In this document: one piece after another, positions 1 through 64,000 of the stretch | How the letters are laid out: every line of letters begins with the position of its first letter | Numbering within the stretch: the stretch's first letter is position 1 | NCBI GenBank assembly: GCA_964016885.1 | Contig: OZ024753.1 | Coordinates: 29,574,001-29,638,000 of the forward strand | DNA: 64,000 bases | Direction of reading: 5' to 3' | Source of the DNA: Eledone cirrhosa | Lineage: Eukaryota | The notes under the pieces: generated by a model | Databases searched by the model: none | Told to the model about the DNA's origin: nothing | The model's input: the letters and a program-made list of their open reading frames with translations, nothing else | Position numbers and translations under genes: made by a program

Positions 1-880
1 GTAGAGACATAAACACACACTAGTGCAGTGGCATACACATACATACATATATATGTAGAGACATAAACACACACTAGTGCAGTGGCATACACATACATAC
101 ATATATATGTAGAGACATAAACACACACTAGTGCAGTGGCATACACATACATACATATATATGTAGAGACATAAACACACACTAGTGCAGTGACATACAC
201 ATACATACATATATATGTAGAGACATAAACACACACTAGTGCAGTGGCATACACATACATACATATATATGTAGAGACATAAACACACACTAGTGCAGTG
301 ACATACACATACATACATATATATGTAGAGACATAAACACACACTAGTGCAGTGGCATACACATACATACATATATATGTAGAGACATAAACACACACTA
401 GTGCAGTGGCATACACATACATACATATATATGTAGAGACATAAACACACACTAGTGCAGTGACACATACATACATACATATATGTGTAGAGACATAAAT
501 ACACACTAGTGCAGTGGCACATACATACATACATATGTAGAGACATAAACACACACTAGTGCAGTGACATATACATACATATATATGTAGAGACATAAAC
601 ACACGCTAGTGCAGTGACACATACATACATATATATCTAGAGACATAAACACACACTAGTGCAGTGACACATACATACATATATATCTAGAGACATAAAC
701 ACACACTAGTGCAGTGGCATATACATACATATATATGTAGAGACATAAACACACACTAGTGCGGTGACATATACATACATATATATCTAGAGACATAAAC
801 ACACACTAGTGCAGTGGCATATGCATACATACACAGAGAAACACACTAGTGCAACGACATATAGATACATACACATATAG
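1..880. repeat. Minisatellite with a 54-bp unit (gtagagacataaacacacactagtgcagtggcatacacatacatacatatatat) shortening to about 50 bp; runs off the window start
   Basis: About 16 directly visible tandem copies. Confidence 0.95.
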
Positions 881-1006
881 AAACACAAGCACACTCAATA
901 AACTGTGACACATAGACACATACACAGAAATACAAACACACACTATACTGTGGCACATAGACATATACACATATGGACATAGATATATGTATATATGAAT
1001 GTATGA

Positions 1007-1056
<50 letters not shown>

Positions 1057-1167
1057 ATAATAATCAATTTGAAGACTAAAATCCAAAGATTGACTTTGTT
1101 AGTTTCAGAAGATCCCGTTAAGGGTGAAAGCAGCGATTCTTTGCTTAAACTTTAATCTGTTATTTTA

Positions 1168-1284
<117 letters not shown>

Positions 1285-1643
1285 GTAGGAGGTGAGTTTT
1301 ATTGTAGTACAATAAAGCAATGCAATTCATTATTTTTTCTCACTTTCATGCTCATCTATTTCATACCATCTTCTACTTTTCTCACAATATATCCTTACAT
1401 TACCTTTGCTATTTTTAATAATACATATCCACATTTTCTTTCCATCGCACATAAACCCTTAAATATTATTCTTAATACATATTAACAATTTCTTTTCATC
1501 GCACATATTATTAAACCCTTCAATATACAAACCTTAACTTTACATTATTTTTCTCTTCGTTAATTTTCAAATTCTTTTAATTTATACATTATCTTCCAAC
1601 GGTTTTTCAACCTCTCTATGTAAAACAATATATTTTTCTCAGT

Positions 1644-1675
<32 letters not shown>

Positions 1676-3224
1676 CTCTGAGAGAGAGAGGGGGGGGGGG
1701 GAGAATGAATTATCTCTGCCAATGTTGTCAACACACTCCTTACCCTGACACCTGATGGCAAATATGTTTCCCTACCATTAACTAAATTCCCAATAATATT
1801 TTCCAACATTAGTATTACTTCCCTTGGCAACAACGACAGTAAGTGCTTACCCAGTAAACAGAATATATAATTATTGCTGTAGAAGCTTCCTTCTTTCATA
1901 TCAAAATACAATTGGCACAAACATAGAAGTTTTAGAAACATCTTCTTCGAAGATGTGCTAGTGTTTATGTATGGAAAGAATGTTAATTCTTCTCTTTAAT
2001 GACTGATGAACGTTGTACGTTAGTGCATGTATTGGAGAAAAAAACTGTTTGGAATATTCTACATAATTATCAAACACTCCGTTTATATAATAATATCGTT
2101 TTATATCTATCTAGCTCCCAAGTATGCGTACATTGTCTCGTGTCAATTATCATTGAGACATTATTTGAACAGGAAACCGCTGGCACTGTAATATAAGCAC
2201 ATCTTTAAAAAAAATAACCACCGACAATTTCATACTAAAGTACATCTAACCCATGTTGCTTCTCTTCTCGTTAGTTCTGCCGTCTCACCTTTCCACGTTG
2301 TTCTGTGCAATTTGCAAAATTGTTTCAATCGAGAAATTCACCCCTGTTTAAGTACTGACTAAAACTATTAGTATATAGATATGACTTTAAGTACTCAAAA
2401 TTCATCAAAATTATTTTCCATCCTTATAATCTAGGAACTCGTTGGAAGATTAAACGCATGTGTTTTTTTTGGGGGGGGGCTTTGGTTTTTTCCTAAACGT
2501 CTAAAGAAAAGCAACTCGTAGGCTCGCATAGAAGAGGCAGTCATAAACAAAAGCAATGCCTTTCATCCTTACGAGGTCGGTAAAACAAAGTACACTGGGG
2601 GGCGATTTAATCGACTTTACCCTCCCCTTCAAATTGCTGGATTTGTGCCTAAAGTAGAAACAATTATTTTCATATTTATTAGCAAAGGCGACTAATTCAT
2701 GTAATATATAATTTTGATTTTTATCACGTGTTACTGATAAATATAATGTATAATAACATTATCGTAATCAAATTAATCTGTTTATCATGTTAAATTAGAA
2801 GAGATATTGGTACTAACTATCATTAGATAAACAGATAAAAGTGGCATAATATTTAGAATGGACGATCTTCTATCTTTTTGTCTCGTTTGTGTTTTGTTTT
2901 AGTTGTTTGAAACACGCCTGTTTCTTGTATATTCCTTTTTATCTTTCACTGATAGCCAAAGTGATCACAGCTGATTGTACGGCATTCAACATCTGAAAGT
3001 ACTTTTTTGTCTTTCAATGGTAACATGAAGCAATGGATTGGTTAGTCTATAGAGGAACTAGAGCTTTACTTTACAACCTAATGCTGTCACTGTCAACTTA
3101 TATTCTTGTTTCTATTTCATTCCCTTCCTCTCCCCCCCCCACCTCTCAGAAATACGCTATATATTCCTCATCATAAAAGTTATTTATAACCTAATATGTA
3201 TGTATGTATGTATGTATGTAAGTA

Positions 3225-3432
3225 TGGTCCCGTAACTCCTGATGGAGTCGTAGGGGCGCCCTATTGATATACGGTGTTTCCTGGGCATTTTTTAACCCTG
3301 GCGGAGCCCATCCCTCTCCAGGCATGAATACAACAGATTTCTACCAGAGAAAGCTAGAAAGTGAGAGAGAGATATAAAAGGAGAATCGACCCCAGTACTA
3401 GACTGGTACTTTTTTTATCGACCTCGAAAAGT
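3225..3432 (-). mobile_element. SINE 3' part (Nin/Deu-like domain plus LINE-derived tail with acgactcc/ggagtcgt hairpin and (ACAT)n tail)
   Basis: Homologous to 5788-6110 (+) and 39585-39785 (-); adjoins (TATG)n. Confidence 0.7.
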
Positions 3433-3679
3433 TTAACAACAAATTTTATGTGATTTTTGTTGTGTTAAAACTGATCTGAGGCTCAAGCAGTCTTGGAGTC
3501 TGGTCTGGAGGTGCCATCCCAGATCACGAGCTAGCTTCTTGAGAAACATTTGTAACCAGGATTCAGCAATAAATCTCCTATGTAAAATCTCCACTTTGTT
3601 CTTATTGTGTACACTCTGCTCTGCATCGAGTGCTGACTTTGGTTCTCTCACCAGTTTTCTTCGGATTTACTGAACTTTC

Positions 3680-3724
<45 letters not shown>

Positions 3725-3726
<2 letters not shown>

Positions 3727-3995
3727 TATTAGAAATGTAAGCTATCGCCGTATTTTGACTAACGAAAGTAAAGAAATTATTTAGCCTGATAGTGGGGTTA
3801 AGAACCCTCGGAGAAATGGAAAAAGATGAGTATTGACGTACATGTTCGTCAATACTCATCTTTTTCCATTTCTCCGGGGGTTCTTAACCCCACTATCAGG
3901 CTAAATAATTTCTTTACTTTCTTTAGTCAAAATACGGCGATAGCTTACATTTCTAATAATTTCAAACCCACTCGCCGTTTCGAAAATATTCTTAC
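3725..3995. mobile_element. Fold-back element in (TA)n, resembling a Penelope-like terminus
   Basis: Arms 3725-3838 and 3847-3960 are near-perfect reverse complements, with a one-sided 35-nt tail; related copy at 34090-34340. Confidence 0.75.
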
Positions 3996-4000
3996 ATATA

Positions 4001-4052
<52 letters not shown>

Positions 4053-4586
4053 TATGTATATGTGTATGTATGTACGTATATATATATATGTATACATACA
4101 TGTATATACTTCAAAAAATAATTACATATAAGCATGCTCTTTTTAAAAGAAACAGATGTTAGTTATAGCAAGTATTCCACGATTACGGTCCTGTAGGAAG
4201 CCATATATTCGCTAAGTTTGTAAATACTTTGGTCCTTTCTTTCTGTCATTCCTATACCTAATATTTATTGATATATGTGTTGACTTAATGTCAGATAATA
4301 ATAATTCCAGTTGAAGTGAACAAACGTATTTGGAGATTTATGCCTATGCTCCTCACTGCTATCTTACCTTCCTAGAAGCTGTCTTTATTTTTAGATTTAT
4401 ATATGTACATATAATATGCGTAACAGATATGTGTGTGTGTATGTGTGTGTGTGCCTGTATATATATATATATATGTGTGTATGTGTGTGTGTATGTATAT
4501 ATATATATGTGTGTGTATGTGTGTGTATGTGTGTGTTTGTATATATTATATATATATATGTATATATATATATGTATATATATGTA

Positions 4587-4645
<59 letters not shown>

Positions 4646-4709
4646 GGATGTATGGATGTATGTCTTTATTTTTATTTGTATAATATGCGTAACACATATG
4701 TGCTGTGCG

Positions 4710-4803
<94 letters not shown>

Positions 4804-5258
4804 TGTGTGTGTGTGAGTGTGTGTGAGTGTGTGTGTGTGAGTGTGAGTGTGTGTGTTTGTGTATTCATACATACGTCCAAATACAAACTGTGGGTTTAAA
4901 TCTTCGATTCTAAACATGCTTTTCTGAGAGTGAGTGTATCCATGTCCAGGTATTGCGGAATACTGATTATGTCTACACGTGTATGCATGTACACGCGTGT
5001 GTATATCTGTGTAGCGGTAGTGTAGGGGGTGAAGGAGGTAAGTTATACTGCAGTATTTAATGCTCACATCAGTCAGCATAATTCCAAGCAATTTGAGGAC
5101 CAAAGGAATTGAGTCTTGCTAATTGGCGTGTTCATAATCCAAGAATGCATATGATATATCGACAATCTAAGACACAAAAGAGATTCCATTACAACTTCAT
5201 ATACTACAGTGAAACAATAATATATATATATATACATATATATGTGTGTGTGTGTATA

Positions 5259-5364
5259 CAGGGTGTCCCTCAAAAATGTATACACACTTCAACAGCATTC
5301 TAATAAATATTGCCTGTACAGGTAATAAAAGCGTGTATGTATACATTTTGGGGAGGACACCCTG
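5259..5364. mobile_element. Tc1/mariner-type MITE, 106 bp
   Basis: TIRs cagggtgtccctcaaaaatgtatac / gtatacattttggggaggacaccctg, TA on both sides. Confidence 0.85.
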
Positions 5365-5395
<31 letters not shown>

Positions 5396-5787
5396 ATTAA
5401 TGGTTAAATATCATTCTCCACGTTTCCCTGCATCTGAGTCTACAACCAGTTGCAAATATGATAAACACGCATATATTTGTTTTACGATACATCCGACTGG
5501 ATGTACACAAACATACTCTCAATTCCAACACACACCAGAATATATAGGTGTAGGCATGTGTGTGGGGGGGGGGGGGGGCCAAATAATTCTAGCTTCAACA
5601 CAGAACTAGGGAGAGGGATAAATTTGTAACAGTTTGTCATTTTATCTACACACACACACACTCTCTTAATATTCATGAAGTAGATTTATATTCAAATCCC
5701 GACACAAGATAACCGAATAGCCGAGCTTTATTCTTCTCAAGTAATCTTCTGTGACTTCTGATAAGCTACCAATATCGTCTGTGTGTA

Positions 5788-6110
5788 GGCGGCGAATTGG
5801 CAAAGTCGTTAAAACGTCGGATAGAATGATTCGCGGTATTCGTTTTGGCTCTCTACTCTCTGAGTTCAAATCCCACCAATGTCAACTTGACTTTTCATCC
5901 ATTCCAGGTCGCTAAAACAAGTACCAGTCTAGTACTGGCCTCTGTTCTTTTTCTATATTTCTTTCTCATTTCCATTCTCTCACCCTCTCTATCCTTCTCT
6001 GGAAGAAATCTGCTGCATTCAGACATGGAGAGGAGACGGGCTCCACCATGTTTTAAAGATGCCCTAGAAACGCTGTATGTCAATACGGCATCCCAACGAC
6101 TCCCATGGCT
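5788..6110 (+). mobile_element. tRNA-derived SINE, near full length
   Basis: A-box-like tggcaaagtcg, B-box gagttcaaatccc, Nin-like cttttcatcc..gtcg..aagtaccag, tail shared with the 3225 and 39585 copies. Confidence 0.7.
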
Positions 6111-6621
6111 AATTAGAGGAAGATATTCAATATCGAAATTCCTTATTAGCAAATGTCTGTTTCAATAATATTTTATTAAAGCTTGTCAGCAGGTGCAATA
6201 ACATATCTCTGTTCGACTATCACCCCTCCATCCATCACACCTCACTTTAAATACTCATGCGTTTCAAACAAATATATTGTACGATGAATTATTTTATCAT
6301 TCTGTGTTAGATTCCTTTACCTTCTTCATGGGGAGATATAGAATTATAATTGTAAGCAGATATGGCCACCTTTGAATATTCGCCATATCTCAGCTGGCGC
6401 TTTGATGTGAAGAAATTATGAAAAGATTCTCTCTTTCATCAGAATTTACTTGAAGCTGTGTCGAGGGTGGACCATAATACGTACACATACACACACATAC
6501 GCGTGCAAACACACATGCGCATATGTGTGTGTGTTTATGTGTGTGTGGTTTGTAAATGTTAGTTCACGTGTGTAGGTGTTTTTGTTTGTATGTGTACATG
6601 TGTGTACGAGTGTTTCAGCTT

Positions 6622-6686
<65 letters not shown>

Positions 6687-6687
6687 C

Positions 6688-6690
<3 letters not shown>

Positions 6691-6754
<64 letters not shown>
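6691..6754. repeat. (GATA)16 microsatellite at the 3' end of Tx1 element A
   Basis: Direct observation. Confidence 0.95.
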
Positions 6755-6755
<1 letters not shown>

Positions 6756-6985
6756 ATTTCTATTTATTTGCCACGAGGGCACAAAAGAAGGGGACATTTA
6801 CACAGTGGGGGAGTTTACATAAATCGAGTAAAGAAAAAGGAATAACAATAATAATATAACAATAAAAAGTCCTCAAAAGGGAGGGGGCGTGTTGGGGATT
6901 GCACATACCCCCGAAAAGTGTGCAACTCTTTTCGCGGGGGAAGCCCAGAGAGGAGGCGCTCCCCCTTTCCTCTTCACTTCTTCAC

Positions 6986-9900
6986 CTACAGAACAATGTA
7001 GAGAGAAGGCCCATTTACACGGGCCATTCTCGCTTCTTTCACCCACCTTTCATAAAACTGTCTGGGACCAAGCACTTCTCTCTCCATCCTGATTCTTCTT
7101 CCGAAGTGGTATCGGAAGAAGTAAACCAGGTGATGGCCGGAGAGAAAGTCACCCGACCTCAGACCTTTCAGGCGCGTCCACCACACAACCTCTTTCATCA
7201 TGGCTATTACGCACAGAAAGACCGCCTCTGCTTCATTTCTGAAGGGAGGAGGCGGCTTGATGTTCACCACAGACTCGGCGGTTAATCGAATCGGCGCCAC
7301 ACGCGACAGCAGTCGTTCGACGTAGCCCCACAGATCGGCAACGCCCGGGCAGTGTACCAGTGCATGCGCAACGGTTTCCTCGTCGCGCACGCATCTGGGA
7401 CAGATCTTTTTCGCGGGATCCCTGCCCGGGCGCCCGTGTCTGTAGAGCTTTTCTCGAACGGGCAGAGCCCCCCGGTAACACTGCCAGGCTAGGGACCTCT
7501 GGAAGTTGTCCATGGGTCCCGGGCCGAAAGTTCTACCGAACAGGCTGGCCAGTTCGTCCTCCTCCATGCCTAGCGACTCTCCAAGGGTGTCGTCGCCCCT
7601 GCTAGCCACCAACCCTCTATAGAATGTCGAGGTGGATTCTCCACTGACAGTCGGGTCCGCTTGCCAGATAGCCGTGAGCGCCTGGGCACACTCAGTGTGC
7701 CAGTTGCCCAGTTTTCTCGGTCTTTGCTTCACCCAGGATTGCAGTTCGGTGAGCGAGACGAGCTGTGAGAAGGCTCGCCTCACAAACGGGGCCCACACCG
7801 GCTGACCGTTGAGGAATACCTGTAGATGCCGTAGCCTCAATGCGTGCCTACGCATCAACAGCCACGGCATACCCAGCCCTCCTTTCGAAGGGTGCTGGCA
7901 GCAGATGGATCTCCTCACCATGGGAGGCCGCTTCTTCCAGAGGAACTGGAAGAGCATGCGTTCCATGATGGTGAGCTTTTCCTTGGGGCAAGGCACGACG
8001 GTCAGGCGGTAGTAGATGACGGACGCTATGTAAGCGTTCGTCACCTCCGCCCGACCTTTCAGTGATAGTTTGCACTTGGCCCACTTCTGGGTCAGCGCAA
8101 ACACCCTGCTCGTCACCTCGCCCCAATTCTTCTCCACCTGGAGGTCCGGTCCGAACCAGACCCCGAGCAGCTTCACCGGGCCCTCCGTCCACCGCCCGAC
8201 GACACCGTCTAACGGCATCGGTTTGCCCCTCCACGTTGCGAGTTGCAAACCGACTGACTTGTCCTGGTTCAGCTTAGCCCCCGTCAGCCTTTCGTATTCC
8301 TCCAGTAGGGTGGCGATCGCCCCGATTTCCGAGGCGTCCGCCACCATTACTGTTACGTCGTCGGCATAGGCCGAGACCGCTTTGTGCAATCCCGGTTCCA
8401 GGAGTATGCCCCGCAGCAACTCCAACTTCCGCAGCAGTGGCTCGAGAGTCAATACGTACAGAAGGGAGGAGAGGGGGCACCCCTGTCTGATGGATCGGGT
8501 GATTTGAAACGGCTCCGAGAGGTAGCCGTTTACTTTAATCCTAGAGTAGATGTTGCCACTGTGCATGGCAGAAATCCAGCCCCTGAAAACGGGTCCGAAG
8601 CCCGCCGCCGCTAGCACCGCATCCAGGTAACCATGGTCGACCCTATCGAACGCCTTAGATTGATCCAAGTTGATCAGGGCCCCACCAAAGCCGGGTTCGT
8701 AGCCAACCCTCTCTATGATGTATCGCATGAGGTGGAGGTTGTCGTGAATGGACCTGGACGGGATAGCGCATGTCTGCGCGTCTCCCACCAAACCACCCAC
8801 CACAAGCGCCAACCTCTTCGCCAACACCTTGGCCAAAATCTGTAACTCTGCATTCAGCAGAGTTATGGGCCTAAAGTTACTTAAGTCGTCCCCCTTGCTC
8901 TCGTCCTTCCTCACTAGCGTGACCACGCCCTTGGTCACAGAACAGGGAATTCTCCCGTTCTGTTGCCAGTTGCAATAGACAGCCTCGAGGAGTTCGGAGA
9001 ACAAGACCGGCATAGCTAAATAAAGTTCGTATGGTAGACCATCGAGACCCGGGGATTTGCGTCTGCTGCATTGGCTGAGCGCTTCCCCGATTTCAGTGGC
9101 TGTGATTGGCCCTTCGCAGCACTCCGCTTCGCCGCTCGAAAGACGCGGTAGACCGTCGAGGTATGGACCGAAGTCCACATCCCCGTCCGGCCCCCCGCCA
9201 CCTCCGAACAGTCGAGCAAAGTGCCTTTGAAAGGTCTCGCACATTCGCTCAGGTTCAAGGATCACCCGTCCATCCTGGTCTCGCAAAGACCGAATGGTGG
9301 ATTTAATCCCACTCTTGGCTTCTGTCACGCGGGCCCAGCTAACAGCTTTGGTCCCCTCGTTTCCTAAAGCACGTATTTTACTTCGGACAACGCAGCCTTC
9401 GTGCTTCGCGTCAAAGAACTGGCTCAATGCCGTTCTCGTCGCTAACACTCTGGCTACGTCTCCGCTCCTAATCGCCTCTTCTAGTTTATCTGTTAACTCC
9501 CTTTCCCTCCTATTTCTATTCGCCGCTAGTTCCTTACTGTAACCTATCGAACTTACTCTAATCTCTCTCTTTAGAGATATCCACCACCTACTGTTGACGA
9601 TCGCTCCCGTCAACCGCATCTTAACTAAGCTACTAATCCGGTTTCTGTAATCTTTCTTTGTCGGTAAGGACAAGTTCATCTTCCAGTAACCGGGACCCTG
9701 TCTATGCGTTCTATCAAGGTTGACCACGCAGGTCACTAATTTGTGATCTGAATAGCCAACCATGATCAGTTCTGGACAACTAAATACGTCCCTATCCTTA
9801 CTCCTAACCAAAAACCTATCTAGGTACGATCTAGATTGTCCACTGCGGTTTGCCCAGGTCCAGGTTGGCGCAGTTGGACAATCTAGTCGAAATCTATCGA

Positions 9901-10415
9901 CCAGGTCGAATCGATCGAGTAACCCCTTGAGGCTGCTACACCCCCCTCTATCGGGACATGCCCCTGCATAGTCCCAACGCGCATCTAGGATTCCATTCCA
10001 GTCCCCCACTAAAAGCAGGGAACGCGACGTTCCTAGAAAAGTCTCCAGACGTTGGAAGAAGTCGGCTCTCTCCGCCCCGAAGGGAGCATAAAGACCGACC
10101 AGTCTGAAAGCCCCGCCTTCACCACCTCCGACGTCCAGCACCAGTAATCGACCCCCCGGGTCCGAGTGAACAATCTGTACGTCGAGAGTCAGACGTTTAT
10201 CCAGCAGTACGGCAACTCCCCCCCCCCGCCTCCGGGTTGACAGAGAGATGCGTGCATCTCAAAGTCATCGAAGGCGGGCGCAGCTGTCTCACGCTGCTGA
10301 TCCGACTCTCGCAAACAACCATCACATCTATACTTTGTGACCTGAGGTCACTTAGAAGCTTTGCTTGCTTCCAAGCTGAGCTCAGGCCACGCGCGTTCAA
10401 ACAGCCAACTCTCAA
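6986..10415 (-). CDS. Tx1 ORF2: AP endonuclease, reverse transcriptase and C-terminal zinc finger; two 1-nt deficits near 10281 and 10220
   Basis: APE motifs LNARGL, GDWN, SYLDR, SDH; KSPGLDG, FRPITLLN, DQSKAFDRV, QGCPLS, YADD; CPRC..HALVHC; 1051-aa open stretch 6986-10141. Confidence 0.92.
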
Positions 10416-10420
10416 TTGAT

Positions 10421-12255
10421 CTATTTTGGTGTTGAAAGTGAAGAAAGAAAAGCACTTACCTCTCCGGGTTGCGTAATTTCCATGGCATCAGGTGTGTTGG
10501 GTGGAGGGATGTTTTGTGGTGGTGTGGGGGTACACGTGTGTGGTGGGGTTGGGGTATTTGGAGTTGTGTCAGGGAGAGGGGCGGTTATGGGGAAATCTTT
10601 CAAGAGGACGCGATTCAACGGTTTTAAACAGGGGGGGCTCACGTCCCGTCTAAATTGTTCTTTTAAGGAACGATAAAGGTCCAGAGGGACCTTTATCATT
10701 TTTAAATGGGTGAAGTTCTCTGTTGAGATAAAGTTTGGCCCTTCGGTCTGCACCATAGGGTTATTGTTTATTAATTTAACCAGTTTTTTGTTTTCTTTAT
10801 TTATATATGTGTATTGCAACGTCTTTTTTTGTGATGCTGTCAATGTTTCGGAGAGGGGAGGCGCAGATTTATTTTTGTTTGTTGAGGGTGGGGTGTTTTT
10901 GATTGGAGTTGGTGTTTGTGTGTGGGTTATTTGTGGTGTGCTGGGTGTGTGTTTTCTTTTTTTTCTTTTAACTTGTCTGAAGGCTTCTCCTCCTTCTTCT
11001 TCAGAAGTTGGGGGAAACTCTTCAGCGCTAGGTGGGAGGGACGTGTTGTGTGGTTGTTTTTTTTTGCGGGAGGGGTAGATTTGTTACTGTTTTTTTTATT
11101 ATTTGTTTGGAATGGGGTTTGTGGTGGTGGTGGTGGTAATGTTTGTGTCGTGCTTGTGGTTGGTGATGGTGGTGGTGATGTTTGTGTTGTGGTTGGTGGT
11201 GGTGATTTTTGTGTCGTGCTTGTGTTTGGTGCTGGTGGTGGTGATGTTTGTGTTGTGTTTGTGGTTGGTGGTGTCTGTATTTTGTTTGCTGTGTGTGGTA
11301 TTAGTGTATTTTTGGAGGTGGGTGGTGCTGGTGTACTGTTTGTGGTGGGTGTGGGCAATAGTCCTTTTTGGGGGATACGTTTCGGGCAGTTAGCCTTAAC
11401 GTGTCCCCTTTCCATGCATAAATAGCATGCTGGTCTTCTCCCCTCTACAATTATGTCTATTGGGGTAAGGTCATCCAGCCAGATGCGATCCGGGATTTGT
11501 GCTATTCTTTCGGGCCTCATTTGGACTAGTATGTCGAGGCCCATTCCCAGGAACGCATCTCCAGTTGCCTTCCCCATTGACAGCATAGTGTCTTCGCCCA
11601 TATCAATGAAGCCAGCAATAGCCCACCAGAAGTCCATTGTGGGCAGCATTGTTTTTACTTTTACTCTCTGTGTTCTTCTACCCATGTAGGAGGGATAGAA
11701 GCTATATGTTGTCGACGAGAGTGGGCTTAGGGAAAGCTTCTCCGCCGTTTCTTTGTCTCTTGTTAGGACCGAAATGCTGCCATAGAGTCGGTCCTTTCGT
11801 ATGAAGAGAATATTCTTCATATAGTCTTTTAGGACTAACTCTATTTCCATTTGGCTGGGCTGTGCTGGCTTTCTTGTCTGGTTCAGTATAGTTCTGTATA
11901 TAACTGTGTTTTCTGCTCTGGCTTTCTTGAATTCTGGGGGGGAGTTAATGGAAAACATTCCGTTCTCCCCCAAAACAATATGTTTCTTTGCTTCGGCCAG
12001 TTTTTCTCTGGCGGCAGTTAGGTCAATTGGTGTGTATGTAATGGATTGCTTTGTTTTCTGGGCGAAAGTTGCCCTGTCGTTATTTGTATTATTTTCTGTT
12101 TGTTTGTTTTCTGTTTGCTCATTTTCCTTAACATTTGTTTTTTCATTTTGTTTGTTTGTTTCAATGTCTAATTTTGTTGTAATTATTTTTTGTTCTTCAG
12201 ACTTGGGGGGCGTGGCAGAGCTAATGGCAGACATGTCTGCCATCTTTTCCGCCAT
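10421..12255 (-). CDS. Tx1 ORF1 (gag-like zinc-knuckle protein); one frameshift, probably in the T-run near 11060
   Basis: CYLCMERGHVKANC knuckle, P/T-rich linker; both halves align with element B ORF1. Confidence 0.85.
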
Positions 12256-12456
12256 GCTGCCAAGAAAGAAATTTTTCGGCAAAAATAGATATTTATTTTA
12301 CCCCCTAAAAAGGGGGTAAATGCAAAAATGTTTCCCTAAATAACAGGGGTTAGTGTTCCAAATGTGTTGCACTAAAAAATTTATCCGGTACTTACAATAG
12401 TAAGGGTAAATCCCGATGGAATAGCGGAGCCGATGCGAAGCGTGTCTTACTCTATC

Positions 12457-12458
<2 letters not shown>

Positions 12459-12489
<31 letters not shown>
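12459..12489. repeat. (GATA)n tract separating Tx1 elements A and B
   Basis: Direct observation. Confidence 0.95.
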
Positions 12490-12703
12490 TTCTTTATTTA
12501 CCATAAAGGCATAAAAAGAAGGGACAAATACAAAGGGGGAGTTTACATATAATCGAGTAAAAAGGGTGTAACATGAAAATAATCGAAAATAACCTCAAAA
12601 GGGAGGGGACGTGATGGGGGTTGCACACACCCCCGAAAAAGTGTGCAATCCTTTGCCCGGGGAGCACATGGAGAAGGTGCTCCCCTCTCCTTCACTTCTT
12701 TAC

Positions 12704-15262
12704 CTACAGGATGGTATACAGAGAAGGCCCATTTGCACGAGCCATTCTCGCCACTATCACCCACCTTTCATAAAACTGCCTGTGGCCAAGCACCTCTCTC
12801 TCCATTCTTATCCTTCTTCCGAAGTGATATCGGAAGAAGTAGACCAGACTTTGGCCAGAGAGGAAGTTGCCTGACCTCAGACCTTTTAATCGTGTCCACC
12901 AAACAACCTCTTTCAACATGACTATTACGCACAGAAAAACCGCCTTTGCTTCCTTTGTGAAGAGGGGAGGCGGCTTGATTATCATCACGGACTCGGCGGT
13001 CAATCGAATCGGCGCCACCCGCGACAGCAGTCGTTCGGCGTAGCCGTCGGGAGGCATCGGTCTGCCTCTCCACGTTCCGAGTTGCAGCCCGATGGATTTT
13101 TCCCGGTTCAGTTTCGCTCCTGACAACCTTTCGTAATCCTCCAGTAAGGAACCGATCGCCTCGATCTCCGAGTCGGTCGATACCATTACTGTTACGTCAT
13201 CGGCGTAGGCCGACACCGCTTTGCTCAATCCTGGTTCCAGGGGGATACCCTGCAACAACTCCAACTTCCTCAGTAAAGGCTCGAGAGTCAATACGTACAG
13301 AAGGGAGGAGAGAGGACACCCCTGTCGAATGGATCGTGTGATTTCGAACGCCTTCGAAAGGTAGCCATTCACCTTGATCCTAGAACAGATGTGGTTGCTA
13401 TGTAAGGCAGTGATCCAGCCTCTGAAAACAGGACCGAACCCAGCCGCCGCTAGCACCGCATCCAGGTAACCATGGTCGACCCTATCGAAGGCCTTAGACT
13501 GATCCAAGTTGATCAGGGCCCCACCGAAGCCGGGTTTGTTGTCAACCCTCTCTATGATGTATCGCATGAGGTGGAGATTATCGTGAATGGACCTGGATGG
13601 GATAGCACATGTCTGCGCATCTCCCACCAGGCTACCCACGACAAGCGCCAACCTCTTTGCTAACACCTTGGCCAAAATCTTTAACTCTGTGTTTAGCAGG
13701 GTTATGGGCCGAAAATTATTTATACTATCCCCCTTGTTCTCGTCCTTCCTCACCAGCGAGACTACGCCCTTGGCTACAGAGCAAGGAATTCTCCCGTTCT
13801 GCTGCCAATTGCAGTAGACCGCTTCGAGGAGTTCGGAGAAGAAGACCGGCATTGCTAAATAAAGTTCGTAAGGTATACCATCGAGACCTGGAGATTTGCG
13901 TCTGCTGCATTGGCTCAGCGCATCCCCGATCTCATCAGCCGAGATTGGTCCCTCGCAGGACTCTGCCACTTCGCTCGAGAGACGCGGCAGGCCGTCGAGG
14001 TATGGACCGAAATCCACGTCCCCGCCCGGACCCTCGCCTCCCCCGAATAATCGGGCAAAGTGCCTTTGAAAGGCCTCGCACATCTGCTTAGGCTCCAGGA
14101 TCACCCGTCCATCCTCGTCTTGCAACGACCGGATCGTGGATCGATTTCCACTCTTAGCTTCTGTCACGCGGGCCCAGCCAACGGCTTTGGCCCCCTCATT
14201 ACCTAGAGCACGTATTTTACTTCGAATGACGCAGCCTTCGTGCTTTACATCGAAAAACTGGTTCAAGGCCGTCCTCGATGCCAGCACTCTGGCCACATCT
14301 TCGCTCTTGATTGCCTCTTCTAATTTACCTGTTAATTCTTTCTCGTTTCTATTCCTATCGGCAGCTAACATCTTGCTATAACTTATTGATTCTGTTCTAA
14401 TCTCTCTTTTGAGAGATGCCCACCATCGGTTGTTGACGATTGCACCCGTCAACCTCTCCTTAACTAATCTGCTAATCCGGTTTCTGTAAGTCTCTTTTGC
14501 CGGTAAAGACAAATTAAGTTTCCAGTAACCGGGACCCTGTTTATGTGTTTTCTCGAGATTGACTACGCTGGTCACTAATTTGTGATCCGTATAGCCAACC
14601 GTGAGCATTTCTGGACAGCTTAATATGTCCCTATCCTTACTTCTAACTAAGAATCTATCTAAGTACGATCTAGATTGACCACTATGGTTCGTCCAAGTCC
14701 AGGTAGGCACAGTTGGAAAATCTAATGGATATCTATCGACCAAGTTAAAACGGTCGAGTAACCCCTTGAGGCTGTTACACACCCCTCTATTAGGACATGC
14801 TCCTGCATAATCCCAACGTGCATCTAGGATGTCATTCCAATCCCCCGCTAGAAGCAGGGAACGCGACGTTCCCAGAAAAGTCTCCAAACGCTGGAAGAAG
14901 TCGGGCCGTTCAGCTCCGAAAGGGGAGTAGACGGCGACCAGTCTCAAGGCCGCACCTTCACTACTGCCAACGTCTAGTACCAACAAACGACCCTCCGGGT
15001 CCGAGTGAACAACCTGTACGGTAAGACCCAGGTGTTTTTGCAGCAGTACGACAACCCCACCCCCACCTCCAGGTTGACAGAGAGATGCATGCACCTCAAA
15101 GTCATCGAAGGTAGGGGCCAGCTGCCGCACGACGCTGATCCGAGTCTCACAGATAACCATTACATTTATACCACATGACCTGAGGTCATTTAGAAGCTTT
15201 GCTTGCTTCCAAGTTGAGCCCAGGCCACGTGCATTCAAACATCCTACTCTTAACACATCCAT
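12704..15262 (-). CDS. Tx1 ORF2 (APE-RT), 852 aa, lacking about 293 aa including the zinc finger
   Basis: MDVLRVGCLNARGL, GDWN, TDH, YADD; junction PPDG/YAERLL near 13044. Confidence 0.92.
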   Translation of the reverse strand: MDVLRVGCLNARGLGSTWKQAKLLNDLRSCGINVMVICETRISVVRQLAPTFDDFEVHASLCQPGGGGGVVVLLQKHLGLTVQVVHSDPEGRLLVLDVGSSEGAALRLVAVYSPFGAERPDFFQRLETFLGTSRSLLLAGDWNDILDARWDYAGACPNRGVCNSLKGLLDRFNLVDRYPLDFPTVPTWTWTNHSGQSRSYLDRFLVRSKDRDILSCPEMLTVGYTDHKLVTSVVNLEKTHKQGPGYWKLNLSLPAKETYRNRISRLVKERLTGAIVNNRWWASLKREIRTESISYSKMLAADRNRNEKELTGKLEEAIKSEDVARVLASRTALNQFFDVKHEGCVIRSKIRALGNEGAKAVGWARVTEAKSGNRSTIRSLQDEDGRVILEPKQMCEAFQRHFARLFGGGEGPGGDVDFGPYLDGLPRLSSEVAESCEGPISADEIGDALSQCSRRKSPGLDGIPYELYLAMPVFFSELLEAVYCNWQQNGRIPCSVAKGVVSLVRKDENKGDSINNFRPITLLNTELKILAKVLAKRLALVVGSLVGDAQTCAIPSRSIHDNLHLMRYIIERVDNKPGFGGALINLDQSKAFDRVDHGYLDAVLAAAGFGPVFRGWITALHSNHICSRIKVNGYLSKAFEITRSIRQGCPLSSLLYVLTLEPLLRKLELLQGIPLEPGLSKAVSAYADDVTVMVSTDSEIEAIGSLLEDYERLSGAKLNREKSIGLQLGTWRGRPMPPDGYAERLLSRVAPIRLTAESVMIIKPPPLFTKEAKAVFLCVIVMLKEVVWWTRLKGLRSGNFLSGQSLVYFFRYHFGRRIRMEREVLGHRQFYERWVIVARMARANGPSLYTIL

Positions 15263-15295
15263 GTGGGCGGGAGAGCCAAAGGAGAGTGTAGAGAC

Positions 15296-16999
15296 CTACC
15301 TTTCTGCTTCCCGGGGTTCGGGTCGCACGACTTCCATGGGGTCGGGGGTGTTGGGTGAAGGGGTGTCTTGTGGTGGTGTGGGGTCGTCAGTGTGTGGTGG
15401 GGTTGGGGTGTTTGGAGTTGTGTTGGGGAGGGGAAGGGGAGGGGGAAAGCTTTTTAGTAGGACGTGGTTTATGGGTTTGACAGAGGGTGGTCCTACGTCC
15501 TCCTTAAAATCCTTTTTTAGTTTTTGGTAGAGGTTCATTGGGATCTTTATTAATTTTAAATGTGGGTAGTTTTCTGAAGAAACAAAGTTTACACCTTCGG
15601 TTTGTACCGAAGGATTATTGTTTATGAGTTCATTTAATTTATTATTGTTTCTGTTGATGTAAGTATAGTGTAATGTCTTTTTTTCAGATGGTGTGAGTGT
15701 TTCGAAGAGGGGAGGGGCAGGTTTAGTTTTGTTTGTTGCTGGAGGGGTGTTTTGTGTTTTGTTGGATTGTGTTGACATTTGGGTGGGGGTTGTTTGGCCT
15801 TGTGTGTTTTGCACATGTTTTCTTTTTTTCCTTTTAATCTGTCTGAAGGACTCCGTTTCTTCCTCCGAATTCGTTGGGTTATCTTCAGTGTTGGAGGGAA
15901 GAGGTATGTTTGCTGGTAATGTTTCCGTGTTGGTTTTCTTTGTGGAGGAGATGGATGTCACTATGTTAGACTGTGTTGTGTGTTGTGGCTGCGGTGGTTG
16001 TGTTGTTTTATTGAGTGAGGGGTTGGGTGGGCCTGTATTTTGTTTTGGGGTAATGTGTTGTGACTGTTTGTGTTGTGGTGGTGGTGTAGTTTTACTGAGG
16101 GACGGGTTGGGTGGGACTGAGTTTTGTTGTTTGTTTATCTGTTGTGGTGGTGGTGGTGGAGCTGGTGTTGGTAGCAGGGTTTTCTTTTTGTTGAGTTGGG
16201 GACAAGCCGCCTTCAGGTGCCCTCTGCCTGCACAGATATGACAGGACGGCTTTCTCCCCTCCACGCTAATGTTTATATACCCGTGGCCCTCTAATAGGAT
16301 TCTGTCGGGTATTTGGGCGATGCGTTCAGGCTTCATTTGCACTACAAGTTCTATACCTGTTCCACTGAACGCATTGCCTGTGATTTTCCCAATGGAAATC
16401 ACGTTGTCATTCGCTGGATCGATGAAGCCAGCTATGAGCCAGCAGTAGTCCACATCTGGCATCATTGCATCCAGCCATATGCGTTGAGTTCTTTTACCCA
16501 TATAAGATGGATAAAAGGTAAAATTTTTCGAACGAATCGGTGACAAAGCACATTTTTTTGCTGCCGATTCGTTCTTCATAATAATCGCTAGGCTTCCATA
16601 CAGTCTGTCTTTTCTTATGAAAGTGGTTTCATTAAGTACTTCTGTAAGTACTGTTTTGATTTCTGTTTGAGTTGGCTGTTCAGGTTTTATAGAAATGTTG
16701 TTAATGGTGCGGAAAACGACCGTTCGACTTTCAATGTCTTTGGTGAGTTCTTGAGGCATTTTTACCGATAAAATACCATTTTCTCCTTCAGTTATGTATT
16801 GTTTGGCGTCTGTAATTCTTTGTGCCACATCTGAAATATTTCCAGGTATATATGTCAAAGATTTCTTTGTTGTTTGTGCAAATGAAATATTATTGGTGTT
16901 GACTTTGTCGTCTGCTTTGCTTTCTGTTATGATGTTGTTTTCAAATGTTATTTTTGTGTTTGTCGTGTCTTTGTTTGTGGTATTAATATTGTCATGCAA
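15296..16999 (-). CDS. Tx1 ORF1 (zinc-knuckle protein); true start uncertain, possibly further upstream
   Basis: CHICAGRGHLKAAC; IRKDRLYGS and FYPSYMG shared with element A ORF1. Confidence 0.85.
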   Translation of the reverse strand: MHDNINTTNKDTTNTKITFENNIITESKADDKVNTNNISFAQTTKKSLTYIPGNISDVAQRITDAKQYITEGENGILSVKMPQELTKDIESRTVVFRTINNISIKPEQPTQTEIKTVLTEVLNETTFIRKDRLYGSLAIIMKNESAAKKCALSPIRSKNFTFYPSYMGKRTQRIWLDAMMPDVDYCWLIAGFIDPANDNVISIGKITGNAFSGTGIELVVQMKPERIAQIPDRILLEGHGYINISVEGRKPSCHICAGRGHLKAACPQLNKKKTLLPTPAPPPPPQQINKQQNSVPPNPSLSKTTPPPQHKQSQHITPKQNTGPPNPSLNKTTQPPQPQHTTQSNIVTSISSTKKTNTETLPANIPLPSNTEDNPTNSEEETESFRQIKRKKRKHVQNTQGQTTPTQMSTQSNKTQNTPPATNKTKPAPPLFETLTPSEKKTLHYTYINRNNNKLNELINNNPSVQTEGVNFVSSENYPHLKLIKIPMNLYQKLKKDFKEDVGPPSVKPINHVLLKSFPPPLPLPNTTPNTPTPPHTDDPTPPQDTPSPNTPDPMEVVRPEPREAER

Positions 17000-17425
17000 T
17001 TTTTCAAATTTTTTTTTTTTTTCGTTGTTGGAATCAATGTCCAGATTTGTGTTTTCGTCATTTTTCTCCGCAGATTCGTCTGTTTTTATTTTATTTTTTC
17101 CTTCCTTCTCTATGACGTTAGTTGGGAAGGAAGGGGGACTAAAGCGTGCGAGCTTACAACTCTTACCGCTGTCCCCCCACCACTATTTTCGTTAGCTTTG
17201 TTTAACATTTCTGTCAGACGATTGAAATTTTTTATGCCACAAAATTTTTAAAAACAGGTTTTTCACCCCTAGGAGGGGTAAAGATGAGCTGACCCACCGC
17301 CTGACAGCTACACAATAGTATCAAAATTAAAATTGAACTTACAAAATTTCCGCAATAAATTTGAACAAAACTTCTGCGCGAAGTGAATTACATCTACGCT
17401 GTAGAACAGACGACAGCTAGATTAT

Positions 17426-17519
<94 letters not shown>
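17426..17519. repeat. (GATA)n tract at the 5' end of element B
   Basis: Direct observation. Confidence 0.95.
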
Positions 17520-17521
<2 letters not shown>

Positions 17522-17594
17522 TATTATTAATCTAAAATATCTAAAAAAAAATTAACGAAAAGAGATAAGGAATTATTATTATTACTATTATTAT

Positions 17595-17800
17595 TGAGTT
17601 CAAATCCCGCCGAGGTTAACTTTGCCTTTCATCCTTACGGGGTCGATAAAATAAAGTACCAGTAATGTACTGGGGTAATTGCTGGCCTTGTGCCAAAAAT
17701 AGAAACAATTATTATTATTATTGTAATGCACTGGGGTCGATTTAATCGACTTTCCTTTCCCCCTAAATTGCTGGCCTTGTGCCTAAAGTAGAAATCATTA
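17595..17800 (+). mobile_element. Nin-domain tRNA SINE fragments (OK-like)
   Basis: gagttcaaatcccgccgagg...gcctttcatccttacggggtcgataaaataaagtaccag. Confidence 0.8.
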
Positions 17801-18681
17801 TCATTATTGTTATTAATATTATTATCACTTTTATTAAATTTGTTATATATTTAAGATAAATCTTTAGTTGAAACGTGGAAGATTTATGTATTCAATATAA
17901 TTTTTAATGTCATTGTTATAAAATTTACATCAGCGCTTGAAAAAAATTCATATTTTATTTCCCTATATAGTAACATAGCAATCGTTTCTCGATAAAGTTA
18001 ATTAAAATTACACTGGATTCGTTGACTTAAGAGAACGTGACCTTAACATCGCTAGCGAGACTAATGATTTTATTGGTTGGTTTCCTTGTAATTATATTTC
18101 GTCGACTAATTACAGTAATAAACCTCTGAATGTGAGATTCATTAACAAAAGGAGGATGTATTAAAACGATGCATAAATGTTCATATTTAACTGCTGTCGT
18201 CGCTCACAGTTTCTGATTACGATCAAATTCTTGTCCCTAGACTCTGTCTAATGGAACACCTAAGTATTCCCTGAAAAACACATACTATAGAAACATTGAG
18301 ATATTGGAAGACATTTACGTACAACAGCCTGCTCATGAAATTAATACAGAAGTGGCTGAGTATTCCAAAAACTCGTATAGAGCATAGTTTTCACAATGAG
18401 TGAGTGTGGTATATTGTGTTACAAGCATAACTCTTCGAACATCATGTACGAACTCCCTTTTTTTTTTTAATCGAATGGACTGGAACAACGTGAATATAAA
18501 GTGTCTTGCTCAACGACACAATAAGCCAACTGGTCTACAAAAGGAATCTATATATATATACAGGTTTTGCTTGATGATCTTGCGAGTGCGCAGGTGAAAC
18601 TCTTAGCCATAATAAATGAATATGTAAATTCGACTTCGATATTGACTACTCTTTGTCCTGTCAATAATACATATACATGTG

Positions 18682-18980
18682 AAGGCGTGTGGCTTTGTGG
18701 TTAGGTTATTCGGCTCCCAATCGCAAGATCGTGAGTTCGATTCCCGGCGGCGCGTTGTGTCCTTGAGCAAGACACTTTATTTCACGTTGCTCCAGGCCAC
18801 TCAGCTGACAAAATTGAGCTGTTCCTGTAATTCGAAGTCACGCTGAATCTCCCTGAGAATTACGTTTAGGGTACGCGTAATTGTGGAATGCTCAGCCACT
18901 TGCGCGTTAATTTCACGAACAGGCTATTCCTTTGATCTATCGACTGGAACACTCATCGTCGTAACCGACGAAGTGCCAGT
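18682..18980 (+). mobile_element. CORE-domain tRNA SINE (OR-like)
   Basis: A box tggctttgtggttagg, B box gagttcgattcc, CORE-like ccttgagcaagacactttatttcacgttgctccag; other partial copies at 18300-18530, 19860-19960 and 27375-27497 (-). Confidence 0.8.
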
Positions 18981-19124
18981 TATATATTACAGTGTGCGAT
19001 ACATAGACTGATATTTTCAAAGTTATAATTATTTGGCAATGGAGTCAAGTTACTTCTTATCAAAATCATGACAGACATCGAAAACAAATATATGGGATTA
19101 TATTCACACGATGTGTTATTTTCT

Positions 19125-19515
19125 AATAATTGTTTCTACTTTTGGCACAAGACCAGCAAATACACAGTACATTACTGGTACTTTATTTTATCGACCCCGT
19201 AAGGATGAAAGGCAAAGTTAACCTTGGCGGGATTTGAACTCAGACATTAAGGGCCGTAACTCTTTGCTGCAAAGCATGGCGTCCGACCCTCTACCTACAC
19301 TGCCAATCCACCGTTATTTTCTAATAATTGTTTCTACTTCTGGCACAAGGCCAGCAATTACCCAGTACATTACTGGTACTTTATTTTATCGACCCCGTAA
19401 GGATGAAAGGCAAAGTTAACCTCGGCGGGATTTGAACTCAGACCATAAAGGGCCTTAACTCTTTGCTGCAAAGCATGGGTCCGACCTTCTACCTATACTG
19501 CCAAACCAACGCCCT
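19125..19515 (-). mobile_element. Two head-to-tail Nin-domain SINEs
   Basis: Two units of about 195 bp, each with B box and Nin core. Confidence 0.85.
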
Positions 19516-19516
19516 T

Positions 19517-19633
19517 ATTTTCTAATAATGATATATACTATTTTCTAATAATGATATATACTATTTTCTAATAATAATATATACTATTTTCTAATAATGA
19601 TATATACTATTTTCTAATAATGATATATACTAT
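19517..19633. repeat. 23-bp tandem repeat, about 5 copies
   Basis: Unit tctaataatgatatatactattt. Confidence 0.9.
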
Positions 19634-20043
19634 TAGGTGTCAAATTATATCCTCGTCCGTGTATAACATCCTCTCTGACATTCCTTTCCACCAATAATTA
19701 TTTGTATAAAACGAATCATAATATATTCATTAGGTATAGATATATAGATACATATACTAGGTGATCATATTTATATTAAAATATGCCTGCTTTTCTATGT
19801 ATGTTCTCCTATGTAAACGCATCTGTACATAGTATATTCTTGTATACAAACGCATACTCAATACTGGAGCAACGTGAAATGAAGTGTTTTGCTCAAGAAC
19901 ACAACACGCAACCCAGCCCAGGAATCGAACGCACATTATGATCGTAATTCCAACACCCTTACAACGAGGTAAGGGTGTTTGTCTGATCAAAAGTTTATAA
20001 CAGCTATTTGGTGCGTTCAGTATAGATTAAATTTTGATATATC

Positions 20044-20360
20044 AATAAGTACCGGTCGCTGTCCGACAGGTTTGCGGTCGTGCCCTTGGCAGTGGAGACT
20101 TCTGGTGTCCTTGGCCCTAGGGCTACCTCCCTACTTACCACCATAGACACTGAGCTGGCCAGCCGCAGGTGTGAGCCTCACGAGATGGAATGGCTCTTCC
20201 AGCGCATTTCCCTTACCATCCTCCGGGGAAACGCCTTCTCCATTCTGTCCGCCGGGGCTTTGGGGAGGCCAGTACGTGGGACCCCATTTGCTCACCATAC
20301 AGAGAGATGGGGTGGGCGAGAGAGATGGAAGCGATGACAGTGGAAGTTCGGACCATATCC
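20044..20360 (+). mobile_element. CRE-clade retrotransposon 3' fragment (restriction-like endonuclease C-terminus plus 3'UTR)
   Basis: KYRSLSDRFAVVPLAVETSGVLG...ISLTILRGNA. Confidence 0.75.
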
Positions 20361-20681
20361 TTGTGATTGTGTTTATCATCTATATAGAAAATTATCAGTG
20401 AAATACGGTTCCGTGCGATTAATGTGATTTAAGCAAATGTTACGCGATATTTACAATACGTGCTGTTTGAAGCATCTTATATTCTGCATTAATGCAGAGT
20501 AAACATACTGCACTTTTCAGTCGTGTGTGCTGTGGGCATCGATATCAAGTTGAACATGGAGGGGGGTTATATTTGTAGAAAGAAGAATAAATTGCGGACT
20601 TTAAACGGAAATTTGAGGAAAATCGACATAATTGTGGATTTACTGATGTAGTCTTTCCTGCCGCGCAAAATACCCGATCAA

Positions 20682-20740
<59 letters not shown>

Positions 20741-21266
20741 AATATATACATACACATACACAAAAAAAACACATACATACACAAATATACACACAAAGGC
20801 AACTGAAACTACGTAACACACACATACACACAAATATATACAAATATATACATACACAAAAAATACACATACACACACACACACACACACTCACTCACAA
20901 ACATACACACACAAATATATACAAATACATACATACACATGCACACAAATACACACGCACTCACATACACACACGCACACACAAATATATATACAAATAC
21001 ATGCATACGCAAAAAATACATAAACACACTCATATATACACACACACACACACACAAATATTTACAAATATATGCATACACATACACACATACATGCAAC
21101 ACACATACACACAAATACACACACTCACATACACACACACAAAGGCAACAGAAACTAGGTAAATGTGTATGTAAATGTACGAATGTACAAATTTCTGGCC
21201 TTCTCGCTATGTACGAAACAAATATTATTATTCTTGTTTGTATTTATAGTTAAGTGTGTGATTATC

Positions 21267-21455
21267 GGTGGATTGGCAGTATCGGTAGAGGGTCGGACGT
21301 CATGCTTTGACGCATAGAGTTACGGCCCTTTCCATTCTGAGTTCAAATCCCGCCGGGGTCAACTTTGTCTTTCATCTTTACGGGGTCGATAAAATAAAGT
21401 ACCAGTAATGTACTGGGTGATTGCTGGCCTTGTGCCAAAAGTAGAAACAATTATA
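21267..21455 (+). mobile_element. Nin-domain tRNA SINE, full length
   Basis: tggcagtatcggtag A box, gagttcaaatccc B box, Nin core, gtagaaacaatt end. Confidence 0.85.
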
Positions 21456-21559
21456 TATATATGTGTGTCGGCTTATCTGTCTAATAGGTATATATATACA
21501 ATATTATATTAAGTATTAGGACAATGGGATTGATGAGTTAATATCTGTATACAACAACT

Positions 21560-21945
21560 ACAACGGTACGCGATGGGGCCCACCCACAGCCCCGGTGGAC
21601 AGAATGGAGAAGGCGTTTCCCCGGAGGACGGCAAGTGAGACGCACTGGAAAAGCCACTTCAACTCGCGGGGCTCACACCTGCGGCTGGCCAGCTCAGCGC
21701 CTATGGTCGTGAGTAAGGATGTAGCCCTGGGGCCGAGGACACCAAAAGTCTCCACTTCCAGGGGTACGACGGCAAACCTGTCGGAGATCGACCGGTATTT
21801 GAGGAGTTTGGCCACCTCAGCCCGACGTGCAGCAGAACCTGGGTCAGTCGCAGACTGCACCAGGTTGCGGCTGCAGAAAGTGTCGGTGCAAGTGGCATCC
21901 CAGACGAGGGGTTTGCAACCGCGGAACGGGAAGATGGTCATGCCA
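21560..21945 (-). mobile_element. CRE-clade retrotransposon 3' fragment (RLE domain)
   Basis: PLVWDATCTDT...KLLKY...PLEVETFG...LRGNA. Confidence 0.8.
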
Positions 21946-21971
21946 TCTGTACGTACGTGTGTGTGTATGTA

Positions 21972-22170
21972 TGCATGGTCTTAAAAGACACATGAGAACA
22001 CAGCCAGAACAAAGCAATGAAAAGTTCCAGAGGAGCCTACAGTTGCCATGTATGTGCCAGAGGGTGCAAGTCTTTGGCTGGTTTAAAGAGCCACATTCGT
22101 GCCTCACATTTTGTAGCATTTTATCGGGCGATGGCAATGCTCGAACACGAGTTTGCAGCCATCATGTACG
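21972..22170 (+). mobile_element. RTE-like LINE 3' end with C2H2 fingers and (ATGT)n tail
   Basis: HGLKRHMRT and CHVCARGCKSLAGLKSHIRASH; tail ctcgaacacgagtttgcagccatc recurs at 22490-22525. Confidence 0.6.
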
Positions 22171-23352
22171 TATATGTGTGTATGTATGAATGTGTATATG
22201 TACCTACGTATGTATGTATGTATGTACGTACGTATCATCTTGGTTAAGAGAGTGGGACTGGCTTTGTGCAGTGCCTTTGCTCACTATAAAAGCTTCACGG
22301 CACAGGCATTGCTTTATATCTGGAGATCTCTCTGCACTTGTCATCACATGGTACCATGGGCCCAGCACTATGTGTCAATAATTGTCACAAGTGTAGTGTT
22401 TGTACCAGAGTTTTCAAGTCGCTGGCTGGACTAAAAAGTCACACTTGTTTAGCGTATCGGTAGGGGTTCTCCTACATGGATATAAAGTAGTGGCCGTACT
22501 CGAAAACGAGTTGGCAGCCACCATGTACGTATGTATGTACGTATGTATATATATATACATGTGTGTGTGTGTATACGTGTGTATTTTATGTATGTAAGTA
22601 TGCATGAATGTATGTATATATGTATGTATATATGTATGTTTGTGGTATGTATGTATTTTATGTATATATTTTATGTATGCATGCATGTATGTATGTATGT
22701 ATATATGTGTATGTAAATGTGTTTGTATGTATGTATTTTATGTATGCATGTATGTATGTATAAATGTATGTATTTTAGGTATGTAAGTTTGTATGCATCT
22801 TATGTATGTGTGTGTATGTATGTATGTAAGTATATATGTATGTAAGTGTGTATGTATGTGTGCATGTATGTATATATATATATGTTTGTATGTATGTATA
22901 TATGTACGTATGTATGTATATAAGTACGTATGCGTGTACAATCAACATTATTTATGTGTGCCATGTAAAGTAAACAGAAACTGTTGATATTACATATAAG
23001 AGGTATACACTTAGAAATAATGTGGAATAAATATCACATTAAGGTAGAAAGATCAAAGTATGTGTTACCTTTGGCATTTAAAAAAACCTGCCAATGATCG
23101 ATTGTTTCAACAAATCAATCGTGTATAGAAGTATCTATTACTAAGTGGTGTGAAGTCTCTTTGTAAACAGCTCTCCTTTATACATGGATCTATATTATTG
23201 ATTATTACTTAATTCCCTGTTCTGCCATGAATATAATGTATAATCTAATTGCTAAATATGTATAATTTAGGAGTCTGTGAACTCGTGTAGTTCAGTGTTC
23301 GGCTCATGATCGTAAAGTCAGACATTCGATTCCCGTTTACGGGTTGCGTCCC

Positions 23353-23800
23353 TTCTTCTTTTTCTTCTTCTTCTTCTTCTTCATTGCCTTCTTCTTCTTC
23401 TTCTTCTTCTTCTTCTTCTTCTTCTTCTTCTTCATTGCCTTCTTCTTCTTCTTCTTCTTCTTCTTCTTCTTCCATTTATTCCTGAGAAGGTCGTGGGGCC
23501 AGAGTCCTCAAACATTCTCTCAGGACAGCGGGTCCTGTCAGAAGCAACCTTTTCCAACTGATCTAGCTTGATCCCCAAGCGAGACCAACCAAGCTCATGG
23601 ATGTTATCCAAACATCTTGCTCGGGCTCTACCCCTGGGTCTCCTACCAGTTGGTTTCGCCCGTAAAATCTGTCCAGCGGTTCTTTCCAGAGACATTCTAA
23701 CCGCGTTGTGTTGTTCCCCCTGAACAAAACATTTTATTATACATTGCTCCTGTCCGTTCAGTTGGCAAAAATGGACAGCCTTGTCACCCACTGTTTTACG
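23353..23800 (-). mobile_element. RTE LINE 3' fragment with (AAG)n tail
   Basis: RMSLERTAGQILRAKPTGRRPRGRARARCLDNI, a typical RTE C-terminus. Confidence 0.7.
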
Positions 23801-24696
23801 CTCAATCTCTCAGGAAATTGCATTCAGAGTGCTCGCGTCTGTGACATGCTCAGCCACTTACACGTAAATCTAATGATCAGGCTGTTCCGTCGTTCGAACA
23901 ACCGGCGCATTCGTCGTCGCAACTGACGGAGGTCCAACAAAACAACAAAATAACTCAGCAGAAACTATTTTGCTCTATTCAGTGATATAATAACACAAAT
24001 AAATGTTCACACTTGGAAGAATTAATTGCTATTCTCAGCAGTCAAGTAAATTGATATACAATAAATTGTTCTCTTCATAATGATAAATATTGCTGCGTAT
24101 TAGAATTCAAATCTTTGAGTTATATATAATTAGCTGAGAAGCTATGATGAAAAAAATATTAATACATTGCCTTGCTAATTTAGAGCCGTATTTTCATGAA
24201 GACAGATTAAGATTTCATATAATTTATGGTCTTTCGTTCTAGAAAGTTCCGAAAAACTTTGTTCTTATGCTTTTATAAAACAAAAAAATAAGTGAAAATC
24301 ATTGCAACAAATAATAATTTATGGCATATTTTAAAGCTCATTTATTAAACCGGTCATAATTCAGGAGAAGTGATGTAATAGCTAGTTGCTGTTAATATTT
24401 CCACATTATATGTGTCGTAGTGTGAATATTAATAATACATTCCTAACAACTTTCACAAATCAATAAACGACAAACGATATACGAAATGTCTTCCATTTTG
24501 TTTTAACTTTAAACCGCATTACCTTGTCACACTGATTAGTAGCTGAATAAATCTTGGTGGGTATATCATGCACACATCAGACACACGTGTGTGTTTGTGT
24601 GTGTGTGTGTAAAAGGTGAACGGAAACATCAAAGCAAACAACACAGAATAATGAAGAAATATATTAGTTTAACGCTTGATATAGTAGGAAAAGAGA

Positions 24697-24730
24697 CTTT
24701 ACATTTCGGACACTAGTCCTTCATCAGAAG
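24697..24730 (-). ncRNA. Minimal type I hammerhead ribozyme-like motif
   Basis: ctt-CTGATGA-a-GGAC-tagt-GTCC-GAAA-tg-TA-aag. Confidence 0.7.
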
Positions 24731-24905
24731 GTAGAGTGAGAAATAAAAGATGAAATAGAAAGATAGAGAGTGAGAAAAAGAAGGAACTGTGTAAATCTGG
24801 TGCAAGACATATTATTTTGGATTTCGTTTGAAAGTACCGATGCATACTTTTTTTGCATATGTTTACATTTTTTGCCGATATACATCACCGGAAGCTATAA
24901 ATACG

Positions 24906-24995
<90 letters not shown>

Positions 24996-25012
24996 CTGGT
25001 TCGTAGAATCAA

Positions 25013-25108
25013 GACGTATCTGAGAACCTTGCGATTTTCAGAGTCAGGTTCGATCATCACATCGATTGTGCCTCGAGCTGGTCGCCAGAGAAACGATTGT
25101 AATACGTC
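25013..25108 (+). ncRNA. Hammerhead-like motif with variant core (CTGAGAA) and long stem II region
   Basis: Stem I gacgtat/atacgtc (7 bp), GAAA-C-gatt-G-TA, AATAAA just downstream, between (TA)n tracts. Confidence 0.55.
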
Positions 25109-25151
25109 CAATAAATTCCATTCGTCGCAACACTGATTCTCTTTTTTTTCT

Positions 25152-25185
<34 letters not shown>

Positions 25186-25186
<1 letters not shown>

Positions 25187-25378
25187 GTAATTGTTTCTAC
25201 TTTAGGCACAAGGCCAGCAATTACCCAGTGCATTACTGGTACTTTATTTTATCGACCCCGTAAGGATGAAAGGCAAAATCAACCTCGGCGGGATTTGAAC
25301 TCAGATCGTAAAGGGACGTAACTATGCTGGAAAGCATGGCGTCCGACCCTCTACCGATACTGCCAATCCACCGCCCTA
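25186..25378 (-). mobile_element. Nin-domain tRNA SINE
   Basis: Matches the 21267 copy; further copies at 27640-27820, 31660-32030, 40090-40215, 41220-41400 (-) and 44570-44745 (+). Confidence 0.85.
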
Positions 25379-25825
25379 TTACTATTATATATAATAGTAA
25401 TAAACGAAAGATATATACTTTATATCATCTCCTTTGAATGAAATAAATAGAGATAATCTAAAGTAATATCTTTCGTTTATTACTATTATTATTATAATAA
25501 TACTCCGGATAAATATATATCGTTGAGTGCTTGGCATCTGTTATATAAAAGAGTCGGTTGATTACAAATCAACTAACTCTTTTCTCATTGATTAAGTTAT
25601 ATATATATAGGAATTAATAAAGTAATATGATGAGTCCTATGTAGTTCTAGATAAATAGTAAATATTTTTAATTTGTTATTTTCAGACGTAATTATTTATA
25701 TATATGCCTAACTTTAAGACTGTCTTCTTTTTTTTTTCTTTTCTTTCCTTTTTACAGATAAATCTGTCGAAGTAAAATATTAAAAGCGAAAATACGGACA
25801 GAAAAGGGAAACAGAGGTCAACGAA

Positions 25826-26173
25826 ATGGAGAAAGACGCTGGTACAGTGTCAGTGGATGTGAACCAATCAGCTGCAACTTATGAATCACTGGTTACACCA
25901 TCAGCAGCCACATATGAATCACTCATAACACCGGATCGAGTCGAACGACCTGATCACATTCCCGTATTTGCCGAAGACGAAGACGGATATTACCGAGGCA
26001 AAAACAAATTCAACGCACACAAAAAATACGTGCCCAAGATATCATACAGACATTTTTCCTTGCCCTTTCGCCGACGGGAACTTGTCGTCCTCTGTTCAGG
26101 ATGTCTGCTCATGTGCATTGCACTGGCACTGATAGTGACGGGAGCCATACGAGTACACGGCTGTAGTTGTCCG
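25826..26173 (+). CDS. Coding exon 1 of a type II membrane F-type lectin-domain protein (cytoplasmic tail and TM); join 25826-26173, 27033-27126, 27959-28093, 31492-31581, 34504-34633, 36470-36554, about 293 aa
   Basis: Acceptor tttacag at 25757 upstream of ATG; YESL twice; RRR followed by hydrophobic LVVLCSGCLLMCIALALIVTGAI; phase-0 donor ccg|gtaggg. Confidence 0.8.
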
Positions 26174-26354
26174 GTAGGGGGAGCCATTGCATATCTAGTC
26201 ACGGTATTGTAGTTGCCCATGTGAGTCAGATAGCTATCTTTGGTTGAATGGATGGATGAATGAATGACTGGATGACTGATATCTTGATATATTCGTAGAA
26301 ATGATATTGAAACCGCGTTTCGCCGTTTGTTAACCCTTGTTTATTTGTGTATTT

Positions 26355-26395
<41 letters not shown>

Positions 26396-26532
26396 TTTCT
26401 TTCAACTCGACATTAATCATAACACGATTTGATTTCTAATCAATTGTAGAATATTATCAGTGAATAAATGATTCGATAAAAGGAATTAAAATTATGTTTG
26501 AGACCTTCATGTATGTTTAGATGTCATGTGTG

Positions 26533-26578
<46 letters not shown>

Positions 26579-26867
26579 AATATTATATATGCGCACATAC
26601 ATAAATATATATATATATATATATACTGGCAACTCATTTATATCAAATAAATTAGATAAATTGTAACCAATACTCCGGAGTACACAGACCTACATATATA
26701 CTTCGTCGAGTGCTCTATCCTGCATACACTAGTGTTAGTTGATTAACTAACACAAAATATATCAAATATATATATATATACATATATATATAGTTGAAAA
26801 TGAACGAACAAAAGAAAGGAGGCAATTGTACAGTTATATTAGGTTCACGCTTGGTGGAAGTGGAGGT

Positions 26868-26905
26868 GGTTTCAATGTTTCGGGCGGAAGTCCTTCATCA
26901 GGAAA
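26868..26905 (-). ncRNA. Minimal hammerhead ribozyme-like motif
   Basis: tttc-CTGATGA-a-GGAC-ttcc-GCCC-GAAA-ca-TT-gaaa. Confidence 0.65.
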
Positions 26906-27032
26906 GTTCGGATAGGGGAAGAACGGGAATTCCGAGGAGGAATAAGAGGGGGGGGTAGTAAGGAAGATTTGTGTATATTATTAATATATATGTATGCATG
27001 TATGTATATATGTGTATCATTCTTTTATATAG

Positions 27033-27126
27033 GATTTCATGAAATGCTTCGGCGGAAGCGATATGCCCTCCTATTCAGAAGATGATATACATTTGATACC
27101 ATTACGGAATCTTCGGAATCTTACAG
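27033..27126 (+). CDS. F-type lectin gene exon 2 (stalk: DFMKCFGGSDMPSYSEDDIHLIPLRNLRNLT)
   Basis: tcttttatatag acceptor, ag|gttagt donor, phase 0 to 1, open frame. Confidence 0.75.
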
Positions 27127-27958
27127 GTTAGTAAAACATTGAAAATTCATTCTCACTAGTTTAATATTCTTACATTTTCCAGCTTTGTTGAAAATATAGT
27201 TTATTTAACAAATATAAAATTTCAGTTTCATTTGAACTCGCTTTGATCGATCGACAAGATCCCAGACCTCATTCGCTCGCCAAGTGGCGTAGACCTCGTC
27301 AAATCGGACCAAGGAAACAATGTTTCCATTGGTCTTTCCATTGATGATACTATCTACCGGTTGCAACTCCTCGCAGAAGGAGCAACGTGAGATAAAGTGT
27401 CTTGCTCAAGGGCACAACGCATCACCCGGTCCGAGAATTTAACTCGCAACCTCACGATTGCGAAACTAACTCTCTAACTACTAAGCCATGCACCTTCGTC
27501 AAAAATTCATTCATGTTCAATCGCCAAGTCAATAATAGGATATAAGAGAATGTCCTAATAAAGAACAGTAACAGCATGAATGATAATATGATTTATGTCA
27601 CCGAAAGATAATCATTTATATTGTATTTCCTTATATATAAAATTGTTTCTACTTTTGGCACAAGGCCAGTAATTACCCCAGTACATTACTGGTGCTTTAT
27701 TTTATCGACCCCGTAAGGATGATAGGCAAAGTTAACCTCGGCGGGATTTGAACTCAAACGTAAAGCTCCATAACTCTATGCTGCAAAGCATGGTGTCTGA
27801 CGCTCTACCGATACTGCCAAAATGTGAGGAATATCTTTCTTAGAAAGAAATATACATATTTAGAGACCAACCTTATACATTCGCTGTTAGTCTCGTTTTC
27901 ATTAACTATATTGTTATGGCATAGATAATACATCATTACTATATGTTTTTTCTACTAG

Positions 27959-28093
27959 GCAGCACCTTAATGGACTTCAACTATGCGCTGGAAAAACCTT
28001 GTAGGCAGTCTTCAACTGGTGGAAACAATGGTACCATGGAAGGTGATTCCAGTTATGCAGTAGATGGAGATTTTAAGACCTGTTCACGAACTG
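27959..28093 (+). CDS. F-type lectin gene exon 3 (NYALEKPCRQSST...SSYAVDGDFKTCSRT)
   Basis: FTP N-terminal pattern N-x-AL-x-KP-x2-QSST and AVDG; phase 1 to 1. Confidence 0.9.
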
Positions 28094-29319
28094 GTAATAT
28101 ATTTCACACTATACCGTATTTTACCTGCATGGTAAATAATCTGAGTTAGATACTACGTTCCTGCAAAGACAATTTTGTACATTTTATTTTCTCCCGTGAC
28201 TAAGTGATTGAAAATAACATTGATCCCCACGCCTCTGTTCCTATGGATAGAGCACATTGTCCTCCAGCTTTTGGGTGTATATTGGAGTCTTTTAAGAATA
28301 CTTTACCGGTTTCACAGTTCTTATGATTATCAAAAGTAAAATCTGTTGTGGTGTGTCTAGCATCTAACTGGAGTTTAAATAATTCTTTCTGTTTTATACA
28401 GAAAAAAAGTGTCTTATTTCTGTTTTATACAGAAAAAAAGTGGCTTATTTCTGTTTTATACAGAAAAAAAGTGACCTATTTGTTTAAAATGCAATTTTGT
28501 TGGTCGATGACTGTCATCAGCCAACAAAACTGCATTTTGCTTTGCTCTTTCGCCTTCTTTCTTTCTCTCTGGTTAAAAGGTATATATTTCATGGTCAAAT
28601 ACATGGTGGGCAAAAGCGGTGCTAAATGTCACTTTCAGTTATAAGCACTCAAATAATCTCAAACAGCAATCGATTCCATATGCATGCTAAATCTTTTTCA
28701 GAAACTCTCATACTTAGCCTATAACTTTCCTATTTTTTTTCTGTGTCTTATACACACACCCAGAGAGGACCACATGTGTGTGCACTCAAGTTATTGATGC
28801 ACATTCACTAATTCCTACATACATGCAGATACAATCAGTCTTCTACTAACTGATATAAATAGAAACGTTCTCACTGAAATACAACTGCCATATCACTCGT
28901 TTCTATTTTTGAATTACTGAAGTACATAATCTTATACGTTATTTACATACATACGTACGTGCATGCATACATACGTACATACGTATATATGTACATACAT
29001 ACATATATTTGTACATATATACATATATTTGTACATATATACATATATAAATACATAGATACATACATACATATGTACATATGTACATATGTATGTATAT
29101 ATGTACATATATATGTATGTAAGTATGTACATATGTACGTATGTATGTATGCATGTGCATATGTATGTATGTATATATGTACATATATATGTATGTATGT
29201 ATGTACATATGTACGTACATACATACTTATGTACATACGTATGTATGTACGTACATACGTATGCACATACATATATACATATGTACATAAATATGTACGC
29301 ACATACATACATACATACA

Positions 29320-29351
<32 letters not shown>

Positions 29352-29450
29352 CGTACATATACATACATATACATACATACATATACATACATATACGTAC
29401 ATACATATATACATACACACACACACATATATACATACACACACACACAC

Positions 29451-29522
<72 letters not shown>

Positions 29523-29889
29523 GGTGTGGGTGTGTGGGTGTGTGGGTGTGGGTGTGTGGGTGTGTGGGTGTGTGTGTGTGCATATGTACGTATAATAAAT
29601 GCAGACACTTCAAGAAGTTATTTTAGTTACCAGGAAAAACACAAGAACACCTGATTAAGCTGATTTGATATGCTGTGGCGTACTATGGGAACACACATAC
29701 ACACACACAGCCACATACACACACACATGTATTATATGTTGTTGTACAATAAACACATGAGAACCTCGCTAAGAAAGAACATTCTTTTTGCTATGAAAAT
29801 CATTTTTTCTCTTTTTCTTTTCTGTGCTGTGAACACGTCACAGCTATTACTGAGGCCTGTGAGAATATCAGACTGTTCTTTCAAGATTC

Positions 29890-29966
<77 letters not shown>

Positions 29967-29979
29967 TCTGTTTACCTTT

Positions 29980-30013
<34 letters not shown>

Positions 30014-30248
30014 TGTATACATATATATATATGTATGTATGTATATATATATATATATGTATATATATACATATATATATATGTATATATATACAAATAT
30101 ATATATGTATATATATACAAATATATATATGTATATATATACAAATATATATATGTATGTATGTATGTATACATATATATATATGTATGTATGTATACAT
30201 ATATATATATATGTATATATATACATATATATATATGTATATATATAC

Positions 30249-30279
<31 letters not shown>

Positions 30280-30482
30280 TGTATATATATACAAATATAT
30301 ATATATGTATGTATGTATGTATACATATATATATATGTATGTATGTATACATATATATATATATATGTGTATATATACATATATATATATGTATATATAT
30401 ACATATATATATATATACAAATATATATATGTATATATATACAAATATATATATGTATGTATGTATACATATATATATATAT

Positions 30483-30673
30483 ATAACAAATTTAATATAG
30501 AAATGACTTCTACATGACTTTAATTGTTTCATTCGAAGGAAATCATCAGGAAAGCCCTGATGATTTTCTTCAAATGAAACAGTTCTAGTCTTGTAGAAGC
30601 CATTTCTATATTAAATTTGTTGTATACACTCTACTAATGTATTGAGTACCTTACTTACTGTGGTTACCCCCGA
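30483..30673. mobile_element. Fold-back hammerhead-bearing element in (TA)n (Penelope-like terminus)
   Basis: Arms 30483-30550 and 30556-30625, CTGATGA..GAAA in each arm, one-sided tail; family copies at 51660-51811 and 58010-58058. Confidence 0.7.
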
Positions 30674-30958
30674 GTGTGTGTGTGTGTATGTGTGTGTATG
30701 TGTATGTGTGTGTATGAATGTGTGTATGTGTGAATGTGTGTATGTGTGTAAGTGTGTGTGTGTATGTATGTGTATCTGTGTGTATGTGTGTGTGTATGTA
30801 TGTATGTAAGTGTGTGTGTCTGTGTATGTGTGTGTATGAATGTGTGTATGAATGTGTGTATGTGTGGTTGTCTGTGTATGTGTGTGGGTGAGTGTGTGGG
30901 TGTGGGTGTGGGTGTATGGGTGTGGGTGTGTGTATGCGTGCGTGGGGCGTGTGTGTGT

Positions 30959-31018
<60 letters not shown>

Positions 31019-31328
31019 TGGTAAAGTGGATTATTTCTTCAAACCTGAAGGGTTCGCGTTGTTGATGACGTTCGTCAGTTTCTTGGAATTAATCTAAAAT
31101 ACGTGTGAGTCAGTGTTTGTCTGAGTTCGTGTGTGTGTGTGTTTGTGTGAGTGTTTGTGTGTTTGTGTGTGTGAGTATATGTTTGTGTGTGTGTGTGTGC
31201 GTTTGTGCGTTTGTGTGCGTGTGAGTCAGTGTTTGCATTTATGTGTGTATGTGTGTGTTTGTGTGAGTATGTGTTTGTGTATGTGTATGCGTTTGAGTTT
31301 GTGTAAGTATGCGTTTTTGTCAATGTCA

Positions 31329-31413
<85 letters not shown>

Positions 31414-31491
31414 ATATATGCATTAATAAAAATAATTAGTCTCATGTAATCAATTAAAGTTAATTGAAGACTTTTGTGTTGATATTTTTAG

Positions 31492-31581
31492 ATGTTGAAC
31501 ATCGGCCATATTGGCAGGTGAACTTGAACAAGGTGCGGCAAATACGTAAAGTTATTCTAATAAGCAAAGACACTCACACGT
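31492..31581 (+). CDS. F-type lectin gene exon 4 (DVEHRPYWQVNLNKVRQIRKVILISKDTHT)
   Basis: PYWQVNL corresponds to the FTP PWWxVDL motif; phase 1 to 1; GT-AG sites. Confidence 0.88.
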
Positions 31582-33579
31582 GTACGTATGTCTTTTAATA
31601 TAATGCTTTCTCATTTAGACACCACAAGACCAACATTTTTTTTTTTTTGTGTGAGGAGTGGAAAGCCGATTAAATCGACCCCAATGCATTACTGGTACTT
31701 TATTTTATCGACCCCCGTAAGGATGAAAAGCAAAGCTAACCTCGGCATGATTTGAACTCAGATCGTAAAGGGCCGTAACTCTGCGCCATAAAGCATGTTG
31801 TCCGACGCTCCACCGATACTGCCACCGCCCTAATAATAATGGTTTCTACTATAGACACAAGGCCAGCAATTTTGGGGGGAGGGGAAGTCGATTAAATCGA
31901 CCCCAGTGTGTTACTGGTACTTTATTGTATCGACCCCCGTAAGGATGAAAGACAAAGCTAACTTTGGCAGGATTTGAACTCAGATAGTAAAGGGCCGTAA
32001 CTCTATGCCATAAAACATGTTGTCTAAAGCTCTATGGAACATGAATGATAATGTCATCCTAATGAATCAAGATTCCAGGAATATTGGCTAATATCATTAC
32101 CATGAATTTCTGGGAAATGGTGCTGGACATTTACAAACCCATTTTAATCTATTTAACCATGTACAGGGCTGTAACTCTATACCACAAAGCATGTTGTCCG
32201 ACGCTCCACCGATTCCGCCAATCCTCGGCCTTTATGTCTTTTAATATATTACCATCAGTGTAGCAACCAACACCATCAGTACCAATATTATCACCAGTAC
32301 CCTTTCATCATCATTATCAGTAGCTGCATCAGAATAATTCACAGCCAATGCCATTCGATAGATAGTGATCAATGAATTAAGTATTCGATTAAAGCAAGTA
32401 CTGGGATCAGTGTGATTAGCTCTTAAAAGCCCAGCCATGGCCGGAATCAATGACTGAAATCAGTAACGTTATAAAATAATTAAAAAATCAATAGATGGCA
32501 AATTATGATAAAACAATAAAAATCGTTTTTTTTTTTAAATTCGAAAACAAAATGTTTGCGAGACAGATTCAGTCTTGCTTGATAATATTTTAAAACCTAA
32601 TAACTCTGCCTTGGTATGTTATGGCTTAGGACAAAATACTTTGTACCAGTTAACTATGTGAATCACCCTAATCGATATCTGGTCGTGTGTCTATGATAAA
32701 AATCCTTAATTAAAATATCCCAGGGTGGAATCTTGGCAAAATGATTGTATTTAGTAATATCACTTTAGTTTCTGAGAATAATTCTCTCCTGTGTCGACTG
32801 TCTATTATCTTTCTAGATTTGAATAAAATAGTGGTTGGTTATGTTTTTTCGTGTGAAAGCGAACTATAGACTTATGAACAAGCCAATTCTAACGGAGACT
32901 ATCATCCCATATTTTGTATATCGTGGAGTATATTTTTCTATGAATTCTTTATTTTTAAGACTGCTGGGTTTACGTTAAGGGTTGTATGGTTGATGCCTCT
33001 ATTTACTTGAGCGAACACAGAGAGGTTTGCTGATATACCAGTTAAGTAATGAGGTCGATCAAGTCACCTATACCTCTCTTTTTATGCCAAAGAATCTGAC
33101 CTTGTGCCTATTTTAGAAATCAATATTTCAAAGCATGTTTCAAATCTTTGACTTCAAAAGGCCGCTTTTTTCTATCATAATAACAAATCGATATTTGGAA
33201 CAAATATTAAAAAGAACTCGCGTTATTGTTTTGTTTTATTCTTTAACAAATATTAAAATAATGTTTGGAAGAAATACAATAGATTCGCTTTTGGGGAATT
33301 TGTATGTTATAGCTTTAAAAATAAACTGTTGCCATATTACAGGAAGTGAGTTGACATTTCACGTTACGATTATAGTCTTAGTGTTATTTTAAAACAATAT
33401 TAATTCAAAGAAAAACAAATTGAATTCATGAAGAACGAAGTCTTTAAAAAAAAGCACAGGAAACATTAAAGTCAAACGTCATTCTATTTAATTTATTTAT
33501 TAATAAATTTGTCTTTTCGTTATTTGACATTGTTCTAGAAAATATCGTTTTCTTTTGAGGAAATAAAATATCACGATTA

Positions 33580-33755
33580 TGTTTAAGATGAGTGTGGAGG
33601 CACATCGGTGCAAGTCCGCCATTGTGCACCGAAGCCGCGTGACGGCCAGCACGTGGGCCCCCAATTGCTGATAATAGTGAGAGATGGGGAGAGCGGGAGA
33701 GACGGAGGCATTGGCAGTGGGAGTTTGGTTCCTTTGTGTTTCGGACCTGGTGTAT
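33580..33755 (+). mobile_element. Short element homologous to the CRE 3'UTR
   Basis: Aligns with 20265-20355 and 45695-45780. Confidence 0.55.
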
Positions 33756-33986
33756 ATATGTGTATAATAACGGGGACACACTCACGCTGGGTCTACTTGA
33801 ACAGTATCAATCTTAACGTTAAATCATAAAAGTGATTATCTGGAGACTATAATAAACATTAAACCTCAACTATTCCATACAAATCATTGCTTAAAATTAT
33901 TCATGTCATACAGAATATGATTATTATTTCCATCAACATGATTAAATGCCTCTACTTGTGTTTACACTCGTACATACAAGCATGTA

Positions 33987-34068
<82 letters not shown>

Positions 34069-34089
34069 TATATATATATATATATATGA

Positions 34090-34332
34090 CAAGTAAGTAT
34101 GTTTTGAAACAGTGAGCAGGTTTGAAATTAGAAATAGAATAGCTTTCACCGTATTTTTTTGACTAAAGAAATTTTAGTCTGATAATGGGGTTTAGAACCC
34201 TCAGGTAAATGGAAAAAGGAGTATTGATGTACGTACATCAATACTCATCTTTTTCCATTTATCTGAGGGTTCTAAACCCCATTATCAGACTAAAATTTCT
34301 TTAGTCAAAAAAATACGGTGAAATCTATTCTA

Positions 34333-34340
<8 letters not shown>
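34090..34340. mobile_element. Fold-back element in (TA)n, same family as 3725-3995, opposite orientation
   Basis: Near-perfect arms around gatgtacgtacatc; tail on the left. Confidence 0.75.
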
Positions 34341-34394
<54 letters not shown>

Positions 34395-34503
34395 ATTATT
34401 ATATATATATATATGTATATAGTGGAAACCAATTTGTGACCCAGTACAGCCATTTCTTAGAATCTAAATATATATATTTATAGTGAGTTATTGACTGTTT
34501 CAG

Positions 34504-34633
34504 CTCCCCAAAGATTCGACGTTCACGTTGGAACCAGTCCGAATGTAACCGAGAACCAAGTGTGTAAACGCTACCATAGTGTCCCATCAACTCCACTGGC
34601 AACGATATTCTGTGAAGAAGATTTAAGTGGAAA
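34504..34633 (+). CDS. F-type lectin gene exon 5 (PQRFDVHVGTSPNVTENQVC...TIFCEEDLSG)
   Basis: tgtttcag acceptor, aa|gtaaga donor, phase 1 to 2; fits the FTP V-x-VG..N..C..C pattern. Confidence 0.88.
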
Positions 34634-35416
34634 GTAAGAATTTTTACCATTTTATTTAATTCTATCTTTAGTATAACAAAAAAAAGTAACCCCTATTTTC
34701 TCTACTTATTTTTTGTTCTTTTGTCTATATCACAGAACTTTTCCTTCCTAGCAACAATGCTCATTTCTAGAATCAGATTTTACCGAGTTTGGGGAGATAT
34801 TTTGTTGTTCTTTTTTATTAATGAAAGCTTTTCTATCGCCCTATCAAACTTAGTTCCTATCTGAGGAACAATTCTACATATTTCTAAAGGAGCAGCAGGT
34901 ATTATCGAAGTCAGTGCTTAACTTGTTCTTATTTTATTAATCACGGGATGATGAAATGTTCAATAAAGCACGGCCCGTATTGAATAAAGAACGTAAGGGA
35001 TCGCAACTAAATACAGAATTGGGTTTTTTTGAGATGTAGAAAAAAAACACTAGCAGGATACAATCTGGTTTGAAAACGTTTAAAGTGAATTACAACTGTT
35101 GACTGGAAATGTGTAGTTGGGGAAGGGGTTCCATTAGACAAGTCTACAAAGTTTGGGACACAAACACATATATAGCGTAATCTGTCCACATCTTGACCCC
35201 TGGATAACACTTAACGGTCGAATTCTGGGTTACCTCCTTTTTGGCGTAAACAAGTCTATGCGTGGGCGATCTCTCGAGGCAGGGGACAGAGGAAGCGACA
35301 GATATAAATAGCCTGCTCGGACCAAGCAAAGGCAGTTCTGAGCAGTTCTTGAGAGAGAATAACAATGTAAAACATTTTGCTTTCTACAGATCCCTTGGGG
35401 CTACAGACTTCTACAG

Positions 35417-35481
<65 letters not shown>

Positions 35482-35704
35482 GGTCTTACAGGCACTCACC
35501 TTTTCTGGCCACAGACTATTTCACTCTAACAGCAAAAACATCGTCAACCTTTATAACTTTTACTGTTCCATTAATGGATTCAACATCGTGTGTAAACAGA
35601 CATTGTCTGAATGTATTGTCTGATCTTCACAACACAAACAATAATTCTATATATATATAATAATTCAACACAAACAATAATTATATATATATATATATAT
35701 ATAC

Positions 35705-35762
<58 letters not shown>

Positions 35763-35804
35763 TAATAAAATAATAGAAGGGTGTAAATCCTTGAAAGGTT
35801 TATT

Positions 35805-35852
35805 ATACTATGATCATTTCAATGACCGGGTTCCGTATGAATCATCAGGTAT
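35805..35852 (-). ncRNA. Hammerhead ribozyme-like motif
   Basis: atac-CTGATGA-...-GAAA-TGATCA-TA-gtat then AATAAA; palindromic loop III. Confidence 0.6.
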
Positions 35853-36469
35853 TCGAAATATAATAAATGAATGTAACAGATAAAATCCATGGGGCTGAAA
35901 ATCATAGACCCGAGGACGACCGACCATCTAGCGTTTTCCACTTTAGCCGGTCGCCCTTATATATATACATATATATATAATCGTATTTAAGACTATTCAA
36001 CAGAATTCGTAATATAATCGGCGTGTCTCCCTACAACCCCAAAGAACAGAATGGAGAGTAGTAACTTAGTCTTTGTTCATTTATTAACTGAAGTGAAGTC
36101 AATTTTGTATCAAAACGAAACCATCTATTTTGTGTTATTTCACCTCTATAATGAACCCGCCAGTATCTAAGACACAAGTTCTCATTTAAGCCTCTTTCAT
36201 CAGCCCTCTCTCTCTCCTTCGCAACCTCTAACTCTGACAGAGTTTCAACTTGGAACAATAAAATATGCCACAAGGTATCAATATGAGATATATGAACCAT
36301 CTCACAACATTTACTAGCTTTGCTTCACTTCACACACACCACTTAGGAACTTTGTTGTTCCAAACGTACTTCAGAGTTTCTACTGAAATACGCTGACTTC
36401 AAGTTCTATTGGACACCATTTTTCTTTTTCCATGCAAAATTCCTGACAAAGTGTTTGTTTATATTTCAG

Positions 36470-36554
36470 ATATGTTGGTATTATTTTGAACGGAACAAAC
36501 GAAAACGGAACCGGAAGTTTGGTACTATGTGAAGTGATTATCTACCAAGAGTGA
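36470..36554 (+). CDS. F-type lectin gene last coding exon ([28 protein letters not shown])
   Basis: atttcag acceptor, phase 2; FTP C-terminal G(R/K)YV...LxLCEV motif. Confidence 0.9.
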
Positions 36555-36587
36555 TACTTCCTGCAGTAAAAGATACATTAAAAGGAA

Positions 36588-36626
<39 letters not shown>

Positions 36627-36690
36627 CATGTATGTGTGTGTGTGTGAATATGTTTATGTAAATACATATACATGCGTGTATATATATATA

Positions 36691-36778
<88 letters not shown>

Positions 36779-36831
36779 TATATACATATATACATATATA
36801 TATATACATATATATATACATATATATATAC

Positions 36832-36864
<33 letters not shown>

Positions 36865-36922
36865 TATATACATATATGTGTGTGTGTGTATATATGTACA
36901 TATATCTATATGCATATAAATG

Positions 36923-37008
<86 letters not shown>

Positions 37009-37071
37009 CATTTATATACATATATATATATATATGTGTGTATATATATACATTTATATACATATATATAT

Positions 37072-37105
<34 letters not shown>

Positions 37106-37167
37106 ATACATATATATGTGTATATATATATATACATATATATATGTGTATATATATATATATACAC

Positions 37168-37216
<49 letters not shown>

Positions 37217-37285
37217 TACATATATATATATACACATATATACATATATATATATGTATATATATATATATACACACATATATAC

Positions 37286-37333
<48 letters not shown>

Positions 37334-37382
37334 ATGTGTGTGTATGTATGTATGTATATATTTATATATATGTATATTTATA

Positions 37383-37467
<85 letters not shown>

Positions 37468-37887
37468 AGAGACAAATGGAGACAGAGAGATAGATAGAGA
37501 GAGAGAGAGAGTGAGAGAAAGAGAGATAAAGAGAGAGATGATAAAAAGAAAACGTATAGTTTCGAACCAAGATCAGCATAATGCATAATATATTCAAGAA
37601 AAGAAACATTTCACCTATTAAAAAACATCTCATGAAAAGTCGTACCTTCCTAAGAATATATGACACTTCTTATCATAAACTCTACAAAAGAAAATATTGT
37701 CCTTAAACCCATATATACACAATTACTTATATATTACATAGTAAATGTGTAGTTGGGCAACATAAGCAAATATTTATTGAAAGTCACACGCAGATACATA
37801 CAAAATATGCGTTGAGACCACAAATGTAAACATGCGGGCATGCAAACACCACACCGAGAGCATACAGAGATATCACTGTATAAACTG

Positions 37888-37953
<66 letters not shown>

Positions 37954-38072
37954 TTACATATATACATACACACGCACACACACAAATATATATATATATA
38001 TATGCATACACATACACAAATAAATATGTGTGCGCATGAATTTAGGTATATGCATAAATAATATACATATAC

Positions 38073-38133
<61 letters not shown>

Positions 38134-38613
38134 AATTTATGTGTGCATGCGTACGAATGTGTGTGTGCATGTGTGTGTATGTGTATGTATGTGTGTGTAT
38201 ATGTATGCGTGTGTTAAGTGAATATATTTAGAAACACAAATGTCACGAATATAATTCATTCCTGAATGTTCCATCCTTCCACTTTGTCTACGTAATTCTA
38301 TGATATTAAAACATACCTTCCTCACATATGGGTATATGTGTATATGTATGCATATTTTACAAATATATATAAATATATATATACACAAATAGGCACATAT
38401 GGACGTATATATATGCATATATATATATATATATATATATAAATATATATATGTGTGCGTGTGTGTATGTATATATATGTATACATATATATACATGCAT
38501 ATATATACCTCCATATGTGCGTTTTTTGTGTATATATATTTATATAAATGTAAAATATACATACACATATATATGTGTGTGTATAAATAAATAAATATAT
38601 ATATATGTATATG

Positions 38614-38669
<56 letters not shown>

Positions 38670-38671
38670 TA

Positions 38672-38703
<32 letters not shown>

Positions 38704-40366
38704 GATATATGTATATATATATATATATGTATATAGGTAGGTAGGTATGTATATGTATATAGGTGCATATGTATGTGTGTGGATATGTACGTGTGCGTGT
38801 ATGCTTTTGTATGTGTGTTCCAAATAAATAAAATAAATATGTTTCCATATGTCTATATATTATGGATATGTAAGCATTTTGACTTTAATTATATAAACAT
38901 TACATAAAAAAAAAACATGGAAAAAGAAAATCGCCATCTTATAAAAATTCCTCAAAACAAAACACATTCTTCATACAATCACCACCCAAGAAAATAACAC
39001 AACACGAAACACATACTACAGAATCGCCGCATTATCATATATATATATATATATGTGTGTGTGTGTATATAGATATACATACATATATATATACATACAT
39101 ATATATATACATACAAACATATACATATATATATACATATATATACATATATATATACATATATACATATATATACATATATATACACACACACATATAT
39201 ATACATACACACACACACACATATATATATATTTATATTTATATATATATATGTCATTAACCGATATATATATATATATATATATATCGGTTCATGACAC
39301 TTTATTGTTGTTGATATTTTTTGCATTATTAGAAAAATCGTTGTAAGCTCTTAGATTAGAAACATGGTTTTGAATTTCCCGCTAACGATTCATTCTTTAT
39401 TTGTATCATTTGTAAAACTCATGAAGTCGATAATTTGCATTTTTCATATTAGCTTATATTTTTCATAAGGTATTAAATGGTGTAAACAGCGAATATTTGC
39501 AGTAAGATTCCAGAAATTAATGTGATTAGTCCAGTTATGAATCCTGTTTGAAATTATTTGTTTCACGTAAACCACTAATTCAATATGGCGTCCCTACGAC
39601 GCTCTCAGGAGTCGTATGGGCGCCATTTTGACATAAGCATTTCTTAGGACATTTTAAAACCTGGTGAAGACCAACACCTCTCCAGGCCTAAATAAAGCAG
39701 ATTTCTTCCAGAGGAGGATTGATAGTGAGAGAAGGGAAAGTGAGAAAGAAATATAGAGGAAGAATCGACCCCAGAATTAGACCGAACAAAAGTTAATATT
39801 GATGCCTCTCGTTAGGCTGGAGGCTAAAGTGTTTCATACTTAATGGACAAAATATGTAATATATGTGATACTAAAACGCATAGCAGCTATCACAAAGGAT
39901 ACATAACTTTACTTCCTCAAAAAGAAAGGCTGTGCACACATTAAGTTGAGGGCTGCATAGCTTTGAAGTAGAAACTAGCTGCCATTTTGTTTTAATTTTA
40001 GTAAAAGTTCAACTCTAATATTAATAACAAAAACAACAACAACAATAACTGCAGCAACAACAACAACAATAACAGCAACAGTAACAATAATAATGGTTTC
40101 TGATTTAGGCTCAAAGCCAACAATTTTAGAGGAGGTAACAGTCGATTAAATAGACCCAATGCATTACTGGTACTTTATTTTATTGATATCGGAAGGTAAA
40201 AGATAAAGTTGACATTGACAATATCCAAGTTATTATACAATGGTGGTAAGAACAGACCCTATATATTTATTAATTGATGAATATCTTTAATTGGGGGGGG
40301 TTAACAAAGAAAATTTGCTTCCCGAGTTCGGAAGTTCAGGCCTCGAAACTGGTTGCATGTAATGAA

Positions 40367-40491
40367 GCAGAAATACGTAATTAACTGCAGAAAGACGTAA
40401 TTAACTGCAGAGAGACGTAATTAACTGCAGAGAGACGTAATTAACTGCAGAAAGACGTAATTAACTGCAGAGAGACGTAATTAATTGCAGA
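40367..40491. repeat. 20-bp tandem repeat, about 6 copies
   Basis: Unit gcagagagacgtaattaact. Confidence 0.9.
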
Positions 40492-40689
40492 AAATGTGCA
40501 AATGGGGAAAGAACAGTTAACCACATTGGCTCTAGTCGCTCGGTCTTAGACATGATAATGTTAAGGCTTATATACAAGGGAACTATAACGTTAGAGCTTA
40601 CAGACAAGGGTACTATAATGTTAGGGCTTACATACAAGGGTAGCTATGAAACACCAACAAAAGAGAGATGCTATTGACAACCACCAGAA

Positions 40690-41070
40690 AATATCTGAGA
40701 GAATGGTGAAGCAACTATCCACTGGAATATACCAAAACATATAGACAAGGAGATCAAATCTAATCAACTGGATATTATTAAGGTGTATTAGGAAAGAAAA
40801 TGCCTCCTAATCGAAGTACGAAACTCAACAGATAATCATATCTCTCCCAGAGAAATGTGAAAATTATTCAACTAATCGATACAGAGATAATCGAATGTAG
40901 GAGTGAAAAGATGAAACAAATTACATAATAATAGGTTCTTTAAATTGATAAAAAAAAATAGTGAACATCTTAATACATAAACACAGCCTCTAGACTCACA
41001 AATATGAAAAACATTCAGAAAACAGCAATATTAGGCACTGTGTACATATTATCTAAAGTACTTATACAAG
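40690..41070 (+). pseudogene. Degraded R4/Dong-like RLE retrotransposon 3' fragment
   Basis: ENGEATIHWNIPKHIDKEIKSNQLDII and IQKTAILGTVYILSKVL; followed by (CAA)n/(AAT)n. Confidence 0.6.
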
Positions 41071-42428
41071 CAATAAAACCATACCAAACCGAATATACTA
41101 GTGTTTGGTAGTGTAGTGTAAGTACGAAATAAACATAAAATAATTGACTTACTATATCATCATCAGCAGCAGCAGCAACAACAACAACAACAACAACCAG
41201 ACAATAATAATAATAATGATAATGGTTTCTGATTTAGGCCCAAGGCCAGCAATTTGAAGGGAATAAGAAAGTCAATTAAATCAACTCCTGTTCATTACTG
41301 GTACTTTATTTTATCGACCCCCTAAGGATGAAATGTAAAGCTAAACTTCGGCGGGATTTGAAATCAGAACGTAAAGAGCCGTAACTGTATGTCGCAAATG
41401 ACATTAAACAATAGATGTATTAATTGGATTAAACTTGAAATAAATATTAAATTATTATGAAACACAATAATTATTACAAGATATGATATAAAACATTAAA
41501 AAACATTCAAGATTACCCACCCAGGAGTTAGAACGACCACATTTCTCATTGCTTTGGCACTTTCTACATACCCGTACTGCTTAACAAAGGCAACTATGAC
41601 CTGGAGGTCGATGATATTGGTTATTCCTCGAACTGTTACTTTTGTTTAGTTCCTCGCCATCTACTGGGGTACAAACTCGTGAGCAGTGGATTTGCGTACT
41701 ATTCCTACATATGTCGTCGCTTCCTCCTCACTTTCGAAAGTCACACAAACGGTCCACAGGTTTTGCCCTTTTCTATGGTTAAAGCTTTAGTCTAGCCATC
41801 TACCGCTTTAATCCATTAACAGTTACATTACTCTATATTTACTATTGTATTTTTGTAGTAAAGGCTTTATCTAACATAATTATCCCACATAATATCGAAT
41901 CCATGAGATTTTGGTATTATTTATTTTGAGAACAAACCATAAAAAATGATGAGCAGCTGGTTACGGCCGGTTGAGCAGAAAGAGGTGAGAGAATTCTGGC
42001 CGGATACATTCGATTTAAATGCTAAAGGGTTAGATTCATTTGTTAAAAGTATAGAAAATGCCCGCCTCCCTTACATATTTGCATACAAATAACATTATAC
42101 TAATGGTTAACAAAAGCATGAGAGTATGAACAACCTATTTCAAACGTTATGTAAAAATGAGGAGCTTAAGTACGTAATACAATGAATATATAGAATACTT
42201 GAATGGAAATTAAAAACATGAAATAAATATAAATATATATATAAAGAAAAATAATAAATAAAACGTGATATAAATGAAATATTAGAAAAATGTAAAACAC
42301 AAATTGAATATTTCTCTCGTGTAGGAGTGAAAAACTAGAGCATCCTACATTTCTGAATACCTTCCGTTCTTAGTTCTCCATGCTAAATATATCGTCCATA
42401 TTGACTGTCTCCAGTTTGTTCAGTAGAC

Positions 42429-42509
42429 CTACATAGAACTAAGCTGCGATGTGAATACCAGTGTATTCTTCCCTATTTGAGAGGGGCTGTCCTCAATTCG
42501 CCTAGCTTG
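42429..42509 (-). CDS. Putative terminal coding exon of an unidentified gene (QARRIEDSPSQIGKNTLVFTSQLSSM*)
   Basis: Strong acceptor ttttcattgtag; phase matches the upstream exon. Confidence 0.45.
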   Translation of the reverse strand, partial: QARRIEDSPSQIGKNTLVFTSQLSSM

Positions 42510-43274
42510 CTACAATGAAAAAAATGAAAAATGTTGTTGTTTTTTTAAATAGAATGCATCAGGGAGCGAAAACTATCCTAAACACTGTGATGTAAGGAGT
42601 ACTCGATGCTTCCCCTAGTCTGTCATGGCTTACTAGCTCTATACAGACGTTTAAATTGAATAAATAAATAATAGATGTTTTTTTACGATAGAAAACAGAA
42701 AGAGGAAGAGAATCCCAGATACACTGCTGAAATCATAAACCATTTGAACCGTGATGTCACACAAAGTCATGCTCGAACAAAGGTCACTAACTTCATATTT
42801 TAAAATATGAAGACTTTACAAAACCAATTTTAATTGCAATTCATTTATTTTATTTTGACTACAAAATCACAACAAATTCCTGTGTACAGACAGACAAATG
42901 AGATAAAAGGACATTCATGGCTGAATGTCTGTGACGAAAGTAAAAAATGACGGCAGCGTTTCTACGTCTCTTGGTAGTTTTTTTGTTTGTTTGTTTTCTC
43001 TATTTTTTTTAATTGAAACGACAAAACAAGACTTAGAAAAACAAGCGATGAAAGAACACCATTTACATGATAAAATTACTTCAGACTCCACACACGAAAC
43101 ATCGGAAATGATGATCAGTTGATATGAAAAACAAAAATATTAAATGTGTTTGTTGTTTTATTTTTTGTATTACCTTATTGACATTCATTGAGAGAAAAAA
43201 AACTAACTGAGGACTAATATAAAATTACGTAAAATACATATTTCCAATTAAAGCACTTTAATATAAGCCTCACA

Positions 43275-43355
<81 letters not shown>

Positions 43356-43373
43356 TTTAAATAACACCAAAGA

Positions 43374-43420
43374 TTTACAGCTGTTTCTATCTGTGTAGAG
43401 CCACAGGTTTCATCGGAGTT
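43374..43420 (-). ncRNA. Degenerate hammerhead-like motif
   Basis: CCGATGA-..ctgtg..cacag..-GAAA-C-AGCT-G-TA, next to (TA)n. Confidence 0.45.
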
Positions 43421-43547
43421 TATTTAAACGCTTAATAGGAATTTCACACAGAAGCAGATTAGGAACTAATATATAAAATCACTTTACAAAGTCCATATAT
43501 ATATACCCCCCCACCACACACACACATATATATATATATAAATATAC

Positions 43548-43578
<31 letters not shown>

Positions 43579-43709
43579 CACACATACATACATAAACAGA
43601 CACTCACTCACATATATATATGTATATATATGTATATATATATATATATATGTGTATATATATATATACATATACACACATACATACATAAACAGACACT
43701 CACTCATTC

Positions 43710-43740
<31 letters not shown>

Positions 43741-43817
43741 CATGCGTGTGTGTGTGTGTGTATACATATATATATTATATGTGTGTGTGCTAAACCTAAT
43801 GTTTATCTCGGTTATCA

Positions 43818-43883
<66 letters not shown>

Positions 43884-44081
43884 GTAGAGACATGAATCAT
43901 TTATGCTTTAAAGATGCTTTGTAAACGTTACTCTAACAATTGTTATATGCATGATATCAAACATGGCGAATTGACGATTATCTGATGTATAAAATTACGC
44001 TTTTATTTGCTTAGACAACGTCTAGTCTCGACTTATCTACTTATCTATGTATATAATAGCTTTCGTCAAAATACAATTACT

Positions 44082-44151
<70 letters not shown>

Positions 44152-44856
44152 GTATATATATATATGCATACATACATGTATTGTTATAAATGATTATATT
44201 GGTTGTGTTAATAAATATTATTTTTCTTATCTATGCGCGTATGTGATTATGGATGTCAATGAGAAAGAAATCAATTATGTGTAAACACATTATATGTATA
44301 TTCATGAGTGAGTATATATGTGTGTGTGTATATATATGTGTGTGTGTGTGTGTGTGTATGTGTGTGTAAGGTTAAAATTGTTTTCAGAAAGCCAGAACAA
44401 TGCAAGTTAGAAGAAATAAAAGAGTGAAAACGGATGTAAAATAAACCAAACCTAAAGAAAATCATATATTTTGTTAATATTTCTGTTAAAAGAAAATGGA
44501 GTATGGTGGTAGTGGTGGGCTGCGGGCGGAGTGAATGCTGTCATATGTAAACTGGCATTATTATGATGTGAATTGGTAGTATCGGTAGAGCGTCAGACAC
44601 CATGCTTTACAGCATAGAGTTACGTCCCTTTGTAAACTGGGTTAAAATCCCGCCGAGGTTAACTTCACCTTTCATCTTTACGGGGTCGATAAAATAAAGT
44701 ACCAGTAATTGCTGGCCTTGTGCCAAAAGTAGAAACAATTATTATGATTGCCAATATGCCTCATGGATTTCGTGCCTATCAGTTTTAAAACGATACCGCA
44801 CAATGTTTCATATGAACTATACAATATTTTATATATAGATATATATATATACACAC

Positions 44857-44890
<34 letters not shown>

Positions 44891-45384
44891 GTACTCTCAG
44901 TCGCTTCACGCCATGAAACCGGGATAAGCACCGGCCAAATGAGCCTCTGGCTTAAGACAGACTTTAGACCTTTTTTTAGATACATACATGTGTATCTAAA
45001 ATTAGATATTTAGATACATACATGTGTATGTATCTAATTCTTGCCTACCACTGTCACCACGTGGTTTCCAAAGGTGTAGGAATACGTAGGCCCAAGATAT
45101 AGAACCAATCACATAATTAGGCGGTTAAATTTCAAACAGTTTGAAAGTAGCGCCAGAAAAGCTCTCCACTTGTGAATAAAAAAATGTTAATTAAAATATT
45201 TTAGGCTAATTGTCAATTTTTGTTAAATAAAAAGAGACAGCACCGAAATATCAATCATTTGAAAATAATTTAAAATAAAATGTGACCTATGCATGGGCGA
45301 GTAAAGCTGATCCTAACATAAATTAACAAATCCGTGAATGTTTAAAACTTATCAGACTACCTTTGCGAATTAGGTTTACCAGAA

Positions 45385-45525
45385 GAACCAGATAAATATA
45401 GGCTTTCCAGAACTGCCAGATAAATATAGGCTTTCCAGAACAGCCAGACAAATATAGACTTTCCAGAAATGCCTGACAAATAAAGGCTTTCCATAACTAC
45501 CAGATGGATATAGGCTTTCCAGACA
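45385..45525. repeat. About 28-bp tandem repeat, 5 copies
   Basis: Unit ccagataaatataggctttccagaactg. Confidence 0.8.
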
Positions 45526-45818
45526 TTTATGACATGAGATGAATATATATATAAATTTATATCTCTATAAATACAGGATGGGTAACCGAGACTGCACCAA
45601 TGTGTATATAAATATACATATAACTAATATGTAGGCATGTAAACATGCCGAAAAATACGAGTTTCTTTGTAAAATAAAAAAAAGGATAAACATCTTTGCT
45701 CATAATAGTGAGAGAGGGGAGAGCGGGAGAGACGGAGGCAGTGACAGTAGGAGTTTGGTTCCTTTGTGTTCGGACCTAGCGTATGATTATAATGTAAGGT
45801 ATTCTTAATACTGCGTAC

Positions 45819-45853
45819 CTTCAGATAATTTAGCATCTCTTCTCGTAGGTTAG
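45819..45853 (-). CDS. Putative exon of the unidentified gene (ANLREEMLNYLK)
   Basis: tag acceptor, aag|gtacgc donor, phase 1 to 0. Confidence 0.45.
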
Positions 45854-46145
45854 CTACTTTAAATCAAGTCACAGGGGAGACAACTCTAAAACAGTAGATG
45901 AATGATTTATTTCCCTTGATTGTTACCCGAATTTGCTAAATATTTTACAATTCCAAATAATTCATATTTAAAAATACAATAGGATTTTTTCAACATCGAA
46001 TGGCTATGAGGTCCACCAGAGTAAAATAGGAATCAAAGAGATCCATAGGTAAAAGAAAAAAGGTTGAGAACCAATTTAATGGGGTTCCCCCGAAGGGCCT
46101 CTGGCCAGATCAGTTGGAGACGGCTGCATGTGACAAGACCCGCTG

Positions 46146-47160
46146 AAAGAAGAAGAAGAAGAAGAAGAAGAAGAAGAAGAAGAAGAAGAAGAAGAAGGAG
46201 AGGAGGAGGAGAAGGAGGAGGAGGGGGAAAGAAAGGAGGGGAGAGGGAGAAGAAAAAATAAGGCAGAAAAGAAAGGAAAGAAGAAAGGAGGGGGAGAAAG
46301 GGGAGAAGAAGAAGAAGAAGAAGAAGAAGAAGAAGAAGAAGAAGAAGAAGAAGAAGAATGAGAAAGAGGCGAAGGAGGAGGAAAAGAAAGGAGAGGGAGA
46401 GGAAAAAAGAAGAAAAGAAGGTAAAGAAAGAAAAGATGATAGAAGAAGATGAAGAAGGAGGATGGGGGGGGGGGAAGAAGAGGAAAGAAAAGAAGAAGAA
46501 AAGGGAGGAGGAGAAAGAAGAGGGAGGGAGAAATAAGAGGAAGAAAAAAGAAGAAAAGAAGGCAAAGAAGAAGAAGAAGAAGAAGAAGAAGAAGAAGAAG
46601 AAGAAGAAGAAGGGGGGGAAGAAGAAAGGAGGAGGAGGAGGAGAAGAAGAAGAAGAATGAGGAGGGAGGGAGGAAAAGAAAGGAGGCTGAGAGGGAGAAG
46701 AAAAAATAAGAAAAGAAGTGAAAGAAGAATGAGGAGGCGGATGGTGAGGAAAAGAAAGGAGGAGAGGGAGAAGAAAAAAAGAAGAAAAGGGAAAGAAAAG
46801 AGGAGGAGGGGGAGAAAGGGGGAGAAGAAGAAGGAGGAAGAAGAAGAAGGGGGGAGAAAGGAGGAGAGGGAGAAGAAAAGGAGGGATGAGGAGGAGAGGG
46901 GGTAGAAAGAAGAAGAAGAAGAAGAAGAAGAAGAAGAAGAAGAAGAAGAAGAAGAAGGGGGAGAAAGAAGAAGGGGGGATGAGGAAAAGAAAGGAGGCGG
47001 AGAGGGAGAATAAAAAAGAAGAAGAAGAAGAAGAAGAAGAAGAAGAAGAAGAAGAAGAAGAAGAATGGGGAGGAGAAGAAGGGGGAGAAGGAGGAAGAGT
47101 AGGGGGAGAAGGAGGGGGTGAAAGGAGGAGAGGGAGAAGAAAAGAAGAAGAAGAAGAAGT
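46146..47160. repeat. About 1-kb (AAG)n/(AGG)n polypurine tract following a probable RTE 3' remnant (46040-46146)
   Basis: Almost pure A/G on the + strand. Confidence 0.9.
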
Positions 47161-47319
47161 AGTAGTAGTAGTAGCAGTAACAACAACTACAAACTCCTAA
47201 ACAATGTTGAATACTCTTGGTAAATCAATCTAGTTAACAGTACAAGGGAAATAAATAGTACCAGCCTCTTGTTTTACAGTTATTTTGTTTCGACGATCTT
47301 AACCTATTTGAAACATATA

Positions 47320-47775
47320 AAATAATAATTGTTTCTACATTTGGCACAAGGCCAGCAATCAATCAGTGCATTACTGGTATAAAATAATAATTGTTTCTAC
47401 TTTAGGCACAAGGCCAGCAATTACACAGTACATTACTGGTACTTTATTTTATCGACCCCGTAAGGATGAAAGGCAAAGTTAACCTCGGCGGGATTTGAAC
47501 TCAGATCGTAAAGGGACGTAACTATGCTGGAAAGCATGGCGTCCGACTCTCTACCGATACTGCCAATCCACTGCCATATGGATATAATTGTTTCTACTAT
47601 TGGCACAAGGCCAGAAATTAACCAGTACATTACTGGTACTTTATTTTATCGACCCCGTAAGGATGAAAGGCAAAGTTAACCTCGGCCGGATTTGAACTCA
47701 GAATGGCAAGGGCCGTAACTCTATGCGTCAAAGCATGGCGTCCCACCCTCTACCGATACTGCCAATCCACCGCCT
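47320..47775 (-). mobile_element. Tandem Nin-domain SINEs (two full, one partial)
   Basis: Repeated units of about 190 bp. Confidence 0.85.
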
Positions 47776-48221
47776 TTACCATATGGATATAATGGTATAA
47801 AATAATAATCACACTAAATTTGTTTCCGTGTAACTTTTTTAATAATGCATTTTTTTATTGTTATTATTTCGGAGAGATACATATTCAAATATGTAGATTA
47901 GAATTCTACAGATGAAATCAAAACATACTCTGTAGTCTCGAATAAATGTCCCCCACCCCCACTTATTAATTATTCAGATTTTTTTCAGAAATTTTATTTT
48001 AAGTGGTAGCATTCCTGTGACAATTAATTTTCTTTAGACATTAAAAAACATTATACATGACAAAATAATAACATTACTAGAAATCCTATGTTATAAAATA
48101 AATAGGATGGGGGTCTCAATATGTAAACTAAACAACTAATTCTAATTTTTTTTTAAATCAACAGAGACAAGCTAAAGAAATTACTCATTTTCCATACACA
48201 CAGAAATTTTTTTTTTTTTTT

Positions 48222-48472
48222 CCGTGGCGCCTACACGTCCACTTTACAGTGTGGGCTGGGTGCTTTTTTTGCCGTGGCACCTCCACGACCACTTTACAGT
48301 GGAATGATAGGGACCCCAGACCTATCATCTCATTTCTACAGCTGAGTAAACTGGAGCAATGTGAAATAAAGTGTCTTGCTCAAGGCAACAACACATCACC
48401 CGGTCTAAGAATTGAACTCACAACCTTTCGATTGCAAGCCCAATGCTCTAACCACTAAGCCATGTGCCTCCA
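48222..48472 (-). mobile_element. CORE SINE with RTE-derived 3' tail (truncated)
   Basis: tRNA head plus CORE plus a segment matching the RTE 3'UTR at 52017-52082. Confidence 0.75.
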
Positions 48473-48671
48473 TATATATATATATACAACAGTGATTCTA
48501 CACAGCTGTCTACCAACTTCTACTCATATGGCTTTGGTCAACCCAAGATTATACTAAAGGGAAGTGAACCTAAAACCATTAACTACATAACTATATATAT
48601 AATTGTACTTTGGTTTTGTCAATTCATAGAATCATTCATAAGCAGGTTTGTTACACACATCTTCAACATAC

Positions 48672-48710
48672 CTAAAACCTCATCTAAATGACTGGCCCTT
48701 CTCTTCAGAG
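48672..48710 (-). CDS. Putative exon of the unidentified gene (ALKRRASHLDEVL)
   Basis: cttttgtag acceptor, ag|gtatgt donor, phase 1 to 1. Confidence 0.55.
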
Positions 48711-48931
48711 CTACAAAAGATTTCAAATTTCAACAATTGGTGACCCTCAACAAAGTTCCAATGAGACCCACAACACAGTATACTCCCACTACTGGTATGT
48801 TACTACTGTTCTTCACACAATACCCTATTGTTTAATCTTTTAGCATTTACATTATATATACTATTATATTTTCATGGTAAAAGCTTTAACTGGCATAATT
48901 ATCTCATAAGCAGTGCACATTCATAACATAC

Positions 48932-49001
48932 CAGCAGCCTTCTTAATCCATACAGCAGGGAGTGCATTAAGTGCTTCATCATAATACCCATAGATTGTAG
49001 C
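48932..49001 (-). CDS. Putative exon of the unidentified gene (ATIYGYYDEALNALPAVWIKKAA)
   Basis: aaatag acceptor, tg|gtatgt donor, phase 0 to 1. Confidence 0.5.
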
Positions 49002-49623
49002 CTATTTAATTCAATATTTAACTCTATTTTAAGATGAACTGGGATAGGCCTGACAAAGCACATGGTGGAGAGGAAAGGCATCAACAAGTTTTAATGTTAC
49101 AATAAAAGAAACTCTTTATGGTTGGAAGATATTTCGATACGCAGACACAAAAATAAAAATTGATGAATAATCCAGTAAAGCCAAGACCAACTAAGCTAAA
49201 CTTAAATTGACTCTTGATTAGCGCTGGATTTAGGACAAATGAAGCCCTGTGCTAGTTAAGTTATGAGGCCTCTTACTTGGGCCCTGAAGGAGGTATGCCT
49301 GGTAGTCCTACTCAAGAAGATGCCAGGGCTAACGGGGCCCTGTGCACACCTAAGCACAATGCCCTTGATTAGTGAAAATGTTATCCTTGGACATTCCTCC
49401 ATTTTCGATATTATCATTAAACCCCTACAAAGATGTAATTAATTTCCTTTAACCCTTTAATATTTACATTACTCTATACTATTACTCTGTTATATTTTCA
49501 CGGTAAAGACTTTACCTCACATATATATGTATGCATGTAAAAGATAAACAGAAATAACAAAAATAATAAAACAAAAGACAGAAGGATTGTATTAGTTTAA
49601 TGCTTGAAATAGAAGGAAGAGAG

Positions 49624-49659
49624 TCTTAACGTTTCGGACGTTAGTCCTTCATCAGAAGA
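49624..49659 (-). ncRNA. Minimal hammerhead ribozyme-like motif
   Basis: tctt-CTGATGA-a-GGAC-taac-GTCC-GAAA-cg-TT-aaga. Confidence 0.75.
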
Positions 49660-49749
49660 AAGAATGTGAAATTAAAGAAGAAATAGAAAAACTGAGATGG
49701 GCAAAGTAGAAACGGAAATTTTTTTTTTTTTTTTAAGAGTAAAATAACA

Positions 49750-50125
49750 GGTCCAATAGGAATACATAATGGGTTCTTACAACAAATTATTCGGAAATTT
49801 TCCATTACAAATGTTTTCACGGCTTTAACGACTATGCAGTGTGTCAATCCAACCTCTAAGGAGAATCAGGAGTGGATAAAAATAATGTCCAGAAGACCAT
49901 CTGAAGAGGCCATATTAATACTATGGAACCAACACACTGTATAGTCGTCAAACTCATCGAAACTTTTGTAATTGGAAATTTCCAAATAAATTTATATACT
50001 CCCACTGGACCAACAGATGTAGTCTAGAATGCTTCAGGCTGTTGAGTAAAGTACTTACCTCACTATACTTCGAAATCCACCAATTGGAGTGTTGAATACA
50101 ATGTCCTAGCTGGTCATCTACCTGC
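49750..50125 (+). mobile_element. Fold-back element with hammerhead-like motif (49897-49975)
   Basis: Diverged inverted arms; ccat-CTGAAGA...GAAA-C-tttt-G-TA-attgg. Confidence 0.6.
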
Positions 50126-50128
50126 ATA

Positions 50129-50177
<49 letters not shown>

Positions 50178-50179
50178 AA

Positions 50180-50468
50180 AAGTTCTATTTAAATTGTTGG
50201 GATACAACAAGCAAATATTTTTATAACTGATATAAAGCACTCAACAAGTATTTGGAGTAAACATACGAGAGCTTCCAACAGTAAACATACGGGAGCTTCC
50301 AACAGTAATGGTTGCATTTTTTAAGGGTATGTCAATATTTATTTATAAAACTGATCTATATTATATTTTGTCTGATGAAAGCACACCATAATTTAACTTG
50401 GTGTCCTTGAAATATGTATAATGAAATAAATATGGTTTTATAAATATAGTTTCCATTTGTTAATATCG

Positions 50469-50470
<2 letters not shown>
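50180..50470. mobile_element. Partial copy of the 51268-51600 hammerhead element
   Basis: CTGATGA-aa-gcacacca..tggtgtcc-tt-GAAA at 50372-50412. Confidence 0.6.
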
Positions 50471-50539
<69 letters not shown>

Positions 50540-50559
50540 AGTATATCTACCAACATATG

Positions 50560-51105
50560 CGTACAGATGTACACTAATGCTAGCAAATACATAAGTTATG
50601 TCATAGTACCTAGGTGGTTCATTCGTTTCTGAATTTGTTTAGCAAGATTCTTTATCTGAAAACGTGTGTTGAAACAGATATTGTTATACTTTGGGAGGGT
50701 CATGTTGCCAATAAGAAACACACGCACCAGTTGCTTTCACTTCAATTTATTATAATAGATTTATAAATTTAGGAATTTATAAATTTCCGGTTGGTTGGTT
50801 GGTTCTGGATGTAACACATGCGCAAACTAAGCACACAACACACACACACAAACAAGATGGCATAGGACAGAACAAAGGAGAGGCACAAAAACAAAGAAAA
50901 GAATCCCCAGTCACTGAAGAGGTCACAGAATGTGTGACGAAAGAACTTTGACAATATATAAACAATCATCTGGTTGTGGAACCAACCAACCAACCGGAAA
51001 TTTATAAATTCCTAAATTTATAAATCTATTATAATAAATTGAAGTGAAAGCAACTGGTGCGTGTGTTTCTTATTGGCAACATGACCCTCCCAAAGTATAA
51101 CAATA
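50560..51105. mobile_element. Fold-back element with hammerhead motif in the spacer (50910-50952, +)
   Basis: Near-perfect arms of about 125 bp at 50679-50805 and 50979-51105; gtca-CTGAAGA-g-GTCACA-gaatg-TGTGAC-GAAA-gaac-TT-tgac. Confidence 0.7.
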
Positions 51106-51215
51106 TATATATATAATATTATATATATTATATATATATATAATATATAATATTATATATATATATATATATTATATATATATATATATATAATATATAT
51201 TATATATATATATAT

Positions 51216-51267
<52 letters not shown>

Positions 51268-51271
<4 letters not shown>

Positions 51272-51600
51272 ATATTAATAAATGGAAACTATATTTATTA
51301 AACCATATTTATTTTATTATACATATTTCAATGGCAACCAAGGGAAATTATGGTGCGCTTTCATCAGATAAAATTCAGATTTGTTTTATAAAGAAATATT
51401 GACATACCATTTATAAAACAAATTTATAAAACAAATCTGTATTTTATCTGATGAAAGTGCACCATAATTTGCCTTGGTTGCCCTTGAAATATGTATAATA
51501 AAATAAATATGGTTTTATAAATATAGTTTCCATTTATTAATATATTGTGTATTTACTCCACTAACCTGTTGAGTGCTTTATATCAGTTATAAAAAATGTT
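51268..51600. mobile_element. Fold-back element with a hammerhead motif in each arm
   Basis: attttat-CTGATGA...GAAA-tatgta-TA-ataaaat (7-bp stem I) at about 51441-51504; inverted copy at about 51311-51374; one-sided tail. Confidence 0.7.
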
Positions 51601-51601
51601 A

Positions 51602-51639
<38 letters not shown>

Positions 51640-51828
51640 TAAGTTTCTTCCGGGTTCAATCGGGGGTAACCACAGTAAGTAAGGTACTCAATACAAAGCA
51701 GAGTATAAATATTTAATAAAGAAAAGCTTCTACAGGACTAGAACTTTTTCATTCGGGAGAAATCATCAGGAAGCCCAAATGAAAAAGTTCTCGTCCTGTA
51801 GAAGCTTTTCACATATATATATATATAT

Positions 51829-53524
51829 CATCATCATCATCACCGTTTTACGTCCGCTCTTCCACTCTAGCATGGGTTAGACAGGTTGTCCTGTTGTGGG
51901 CAGTGTCTGGTCGGCTGACCATGCCTTGCTCATACAGGAACTGATTTGGCTTGATTTCTACAGCTGGATGCCCTTCCTAACACCAACCTCATTTACAGTG
52001 AGTGCTGGGTGCTTTTTCGTGGCGCCTACACGTCCACTTTACAGTGTGGGCTGGGTGCTTTTTTGCCGTGGCACCTCCACAACCACCTTGCGGTGGGGGG
52101 TGTGGGGGCATAATGTCTATATGCTTCAGCTTGTACCCATGGGAGGTCGGGTACTCTGTATTACTGCGTGACGCCAGAGGTCACGGTCGTGTGCCATTGC
52201 CTTTGAGAGGTGTAATTGGGTAAGGTCGGCTTTTATCACCTCATCCCAGGTCATCTTGGGTCTCCCCACTCCGCGGTTTCCATCGACTTCTAGTGCTCTG
52301 CACCTTTTTATGCAGCTGTCGTCCTTCATACGCATCACATGTCCATACCAGCGCAACCGCCTCTCCTGCACACAGCATTTGATTCCTCTTATGCTCAGTC
52401 TCTCTCGCAATTCATTTATGCTTTGTCGTTCACGTATATTACTGTTACCCATCCATCAAAGCATGCAGGCTTCGTTTCTCTCTAATCTACGTAAGTCTTC
52501 CACCTTCAGCGCCCAGGTCTCACTACCATGCAACATTGCTGTTCGGATACATGCATCATACAGTCTGCCTTTCATTCTGAGGGAGAAGCCTTTTGCAGCT
52601 AGCAGTGGTAGTAGTTCCCTAAACTTCTTCCATCCCGTTCTTACCCTAGTTATTGTACTTTCTGAACACCCACCTCCGCTGCTAATTCGGTCACCTAGGT
52701 AGCAGAAGCTGTCTACTGTTTCTACAGAGCCCTCCCAGAGATTGGTGGTCATTGTTTCCTGTGGCTGTTTGCTGCTTGCTGTCCCAGCACAGCTGCTGCA
52801 TGTGAAGCCTACATTCTTAATTAAGCTTCCTGAGATCCCGCTACATCTCTTGTGTACCCATTGTTTGCATTTGGGGCAGAGAATGGAGTTCCTACCTACA
52901 CCTTTCCTACATACTGAGCAAGGCCATTTCCCTGAGGGGATCTGTGTTCTGTTTTCTCGTCTATTTACAAGGACCTTAGTCTTTGTCATGTTGACTTTGA
53001 GACCCTTTCTTTCTAGTCCCTGCTTCCAAGTTTTGAATTTATTCTCTAGTTCTACCATAGATTCAGCTATAAGTGCGAGGTCATCAGCATACAGGAGTTC
53101 CCATGGGCATCCGGTCTTAAACTCCTCCATTATTGCCTGCAGGACTATGATGAACAGGAGGGGGCTAAGAACAGAGCCCTGGTGGACCCCAACCTGTACG
53201 CTAAATTCCTCGCTATACTCATTGCTAATCCTAACTTTGCTGACTGCTCCCCTATACATGGCTTGTACCACTTTCACAAGCCATTCATCTACTCCTAGTT
53301 TTCTAAGAGCCCACCAGATTACAGCACGTGGAACTCTGTCAAAGGCTTTCTCAAGGTCGACAAATGCCAAGTAGAGTGGCTTACTTTCAGCTAGGTACTT
53401 CCTCTTCCTGGTACAAACCCAAATTGCATCTCGTCTATTTTCACCCGGTCCCTAATCAACTGTGCTATAACTCTTTCTGTTACTTTCATGACCTGGTCCA
53501 TCAGCTTTATACCTCTATAGTTTC
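51829..53524 (-). mobile_element. 5'-truncated RTE LINE (RT with PHD insert; stop at 52456) with (ATG)n tail
   Basis: DLEKAFDRV, HQGSVLSP, YADD, RRLRWYGHVMR, GRPK. Confidence 0.92.
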
Positions 53525-53566
53525 TATATATATTATATATGTATATATATATATATATATATATAC

Positions 53567-53644
<78 letters not shown>

Positions 53645-53654
53645 AAGCATATAG

Positions 53655-54300
53655 AGAGTATGCCCCCATGCCCCTCCCACTGTAAAGTGGTCGTGTAGGC
53701 GCCACAGAAAGAACGCACCCAGTACTCTCTGTAAATGAGGTTGGTGTTAGGAAAGGCATCCAGCTGTACAAACCGAGCCAAAATCAGTCCCATATGAGCA
53801 AGACATGGTCACTTGACCTGGCATTGCCCACAACAGGACAACCCATCTAACCCATGCTAGTGTGGAAACTTTGACGTAAAACGGTGATGATGATGATGAT
53901 ATATATATGACTGGTGCAGTTGTACAATCATAAATAGCTACAAGGGTAAAAGTGATGCTCAAGAAGGGAGCAACTACAGAGAAATAAAACTGATGGACCA
54001 AGTTATGAAAGTGATGGAATGAGTTCTAGCACAACTATTTAAGGAAATAGTCAAATTAGATGAGATGCCCTCTTCTTAGTGAGACAACTACAATAGAAGT
54101 TCCTAGCTAAGAGTAAGCCACTATATCTAGCTGTTGTGGATCTAGAAAAGGCCTTTGACAGAGTACCTCGTTCTGTTATCTGGTGGTCCTTATGAAAATT
54201 AGGTGTAGAAGAATGGTTTGAGAGAGCAGTATAAACCATGTACAGAGGAGCTGTTGGTAAAGTGAGTATAGGAAGTGAGTTCAGTGAGGAATTCAGTATC
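53655..54300 (+). mobile_element. RTE 3'UTR copy (53655-53900) and degraded RT fragment (53935-54300)
   Basis: Reverse complement of the RTE 3'UTR with (TGA)n tail; DLEKAFDRVPRSVIWW. Confidence 0.8.
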
Positions 54301-54604
54301 CTTGGTCAATCAGTAATCCAAAAGGCAGAATGATTTTTCAACCTCTGTAGATTACGTTATGGACTGTTATGGCCCAAACTGCATGATTTAGATATCTATT
54401 ATAAATATAATATTTCTGTAATTGAATTAATACACTTGAGTACTGAATTTTTATTTTACTGCTTCTAAATCTGCTTTTAATTACACCTTTTGTCGCTTTT
54501 AAATGTAATAACGCTTGACATGCTGTTTTTTATGACATGAGTCTAATCTGTATTATGATGTCACTTTTTGCATGTTTGTATTTGGATGCTTGTAACAACA
54601 TTCA

Positions 54605-54695
54605 TATTCCTGAAGATACGTAGAGCAGCAGGCTAACGCCCAGTATATATATTGAGGTACAGCAAGCTGTCCTACATTGAAACGTTTGTAAAATA
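54605..54695 (+). ncRNA. Hammerhead-like motif with long stem II
   Basis: tattc-CTGAAGA-..gtag.gcagc..gctgt.ctac..-GAAA-C-gttt-G-TA-aaata, overlapping an AATAAA. Confidence 0.5.
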
Positions 54696-55188
54696 AAATC
54701 ATGTTATAAGTCTAAACTGGTTCTTCATTCTTAATTTATATATGTACATATATATATATATAAAATGAGAGAACGGAGTTAAAGACTCGCATTAATACCC
54801 TGTAATTTAATGAGCTCAAGGAAAAAGTGCCGGGATCTTCATAATACAGTATATAGAGAAGAAAACACAGAAAGGGGTATGTTTTCAATTACAAGGGGTA
54901 GAGGACCATTAGAGTGAAGAATATAAAGTCTACAAAAAGTGTGGAAAATACATAATAATTAAAAGGTAAATTAAAATGTACAAACCCCCTTTATAGCTAT
55001 AAAACACCTGGACAATCTCAAAGAAGAGAATGTAGAATGTTTCATCATAGACAGTTTTGATACCATACCTTCTCAGGGCTTATCAACAGGTATAAAGAAG
55101 ATACAGTCAACACTTCTAAAGAGATTTTAGACAACTGAAAAAACATATATGAAGGAAACAAAAACACGCGCACCAGTATATATATATA

Positions 55189-56212
55189 TAGGGTGCGGAC
55201 GATATTTGTTCGCAAGAGTCTAGGAAAAAATAACAGTAGTTTTATTTTTTAAGATATATTTATCAAACTTGGGTCAGTTTGTCTTCATGATTTGTTCTTT
55301 CGATCTCACTCGATAAACCTGCCATTGATTTTGATGACGGCCTCAAGGCGGCTTTGGAACCGGCTACAGGCCTTCGTCACTGTCCCCCAATTTAGGCCCC
55401 TAAAGGCACTTGTGATCCTGGCCTTCAGATCGTCTTTCGTATTGCAGCTAGATCTGTTGGTGTCTCGTTCCACTCTGCCCCACACAAAGAAGTCGAAGGG
55501 GTTGCAGTCAGGCGAGCTGGGAGGCCAGATGTCAGGTGAAGTGTGGTCGACGAAGTTCTCTGACAGCCAGGCTTGGATCTTTCGGCTGGTATGGCAGGGC
55601 GCTGAGTCTTGCTGCCACACGTACGGCCTACCTGCAGCTACCTGGTTGATCCAGGGCTTTACTACCTCGCTCAGAACGCGGATGTAGCCATCGGTGTTTA
55701 GCTTGAGGCCCTCAGGGAAGAAGTGAGGTGGCATGACGTCACCTTGACTGCTGACAACACCCAAGACCAATGTTGTCACTGGAAATTTTGTCTGCATGAC
55801 TCTGAGCATGTCTTTGGATAAGACACCATTCTCCTGCTGACGCTGAGAAATTTTTTTTACTTCCGTTGTCACTCTTGTCTTCATAAAAACAGTGACTATG
55901 TTTCCATTATTTATTTTCAGAATAATTGATTATGAATAATTTTGAACCTCCAAATTTGTGGAAGAGACACGGAGTTCTTCTTGGAATCCACCAATTGGAG
56001 TGTTGGATACAATGTCCTAGCTGGTCATCTAAATTTCCGTGTCTCTTCCATAAATTTGGAGGTTCAAAATTATTCATAATCAATTATTCTGAAAATAAAT
56101 AATGGAAATATAGTCACTGTTTTTATGAAGACAAGAGTGACAACGGAAGTAAAAAAAATTTGCATAAAATTAGCAGTTGAAAATTTTTCGAACAAATATC
56201 GTCCTCACCCTG
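55189..56212 (-). mobile_element. maT (DD37D) Tc1/mariner transposon; 5' part of the transposase replaced by a fold-back insert
   Basis: TIRs (t/c)agggtg(c/a)ggacgatatttgttcg, TA flanks; QQD-x37-D (WPPSSPDCNPFD). Confidence 0.88.
55306..55845 (-). pseudogene. DD37D transposase C-terminal catalytic remnant
   Basis: VWQQDSAPCHTS...SPDCNPFDFFVWG; 37 residues counted between the second and third Asp. Confidence 0.85.
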
Positions 56213-56219
56213 TATATAT

Positions 56220-57995
56220 ATCATCATCATCATCATCATCATCGTTTAACGTCCATCTTCCATGGGCTTGGACGGGAGTTTTCCCACTTGAGGCAAGAGC
56301 GGTTGTCTTGCTCGCATAGGACTGTCTGGCGGGTTTTCTACAGCTGGATGCCCTTCCTAACACCAACCACATTTACAGTGTGGGGGTGGGAGGTTTTTAC
56401 CGTGTTGCCTACACGGCCACATTACAGCGTGGACTGTGTTTTTTGTCGTGGCACCTACACGGTCTCATCTGTTTCGGCCTGGATGTTGTGGCACCAACAT
56501 AACTTTACATTGAAAGGGGCGGTGTGGATGGGGTGGTGGGACGGGGGTGTATTTTGTTAGAGATGCCTACTGACTGTAATAGGTTTTACTTTGTATTTAG
56601 GTAAGGCGGGTCTTCTCTATTACTGAGTACCGCCAAAGATCTCGGTCCAGTGACATTGTCTTGGAGAGGTGTAAGTGTGTGAGGTCGAAATTTATCAGCT
56701 CGTCCCAGGTTTTTCTGGGTCTGCCTACTCCGTGGCTACCATCTATCTTTATTGCCCTGCACTTTGTTATACAGCTGTCGTCTTTCATGCGCATCACGTG
56801 ACCATACCAACGTAGCCTTCTCTCGAGTAAACAACATCTGATCCCTCTTATTTCTAATTTTTTCCTTAGTTCGTTTATGCTTTGCCGTTCACGTATATTA
56901 CTATTACACATCCAGCGGAGCATGCAAGCTTCGTTCCTCTCTAGTCTGAGTATATCCTCTGCACACAATGCCCAGGTCTCACTGCCATGCAACATTGCTG
57001 TTCGTATGCAGGCATCATACAACCTGCCTTTCATTTTTAGGGAGAACCCTTTAGCGGCTAATAGTGGTATAAGCTCTTTCAACTTTTTCCATCCAGTTCT
57101 GACTCTAGCTACTGTACTTTCAGAGCACCCTCCCCCACTGCTGATTTTGTCACCCAGGTAACGGAAGCTGTCCACTATTTCTATAGAACCCTCTGCACAA
57201 TTGAAAGAGCTAGTATTTTGTGGGCACTTGCTGCTACTTATTGCACCAGAGCACCGGCCACATGTAAAATCTGTGTTCTTAGTTAGCTTACCTGTGATCC
57301 CACATCTTTTATGCACCCATACTTTGCATTTGGGACATAAAATGGAGTTTCTACCTATGCCTTTCCTACACACTGAGCATGGCCATTTCCCGGAAGGGAC
57401 CGGCGCCTTATTTTCTTTCCTACAAACTAGAACTTTAGTCTTAGCCAGGTTAATTTTAAGGCCTTTTGATTCTAGGCCATGCTTCCATGTTTGAAATTTC
57501 TTCTCTAGCTCGGCCATTGATTCAGCTATGAGCGTTAGATCATCTGTGTATAGGAGTTCCCATGAGCAGCCGGTCTTGAACTCCTCTGTTATAGCCTGAA
57601 GGGCAATAATAAATAGTAGGGGGCTAAGAACAGAGCCCTGATGGACACCAACTTTTACGCTAAACTCTTCACTATATTCATTGTTAATTCTAACCTTGCT
57701 GACTGTTTCTTTATACATGGCTTGTATAGCTCTCACAAGCCATTCGTAAACGCCTAGTTTTCTAAGAGCCCACCAGATAATGGAACGGGGGACTCTGTCG
57801 AAGGCTTTCTCCAAGTCGACAAAAGCTAAGTAGAGGGGTTTACTTTTAGCTAGGTACTTCTCCTGTAGTTGTCGTACAATGAAAAGAGCGTCTGTGGTAC
57901 TTTTGCCTGACACAAACCCGAACTGCATTTCATCTAGATCAATTCTCTCTCTGATTAGTTGCGCTATTACTTTTTCCGTGACCTTCATGACCTTA
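56220..57995 (-). mobile_element. 5'-truncated RTE LINE; 463-aa open RT fragment (56597-57988) with PHD insert; YTDD in place of YADD
   Basis: QFGF, DLEKAFDRV, HQGSVLSP, RRLRWYGHVMR; (ATG)n tail. Confidence 0.92.
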
Positions 57996-58804
57996 TATTT
58001 TAATATAGATGAGATTCTACAGGACTAGAACTGTTTCATTCTTTAGAAATCATCAGGATATATATACATATATATATACATATATATATACATATATATA
58101 TACACTCGAAGTCGATGGTAACTATGGACGAGGAAGGCCAAGGAAAACTTGGGATCAAGTGATAAAAGCTGACCTTGCCCAATTAAACTTCACATAGATA
58201 ACACAGGATCAAGACCTGTGGTGTCATGCTGTACTGCAGAACTCCCTGCTCCCTCCCTCCATGTACCCAATGAAACAAACATGCAGATGACACACACTAG
58301 CCTGCAACAATCCTCTCTCCACCAATCAGAAAATAGATATGACTGAAGCTTTCTTGTATTAGTTGGCTTTCCTAGTACTTTACCCATTGGTAACTTTGTA
58401 TAAGTTATTCTATGTGTGTGTGTAGAATAACATTAAAACATTACATAAATATATATTATAATATTATATATATATATCTTCCATAAACATTACATGTCCA
58501 TACCAATGCAGTCTTCTCTCTTGCAAACTACAAACTATCATACTTCCAGCCCATTTTCTTTCTGGCTACCACACATTCAGAGTTTCCTCCCTCGCTACTG
58601 ATTAGGTCACCTAAGTAGCAAAAGCTGTCCAAAACTACTAGGGAGCCTCCCAAGCAATTGAGTAAATCTATTTCACGTGTGCTCCTAGTGTTCACTCCTG
58701 TGCATCAGTCACATACAAAGTCTATCTTTTCCATTAGCCTGCCTATAATCCCTGCAAAAGGAAATGCTATTCTTACAGCACTACATCCCTTTAAATATTA
58801 TACA

Positions 58805-59168
58805 TATCATCATCATCATCACCATTTTACGTCCATTCTTCCACGCTAGCATGGGTTAGATGGGGTGTCCTGTTGTGGGCAGTGTCCGGTCGGCTGACCT
58901 TGGCTTGCTCATATGGGAACTGATTTTGGCTTGATTTCTACAGCTGGATGCCCTTCCTAACACCAACATCATTTACAGTGAGTGCTGGGTGCTTTTTTTT
59001 TCATGGCGCCTATACGTTCACTTTACAGTGGAATGATAGGGACTCCAGTCCTATCATCTCATTTCTACAGCTGAGTAAACTGGAGCAATGTGAAATAAAA
59101 TGTCTTGCTCAAGGAAACAACACATCACCCAATCCAAGAATTGAACTCACAACCTTTCAATTGCAAGC

Positions 59169-59172
<4 letters not shown>
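58805..59172 (-). mobile_element. CORE SINE with complete RTE-derived 3' tail and (ATG)n end
   Basis: 58805-59030 aligns with the RTE 3'UTR at 51829-52046; CORE and partial tRNA head at 59065-59172. Confidence 0.8.
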
Positions 59173-59238
<66 letters not shown>

Positions 59239-60549
59239 GTATATAATATTTTGCCAACATTCATGGTATTTTAGAATTTTATTCCATTCAACTACAGATG
59301 TAGTGACCCTTCGACTTTGCCACGACATCCAGGATGTGGGAAGGAGAAAAGTGTCGCTAACTGTGACATCCTAAATGAGACAACTCCTTCTCACCCTGGG
59401 GCAAATGGAAAGACCATATGGCCTCTTCCTATCAACCCTGGACAATCCAGCACACTCTAGAATTGAAGGGATATTGACTCAAGTCATGTCTCGTTTGATA
59501 ATTAGGTTTAACTCGGTATGGTGGGTGATGCAACCTATCTTCAGACAGCAAGACAATCAATGAAGATCTTTGGAGTTAAGGCGCCTGCAATGGAAGTGTG
59601 GAGCTCATTCTGACTGAGTAGGCAACTGATATTGACTATAGGCAAAGCACCAGCCCAGTCCACTGAGACTTTTGCACTCATAAAAAGCCATTGATAGACA
59701 GATGTGTTCATCCTCTGTTATTGTAGTCCTAGATATACTATAAAAATAGATGAGATGGTCATCACTGGAATGCCTTTAATTAATGACCTACTCAATCAGG
59801 ATTGATCTGGGTCCAAACAACAGCCAGCTCCAAATCCCACACTACTGTCTATATAAAAACAGGAAGAATACATTAAATCACAGGTTCTCAACCCGTTTAG
59901 GCCAAACGCCCCCTTTTGTCCCTCGAAATCACGAAACGCCCCCTACCCTATTTTCCCATTTTTCAATATACTACTGATTTTGATATCTGTAGATTACTAA
60001 AAAATTGATTAACAATATTCCAAAGATACCATTGCAGGCAGCTGAGAGTATAAATACATTCCTTGAAAGGAAATATATAAATTTCAAAAAAAGGAACATA
60101 AATGTTCTCTTTTATGAATAAGGACCAGTTGAATTTGTTATATTCCCACCAGGCGATACCAACTATTTTGAACATTTATACAAGAGCAACTCTGTCTATC
60201 CCAAGAGTGCTCTTATCTGGAAGAAAGTGGCAATTATATCATTTCAAAGCTTTCCAATTTTCCCTTTAATGAAACGGACAGAATAAATGTTGATATCTAA
60301 CTTGATGTCCCCTCTGCTTTGTAAGCTTAGAGGTCACAAAAGAGGGTTTTCATGACCACGCGGGAGGGTATATTTATTAGTAAATGGTAAAATATATACA
60401 ACAAATGAGTAAGTGAATTGTAGTAGATGGTTTCCAGTCCAGTCAGACTGCAACTAAAAATATAAAAAATTGTTAGTTTGCTTTGTAACAATAGCATATC
60501 TCAGTTTTCGGATAAATCAACTTACTTTAACTTTGACCTCATTTCAATG

Positions 60550-61610
60550 GGTCCCTTGAACTTTATGGAGTCTAGCTAACTCTTTGACGTCAGGCTGGAT
60601 TTTTCGTAAGATGTAGCCGGAGATCTCCACTTGTAATTACATTGTAGCGGTTGCGAGCCTTACTGTGTAGTCTGGAAACAGCACCAAACCTCCTCTTGAC
60701 TAAGTATGAGCTTGGAAAAGGCAGAGCAAATCTCTTAGCCTCTGCATGTAGGTGTGGAAATCGACGCTGAATTTCCTCTTGCATTCAAAAAAGGGGTTCA
60801 CCTATTTTGGGAAATCTAATTTTGATCATGTCATCTGCTTGAAGTTCAATGAATTCTTCCTGAAATATAACGTCCAAATCATCGACGTTAGCTGTGAAAG
60901 GATCTGCTACCCACATTGGGATGTCCATCGGCAAAAGGTCGACAAACCGTTCTCTCATGTTGTCTTGTAGCGCACGGAGGTGAGCGGTATAAATTTGGAG
61001 TTGGTCATCGCTTACAATGTTTTGAACATTGGCAACACTAGGAAAATTATAGAATTCCCGTCAACAAAGATTCCTTTCGATGACATTCAATTTGGCCAGG
61101 AATGTTTTCACAGCATTCCTTGCTTTAAGCAAGGTGATCTTCTTCCCCTGCAAAGCCAAAATGATGCTATTGCATTTGTTGACTATGTCGGTGAGGTAGG
61201 CGCAGTTTTTCCTCACATCGAGGGTTTTCTTGTACAGTTCTGTGTTGCGTCCTCGCAGAAACTCAATGATAGAGTCAAACAGTTCAAAGAAGTGAGTAAG
61301 GAAGGCACTTGCCCTTTGAAAGCCACCTCACTTCATTATGAAGGAGCAACTTGACGAATTCTTCGTCATTATCTTGGCACAGTTGCCGGAAAATTCGTTC
61401 ATTGAGGGAATGCCGTTTGATAAAATTGATGACATCAAGGGCCACCTGCAAGGACTTGCTCAGTGGCTTGCTGAGTTTCTTCACAGCCAAGTGTTGTCGA
61501 TGAATGACACAATGAACAACAAATACAGATAGATTTTCTCTCTTCAGAAGAGTGACGAAACCCTTATGTTGGCTGACCATTGCTCTAGCGTCGTCCGTAG
61601 CACATGATAC
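60550..61610 (-). pseudogene. hAT (Buster-like) transposase remnant, frameshifted
   Basis: HCVIHRQHLA, LLLHNEVRWLSKG, LPFPSSYLV. Confidence 0.85.
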
Positions 61611-61611
61611 A

Positions 61612-62060
61612 ATGTGTGTTGTATTTGGTCCTAGATGTATGTATTACCTGCCTGTGTGTTGTAGGTAGCCCTAGATGTATGTATTACCTGCTTATGTATT
61701 GCATGTGGTCCTAGATGTATGTATTACCTGATTTTGTGTTGTATGTGGTCCTAGATGTTTGTATTACCTGATTATGTGTTGTATGTGGTCCTAGATGTTT
61801 GTATTACCTGCTTATGTGTTGTATGTGGTCCTAAATGTATGTATTACTTGCCTGTGTGTTGTATGTGGTCCTAGATGTGTGTGCTACCTGCTTATGTGTT
61901 GCATGTAGTCCTAGATATGTGTATTACCTGCTTATGTGTTGTATGTGGTCCTAGATGTGTGTATTACCTGCTTATGTGTTGTATGTGGTCATAGATGTGT
62001 GTATTATCTGATTATGTGTTGTATGTGGTCCTAGATGTGTGTGTTACCCGCTTCTGTGTT
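61612..62060. repeat. 40-bp minisatellite, about 11 copies, inside the hAT
   Basis: Unit gtatgtggtcctagatgtgtgtattacctgcttatgtgtt. Confidence 0.92.
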
Positions 62061-62521
62061 TTTTTTTTCTTTTTTTTATTTGTAATATTATTTATACAAT
62101 AGGAAATAAAATAGATCTACATAGTGTTAACTCGTTACGGTTGAATCAATAATTTCAGACATGAAATACATTGTTATCGGTGAAGGAAAGACAAGCATCT
62201 AACTGGTTGCGATTGAAGTGTCCTTGACCCAGTTGACTGTGGGTTTTTCCATTGTTAGGATCTCAATTACCGGTTAATGTCTAAACACACCTGCGGTCAG
62301 ACCATAGTTATGCTGTCTGCATGCTCATTCAAATGCATTCACACTGGCTGTCTCAAAGACATACAAATATGGCTTATAAAACTTACCAAAGTAAAGAGAC
62401 TTCCAGTGCACTCCAAAGCTCCAAACGCCCCCCTAATGCCCTCTTGCTCCCAAACGCCCCCCTGGATTTCCGAAACGCCCCCAGGGGGTGCATATGCCCC
62501 CCCGTTGAGAACCTTTGCATT

Positions 62522-63025
62522 AAATAATGGTTTCTACTTTAGGCACAAGGCCAGCAATTTTGGGGAGGGGAAAATCAATTAAATCGACCCCAGTGCATTA
62601 CTGATGCTTTATTTTATTGACCCCGTAAGGATAAAAGGCAAAGCTAACCTTGGTGGGATTTGAACTCAAAACATAAAATACTGTAACTCTATGCTACAAA
62701 GCATGGCGTCGGCTGCTCTACCGACACTGCCAATAATAATAATAATTGTTTCTACTTTTGGCACAAGGCCAGCAATCATCCAGTACATTACTGGTACGTT
62801 ATTTTATCGACCCCGTAAGGATGAAAGGCAAAGTTGGCGGGATTTGAACTCAGCCAATAATAATAATAATGATTTCTGATTTAGGCACAAGACCAGCAAT
62901 TAAAGGAGAGGGGAAAATCGATTAAATCAACCCCAGTGCATTACTGGTACTTTATTTTATCGACCCAGTAAGGATAAAAGGCAAAGCTGACCTCGGCAGG
63001 ATTTGAACTCAGAACGCAAGGGACA
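62522..63025 (-). mobile_element. Three tandem Nin-domain SINE units
   Basis: Repeated units separated by (AAT)n. Confidence 0.8.
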
Positions 63026-64000
63026 GTTAATTTCCTTAATCTTGTGATTTCAGAGAATTTCGGGCTTCTATTTCTAACAATTGAGTGACTAGTGCAAATT
63101 TATACTTGCACTGAGCCATGCTATCAAAACCATTCCAGTCGTGACAAACACGCCTTTGGACTACATTATTAAATGTCTTTTCATTTTATATAAATATAAA
63201 AGAAAAAATAACTAATCAAGTTGATGTTTGGCTCCGAGGTCAGCACTGATTAATAAAAGGCCTTCCACTACGTAAAGGGTTAATGAGCTATTTCTTCTCT
63301 TTTAAGGGAATATAGTGCGAGATTTGATTGATTTTTTTAAGCAAGTCAAGCTTAATGAATATCTACTTTATACTATATTGTTTATTGGCTTTGTTGATAG
63401 GAAAAAAATGACAAATGTTACGAAAGAAATTACCAATTACCAGAATGGCTACCTACGGTGAACTTCAATCGACATCACGTGACATTTACCCAGAATGCAA
63501 CAGTTCAATAGGGTAGCCAAGTCCCAGAGCGACACATTACTTCTCGTGTTTACGTTGTTACACTATACTCCACACCCATCGCAATTTCCTATTCACATAA
63601 TTATTTATTGCTATCTTTTTATTTTTTCTAAATTTTTATATTTCTTTCTGGCTCGTCTGGTTTTATTTATTTATTCATTCTTTTTTATTTTTTGTTTATG
63701 GTTGTTGTTTTCTTTTTAAAATCTATACTATTGATATTATCGTTAACATATCTCACTTTCTCCACCCACCCACTGTTCTCACTGTCTAGTCTGTGACATT
63801 TTAATCTGAACCGACGGCCGGTTCCAGTCGTTTTAATGTAGTTGTTTATTATATTATATCTCTCACCCTCTGACACACACTGTTTTTGTTTTTTTTTGTG
63901 TACGTATATGTGTGTATATGCATCATCGTAAAAGGAACTGACTATTGCTGAAAAGAGAAAGAAATAATAAATATTTCTATGTGATACATACATATTGATA

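What the first reader, a model, noticed from the sequence alone, without database searches (positions are those of the whole stretch)
6691..17519. Two divergent Tx1 retrotransposons stacked in one (GATA)n microsatellite: candidate GATA-specific family
Seen: (GATA)16 - element A - (GATA)~8 - element B - (GATA)~23, both in the same orientation. Both end in AATAAA-(t)AGAAAT then (CTAT)n with no poly(A), and both 5' ends also abut GATA. ORF1s and 5'UTRs are strongly diverged, so this is not a local duplication. Known: Tx1-clade APE elements include target-specific families (Kibi and Koshi on microsatellites, Keno on U2, Dewa on tRNA arrays). Inference: the endonuclease is specific for (GATA)n. I do not know of a described cephalopod GATA-targeting Tx1.
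Basis: partly seen in the sequence, partly recalled or inferred. Interest (0 to 1): 0.72.

Follow-up and report, generated by a model that had tools for sequence, protein, structure and literature searches.

The report
LINE family inserting into GATA repeats
Two broken copies of a very abundant, recently active jumping gene sit head to tail inside one GATA repeat, and nearly all sampled copies elsewhere in the genome have this repeat on both sides, so the family likely aims at it: a new landing site for a known kind of repeat-seeking element.

Summary
On the minus strand the window reads (TATC)23 - element B (about 4.9 kb) - (TATC)8 - element A (5.7 kb) - (TATC)16. Both are APE+RT LINEs with an AATAAA near the end and no poly(A). 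ORF2 is 82% identical between them and ORF1 41%.

- 29 of 30 full-length A-type 5' junctions and 25 of 29 B-type junctions abut TATC repeats. Background is 0.1-0.2% of positions.
- In 12 of 30 and 17 of 29 of these, no family member lies upstream.
- 13 of 17 5'-truncated copies also abut the repeat.
- One off-target copy sits at a lone TATC, with a 7-bp target duplication confirmed by 10 paralogous empty sites.
- 17 of 30 sampled (GATA)>=8 arrays touch a family member, always in one orientation.

About 9,900 3' ends were counted. A-type copies differ by 0.29%. A sister lineage with (ATT)n at both ends exists in the same genome.

Not shown here: whether the endonuclease or RNA-tail pairing picks the repeat, and Tx1-clade membership, because no labelled references were available.

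I found no paper naming GATA as a LINE target. The scan noted this family before, on other windows of this genome and in other genomes. Verdict: a new variant of a known kind.

The parts
6690..6754 (-). (TATC)16 in sense: array at the 3' end of element A (tail plus remaining target), followed by TTTGTATG and (TA)n
6755..12457 (-). Element A: full-length (5703 bp) copy of a very young subfamily. Sense 5' end is TGATAGAGTAAGACACGC; sense 3' end is AAATAAATAGAAATT
   Evidence: 0.21-0.42% substitutions to 11 other full-length copies
6755..6985 (-). 3' UTR of A with conserved hairpin-forming segments and AATAAA 9 nt before the end
6986..10258 (-). A ORF2 (1090 aa open stretch): APE endonuclease, reverse transcriptase (YADD), C-terminal zinc-binding region. 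About 76 N-terminal residues are lost to a frame break compared with the 1166-aa form
10421..12297 (-). A ORF1, split by a frameshift into 456 aa (10927-12297) and 220 aa (10421-11083). One CCHC knuckle (CYLCMERGHVKANC); Pro/Thr-rich repeat region
12458..12489 (-). (TATC)8 between B's 3' end and A's 5' end; read as B's tail array into which A inserted
   Evidence: order inferred from ages
12490..17424 (-). Element B: older subfamily copy (about 4935 bp). The sense 5' end lies near TAATCTAGCTGTCG (within about 2 nt); the sense 3' end is AAATAAAGAAA
12704..15295 (-). B ORF2 (863 aa): APE + RT. It lacks the part matching A residues 686-977, a private deletion
15299..17182 (-). B ORF1 (628 aa open stretch, CCHC knuckle CHICAGRGHLKAAC), in the same frame as ORF2 and separated from it by one stop
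17426..17519 (-). (TATC)23 array at the 5' flank of B (target DNA)

Best explanation
Elements A and B are defective copies of two subfamilies of one APE-type LINE lineage whose copies carry (TATC)n on both sides genome-wide; the lineage likely integrates by target-primed reverse transcription specifically into this repeat, with the GATA strand predicted to be nicked just after GATA and the nicked end predicted to pair with UAUC units at the 3' end of the element RNA. Shown: the anatomy of both copies, the flanks of about 150 other copies, the fixed orientation, target-site duplications that begin with TATC, and the absence of poly(A). Inferred: B probably inserted first into a (TATC)n array. 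The very young A probably inserted later into B's tail array, splitting it into (TATC)8 on its 5' side and (TATC)16 on its 3' side. Each insertion recreates a TATC array downstream, so stacks would grow by self-seeding. Transcripts would end a few units into the downstream array, because AATAAA lies 8-10 nt before the junction, so the RNA would carry 1 to a few UAUC units. Second-strand joining looks microhomology-driven: the repeat register at the 5' junction varies among truncated copies. Which component reads the repeat (endonuclease, another ORF2p surface or RNA-DNA pairing) is not resolved; I favour both nicking preference and pairing.
For: Architecture:
- Exo_endo_phos (E 7.5e-08 and 1.1e-09) and RVT_1 (E 4.9e-24 and 3.1e-27) in both ORF2s.
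- The best solved relative is human L1 ORF2p (164 bits).

Copy number and age:
- The 24-nt 3' end of A occurs 556 times, and 547 of these are followed by TATC.
- The C-type 18-mer occurs 9364 times, 8148 followed by TATC; the reversed-pattern controls gave 0.
- 12 full-length A copies differ by a mean of 0.29%.

5' flanks:
- A: 29/30 junctions have two or more TATC-phase units in the last 30 nt, and 12/30 have no family member within 400 nt upstream.
- B lineage: 25/29 and 17/29 respectively (sequences).
- Background is 0.09-0.19% of positions.
- In the B lineage, 1-14 extra nt often separate the array from the element, so the array is target DNA and not part of the element.

5'-truncated copies:
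- 13/17 abut TATC repeats, 7 of them in non-family DNA. L093 and L114 are further examples.

Target duplications:
- L082 has TATCTATATGTATTCC on both sides.
- L121 lies in another LINE's ORF at a single TATC. 10 of 11 paralogous copies read uninterrupted ...AACTATCTGTAAC-like sequence, giving a duplication of TATCTGT.

Target occupancy:
- Of the first 30 (GATA)>=8 arrays on C1, 17 touch a family member, all with sense = TATC. 13 have none within 1.5 kb.

Competing repeats:
- (TA)n arrays are far commoner than GATA arrays in the window, yet only 2/29 B-lineage junctions sit on (TA)n.

Sister lineage:
- It has (ATT)n at its 3' end (10/10) and at its 5' flank (7/7 resolved).
Against: Not all copies are on target.
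- 4/17 truncated copies (L121, L133, L142, L148) lack a 5' array.
- So do 4/29 B-lineage junctions: 2 on (TA)n and 2 on one-unit tails of upstream members.

Many 5' arrays (18/30 and 12/29) are tails of upstream family members. That is also what an encoded tail plus local duplication would give. L090 holds two tandem copies with the same truncation point, so some arrays grow by duplication and not by insertion.

Sampling was limited.
- Samples are the best-scoring hits or the first 30 places on contig C1, not random draws.
- Two patterns required one TATC after the element; this excludes 2% and 13% of ends.
- The truncated-copy classes were read by eye.
- 3 of 30 loci lacked the probe and were not read.

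No empty allele of this window's own locus, no RNA data and no biochemistry were available. The nick position rests on two duplications.
Confidence: 0.82

Rival explanations
1. Encoded tail plus passive accumulation. The element carries a templated (TATC)n tail and integrates more or less at random. 5' arrays are the tails of older upstream copies, and stacks arise by unequal crossing-over or segmental duplication between tails.
For: 18/30 A and 12/29 B-lineage 5' arrays are tails of an upstream member. L090 has tandem copies with identical truncation points. Off-target copies still carry 1-3 TATC units.
Against: 12/30 and 17/29 full-length copies, and 7 truncated copies, have a 5' TATC array with no member upstream. 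A and B in the window belong to different subfamilies, so they are not duplicates of each other. 13/30 long GATA arrays have no element, so targets exist independently. The duplication at L121 includes the host's own TATC.
Confidence: 0.05
2. The integration is targeted, but the selectivity is wholly RNA-guided. The endonuclease nicks loosely, and only nicks whose 3' end can pair with the UAUC repeats of the RNA are extended, so the tail and not the enzyme defines the target.
For: No poly(A) at any junction read. Duplications start exactly with TATC. At L121 the single TATC is fully accounted for by the host sequence, as expected if the RNA's UAUC paired with the primer and was not copied. The sister lineage's tail (ATT)n equals its flanking repeat.
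Against: A tail that equals the target is expected under any mechanism of insertion into an array. The two lineages also differ in the endonuclease domain (45-62% identity against 78-85% in the RT core), so the contrast does not separate enzyme from tail. A 4-nt pairing as at L121 would allow very many off-target sites, yet most copies are in arrays. The literature view for this group credits the endonuclease (PMC4494074 and PMC3812793, passages read).
Confidence: 0.3
3. General AT-rich or microsatellite preference. The endonuclease likes TA-rich flexible DNA, and GATA arrays are just one of several such sites.
For: 2/29 B-lineage 5' junctions lie on (TA)n (L188, L199). Several A tails run into (TA)n, including the window's own copy.
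Against: (TA)n and (AT)n arrays are many times commoner than GATA arrays in the window, yet 54 of 59 full-length junctions are on TATC. Orientation relative to the asymmetric repeat is fixed in all 17 occupied arrays.
Confidence: 0.05

Closest known systems
Kibi and Koshi (teleost Tx1-clade LINEs specific for (TC)n and (TTC)n; Kojima and Fujiwara 2004, seen only as cited in passages of PMC4494074 and PMC3812793)
   Same: APE-type LINE; copies sit inside one kind of microsatellite in one orientation; the 3' end is the target repeat instead of poly(A).
   Different: The target is the tetranucleotide (TATC)n/(GATA)n. The host is an invertebrate, probably an octopod (nearest named protein is from Argonauta hians). 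Kinship to Kibi and Koshi was not tested.
Crocodilian Tx1 families on (TTCC)n/(TTTC)n (Tx1-1_Crp group; PMC4494074 section 15, passage read)
   Same: Tetranucleotide microsatellite preference. This lineage passes the paper's criterion of more than 20% of flanks carrying the repeat by a wide margin.
   Different: Different repeat, a polypyrimidine tract against the mixed TATC. Very different host. Here at least 9,900 ends and copies 0.3% apart.
Waldo (ACAY)n, Mino (AC)n (R1 clade) and Dong (TAA)n (PMC3812793, passage read)
   Same: Microsatellite-specific non-LTR elements.
   Different: Other clades. Our ORF2 is nearest to L1-group proteins.
Sister lineage in the same genome ending in (ATT)n (lead from earlier scan notes)
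   Same: Homologous 3' UTR end (..CCCTTGTGGC.AATAAA..), same ORF2 layout, 67% ORF2 identity, own tail repeat at both flanks.
   Different: Tail and flanking repeat are (ATT)n. The endonuclease part is only 45-62% identical.

Membership tests
Microsatellite-target-specific non-LTR retrotransposons (criterion of PMC4494074: the same sequence type in more than 20% of flanks) | The same repeat at the 5' flank of copies, not only at the 3' end | tested here: met
   29/30 and 25/29 full-length junctions; 13/17 truncated copies; background 0.09-0.19%
Microsatellite-target-specific non-LTR retrotransposons (criterion of PMC4494074: the same sequence type in more than 20% of flanks) | Fixed orientation relative to an asymmetric repeat | tested here: met
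   All members adjacent to 17 occupied arrays have sense = TATC
Microsatellite-target-specific non-LTR retrotransposons (criterion of PMC4494074: the same sequence type in more than 20% of flanks) | Sequence-specific cleavage by the element's endonuclease | not testable with these tools
   Needs a nicking assay. Only two duplications starting with TATC are in hand
Non-LTR retrotransposon (LINE) moving by target-primed reverse transcription | APE endonuclease plus reverse transcriptase in ORF2; 5' truncation; target-site duplication; no LTRs | tested here: met
   Pfam; truncated copies; duplications at L082 and L121
L1 group | ORF2 closest to L1-type proteins; C-terminal zinc-binding region; ORF1 with a CCHC knuckle | tested here: met
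   Human L1 ORF2p E 3e-47 against R2 1e-22. zf-RVT scores 25.2 bits, below the 27.5 cut-off, in A, but is on record for relatives. The CCHC motifs are read
Tx1 clade | RT-domain phylogeny grouping with Tx1 references (Tx1L, Keno, Kibi, Koshi) | not testable with these tools
   No labelled Tx1 reference sequence could be obtained. The best named non-cephalopod relative is a Ciona pol-like protein at 27%. Octopus 'L1-Tx1' families are reported (PMC13282606 table 1 and supplement row) but are not linked to this element by sequence
Kibi / Koshi families | Target (TC)n or (TTC)n | tested here: not met
   The target here is (TATC)n. It works like them but is not filed as a member

The most novel reading that the evidence does not exclude
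Target choice in this LINE group is set by a short guide at the 3' end of the element's own RNA. The UAUC (or AUU) units pair with the nicked repeat, so sister lineages retargeted simply by changing their tail. That would make a naturally programmable, RNA-guided integration system with two young, abundant test cases in one genome.
Probability: 0.25. Interest if true: 0.8.

Novelty: new variant of a known kind. Interest (0 to 1): 0.5.

Why it matters
Microsatellite-homing LINEs are known for (TC)n, (TTC)n, (TTCC)n/(TTTC)n, (ACAY)n, (AC)n, (TAA)n and (TG)n (passages of PMC4494074, PMC3812793, PMC4640811). I found no paper naming (GATA)n as a target.

This lineage is unusually well suited to study.
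- About 10,000 3' ends were counted.
- One subfamily's copies are 0.3% apart.
- About half of the sampled long GATA arrays in the genome are occupied.
- A sister lineage in the same genome uses (ATT)n instead.

That pair offers a natural swap experiment on a long-open question: how APE-type LINEs read their targets, by enzyme or by RNA pairing. It also means that GATA microsatellites in this genome are largely shaped by one transposon family, which matters for marker design and repeat annotation in cephalopods.

Tried and rejected
- RNA evidence: no RNA holder listed. The look-up of sequencing runs returned 4 runs of unknown kind from one study, kept as contigs. I did not lay them, because contigs cannot show RNA ends.
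- Clade placement: the protein atlas gave only unnamed RVT/APE clusters. The named hits are plant L1-like proteins auto-labelled 'TX1', which are no reference. PMC4640811 passages mention Ciona only for another clade.
- B as an amplified deletion derivative: rejected. Only the window copy spans the deletion junction (1 of 40).
- 3' UTR structure: RNAalifold finds conserved hairpins with a few compensatory changes. However, 9 of the 12 sequences are one subfamily, so I make no structural claim.
- The first blast boundaries against A were inexact for diverged copies and were redone with longer references. Three apparent truncations proved to be internal deletions and were dropped from the count.
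- The 5' ends of 10 longer C-type copies were only partly resolved and are not counted.
- Literature searches, passages of five papers and one supplement contained no statement on GATA as a LINE target. Repbase and Dfam could not be consulted.
Full report
**What is in the window**

TRF and direct reading show three GATA-type arrays. On the + strand these are (AGAT)16 at 6690-6754, (AGAT)8 at 12458-12489 and (TAGA)23.5 at 17426-17519. They are the only arrays of that kind in the 64 kb.

Between them lie two elements that read on the minus strand.
- A is at 6755-12457 (5703 bp).
- B runs from 12490 to about 17424.

In sense the order is (TATC)23 - B - (TATC)8 - A - (TATC)16 - TTTGTATG(TA)n. A ends AAATAAATAGAAATT|TATC and B ends AAATAAAGAAA|TCTATC. 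There is no poly(A).

**The proteins**

ORF2 of both carries Exo_endo_phos and RVT_1. A also has a weak zf-RVT match (25.2 bits, below the 27.5 cut-off). Both ORF1s have one CCHC knuckle. The best solved relative is human L1 ORF2p (E 3e-47). The nearest named protein is from Argonauta hians (63% identity over 62% of the query).

A and B are not duplicates of each other. ORF2 is 82% identical and ORF1 41%, and the 5' 740 nt of A finds nothing in B.

Both are broken.
- A has a frameshifted ORF1 and a lost ORF2 N-terminus.
- B lacks about 292 aa of ORF2. Only the window copy spans that junction among 40 scored hits.

**The family in the genome**

The window lies in a 3.0-Gb assembly (G000, contig C13).

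Copy number:
- The last 24 nt of A occur 556 times, and 547 of these are followed by TATC.
- An 18-nt degenerate 3' end of a commoner subfamily group ('C-type') occurs 9364 times, 8148 followed by TATC.
- Reversed-pattern controls gave 0.

Age and integrity of the A subfamily:
- Eleven other full-length A copies plus the window copy are 5702-5712 bp long.
- They differ by a mean of 0.29% (66 pairs, range 0.07-0.68%).
- Their indels are mostly in homopolymer runs.
- One of the 12 has both frames open: ORF1 625 aa and ORF2 1166 aa stop-to-stop, overlapping by 64 nt.
- Of the first 30 A-type ends on contig C1, 28 extend beyond 1.5 kb, so the subfamily is mostly long.

The B lineage is older. Its 5' 200 nt finds copies at 81-98% identity.

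**The decisive test: 5' flanks**

They are not.

| Sample | TATC repeat at 5' flank | No family 3' end within 400 nt upstream | Calls |
|---|---|---|---|
| 30 full-length A junctions | 29/30 | 12/30 | 58; sequences in 12 |
| 29 B-lineage junctions (own locus excluded) | 25/29 | 17/29 | 58; sequences in 45 |
| Rest of the window (same criterion) | 0.09-0.19% of positions | not applicable | 59 |

The criterion is two or more tandem TATC-phase units in the last 30 nt.
- The 30th A junction sits on a one-unit tail of an upstream member.
- The four B-lineage exceptions are two junctions on (TA)n and two on one-unit tails of upstream members.
- In the B lineage, 1-14 extra nucleotides often lie between the array and the conserved start. 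This marks the array as target DNA and not as part of the element.

**5'-truncated copies**

I took the first 30 C-type ends on C1.
- 10 were longer than 1.5 kb.
- 3 had internal deletions.
- 17 were truncated.

Of the 17 truncated copies:
- 13 abut TATC repeats. Six of these repeats are tails of upstream members (two of them very short), and 7 lie in other DNA.
- 4 do not abut the repeat (L121, L133, L142, L148), and those have tails of only 1-3 units.

These classes were read by eye. The repeat register at truncated junctions varies and often shows microhomology. All 30 full-length A junctions, in contrast, read ATCT|TGATAG.

**Target-site duplications**

- A 188-bp A-type copy (L082) is flanked by TATCTATATGTATTCC on both sides.
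- The off-target copy L121 lies inside the ORF of an unrelated LINE. I searched with the host flank by reference. Ten of 11 other host copies read through as ...AACCTAACTATCTGTAAC-like sequence with a single TATC, and one lacked the search motif. The duplication is therefore TATCTGT, and it starts exactly at the host's TATC.

From these two cases I infer a nick on the GATA strand just after GATA. I also infer priming by a GATA-3' end paired to UAUC at the RNA end. At L121 no extra TATC was added, which fits pairing better than copying.

**Seen from the target side**

An anchored pattern finds 2751 (GATA)>=8 array ends in the genome. Among the first 30 on C1:
- 15 are the tail of a family member.
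- 6 have a member's 5' junction on the other side.
- 17 touch at least one member.
- 13 have none within 1.5 kb.

Every adjacent member has sense = TATC. Stacking is common: 14 of 30 and 15 of 30 A-type loci carry a further member next to the tail. Full-length copies spaced about 5.73 kb apart occur at several places. One locus (L090) has two copies with the same truncation point, so duplication also contributes.

**How the window's stack arose (inferred)**

B is older and carries a private deletion. A is 0.2-0.4% from its siblings. A most likely landed in B's tail array and split it into the present (TATC)8 and (TATC)16.

**A sister lineage**

Following a lead from earlier scan notes, I searched the genome with P0003, an unnamed protein that is 41% identical to A's ORF2. 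It found a lineage with these features:
- ORF2 (1143-1150 aa) is open in all 40 scored hits.
- The 3' end is AATAAATGAAATC followed by (ATT)n in 10 of 10 loci, 8 of them with four or more units.
- The 5' end GACGAAAGTGGATGTAC is preceded by (ATT)5 or more in 7 of 7 resolved loci; an eighth was too diverged to resolve.

Its ORF2 is 67% identical to the TATC lineage: 45-62% in the endonuclease part and 78-85% in the RT core. Both the tail and the enzyme differ, so this contrast does not tell which one picks the repeat.

**Literature**

- Passages of PMC4494074 (introduction, target analysis, section 15), PMC3812793 (section 5) and PMC4640811 list (TC)n, (TTC)n, (TTCC)n/(TTTC)n, (ACAY)n, (AC)n, (TAA)n and (TG)n as LINE targets. 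None names GATA.
- PMC13282606 reports 13 recently active L1-Tx1 families (421 insertions) in Octopus vulgaris (table 1), and 80 families covering 56 Mb in its supplement. It says nothing on targets.
- PMC8967140 mentions L1-Tx1 only as an expanded class.
- Three full-text searches gave no paper on a GATA-targeting LINE.
- Repbase and Dfam could not be checked.

**Earlier scan notes**

Notes on other windows of this genome and on other genomes reached the same reading. I treated them as leads only.

**Verdict**

The determinant of specificity and the Tx1 label remain open. This is a new variant of a known kind.

Noticed in passing
window 17572-17700 (minus strand); also 19115-19529 and 47316-47441: A short SINE-like repeat (…CGGCGGGATTTGAACTC followed by (AAT)n in sense) lies just upstream of B's 5' array in the same orientation. 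The same repeat occurs next to tails in L012, L019, L217 and L219. Earlier notes link it to the ATT lineage.
   Followed up: no
L214-L231 (G000, ten loci): Sister LINE lineage with (ATT)n at both ends. All 40 scored hits have an open 1143-1150-aa ORF2. Several copies run from (ATT)n into other trinucleotide repeats: (TAG)n, (TTG)n, (TTC)n.
   Followed up: partly
L012, just after the A-type tail: An 11-nt piece (AAAAAGAAAGT) matching the extreme 3' end of another subfamily is flanked by a 28-nt direct repeat beginning TATCTATC. It looks like an extremely 5'-truncated insertion with its target duplication.
   Followed up: no
L090: Two tandem 5'-truncated copies share the same truncation point, each preceded by (TATC)n. 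This points to local duplication. A third copy is joined directly to a neighbour's AATAAAGAA end without a tail.
   Followed up: no
L202-L212: The host of the off-target copy L121 is another abundant LINE (1619 first-look candidates, copies 94-96% alike) with an APE-type coding region.
   Followed up: no
window 6755-7014 and 12490-12749 (alignment A1): The 3' UTRs of all subfamilies keep two hairpin-forming segments (for example GGGTTGCACA...TGTGYWAYCC) with a few compensatory changes. This could be the RT recognition element.
   Followed up: partly
window 11119-11351 and 15993-16167: Both ORF1s contain imperfect 27-84-nt tandem repeats that encode a Pro/Thr-rich low-complexity stretch after the zinc knuckle.
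   Followed up: no
window 1-833 and 61615-62060: A 54-bp satellite (15.9 copies) and a 40-bp satellite (11.1 copies). The window is otherwise very rich in (TA)n and (TG)n arrays.
   Followed up: no

What the first reader, a model, noticed from the sequence alone, without database searches (positions are those of the whole stretch)
25826..36554. Type II membrane F-type lectin with an ITAM-spaced cytoplasmic motif: candidate invertebrate signalling pattern-recognition receptor
Seen: six phase-compatible exons give about 293 aa, with no signal peptide, an 85-aa N-terminal tail with YESL-x7-YESL (25880-25924, from a 33-nt duplication), RRR, one TM helix, a Cys-containing stalk and one C-terminal FTP domain. 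Known: an ITAM is YxxL/I-x6-8-YxxL/I and binds tandem SH2 kinases (Syk, Shark); Dectin-1-like C-type lectins use this type II topology; most F-type lectins are secreted. Inference: a convergent lectin receptor coupling glycan recognition to tyrosine-kinase signalling. The acidic residues usual upstream of ITAMs are only partly present.
Basis: partly seen in the sequence, partly recalled or inferred. Interest (0 to 1): 0.78.

Follow-up and report, generated by a model that had tools for sequence, protein, structure and literature searches.

The report
Mollusc membrane receptor with altered lectin
This is a real octopus-type gene for a membrane-anchored protein, shared with snails and bivalves, whose lectin-like outer domain lacks the usual fucose-binding residues; it likely works as a receptor that is sorted into the cell with its cargo, and its immune-signalling-like tail motif is a short duplication seen only in octopod relatives.

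Summary
The gene is real: six GT-AG exons give 293 aa with a cytoplasmic tail, one transmembrane helix and one F-type lectin-fold domain; Octopus and Argonauta orthologues are 96-98% identical. It belongs to an undescribed mollusc-wide family (limpet, vent snail, mussels, scallops, oysters). (1) The double YESL is not a family feature: present in the window and 3 named octopods, single in the sister branch (3 sequences), absent in 22 of 22 gastropod/bivalve sequences; it also lacks the acidic residue three before either Tyr. (2) The fucose-binding motif is missing in 18 of 18 family domains, while the calcium motif is kept. What the family conserves in the tail is an acidic, dileucine-like motif, so a sorting/endocytic receptor for a non-fucose ligand is my best reading (0.45). 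The ITAM reading is not dead (0.2): both copies are under purifying selection (6 synonymous, 1 conservative change), the tail is invariant in four octopods, spacing is canonical, and the genome encodes a Shark-type kinase.

The parts
25725..25757 (+). Polypyrimidine tract and AG acceptor: the ATG exon is preceded by an untranslated exon elsewhere
   Evidence: sequence; contig 25 of run X4 starts at 25757 and carries 60 other letters before it
25826..26173 (+). Coding exon 1 (aa 1-116): cytoplasmic tail, TM helix, start of stalk; phase-0 donor
   Evidence: contig 26 of X4 ends at 26172
25868..25933 (+). 33-nt tandem duplication encoding two 11-aa units; 6 synonymous and 1 conservative (V/I) difference
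25880..25924 (+). YESL-x7-YESL (aa 19-33): ITAM-spaced pair, each half also a YxxPhi sorting-type motif
   Evidence: distribution
25934..25969 (+). Family-conserved tail motif (aa 37-48) ending in D-x-x-P-[VM]-[LF]; acidic dileucine-like (inferred)
   Evidence: alignments; scan
25976..25993 (+). DEDG followed by two Tyr (aa 51-56): the tri-acidic run named for Dectin-1, but without Leu/Ile at +3
   Evidence: PMC11624271 passages
26021..26035 (+). Conserved [RK]-K-Y-V-P segment (aa 66-70)
   Evidence: Y68, V69, P70 at least 90% conserved
26069..26149 (+). RRR stop-transfer cluster and single transmembrane helix (about aa 82-108)
   Evidence: helix 83-111 in the model
26162..26164 (+). Cys113, invariant just outside the membrane; candidate inter-chain disulfide (inferred)
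   Evidence: invariant in 12 of 12
27033..27126 (+). Coding exon 2: stalk
   Evidence: joined to exon 3 in contig 27 of X4
27959..28093 (+). Coding exon 3: start of F-type domain, calcium motif AVDGD (28057-28071), Arg191 in place of the fucose-binding His (28087-28089)
31492..31581 (+). Coding exon 4: F-type domain; K-D-T (31566-31574) where canonical domains have R-x-D-C-C
34504..34633 (+). Coding exon 5: F-type domain, Cys243 and Cys259
36470..36554 (+). Coding exon 6: end of domain (Cys286, Glu287) and stop

Best explanation
The gene encodes a single-pass membrane protein with a cytoplasmic N-terminal tail and one outer F-type-fold domain that lacks the fucose-binding residues, and it likely acts as a cargo or clearance receptor that binds a non-fucose ligand and is sorted into endosomes by clathrin adaptors reading its tail. 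Shown: gene structure, fold, loss of the fucose motif, retention of the calcium motif, mollusc-wide conservation, the tail motif and the distribution of YESL. Inferred: type II orientation (charge bias and sequons), a disulfide-linked dimer through Cys113, a ligand surface around the conserved T192-D193-x-E195, and adaptor binding. In this reading the old signal is the acidic dileucine-like motif; cephalopods, whose version ends in a weak V-F pair, gained a YxxL sorting signal, and octopods doubled it; the ITAM spacing is a by-product of an 11-residue repeat unit.
For: Family of 253-296 aa proteins with the same layout in Lottia, Gigantopelta, Mytilus, scallops and oysters; their lectin domains are one side of a long branch (18 of 50 rows, support 87/100); the intron after the TM falls at nearly the same place in a mussel-like cluster. 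More Lys/Arg before than after the TM in 21 of 21. Fucose motif 0 of 18 family domains against 19 of 32 other F-type proteins; His replaced by Arg 11, Glu 4, Gln 2, one gap; calcium motif in 17 of 17 that cover it. Tail: D-x-x-P-[VM]-[LF] in 18 of 22 non-cephalopod sequences and a strict [DE]xxxL[LI] in the other 4 (oysters); with the Pro, the pattern appears in 0.6-2.9% of tail shuffles. [DE]xxxL[LI] and YxxPhi are AP-adaptor signals (PMC2173715, PMC4584282, passages). Double YxxL 0 of 22 outside cephalopods, single in the sister branch.
Against: No trafficking or ligand data. The tail pattern was derived from these same sequences, many of them congeners (about six independent lineages), so 22 of 22 is partly circular. 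It matches the strict dileucine consensus only in oysters, where it is not in the aligned position; M-L as a working pair is recalled from the invariant chain, not tested, and the octopod V-F pair is a poor fit. The conserved segment is 12 residues long, longer than a dileucine signal needs. YESL lies 52-66 residues from the TM, beyond the 10-40 given for endocytic YxxPhi (PMC4584282). Only 24 of 335 simulated YESL-doubling duplications give 6-8 spacing, and both copies are under purifying selection, which fits an ITAM as well.
Confidence: 0.45

Rival explanations
1. Cell-recognition or adhesion receptor (Furrowed-like): the altered F-type domain binds a protein on neighbouring cells or matrix, and the tail tyrosines are Src-phosphorylated docking sites for single-SH2 adaptors or a phosphatase, not Syk/Shark.
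For: Found once in this genome and slow-evolving (96-98% across octopods), as expected for a self-ligand. Transmembrane F-type proteins with degenerate motifs exist in Drosophila and Furrowed acts in adhesion (PMC5712786 section 8 and passages, PMC12221842 passages). Y68 is at least 90% conserved.
Against: No expression or ligand data; Furrowed is a multi-domain protein with CCP and C-type domains; does not by itself explain the dileucine-like motif.
Confidence: 0.25
2. One reading: a single YxxL was duplicated into a working ITAM; clustering would lead to Src-family phosphorylation and recruitment of Shark or Syk, driving phagocytosis or activation.
For: Spacing of 7 is canonical; only 24 of 335 simulated YESL-doubling duplications give 6-8; 6 synonymous to 1 nonsynonymous change between copies, p about 0.003 under neutrality; 0 of 84 tail differences to three octopod orthologues against 5-11 of 182 outside. 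The genome has an SH2-ankyrin-SH2-kinase locus whose activation segment best matches ZAP-70/SYK. An oyster ITAM-Syk pathway is reported (PMC6994640, passages).
Against: No D/E at -3 of either Tyr, which the consensus quoted in PMC6994640 has; absent from 22 of 22 gastropod/bivalve sequences and single in the sister branch; selection covers all 11 residues, not only Y and L; no separate Syk gene found in my limited searches (lower bounds); Shark's known site in Draper has tyrosines 15 apart (Y934/Y949, bioRxiv 10.1101/198986) against 11 here; fucose motif lost; background rate 0.023 per 84 aa.
Confidence: 0.2
3. A still-active glycan-binding lectin with a rebuilt pocket (Arg191, Lys218, Arg226 supplying basic residues), acting at the surface or in the secretory pathway.
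For: Three basic residues lie near the canonical positions in the octopod sequences; calcium motif and two disulfides kept; PMC5712786 allows that deviations may mean other specificity.
Against: Lys218 and Arg226 are not conserved in gastropods or bivalves, position 191 varies among Arg, Glu and Gln, and the vicinal Cys pair is absent.
Confidence: 0.1

Closest known systems
F-type lectins (eel agglutinin 1k12, striped bass FBP32 3cqo)
   Same: Fold (Foldseek E 4e-11, rmsd 2.3 A), calcium motif, C189-C286 and C243-C259 cysteine positions
   Different: Membrane-anchored by an N-terminal helix; His/Arg/Arg fucose motif and vicinal cysteines absent
Drosophila Furrowed and CG9095
   Same: Transmembrane proteins with an F-type domain; CG9095 has a degenerate basic triad (PMC5712786)
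   Different: They are mosaics with CCP and C-type lectin domains; this family has a single domain C-terminal to the TM
Dectin-1 / CLEC-2 / CLEC9A hemITAM receptors
   Same: Type II layout, tail tyrosine motif, stalk cysteine, one C-terminal lectin-fold domain; a DEDG run before a Tyr
   Different: Different fold (F-type, not C-type); here DEDG and YxxL are in separate places, so neither forms a hemITAM
Oyster CgIgR-Syk and Drosophila Draper-Shark
   Same: Invertebrate receptors with paired YxxL/I motifs read by tandem-SH2 kinases
   Different: Ig or EGF ectodomains; CgIgR has acidic residues before both tyrosines, this tail does not; function here untested
Type II endocytic receptors (asialoglycoprotein and transferrin receptors; invariant chain)
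   Same: N-terminal tail with YxxPhi (PMC4584282) or leucine-based sorting signals; type II layout (recalled)
   Different: No homology; ligand unknown; sorting not shown

Membership tests
F-type lectin | F-type jelly-roll fold | tested here: met
   Model of the O. vulgaris orthologue P0003 (93 residues at pLDDT 90 or more) matches 3cqo and 1k12 first; phmmer E 4e-13 to FBP32
F-type lectin | Cation motif h2DGx | tested here: met
   AVDG[DSN] in 17 of 17 family sequences that cover it (definition)
F-type lectin | Fucose motif H-x24-R-x-D-x4-[RK] | tested here: not met
   0 of 18 family lectin domains with a loosened pattern; 19 of 32 other F-type proteins have it
F-type lectin | Binds fucose or another glycan | not testable with these tools
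   needs glycan array
ITAM receptor | YxxL/I-x6-8-YxxL/I in a cytoplasmic tail | tested here: met
   aa 19-33, spacer 7; cytoplasmic side inferred from charge bias
ITAM receptor | D/E three residues before the Tyr | tested here: not met
   S-A-A-T precedes both tyrosines; consensus as quoted in PMC6994640
ITAM receptor | Motif conserved in orthologues | tested here: inconclusive
   Kept in 3 of 3 named octopod full-length orthologues; single in 3 sister-branch sequences; absent in 22 of 22 gastropod/bivalve sequences
ITAM receptor | Tandem-SH2 kinase present in the organism | tested here: met
   Shark-type SH2-ankyrin-SH2-kinase exons at G000:C9:41.306-41.329 Mb; Syk proper not found, search incomplete
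ITAM receptor | Phosphorylation and tandem-SH2 binding | not testable with these tools
   needs phosphopeptide binding assay
hemITAM receptor (Dectin-1 type) | Tri-acidic DEDG directly followed by YxxL | tested here: not met
   DEDG is followed by Y-Y-R-G-K; the YxxL motifs have no acidic run
Dileucine-sorted membrane protein | Strict [DE]xxxL[LI] in the tail | tested here: not met
   Window protein has D-H-I-P-V-F; strict match only in 4 of 22 non-cephalopod sequences, all oysters
Dileucine-sorted membrane protein | Binding to AP complexes, endosomal sorting | not testable with these tools
   needs three-hybrid or chimera assay

The most novel reading that the evidence does not exclude
A working ITAM was born in the octopod lineage by a 33-nt tandem duplication of a single YxxL, turning an ancient molluscan sorting receptor with a re-purposed F-type domain into a Shark/Syk-coupled signalling receptor; the three states (no motif, one, two) survive in living molluscs as a natural series for how ITAMs arise.
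Probability: 0.2. Interest if true: 0.78.

Novelty: new variant of a known kind. Interest (0 to 1): 0.42.

Why it matters
It defines an unstudied, mollusc-wide type II membrane family built on the F-type fold without the fucose site, which current annotation labels simply 'fucolectin domain' or 'uncharacterized'. The tail offers a compact test of motif evolution: bivalve/gastropod (none), sister branch (one YESL) and octopod (two YESL at ITAM spacing) versions can be compared in the same binding and chimera assays. If the octopod pair recruits Shark or Syk it would be a rare traced origin of an ITAM; if not, it is a clear example of ITAM look-alikes made by short repeats.

Tried and rejected
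Pfam on single exons: 0 of 6 hit; the domain shows only on full-length orthologues. Sequencing runs: no RNA holder listed; all four runs are contigs from one study. The exon 1-exon 2 junction was not seen directly in this organism: contig 26 stops at the donor with 31 unlisted letters, and a closer look was not obtained. Homodimer prediction: no answer (score 0.01, alignment not used); not evidence either way. First full-length fold model was poor (mean pLDDT 54); VIA-align searches were not obtained. Metagenome scan gave one off-frame bacterial chance match, L033. Atlas: whole protein gave F-type clusters under 0.9; mussel tail+TM gave nothing. Search for a Syk gene: among 39 SH2 and 108 kinase matches I inspected 25 SH2 loci plus three candidate regions; found Shark-type, Src-type and an Ack-like kinase (labels for the last two recalled), no Syk; incomplete. 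SUN-domain identity rejected: SUN hits rank below fucolectins and F-type motifs are present. ITIM rejected from recalled consensus: Ala at -2. The AU test of the clade failed on a call error. Earlier scan notes: nothing. Literature: 0 papers for six locus tags/accessions; searches listed no paper on this family; supplements and non-open papers (such as the 2015 F-type domain survey) were not seen.
Full report
Observation. Six exons (25826-26173, 27033-27126, 27959-28093, 31492-31581, 34504-34633, 36470-36554) have GT-AG boundaries and give an open frame of 293 aa. A search with exon 1 returned a 293-aa Octopus bimaculoides protein and a 282-aa unnamed protein; the cluster also holds O. sinensis, O. 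vulgaris (198 aa, partial) and Argonauta hians. The window protein differs from the three full-length ones at 7, 7 and 12 of 293 positions, so the genome is an octopod's (inference). One contig of run X4 (depth 4.6, no mismatches) joins exon 2 to exon 3 without the intron; others begin at the acceptor 25757 and end at the exon 1 donor. Full 282-aa ORFs on contigs of at most 2.5 kb (13 and 111 contigs) show exon 1 spliced to the lectin exons in a relative. The gene was found once in this genome with three queries (such counts are lower bounds).

Topology and fold. One hydrophobic peak at aa 86-104, no N-terminal signal-like stretch, 5 Lys/Arg before and 1 after the helix, and five sequons after it point to type II orientation (inference, no dedicated predictor was run). 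A model of the O. vulgaris orthologue from a 50-row alignment had 93 residues at pLDDT 90 or more and matched the solved fucolectins 3cqo and 1k12 first (E 4e-11, rmsd 2.3 A).

A family. A search of 1.84 billion representatives (659 hits, best 150 listed) and a profile search (11 hits) gave proteins of 253-296 aa with the same layout from Lottia, Gigantopelta, Mytilus, four scallop genera, Saccostrea, Ostrea and two unnamed mussel-like clusters. Their lectin domains form one side of a long branch among 50 rows (18 rows, 87/100; 88% of bootstrap trees; the 32 others were the shorter hits I picked). The 282-aa protein is sister to Argonauta plus Octopus, with a split several times deeper; I read it as a more distant cephalopod (inference). 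In one mussel-like cluster the read-through ORF ends 4 residues after the juxtamembrane Cys, against 3 here, so the first intron is at nearly the same place.

The lectin site. The review PMC5712786 (section 8 read whole, other passages) defines a fucose motif H-x24-R-x-D-x4-[RK] and a cation motif h2DGx. The cation motif is present in 17 of 17 family sequences covering it. The fucose motif, even loosened, is in 0 of 18 family domains and 19 of 32 other F-type proteins; the His position holds Arg (11), Glu (4), Gln (2) or a gap (1), and the R-x-D-C-C loop is replaced by unconserved sequence. The family instead keeps T192, D193 and E195. Canonical fucose binding is therefore unlikely (inference); another glycan or a protein ligand is open.

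The tail. YESL-x7-YESL sits in a 33-nt tandem repeat. It is present in the window and 3 of 3 named full-length octopod orthologues, single in 3 sequences of the sister branch, and absent in 15 of 15 and 22 of 22 (overlapping set) gastropod/bivalve sequences; two of the 22 have one YNSL elsewhere and two a YVYL at the TM edge. For an ITAM: canonical spacing; 24 of 335 simulated YESL-doubling duplications give it; the copies differ by 6 synonymous and 1 V/I change (p about 0.003); the tail has 0 of 84 differences across four octopods against 5-11 of 182 outside; the genome has SH2, ankyrin, SH2 and kinase exons in order, with an activation segment closest to ZAP-70/SYK, i.e. Shark-type (one other kinase exon matched EGFR/JAK best); oysters have a reported ITAM-Syk receptor (PMC6994640 passages; PMC13344425 passages). 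Against: no acidic residue at -3; the whole 11-mer and the whole tail are constrained, not only Y and L; Draper's Shark site has tyrosines 15 apart against 11 here (bioRxiv 10.1101/198986 passages); no Syk gene was found in incomplete searches; the pattern occurs at 0.023 per 84 aa in other proteins. A DEDG run precedes Y55, as in Dectin-1 (PMC11624271 passages), but no Leu follows at +3.

What the family keeps in the tail is a 12-residue segment ending D-x-x-P-[VM]-[LF] (18 of 22 non-cephalopod sequences and all cephalopod ones), replaced in oysters by a strict D-x-x-x-L-L (4 of 22), plus a [RK]-K-Y-V-P segment and Cys113. [DE]xxxL[LI] and YxxPhi are clathrin-adaptor signals (PMC2173715 and PMC4584282, passages). 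The pattern was drawn from these sequences and many are congeners, so this is a lead with positional conservation behind it, not a test.

Mechanism. Most likely (0.45): a dimeric type II receptor binds a non-fucose ligand with a calcium-stabilised F-type domain and is internalised or sorted by AP adaptors; the YxxL gained in cephalopods and doubled in octopods would be an added sorting signal. Rivals: adhesion/recognition receptor with single-SH2 docking (0.25), octopod-only ITAM (0.2), rebuilt glycan pocket (0.1). Every functional step is inferred.

Novelty. Transmembrane and motif-degenerate F-type proteins are known (PMC5712786; PMC12221842 passages). I found no description of this type II single-domain molluscan family: 0 papers for six identifiers and none in the listings; non-open papers and supplements were not seen. 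Verdict: new variant of a known kind, interest 0.42; the ITAM-birth reading would deserve about 0.78.

Noticed in passing
window 6986-12297 and 12704-17182, minus strand: Two adjacent LINE-type elements, each with an ORF1-like frame and an endonuclease + reverse transcriptase frame (1090 and 863 aa); long open frames suggest recent activity.
   Followed up: partly
window 52126-53451 and 56597-58024, minus strand: Two related reverse-transcriptase fragments with an embedded PHD-finger match.
   Followed up: partly
window 55306-55929, minus strand: 207-aa frame with a weak DDE_3 match, probably a mariner/Tc1-type transposase remnant (family label recalled).
   Followed up: no
window 34127-34340 (intron 4): Palindromic element, 92-nt arms 98% complementary; at least 40 loci scored of 1766 candidates in the genome at 91-95% identity: a MITE-like family.
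   Followed up: partly
window 27640-27820, 27290-27460, 25190-25380, 31660-32030: Very high-copy short interspersed repeats in and around the introns (contig depth in the millions at 27628-27799).
   Followed up: no
window 21996-22460, plus strand: Two weak C2H2 zinc-finger matches below cut-off, next to repeat-derived sequence.
   Followed up: no
G000:C9:41306397-41329239 (L065, L066, L071, L072): Shark/HTK16-type tyrosine kinase gene: SH2, ankyrin, SH2, kinase exons.
   Followed up: yes
G000:C6:17103246-17192642 (L003, L004, L005, L014): Cluster of four SH2 exons, two nearly identical and on opposite strands, near a kinase exon; looks like a local Csk-type expansion (label recalled).
   Followed up: no
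window 25876 and 25951: Two single-letter differences in exon 1 among the laid runs, both at third codon positions; 25876 lies in the first repeat copy.
   Followed up: no
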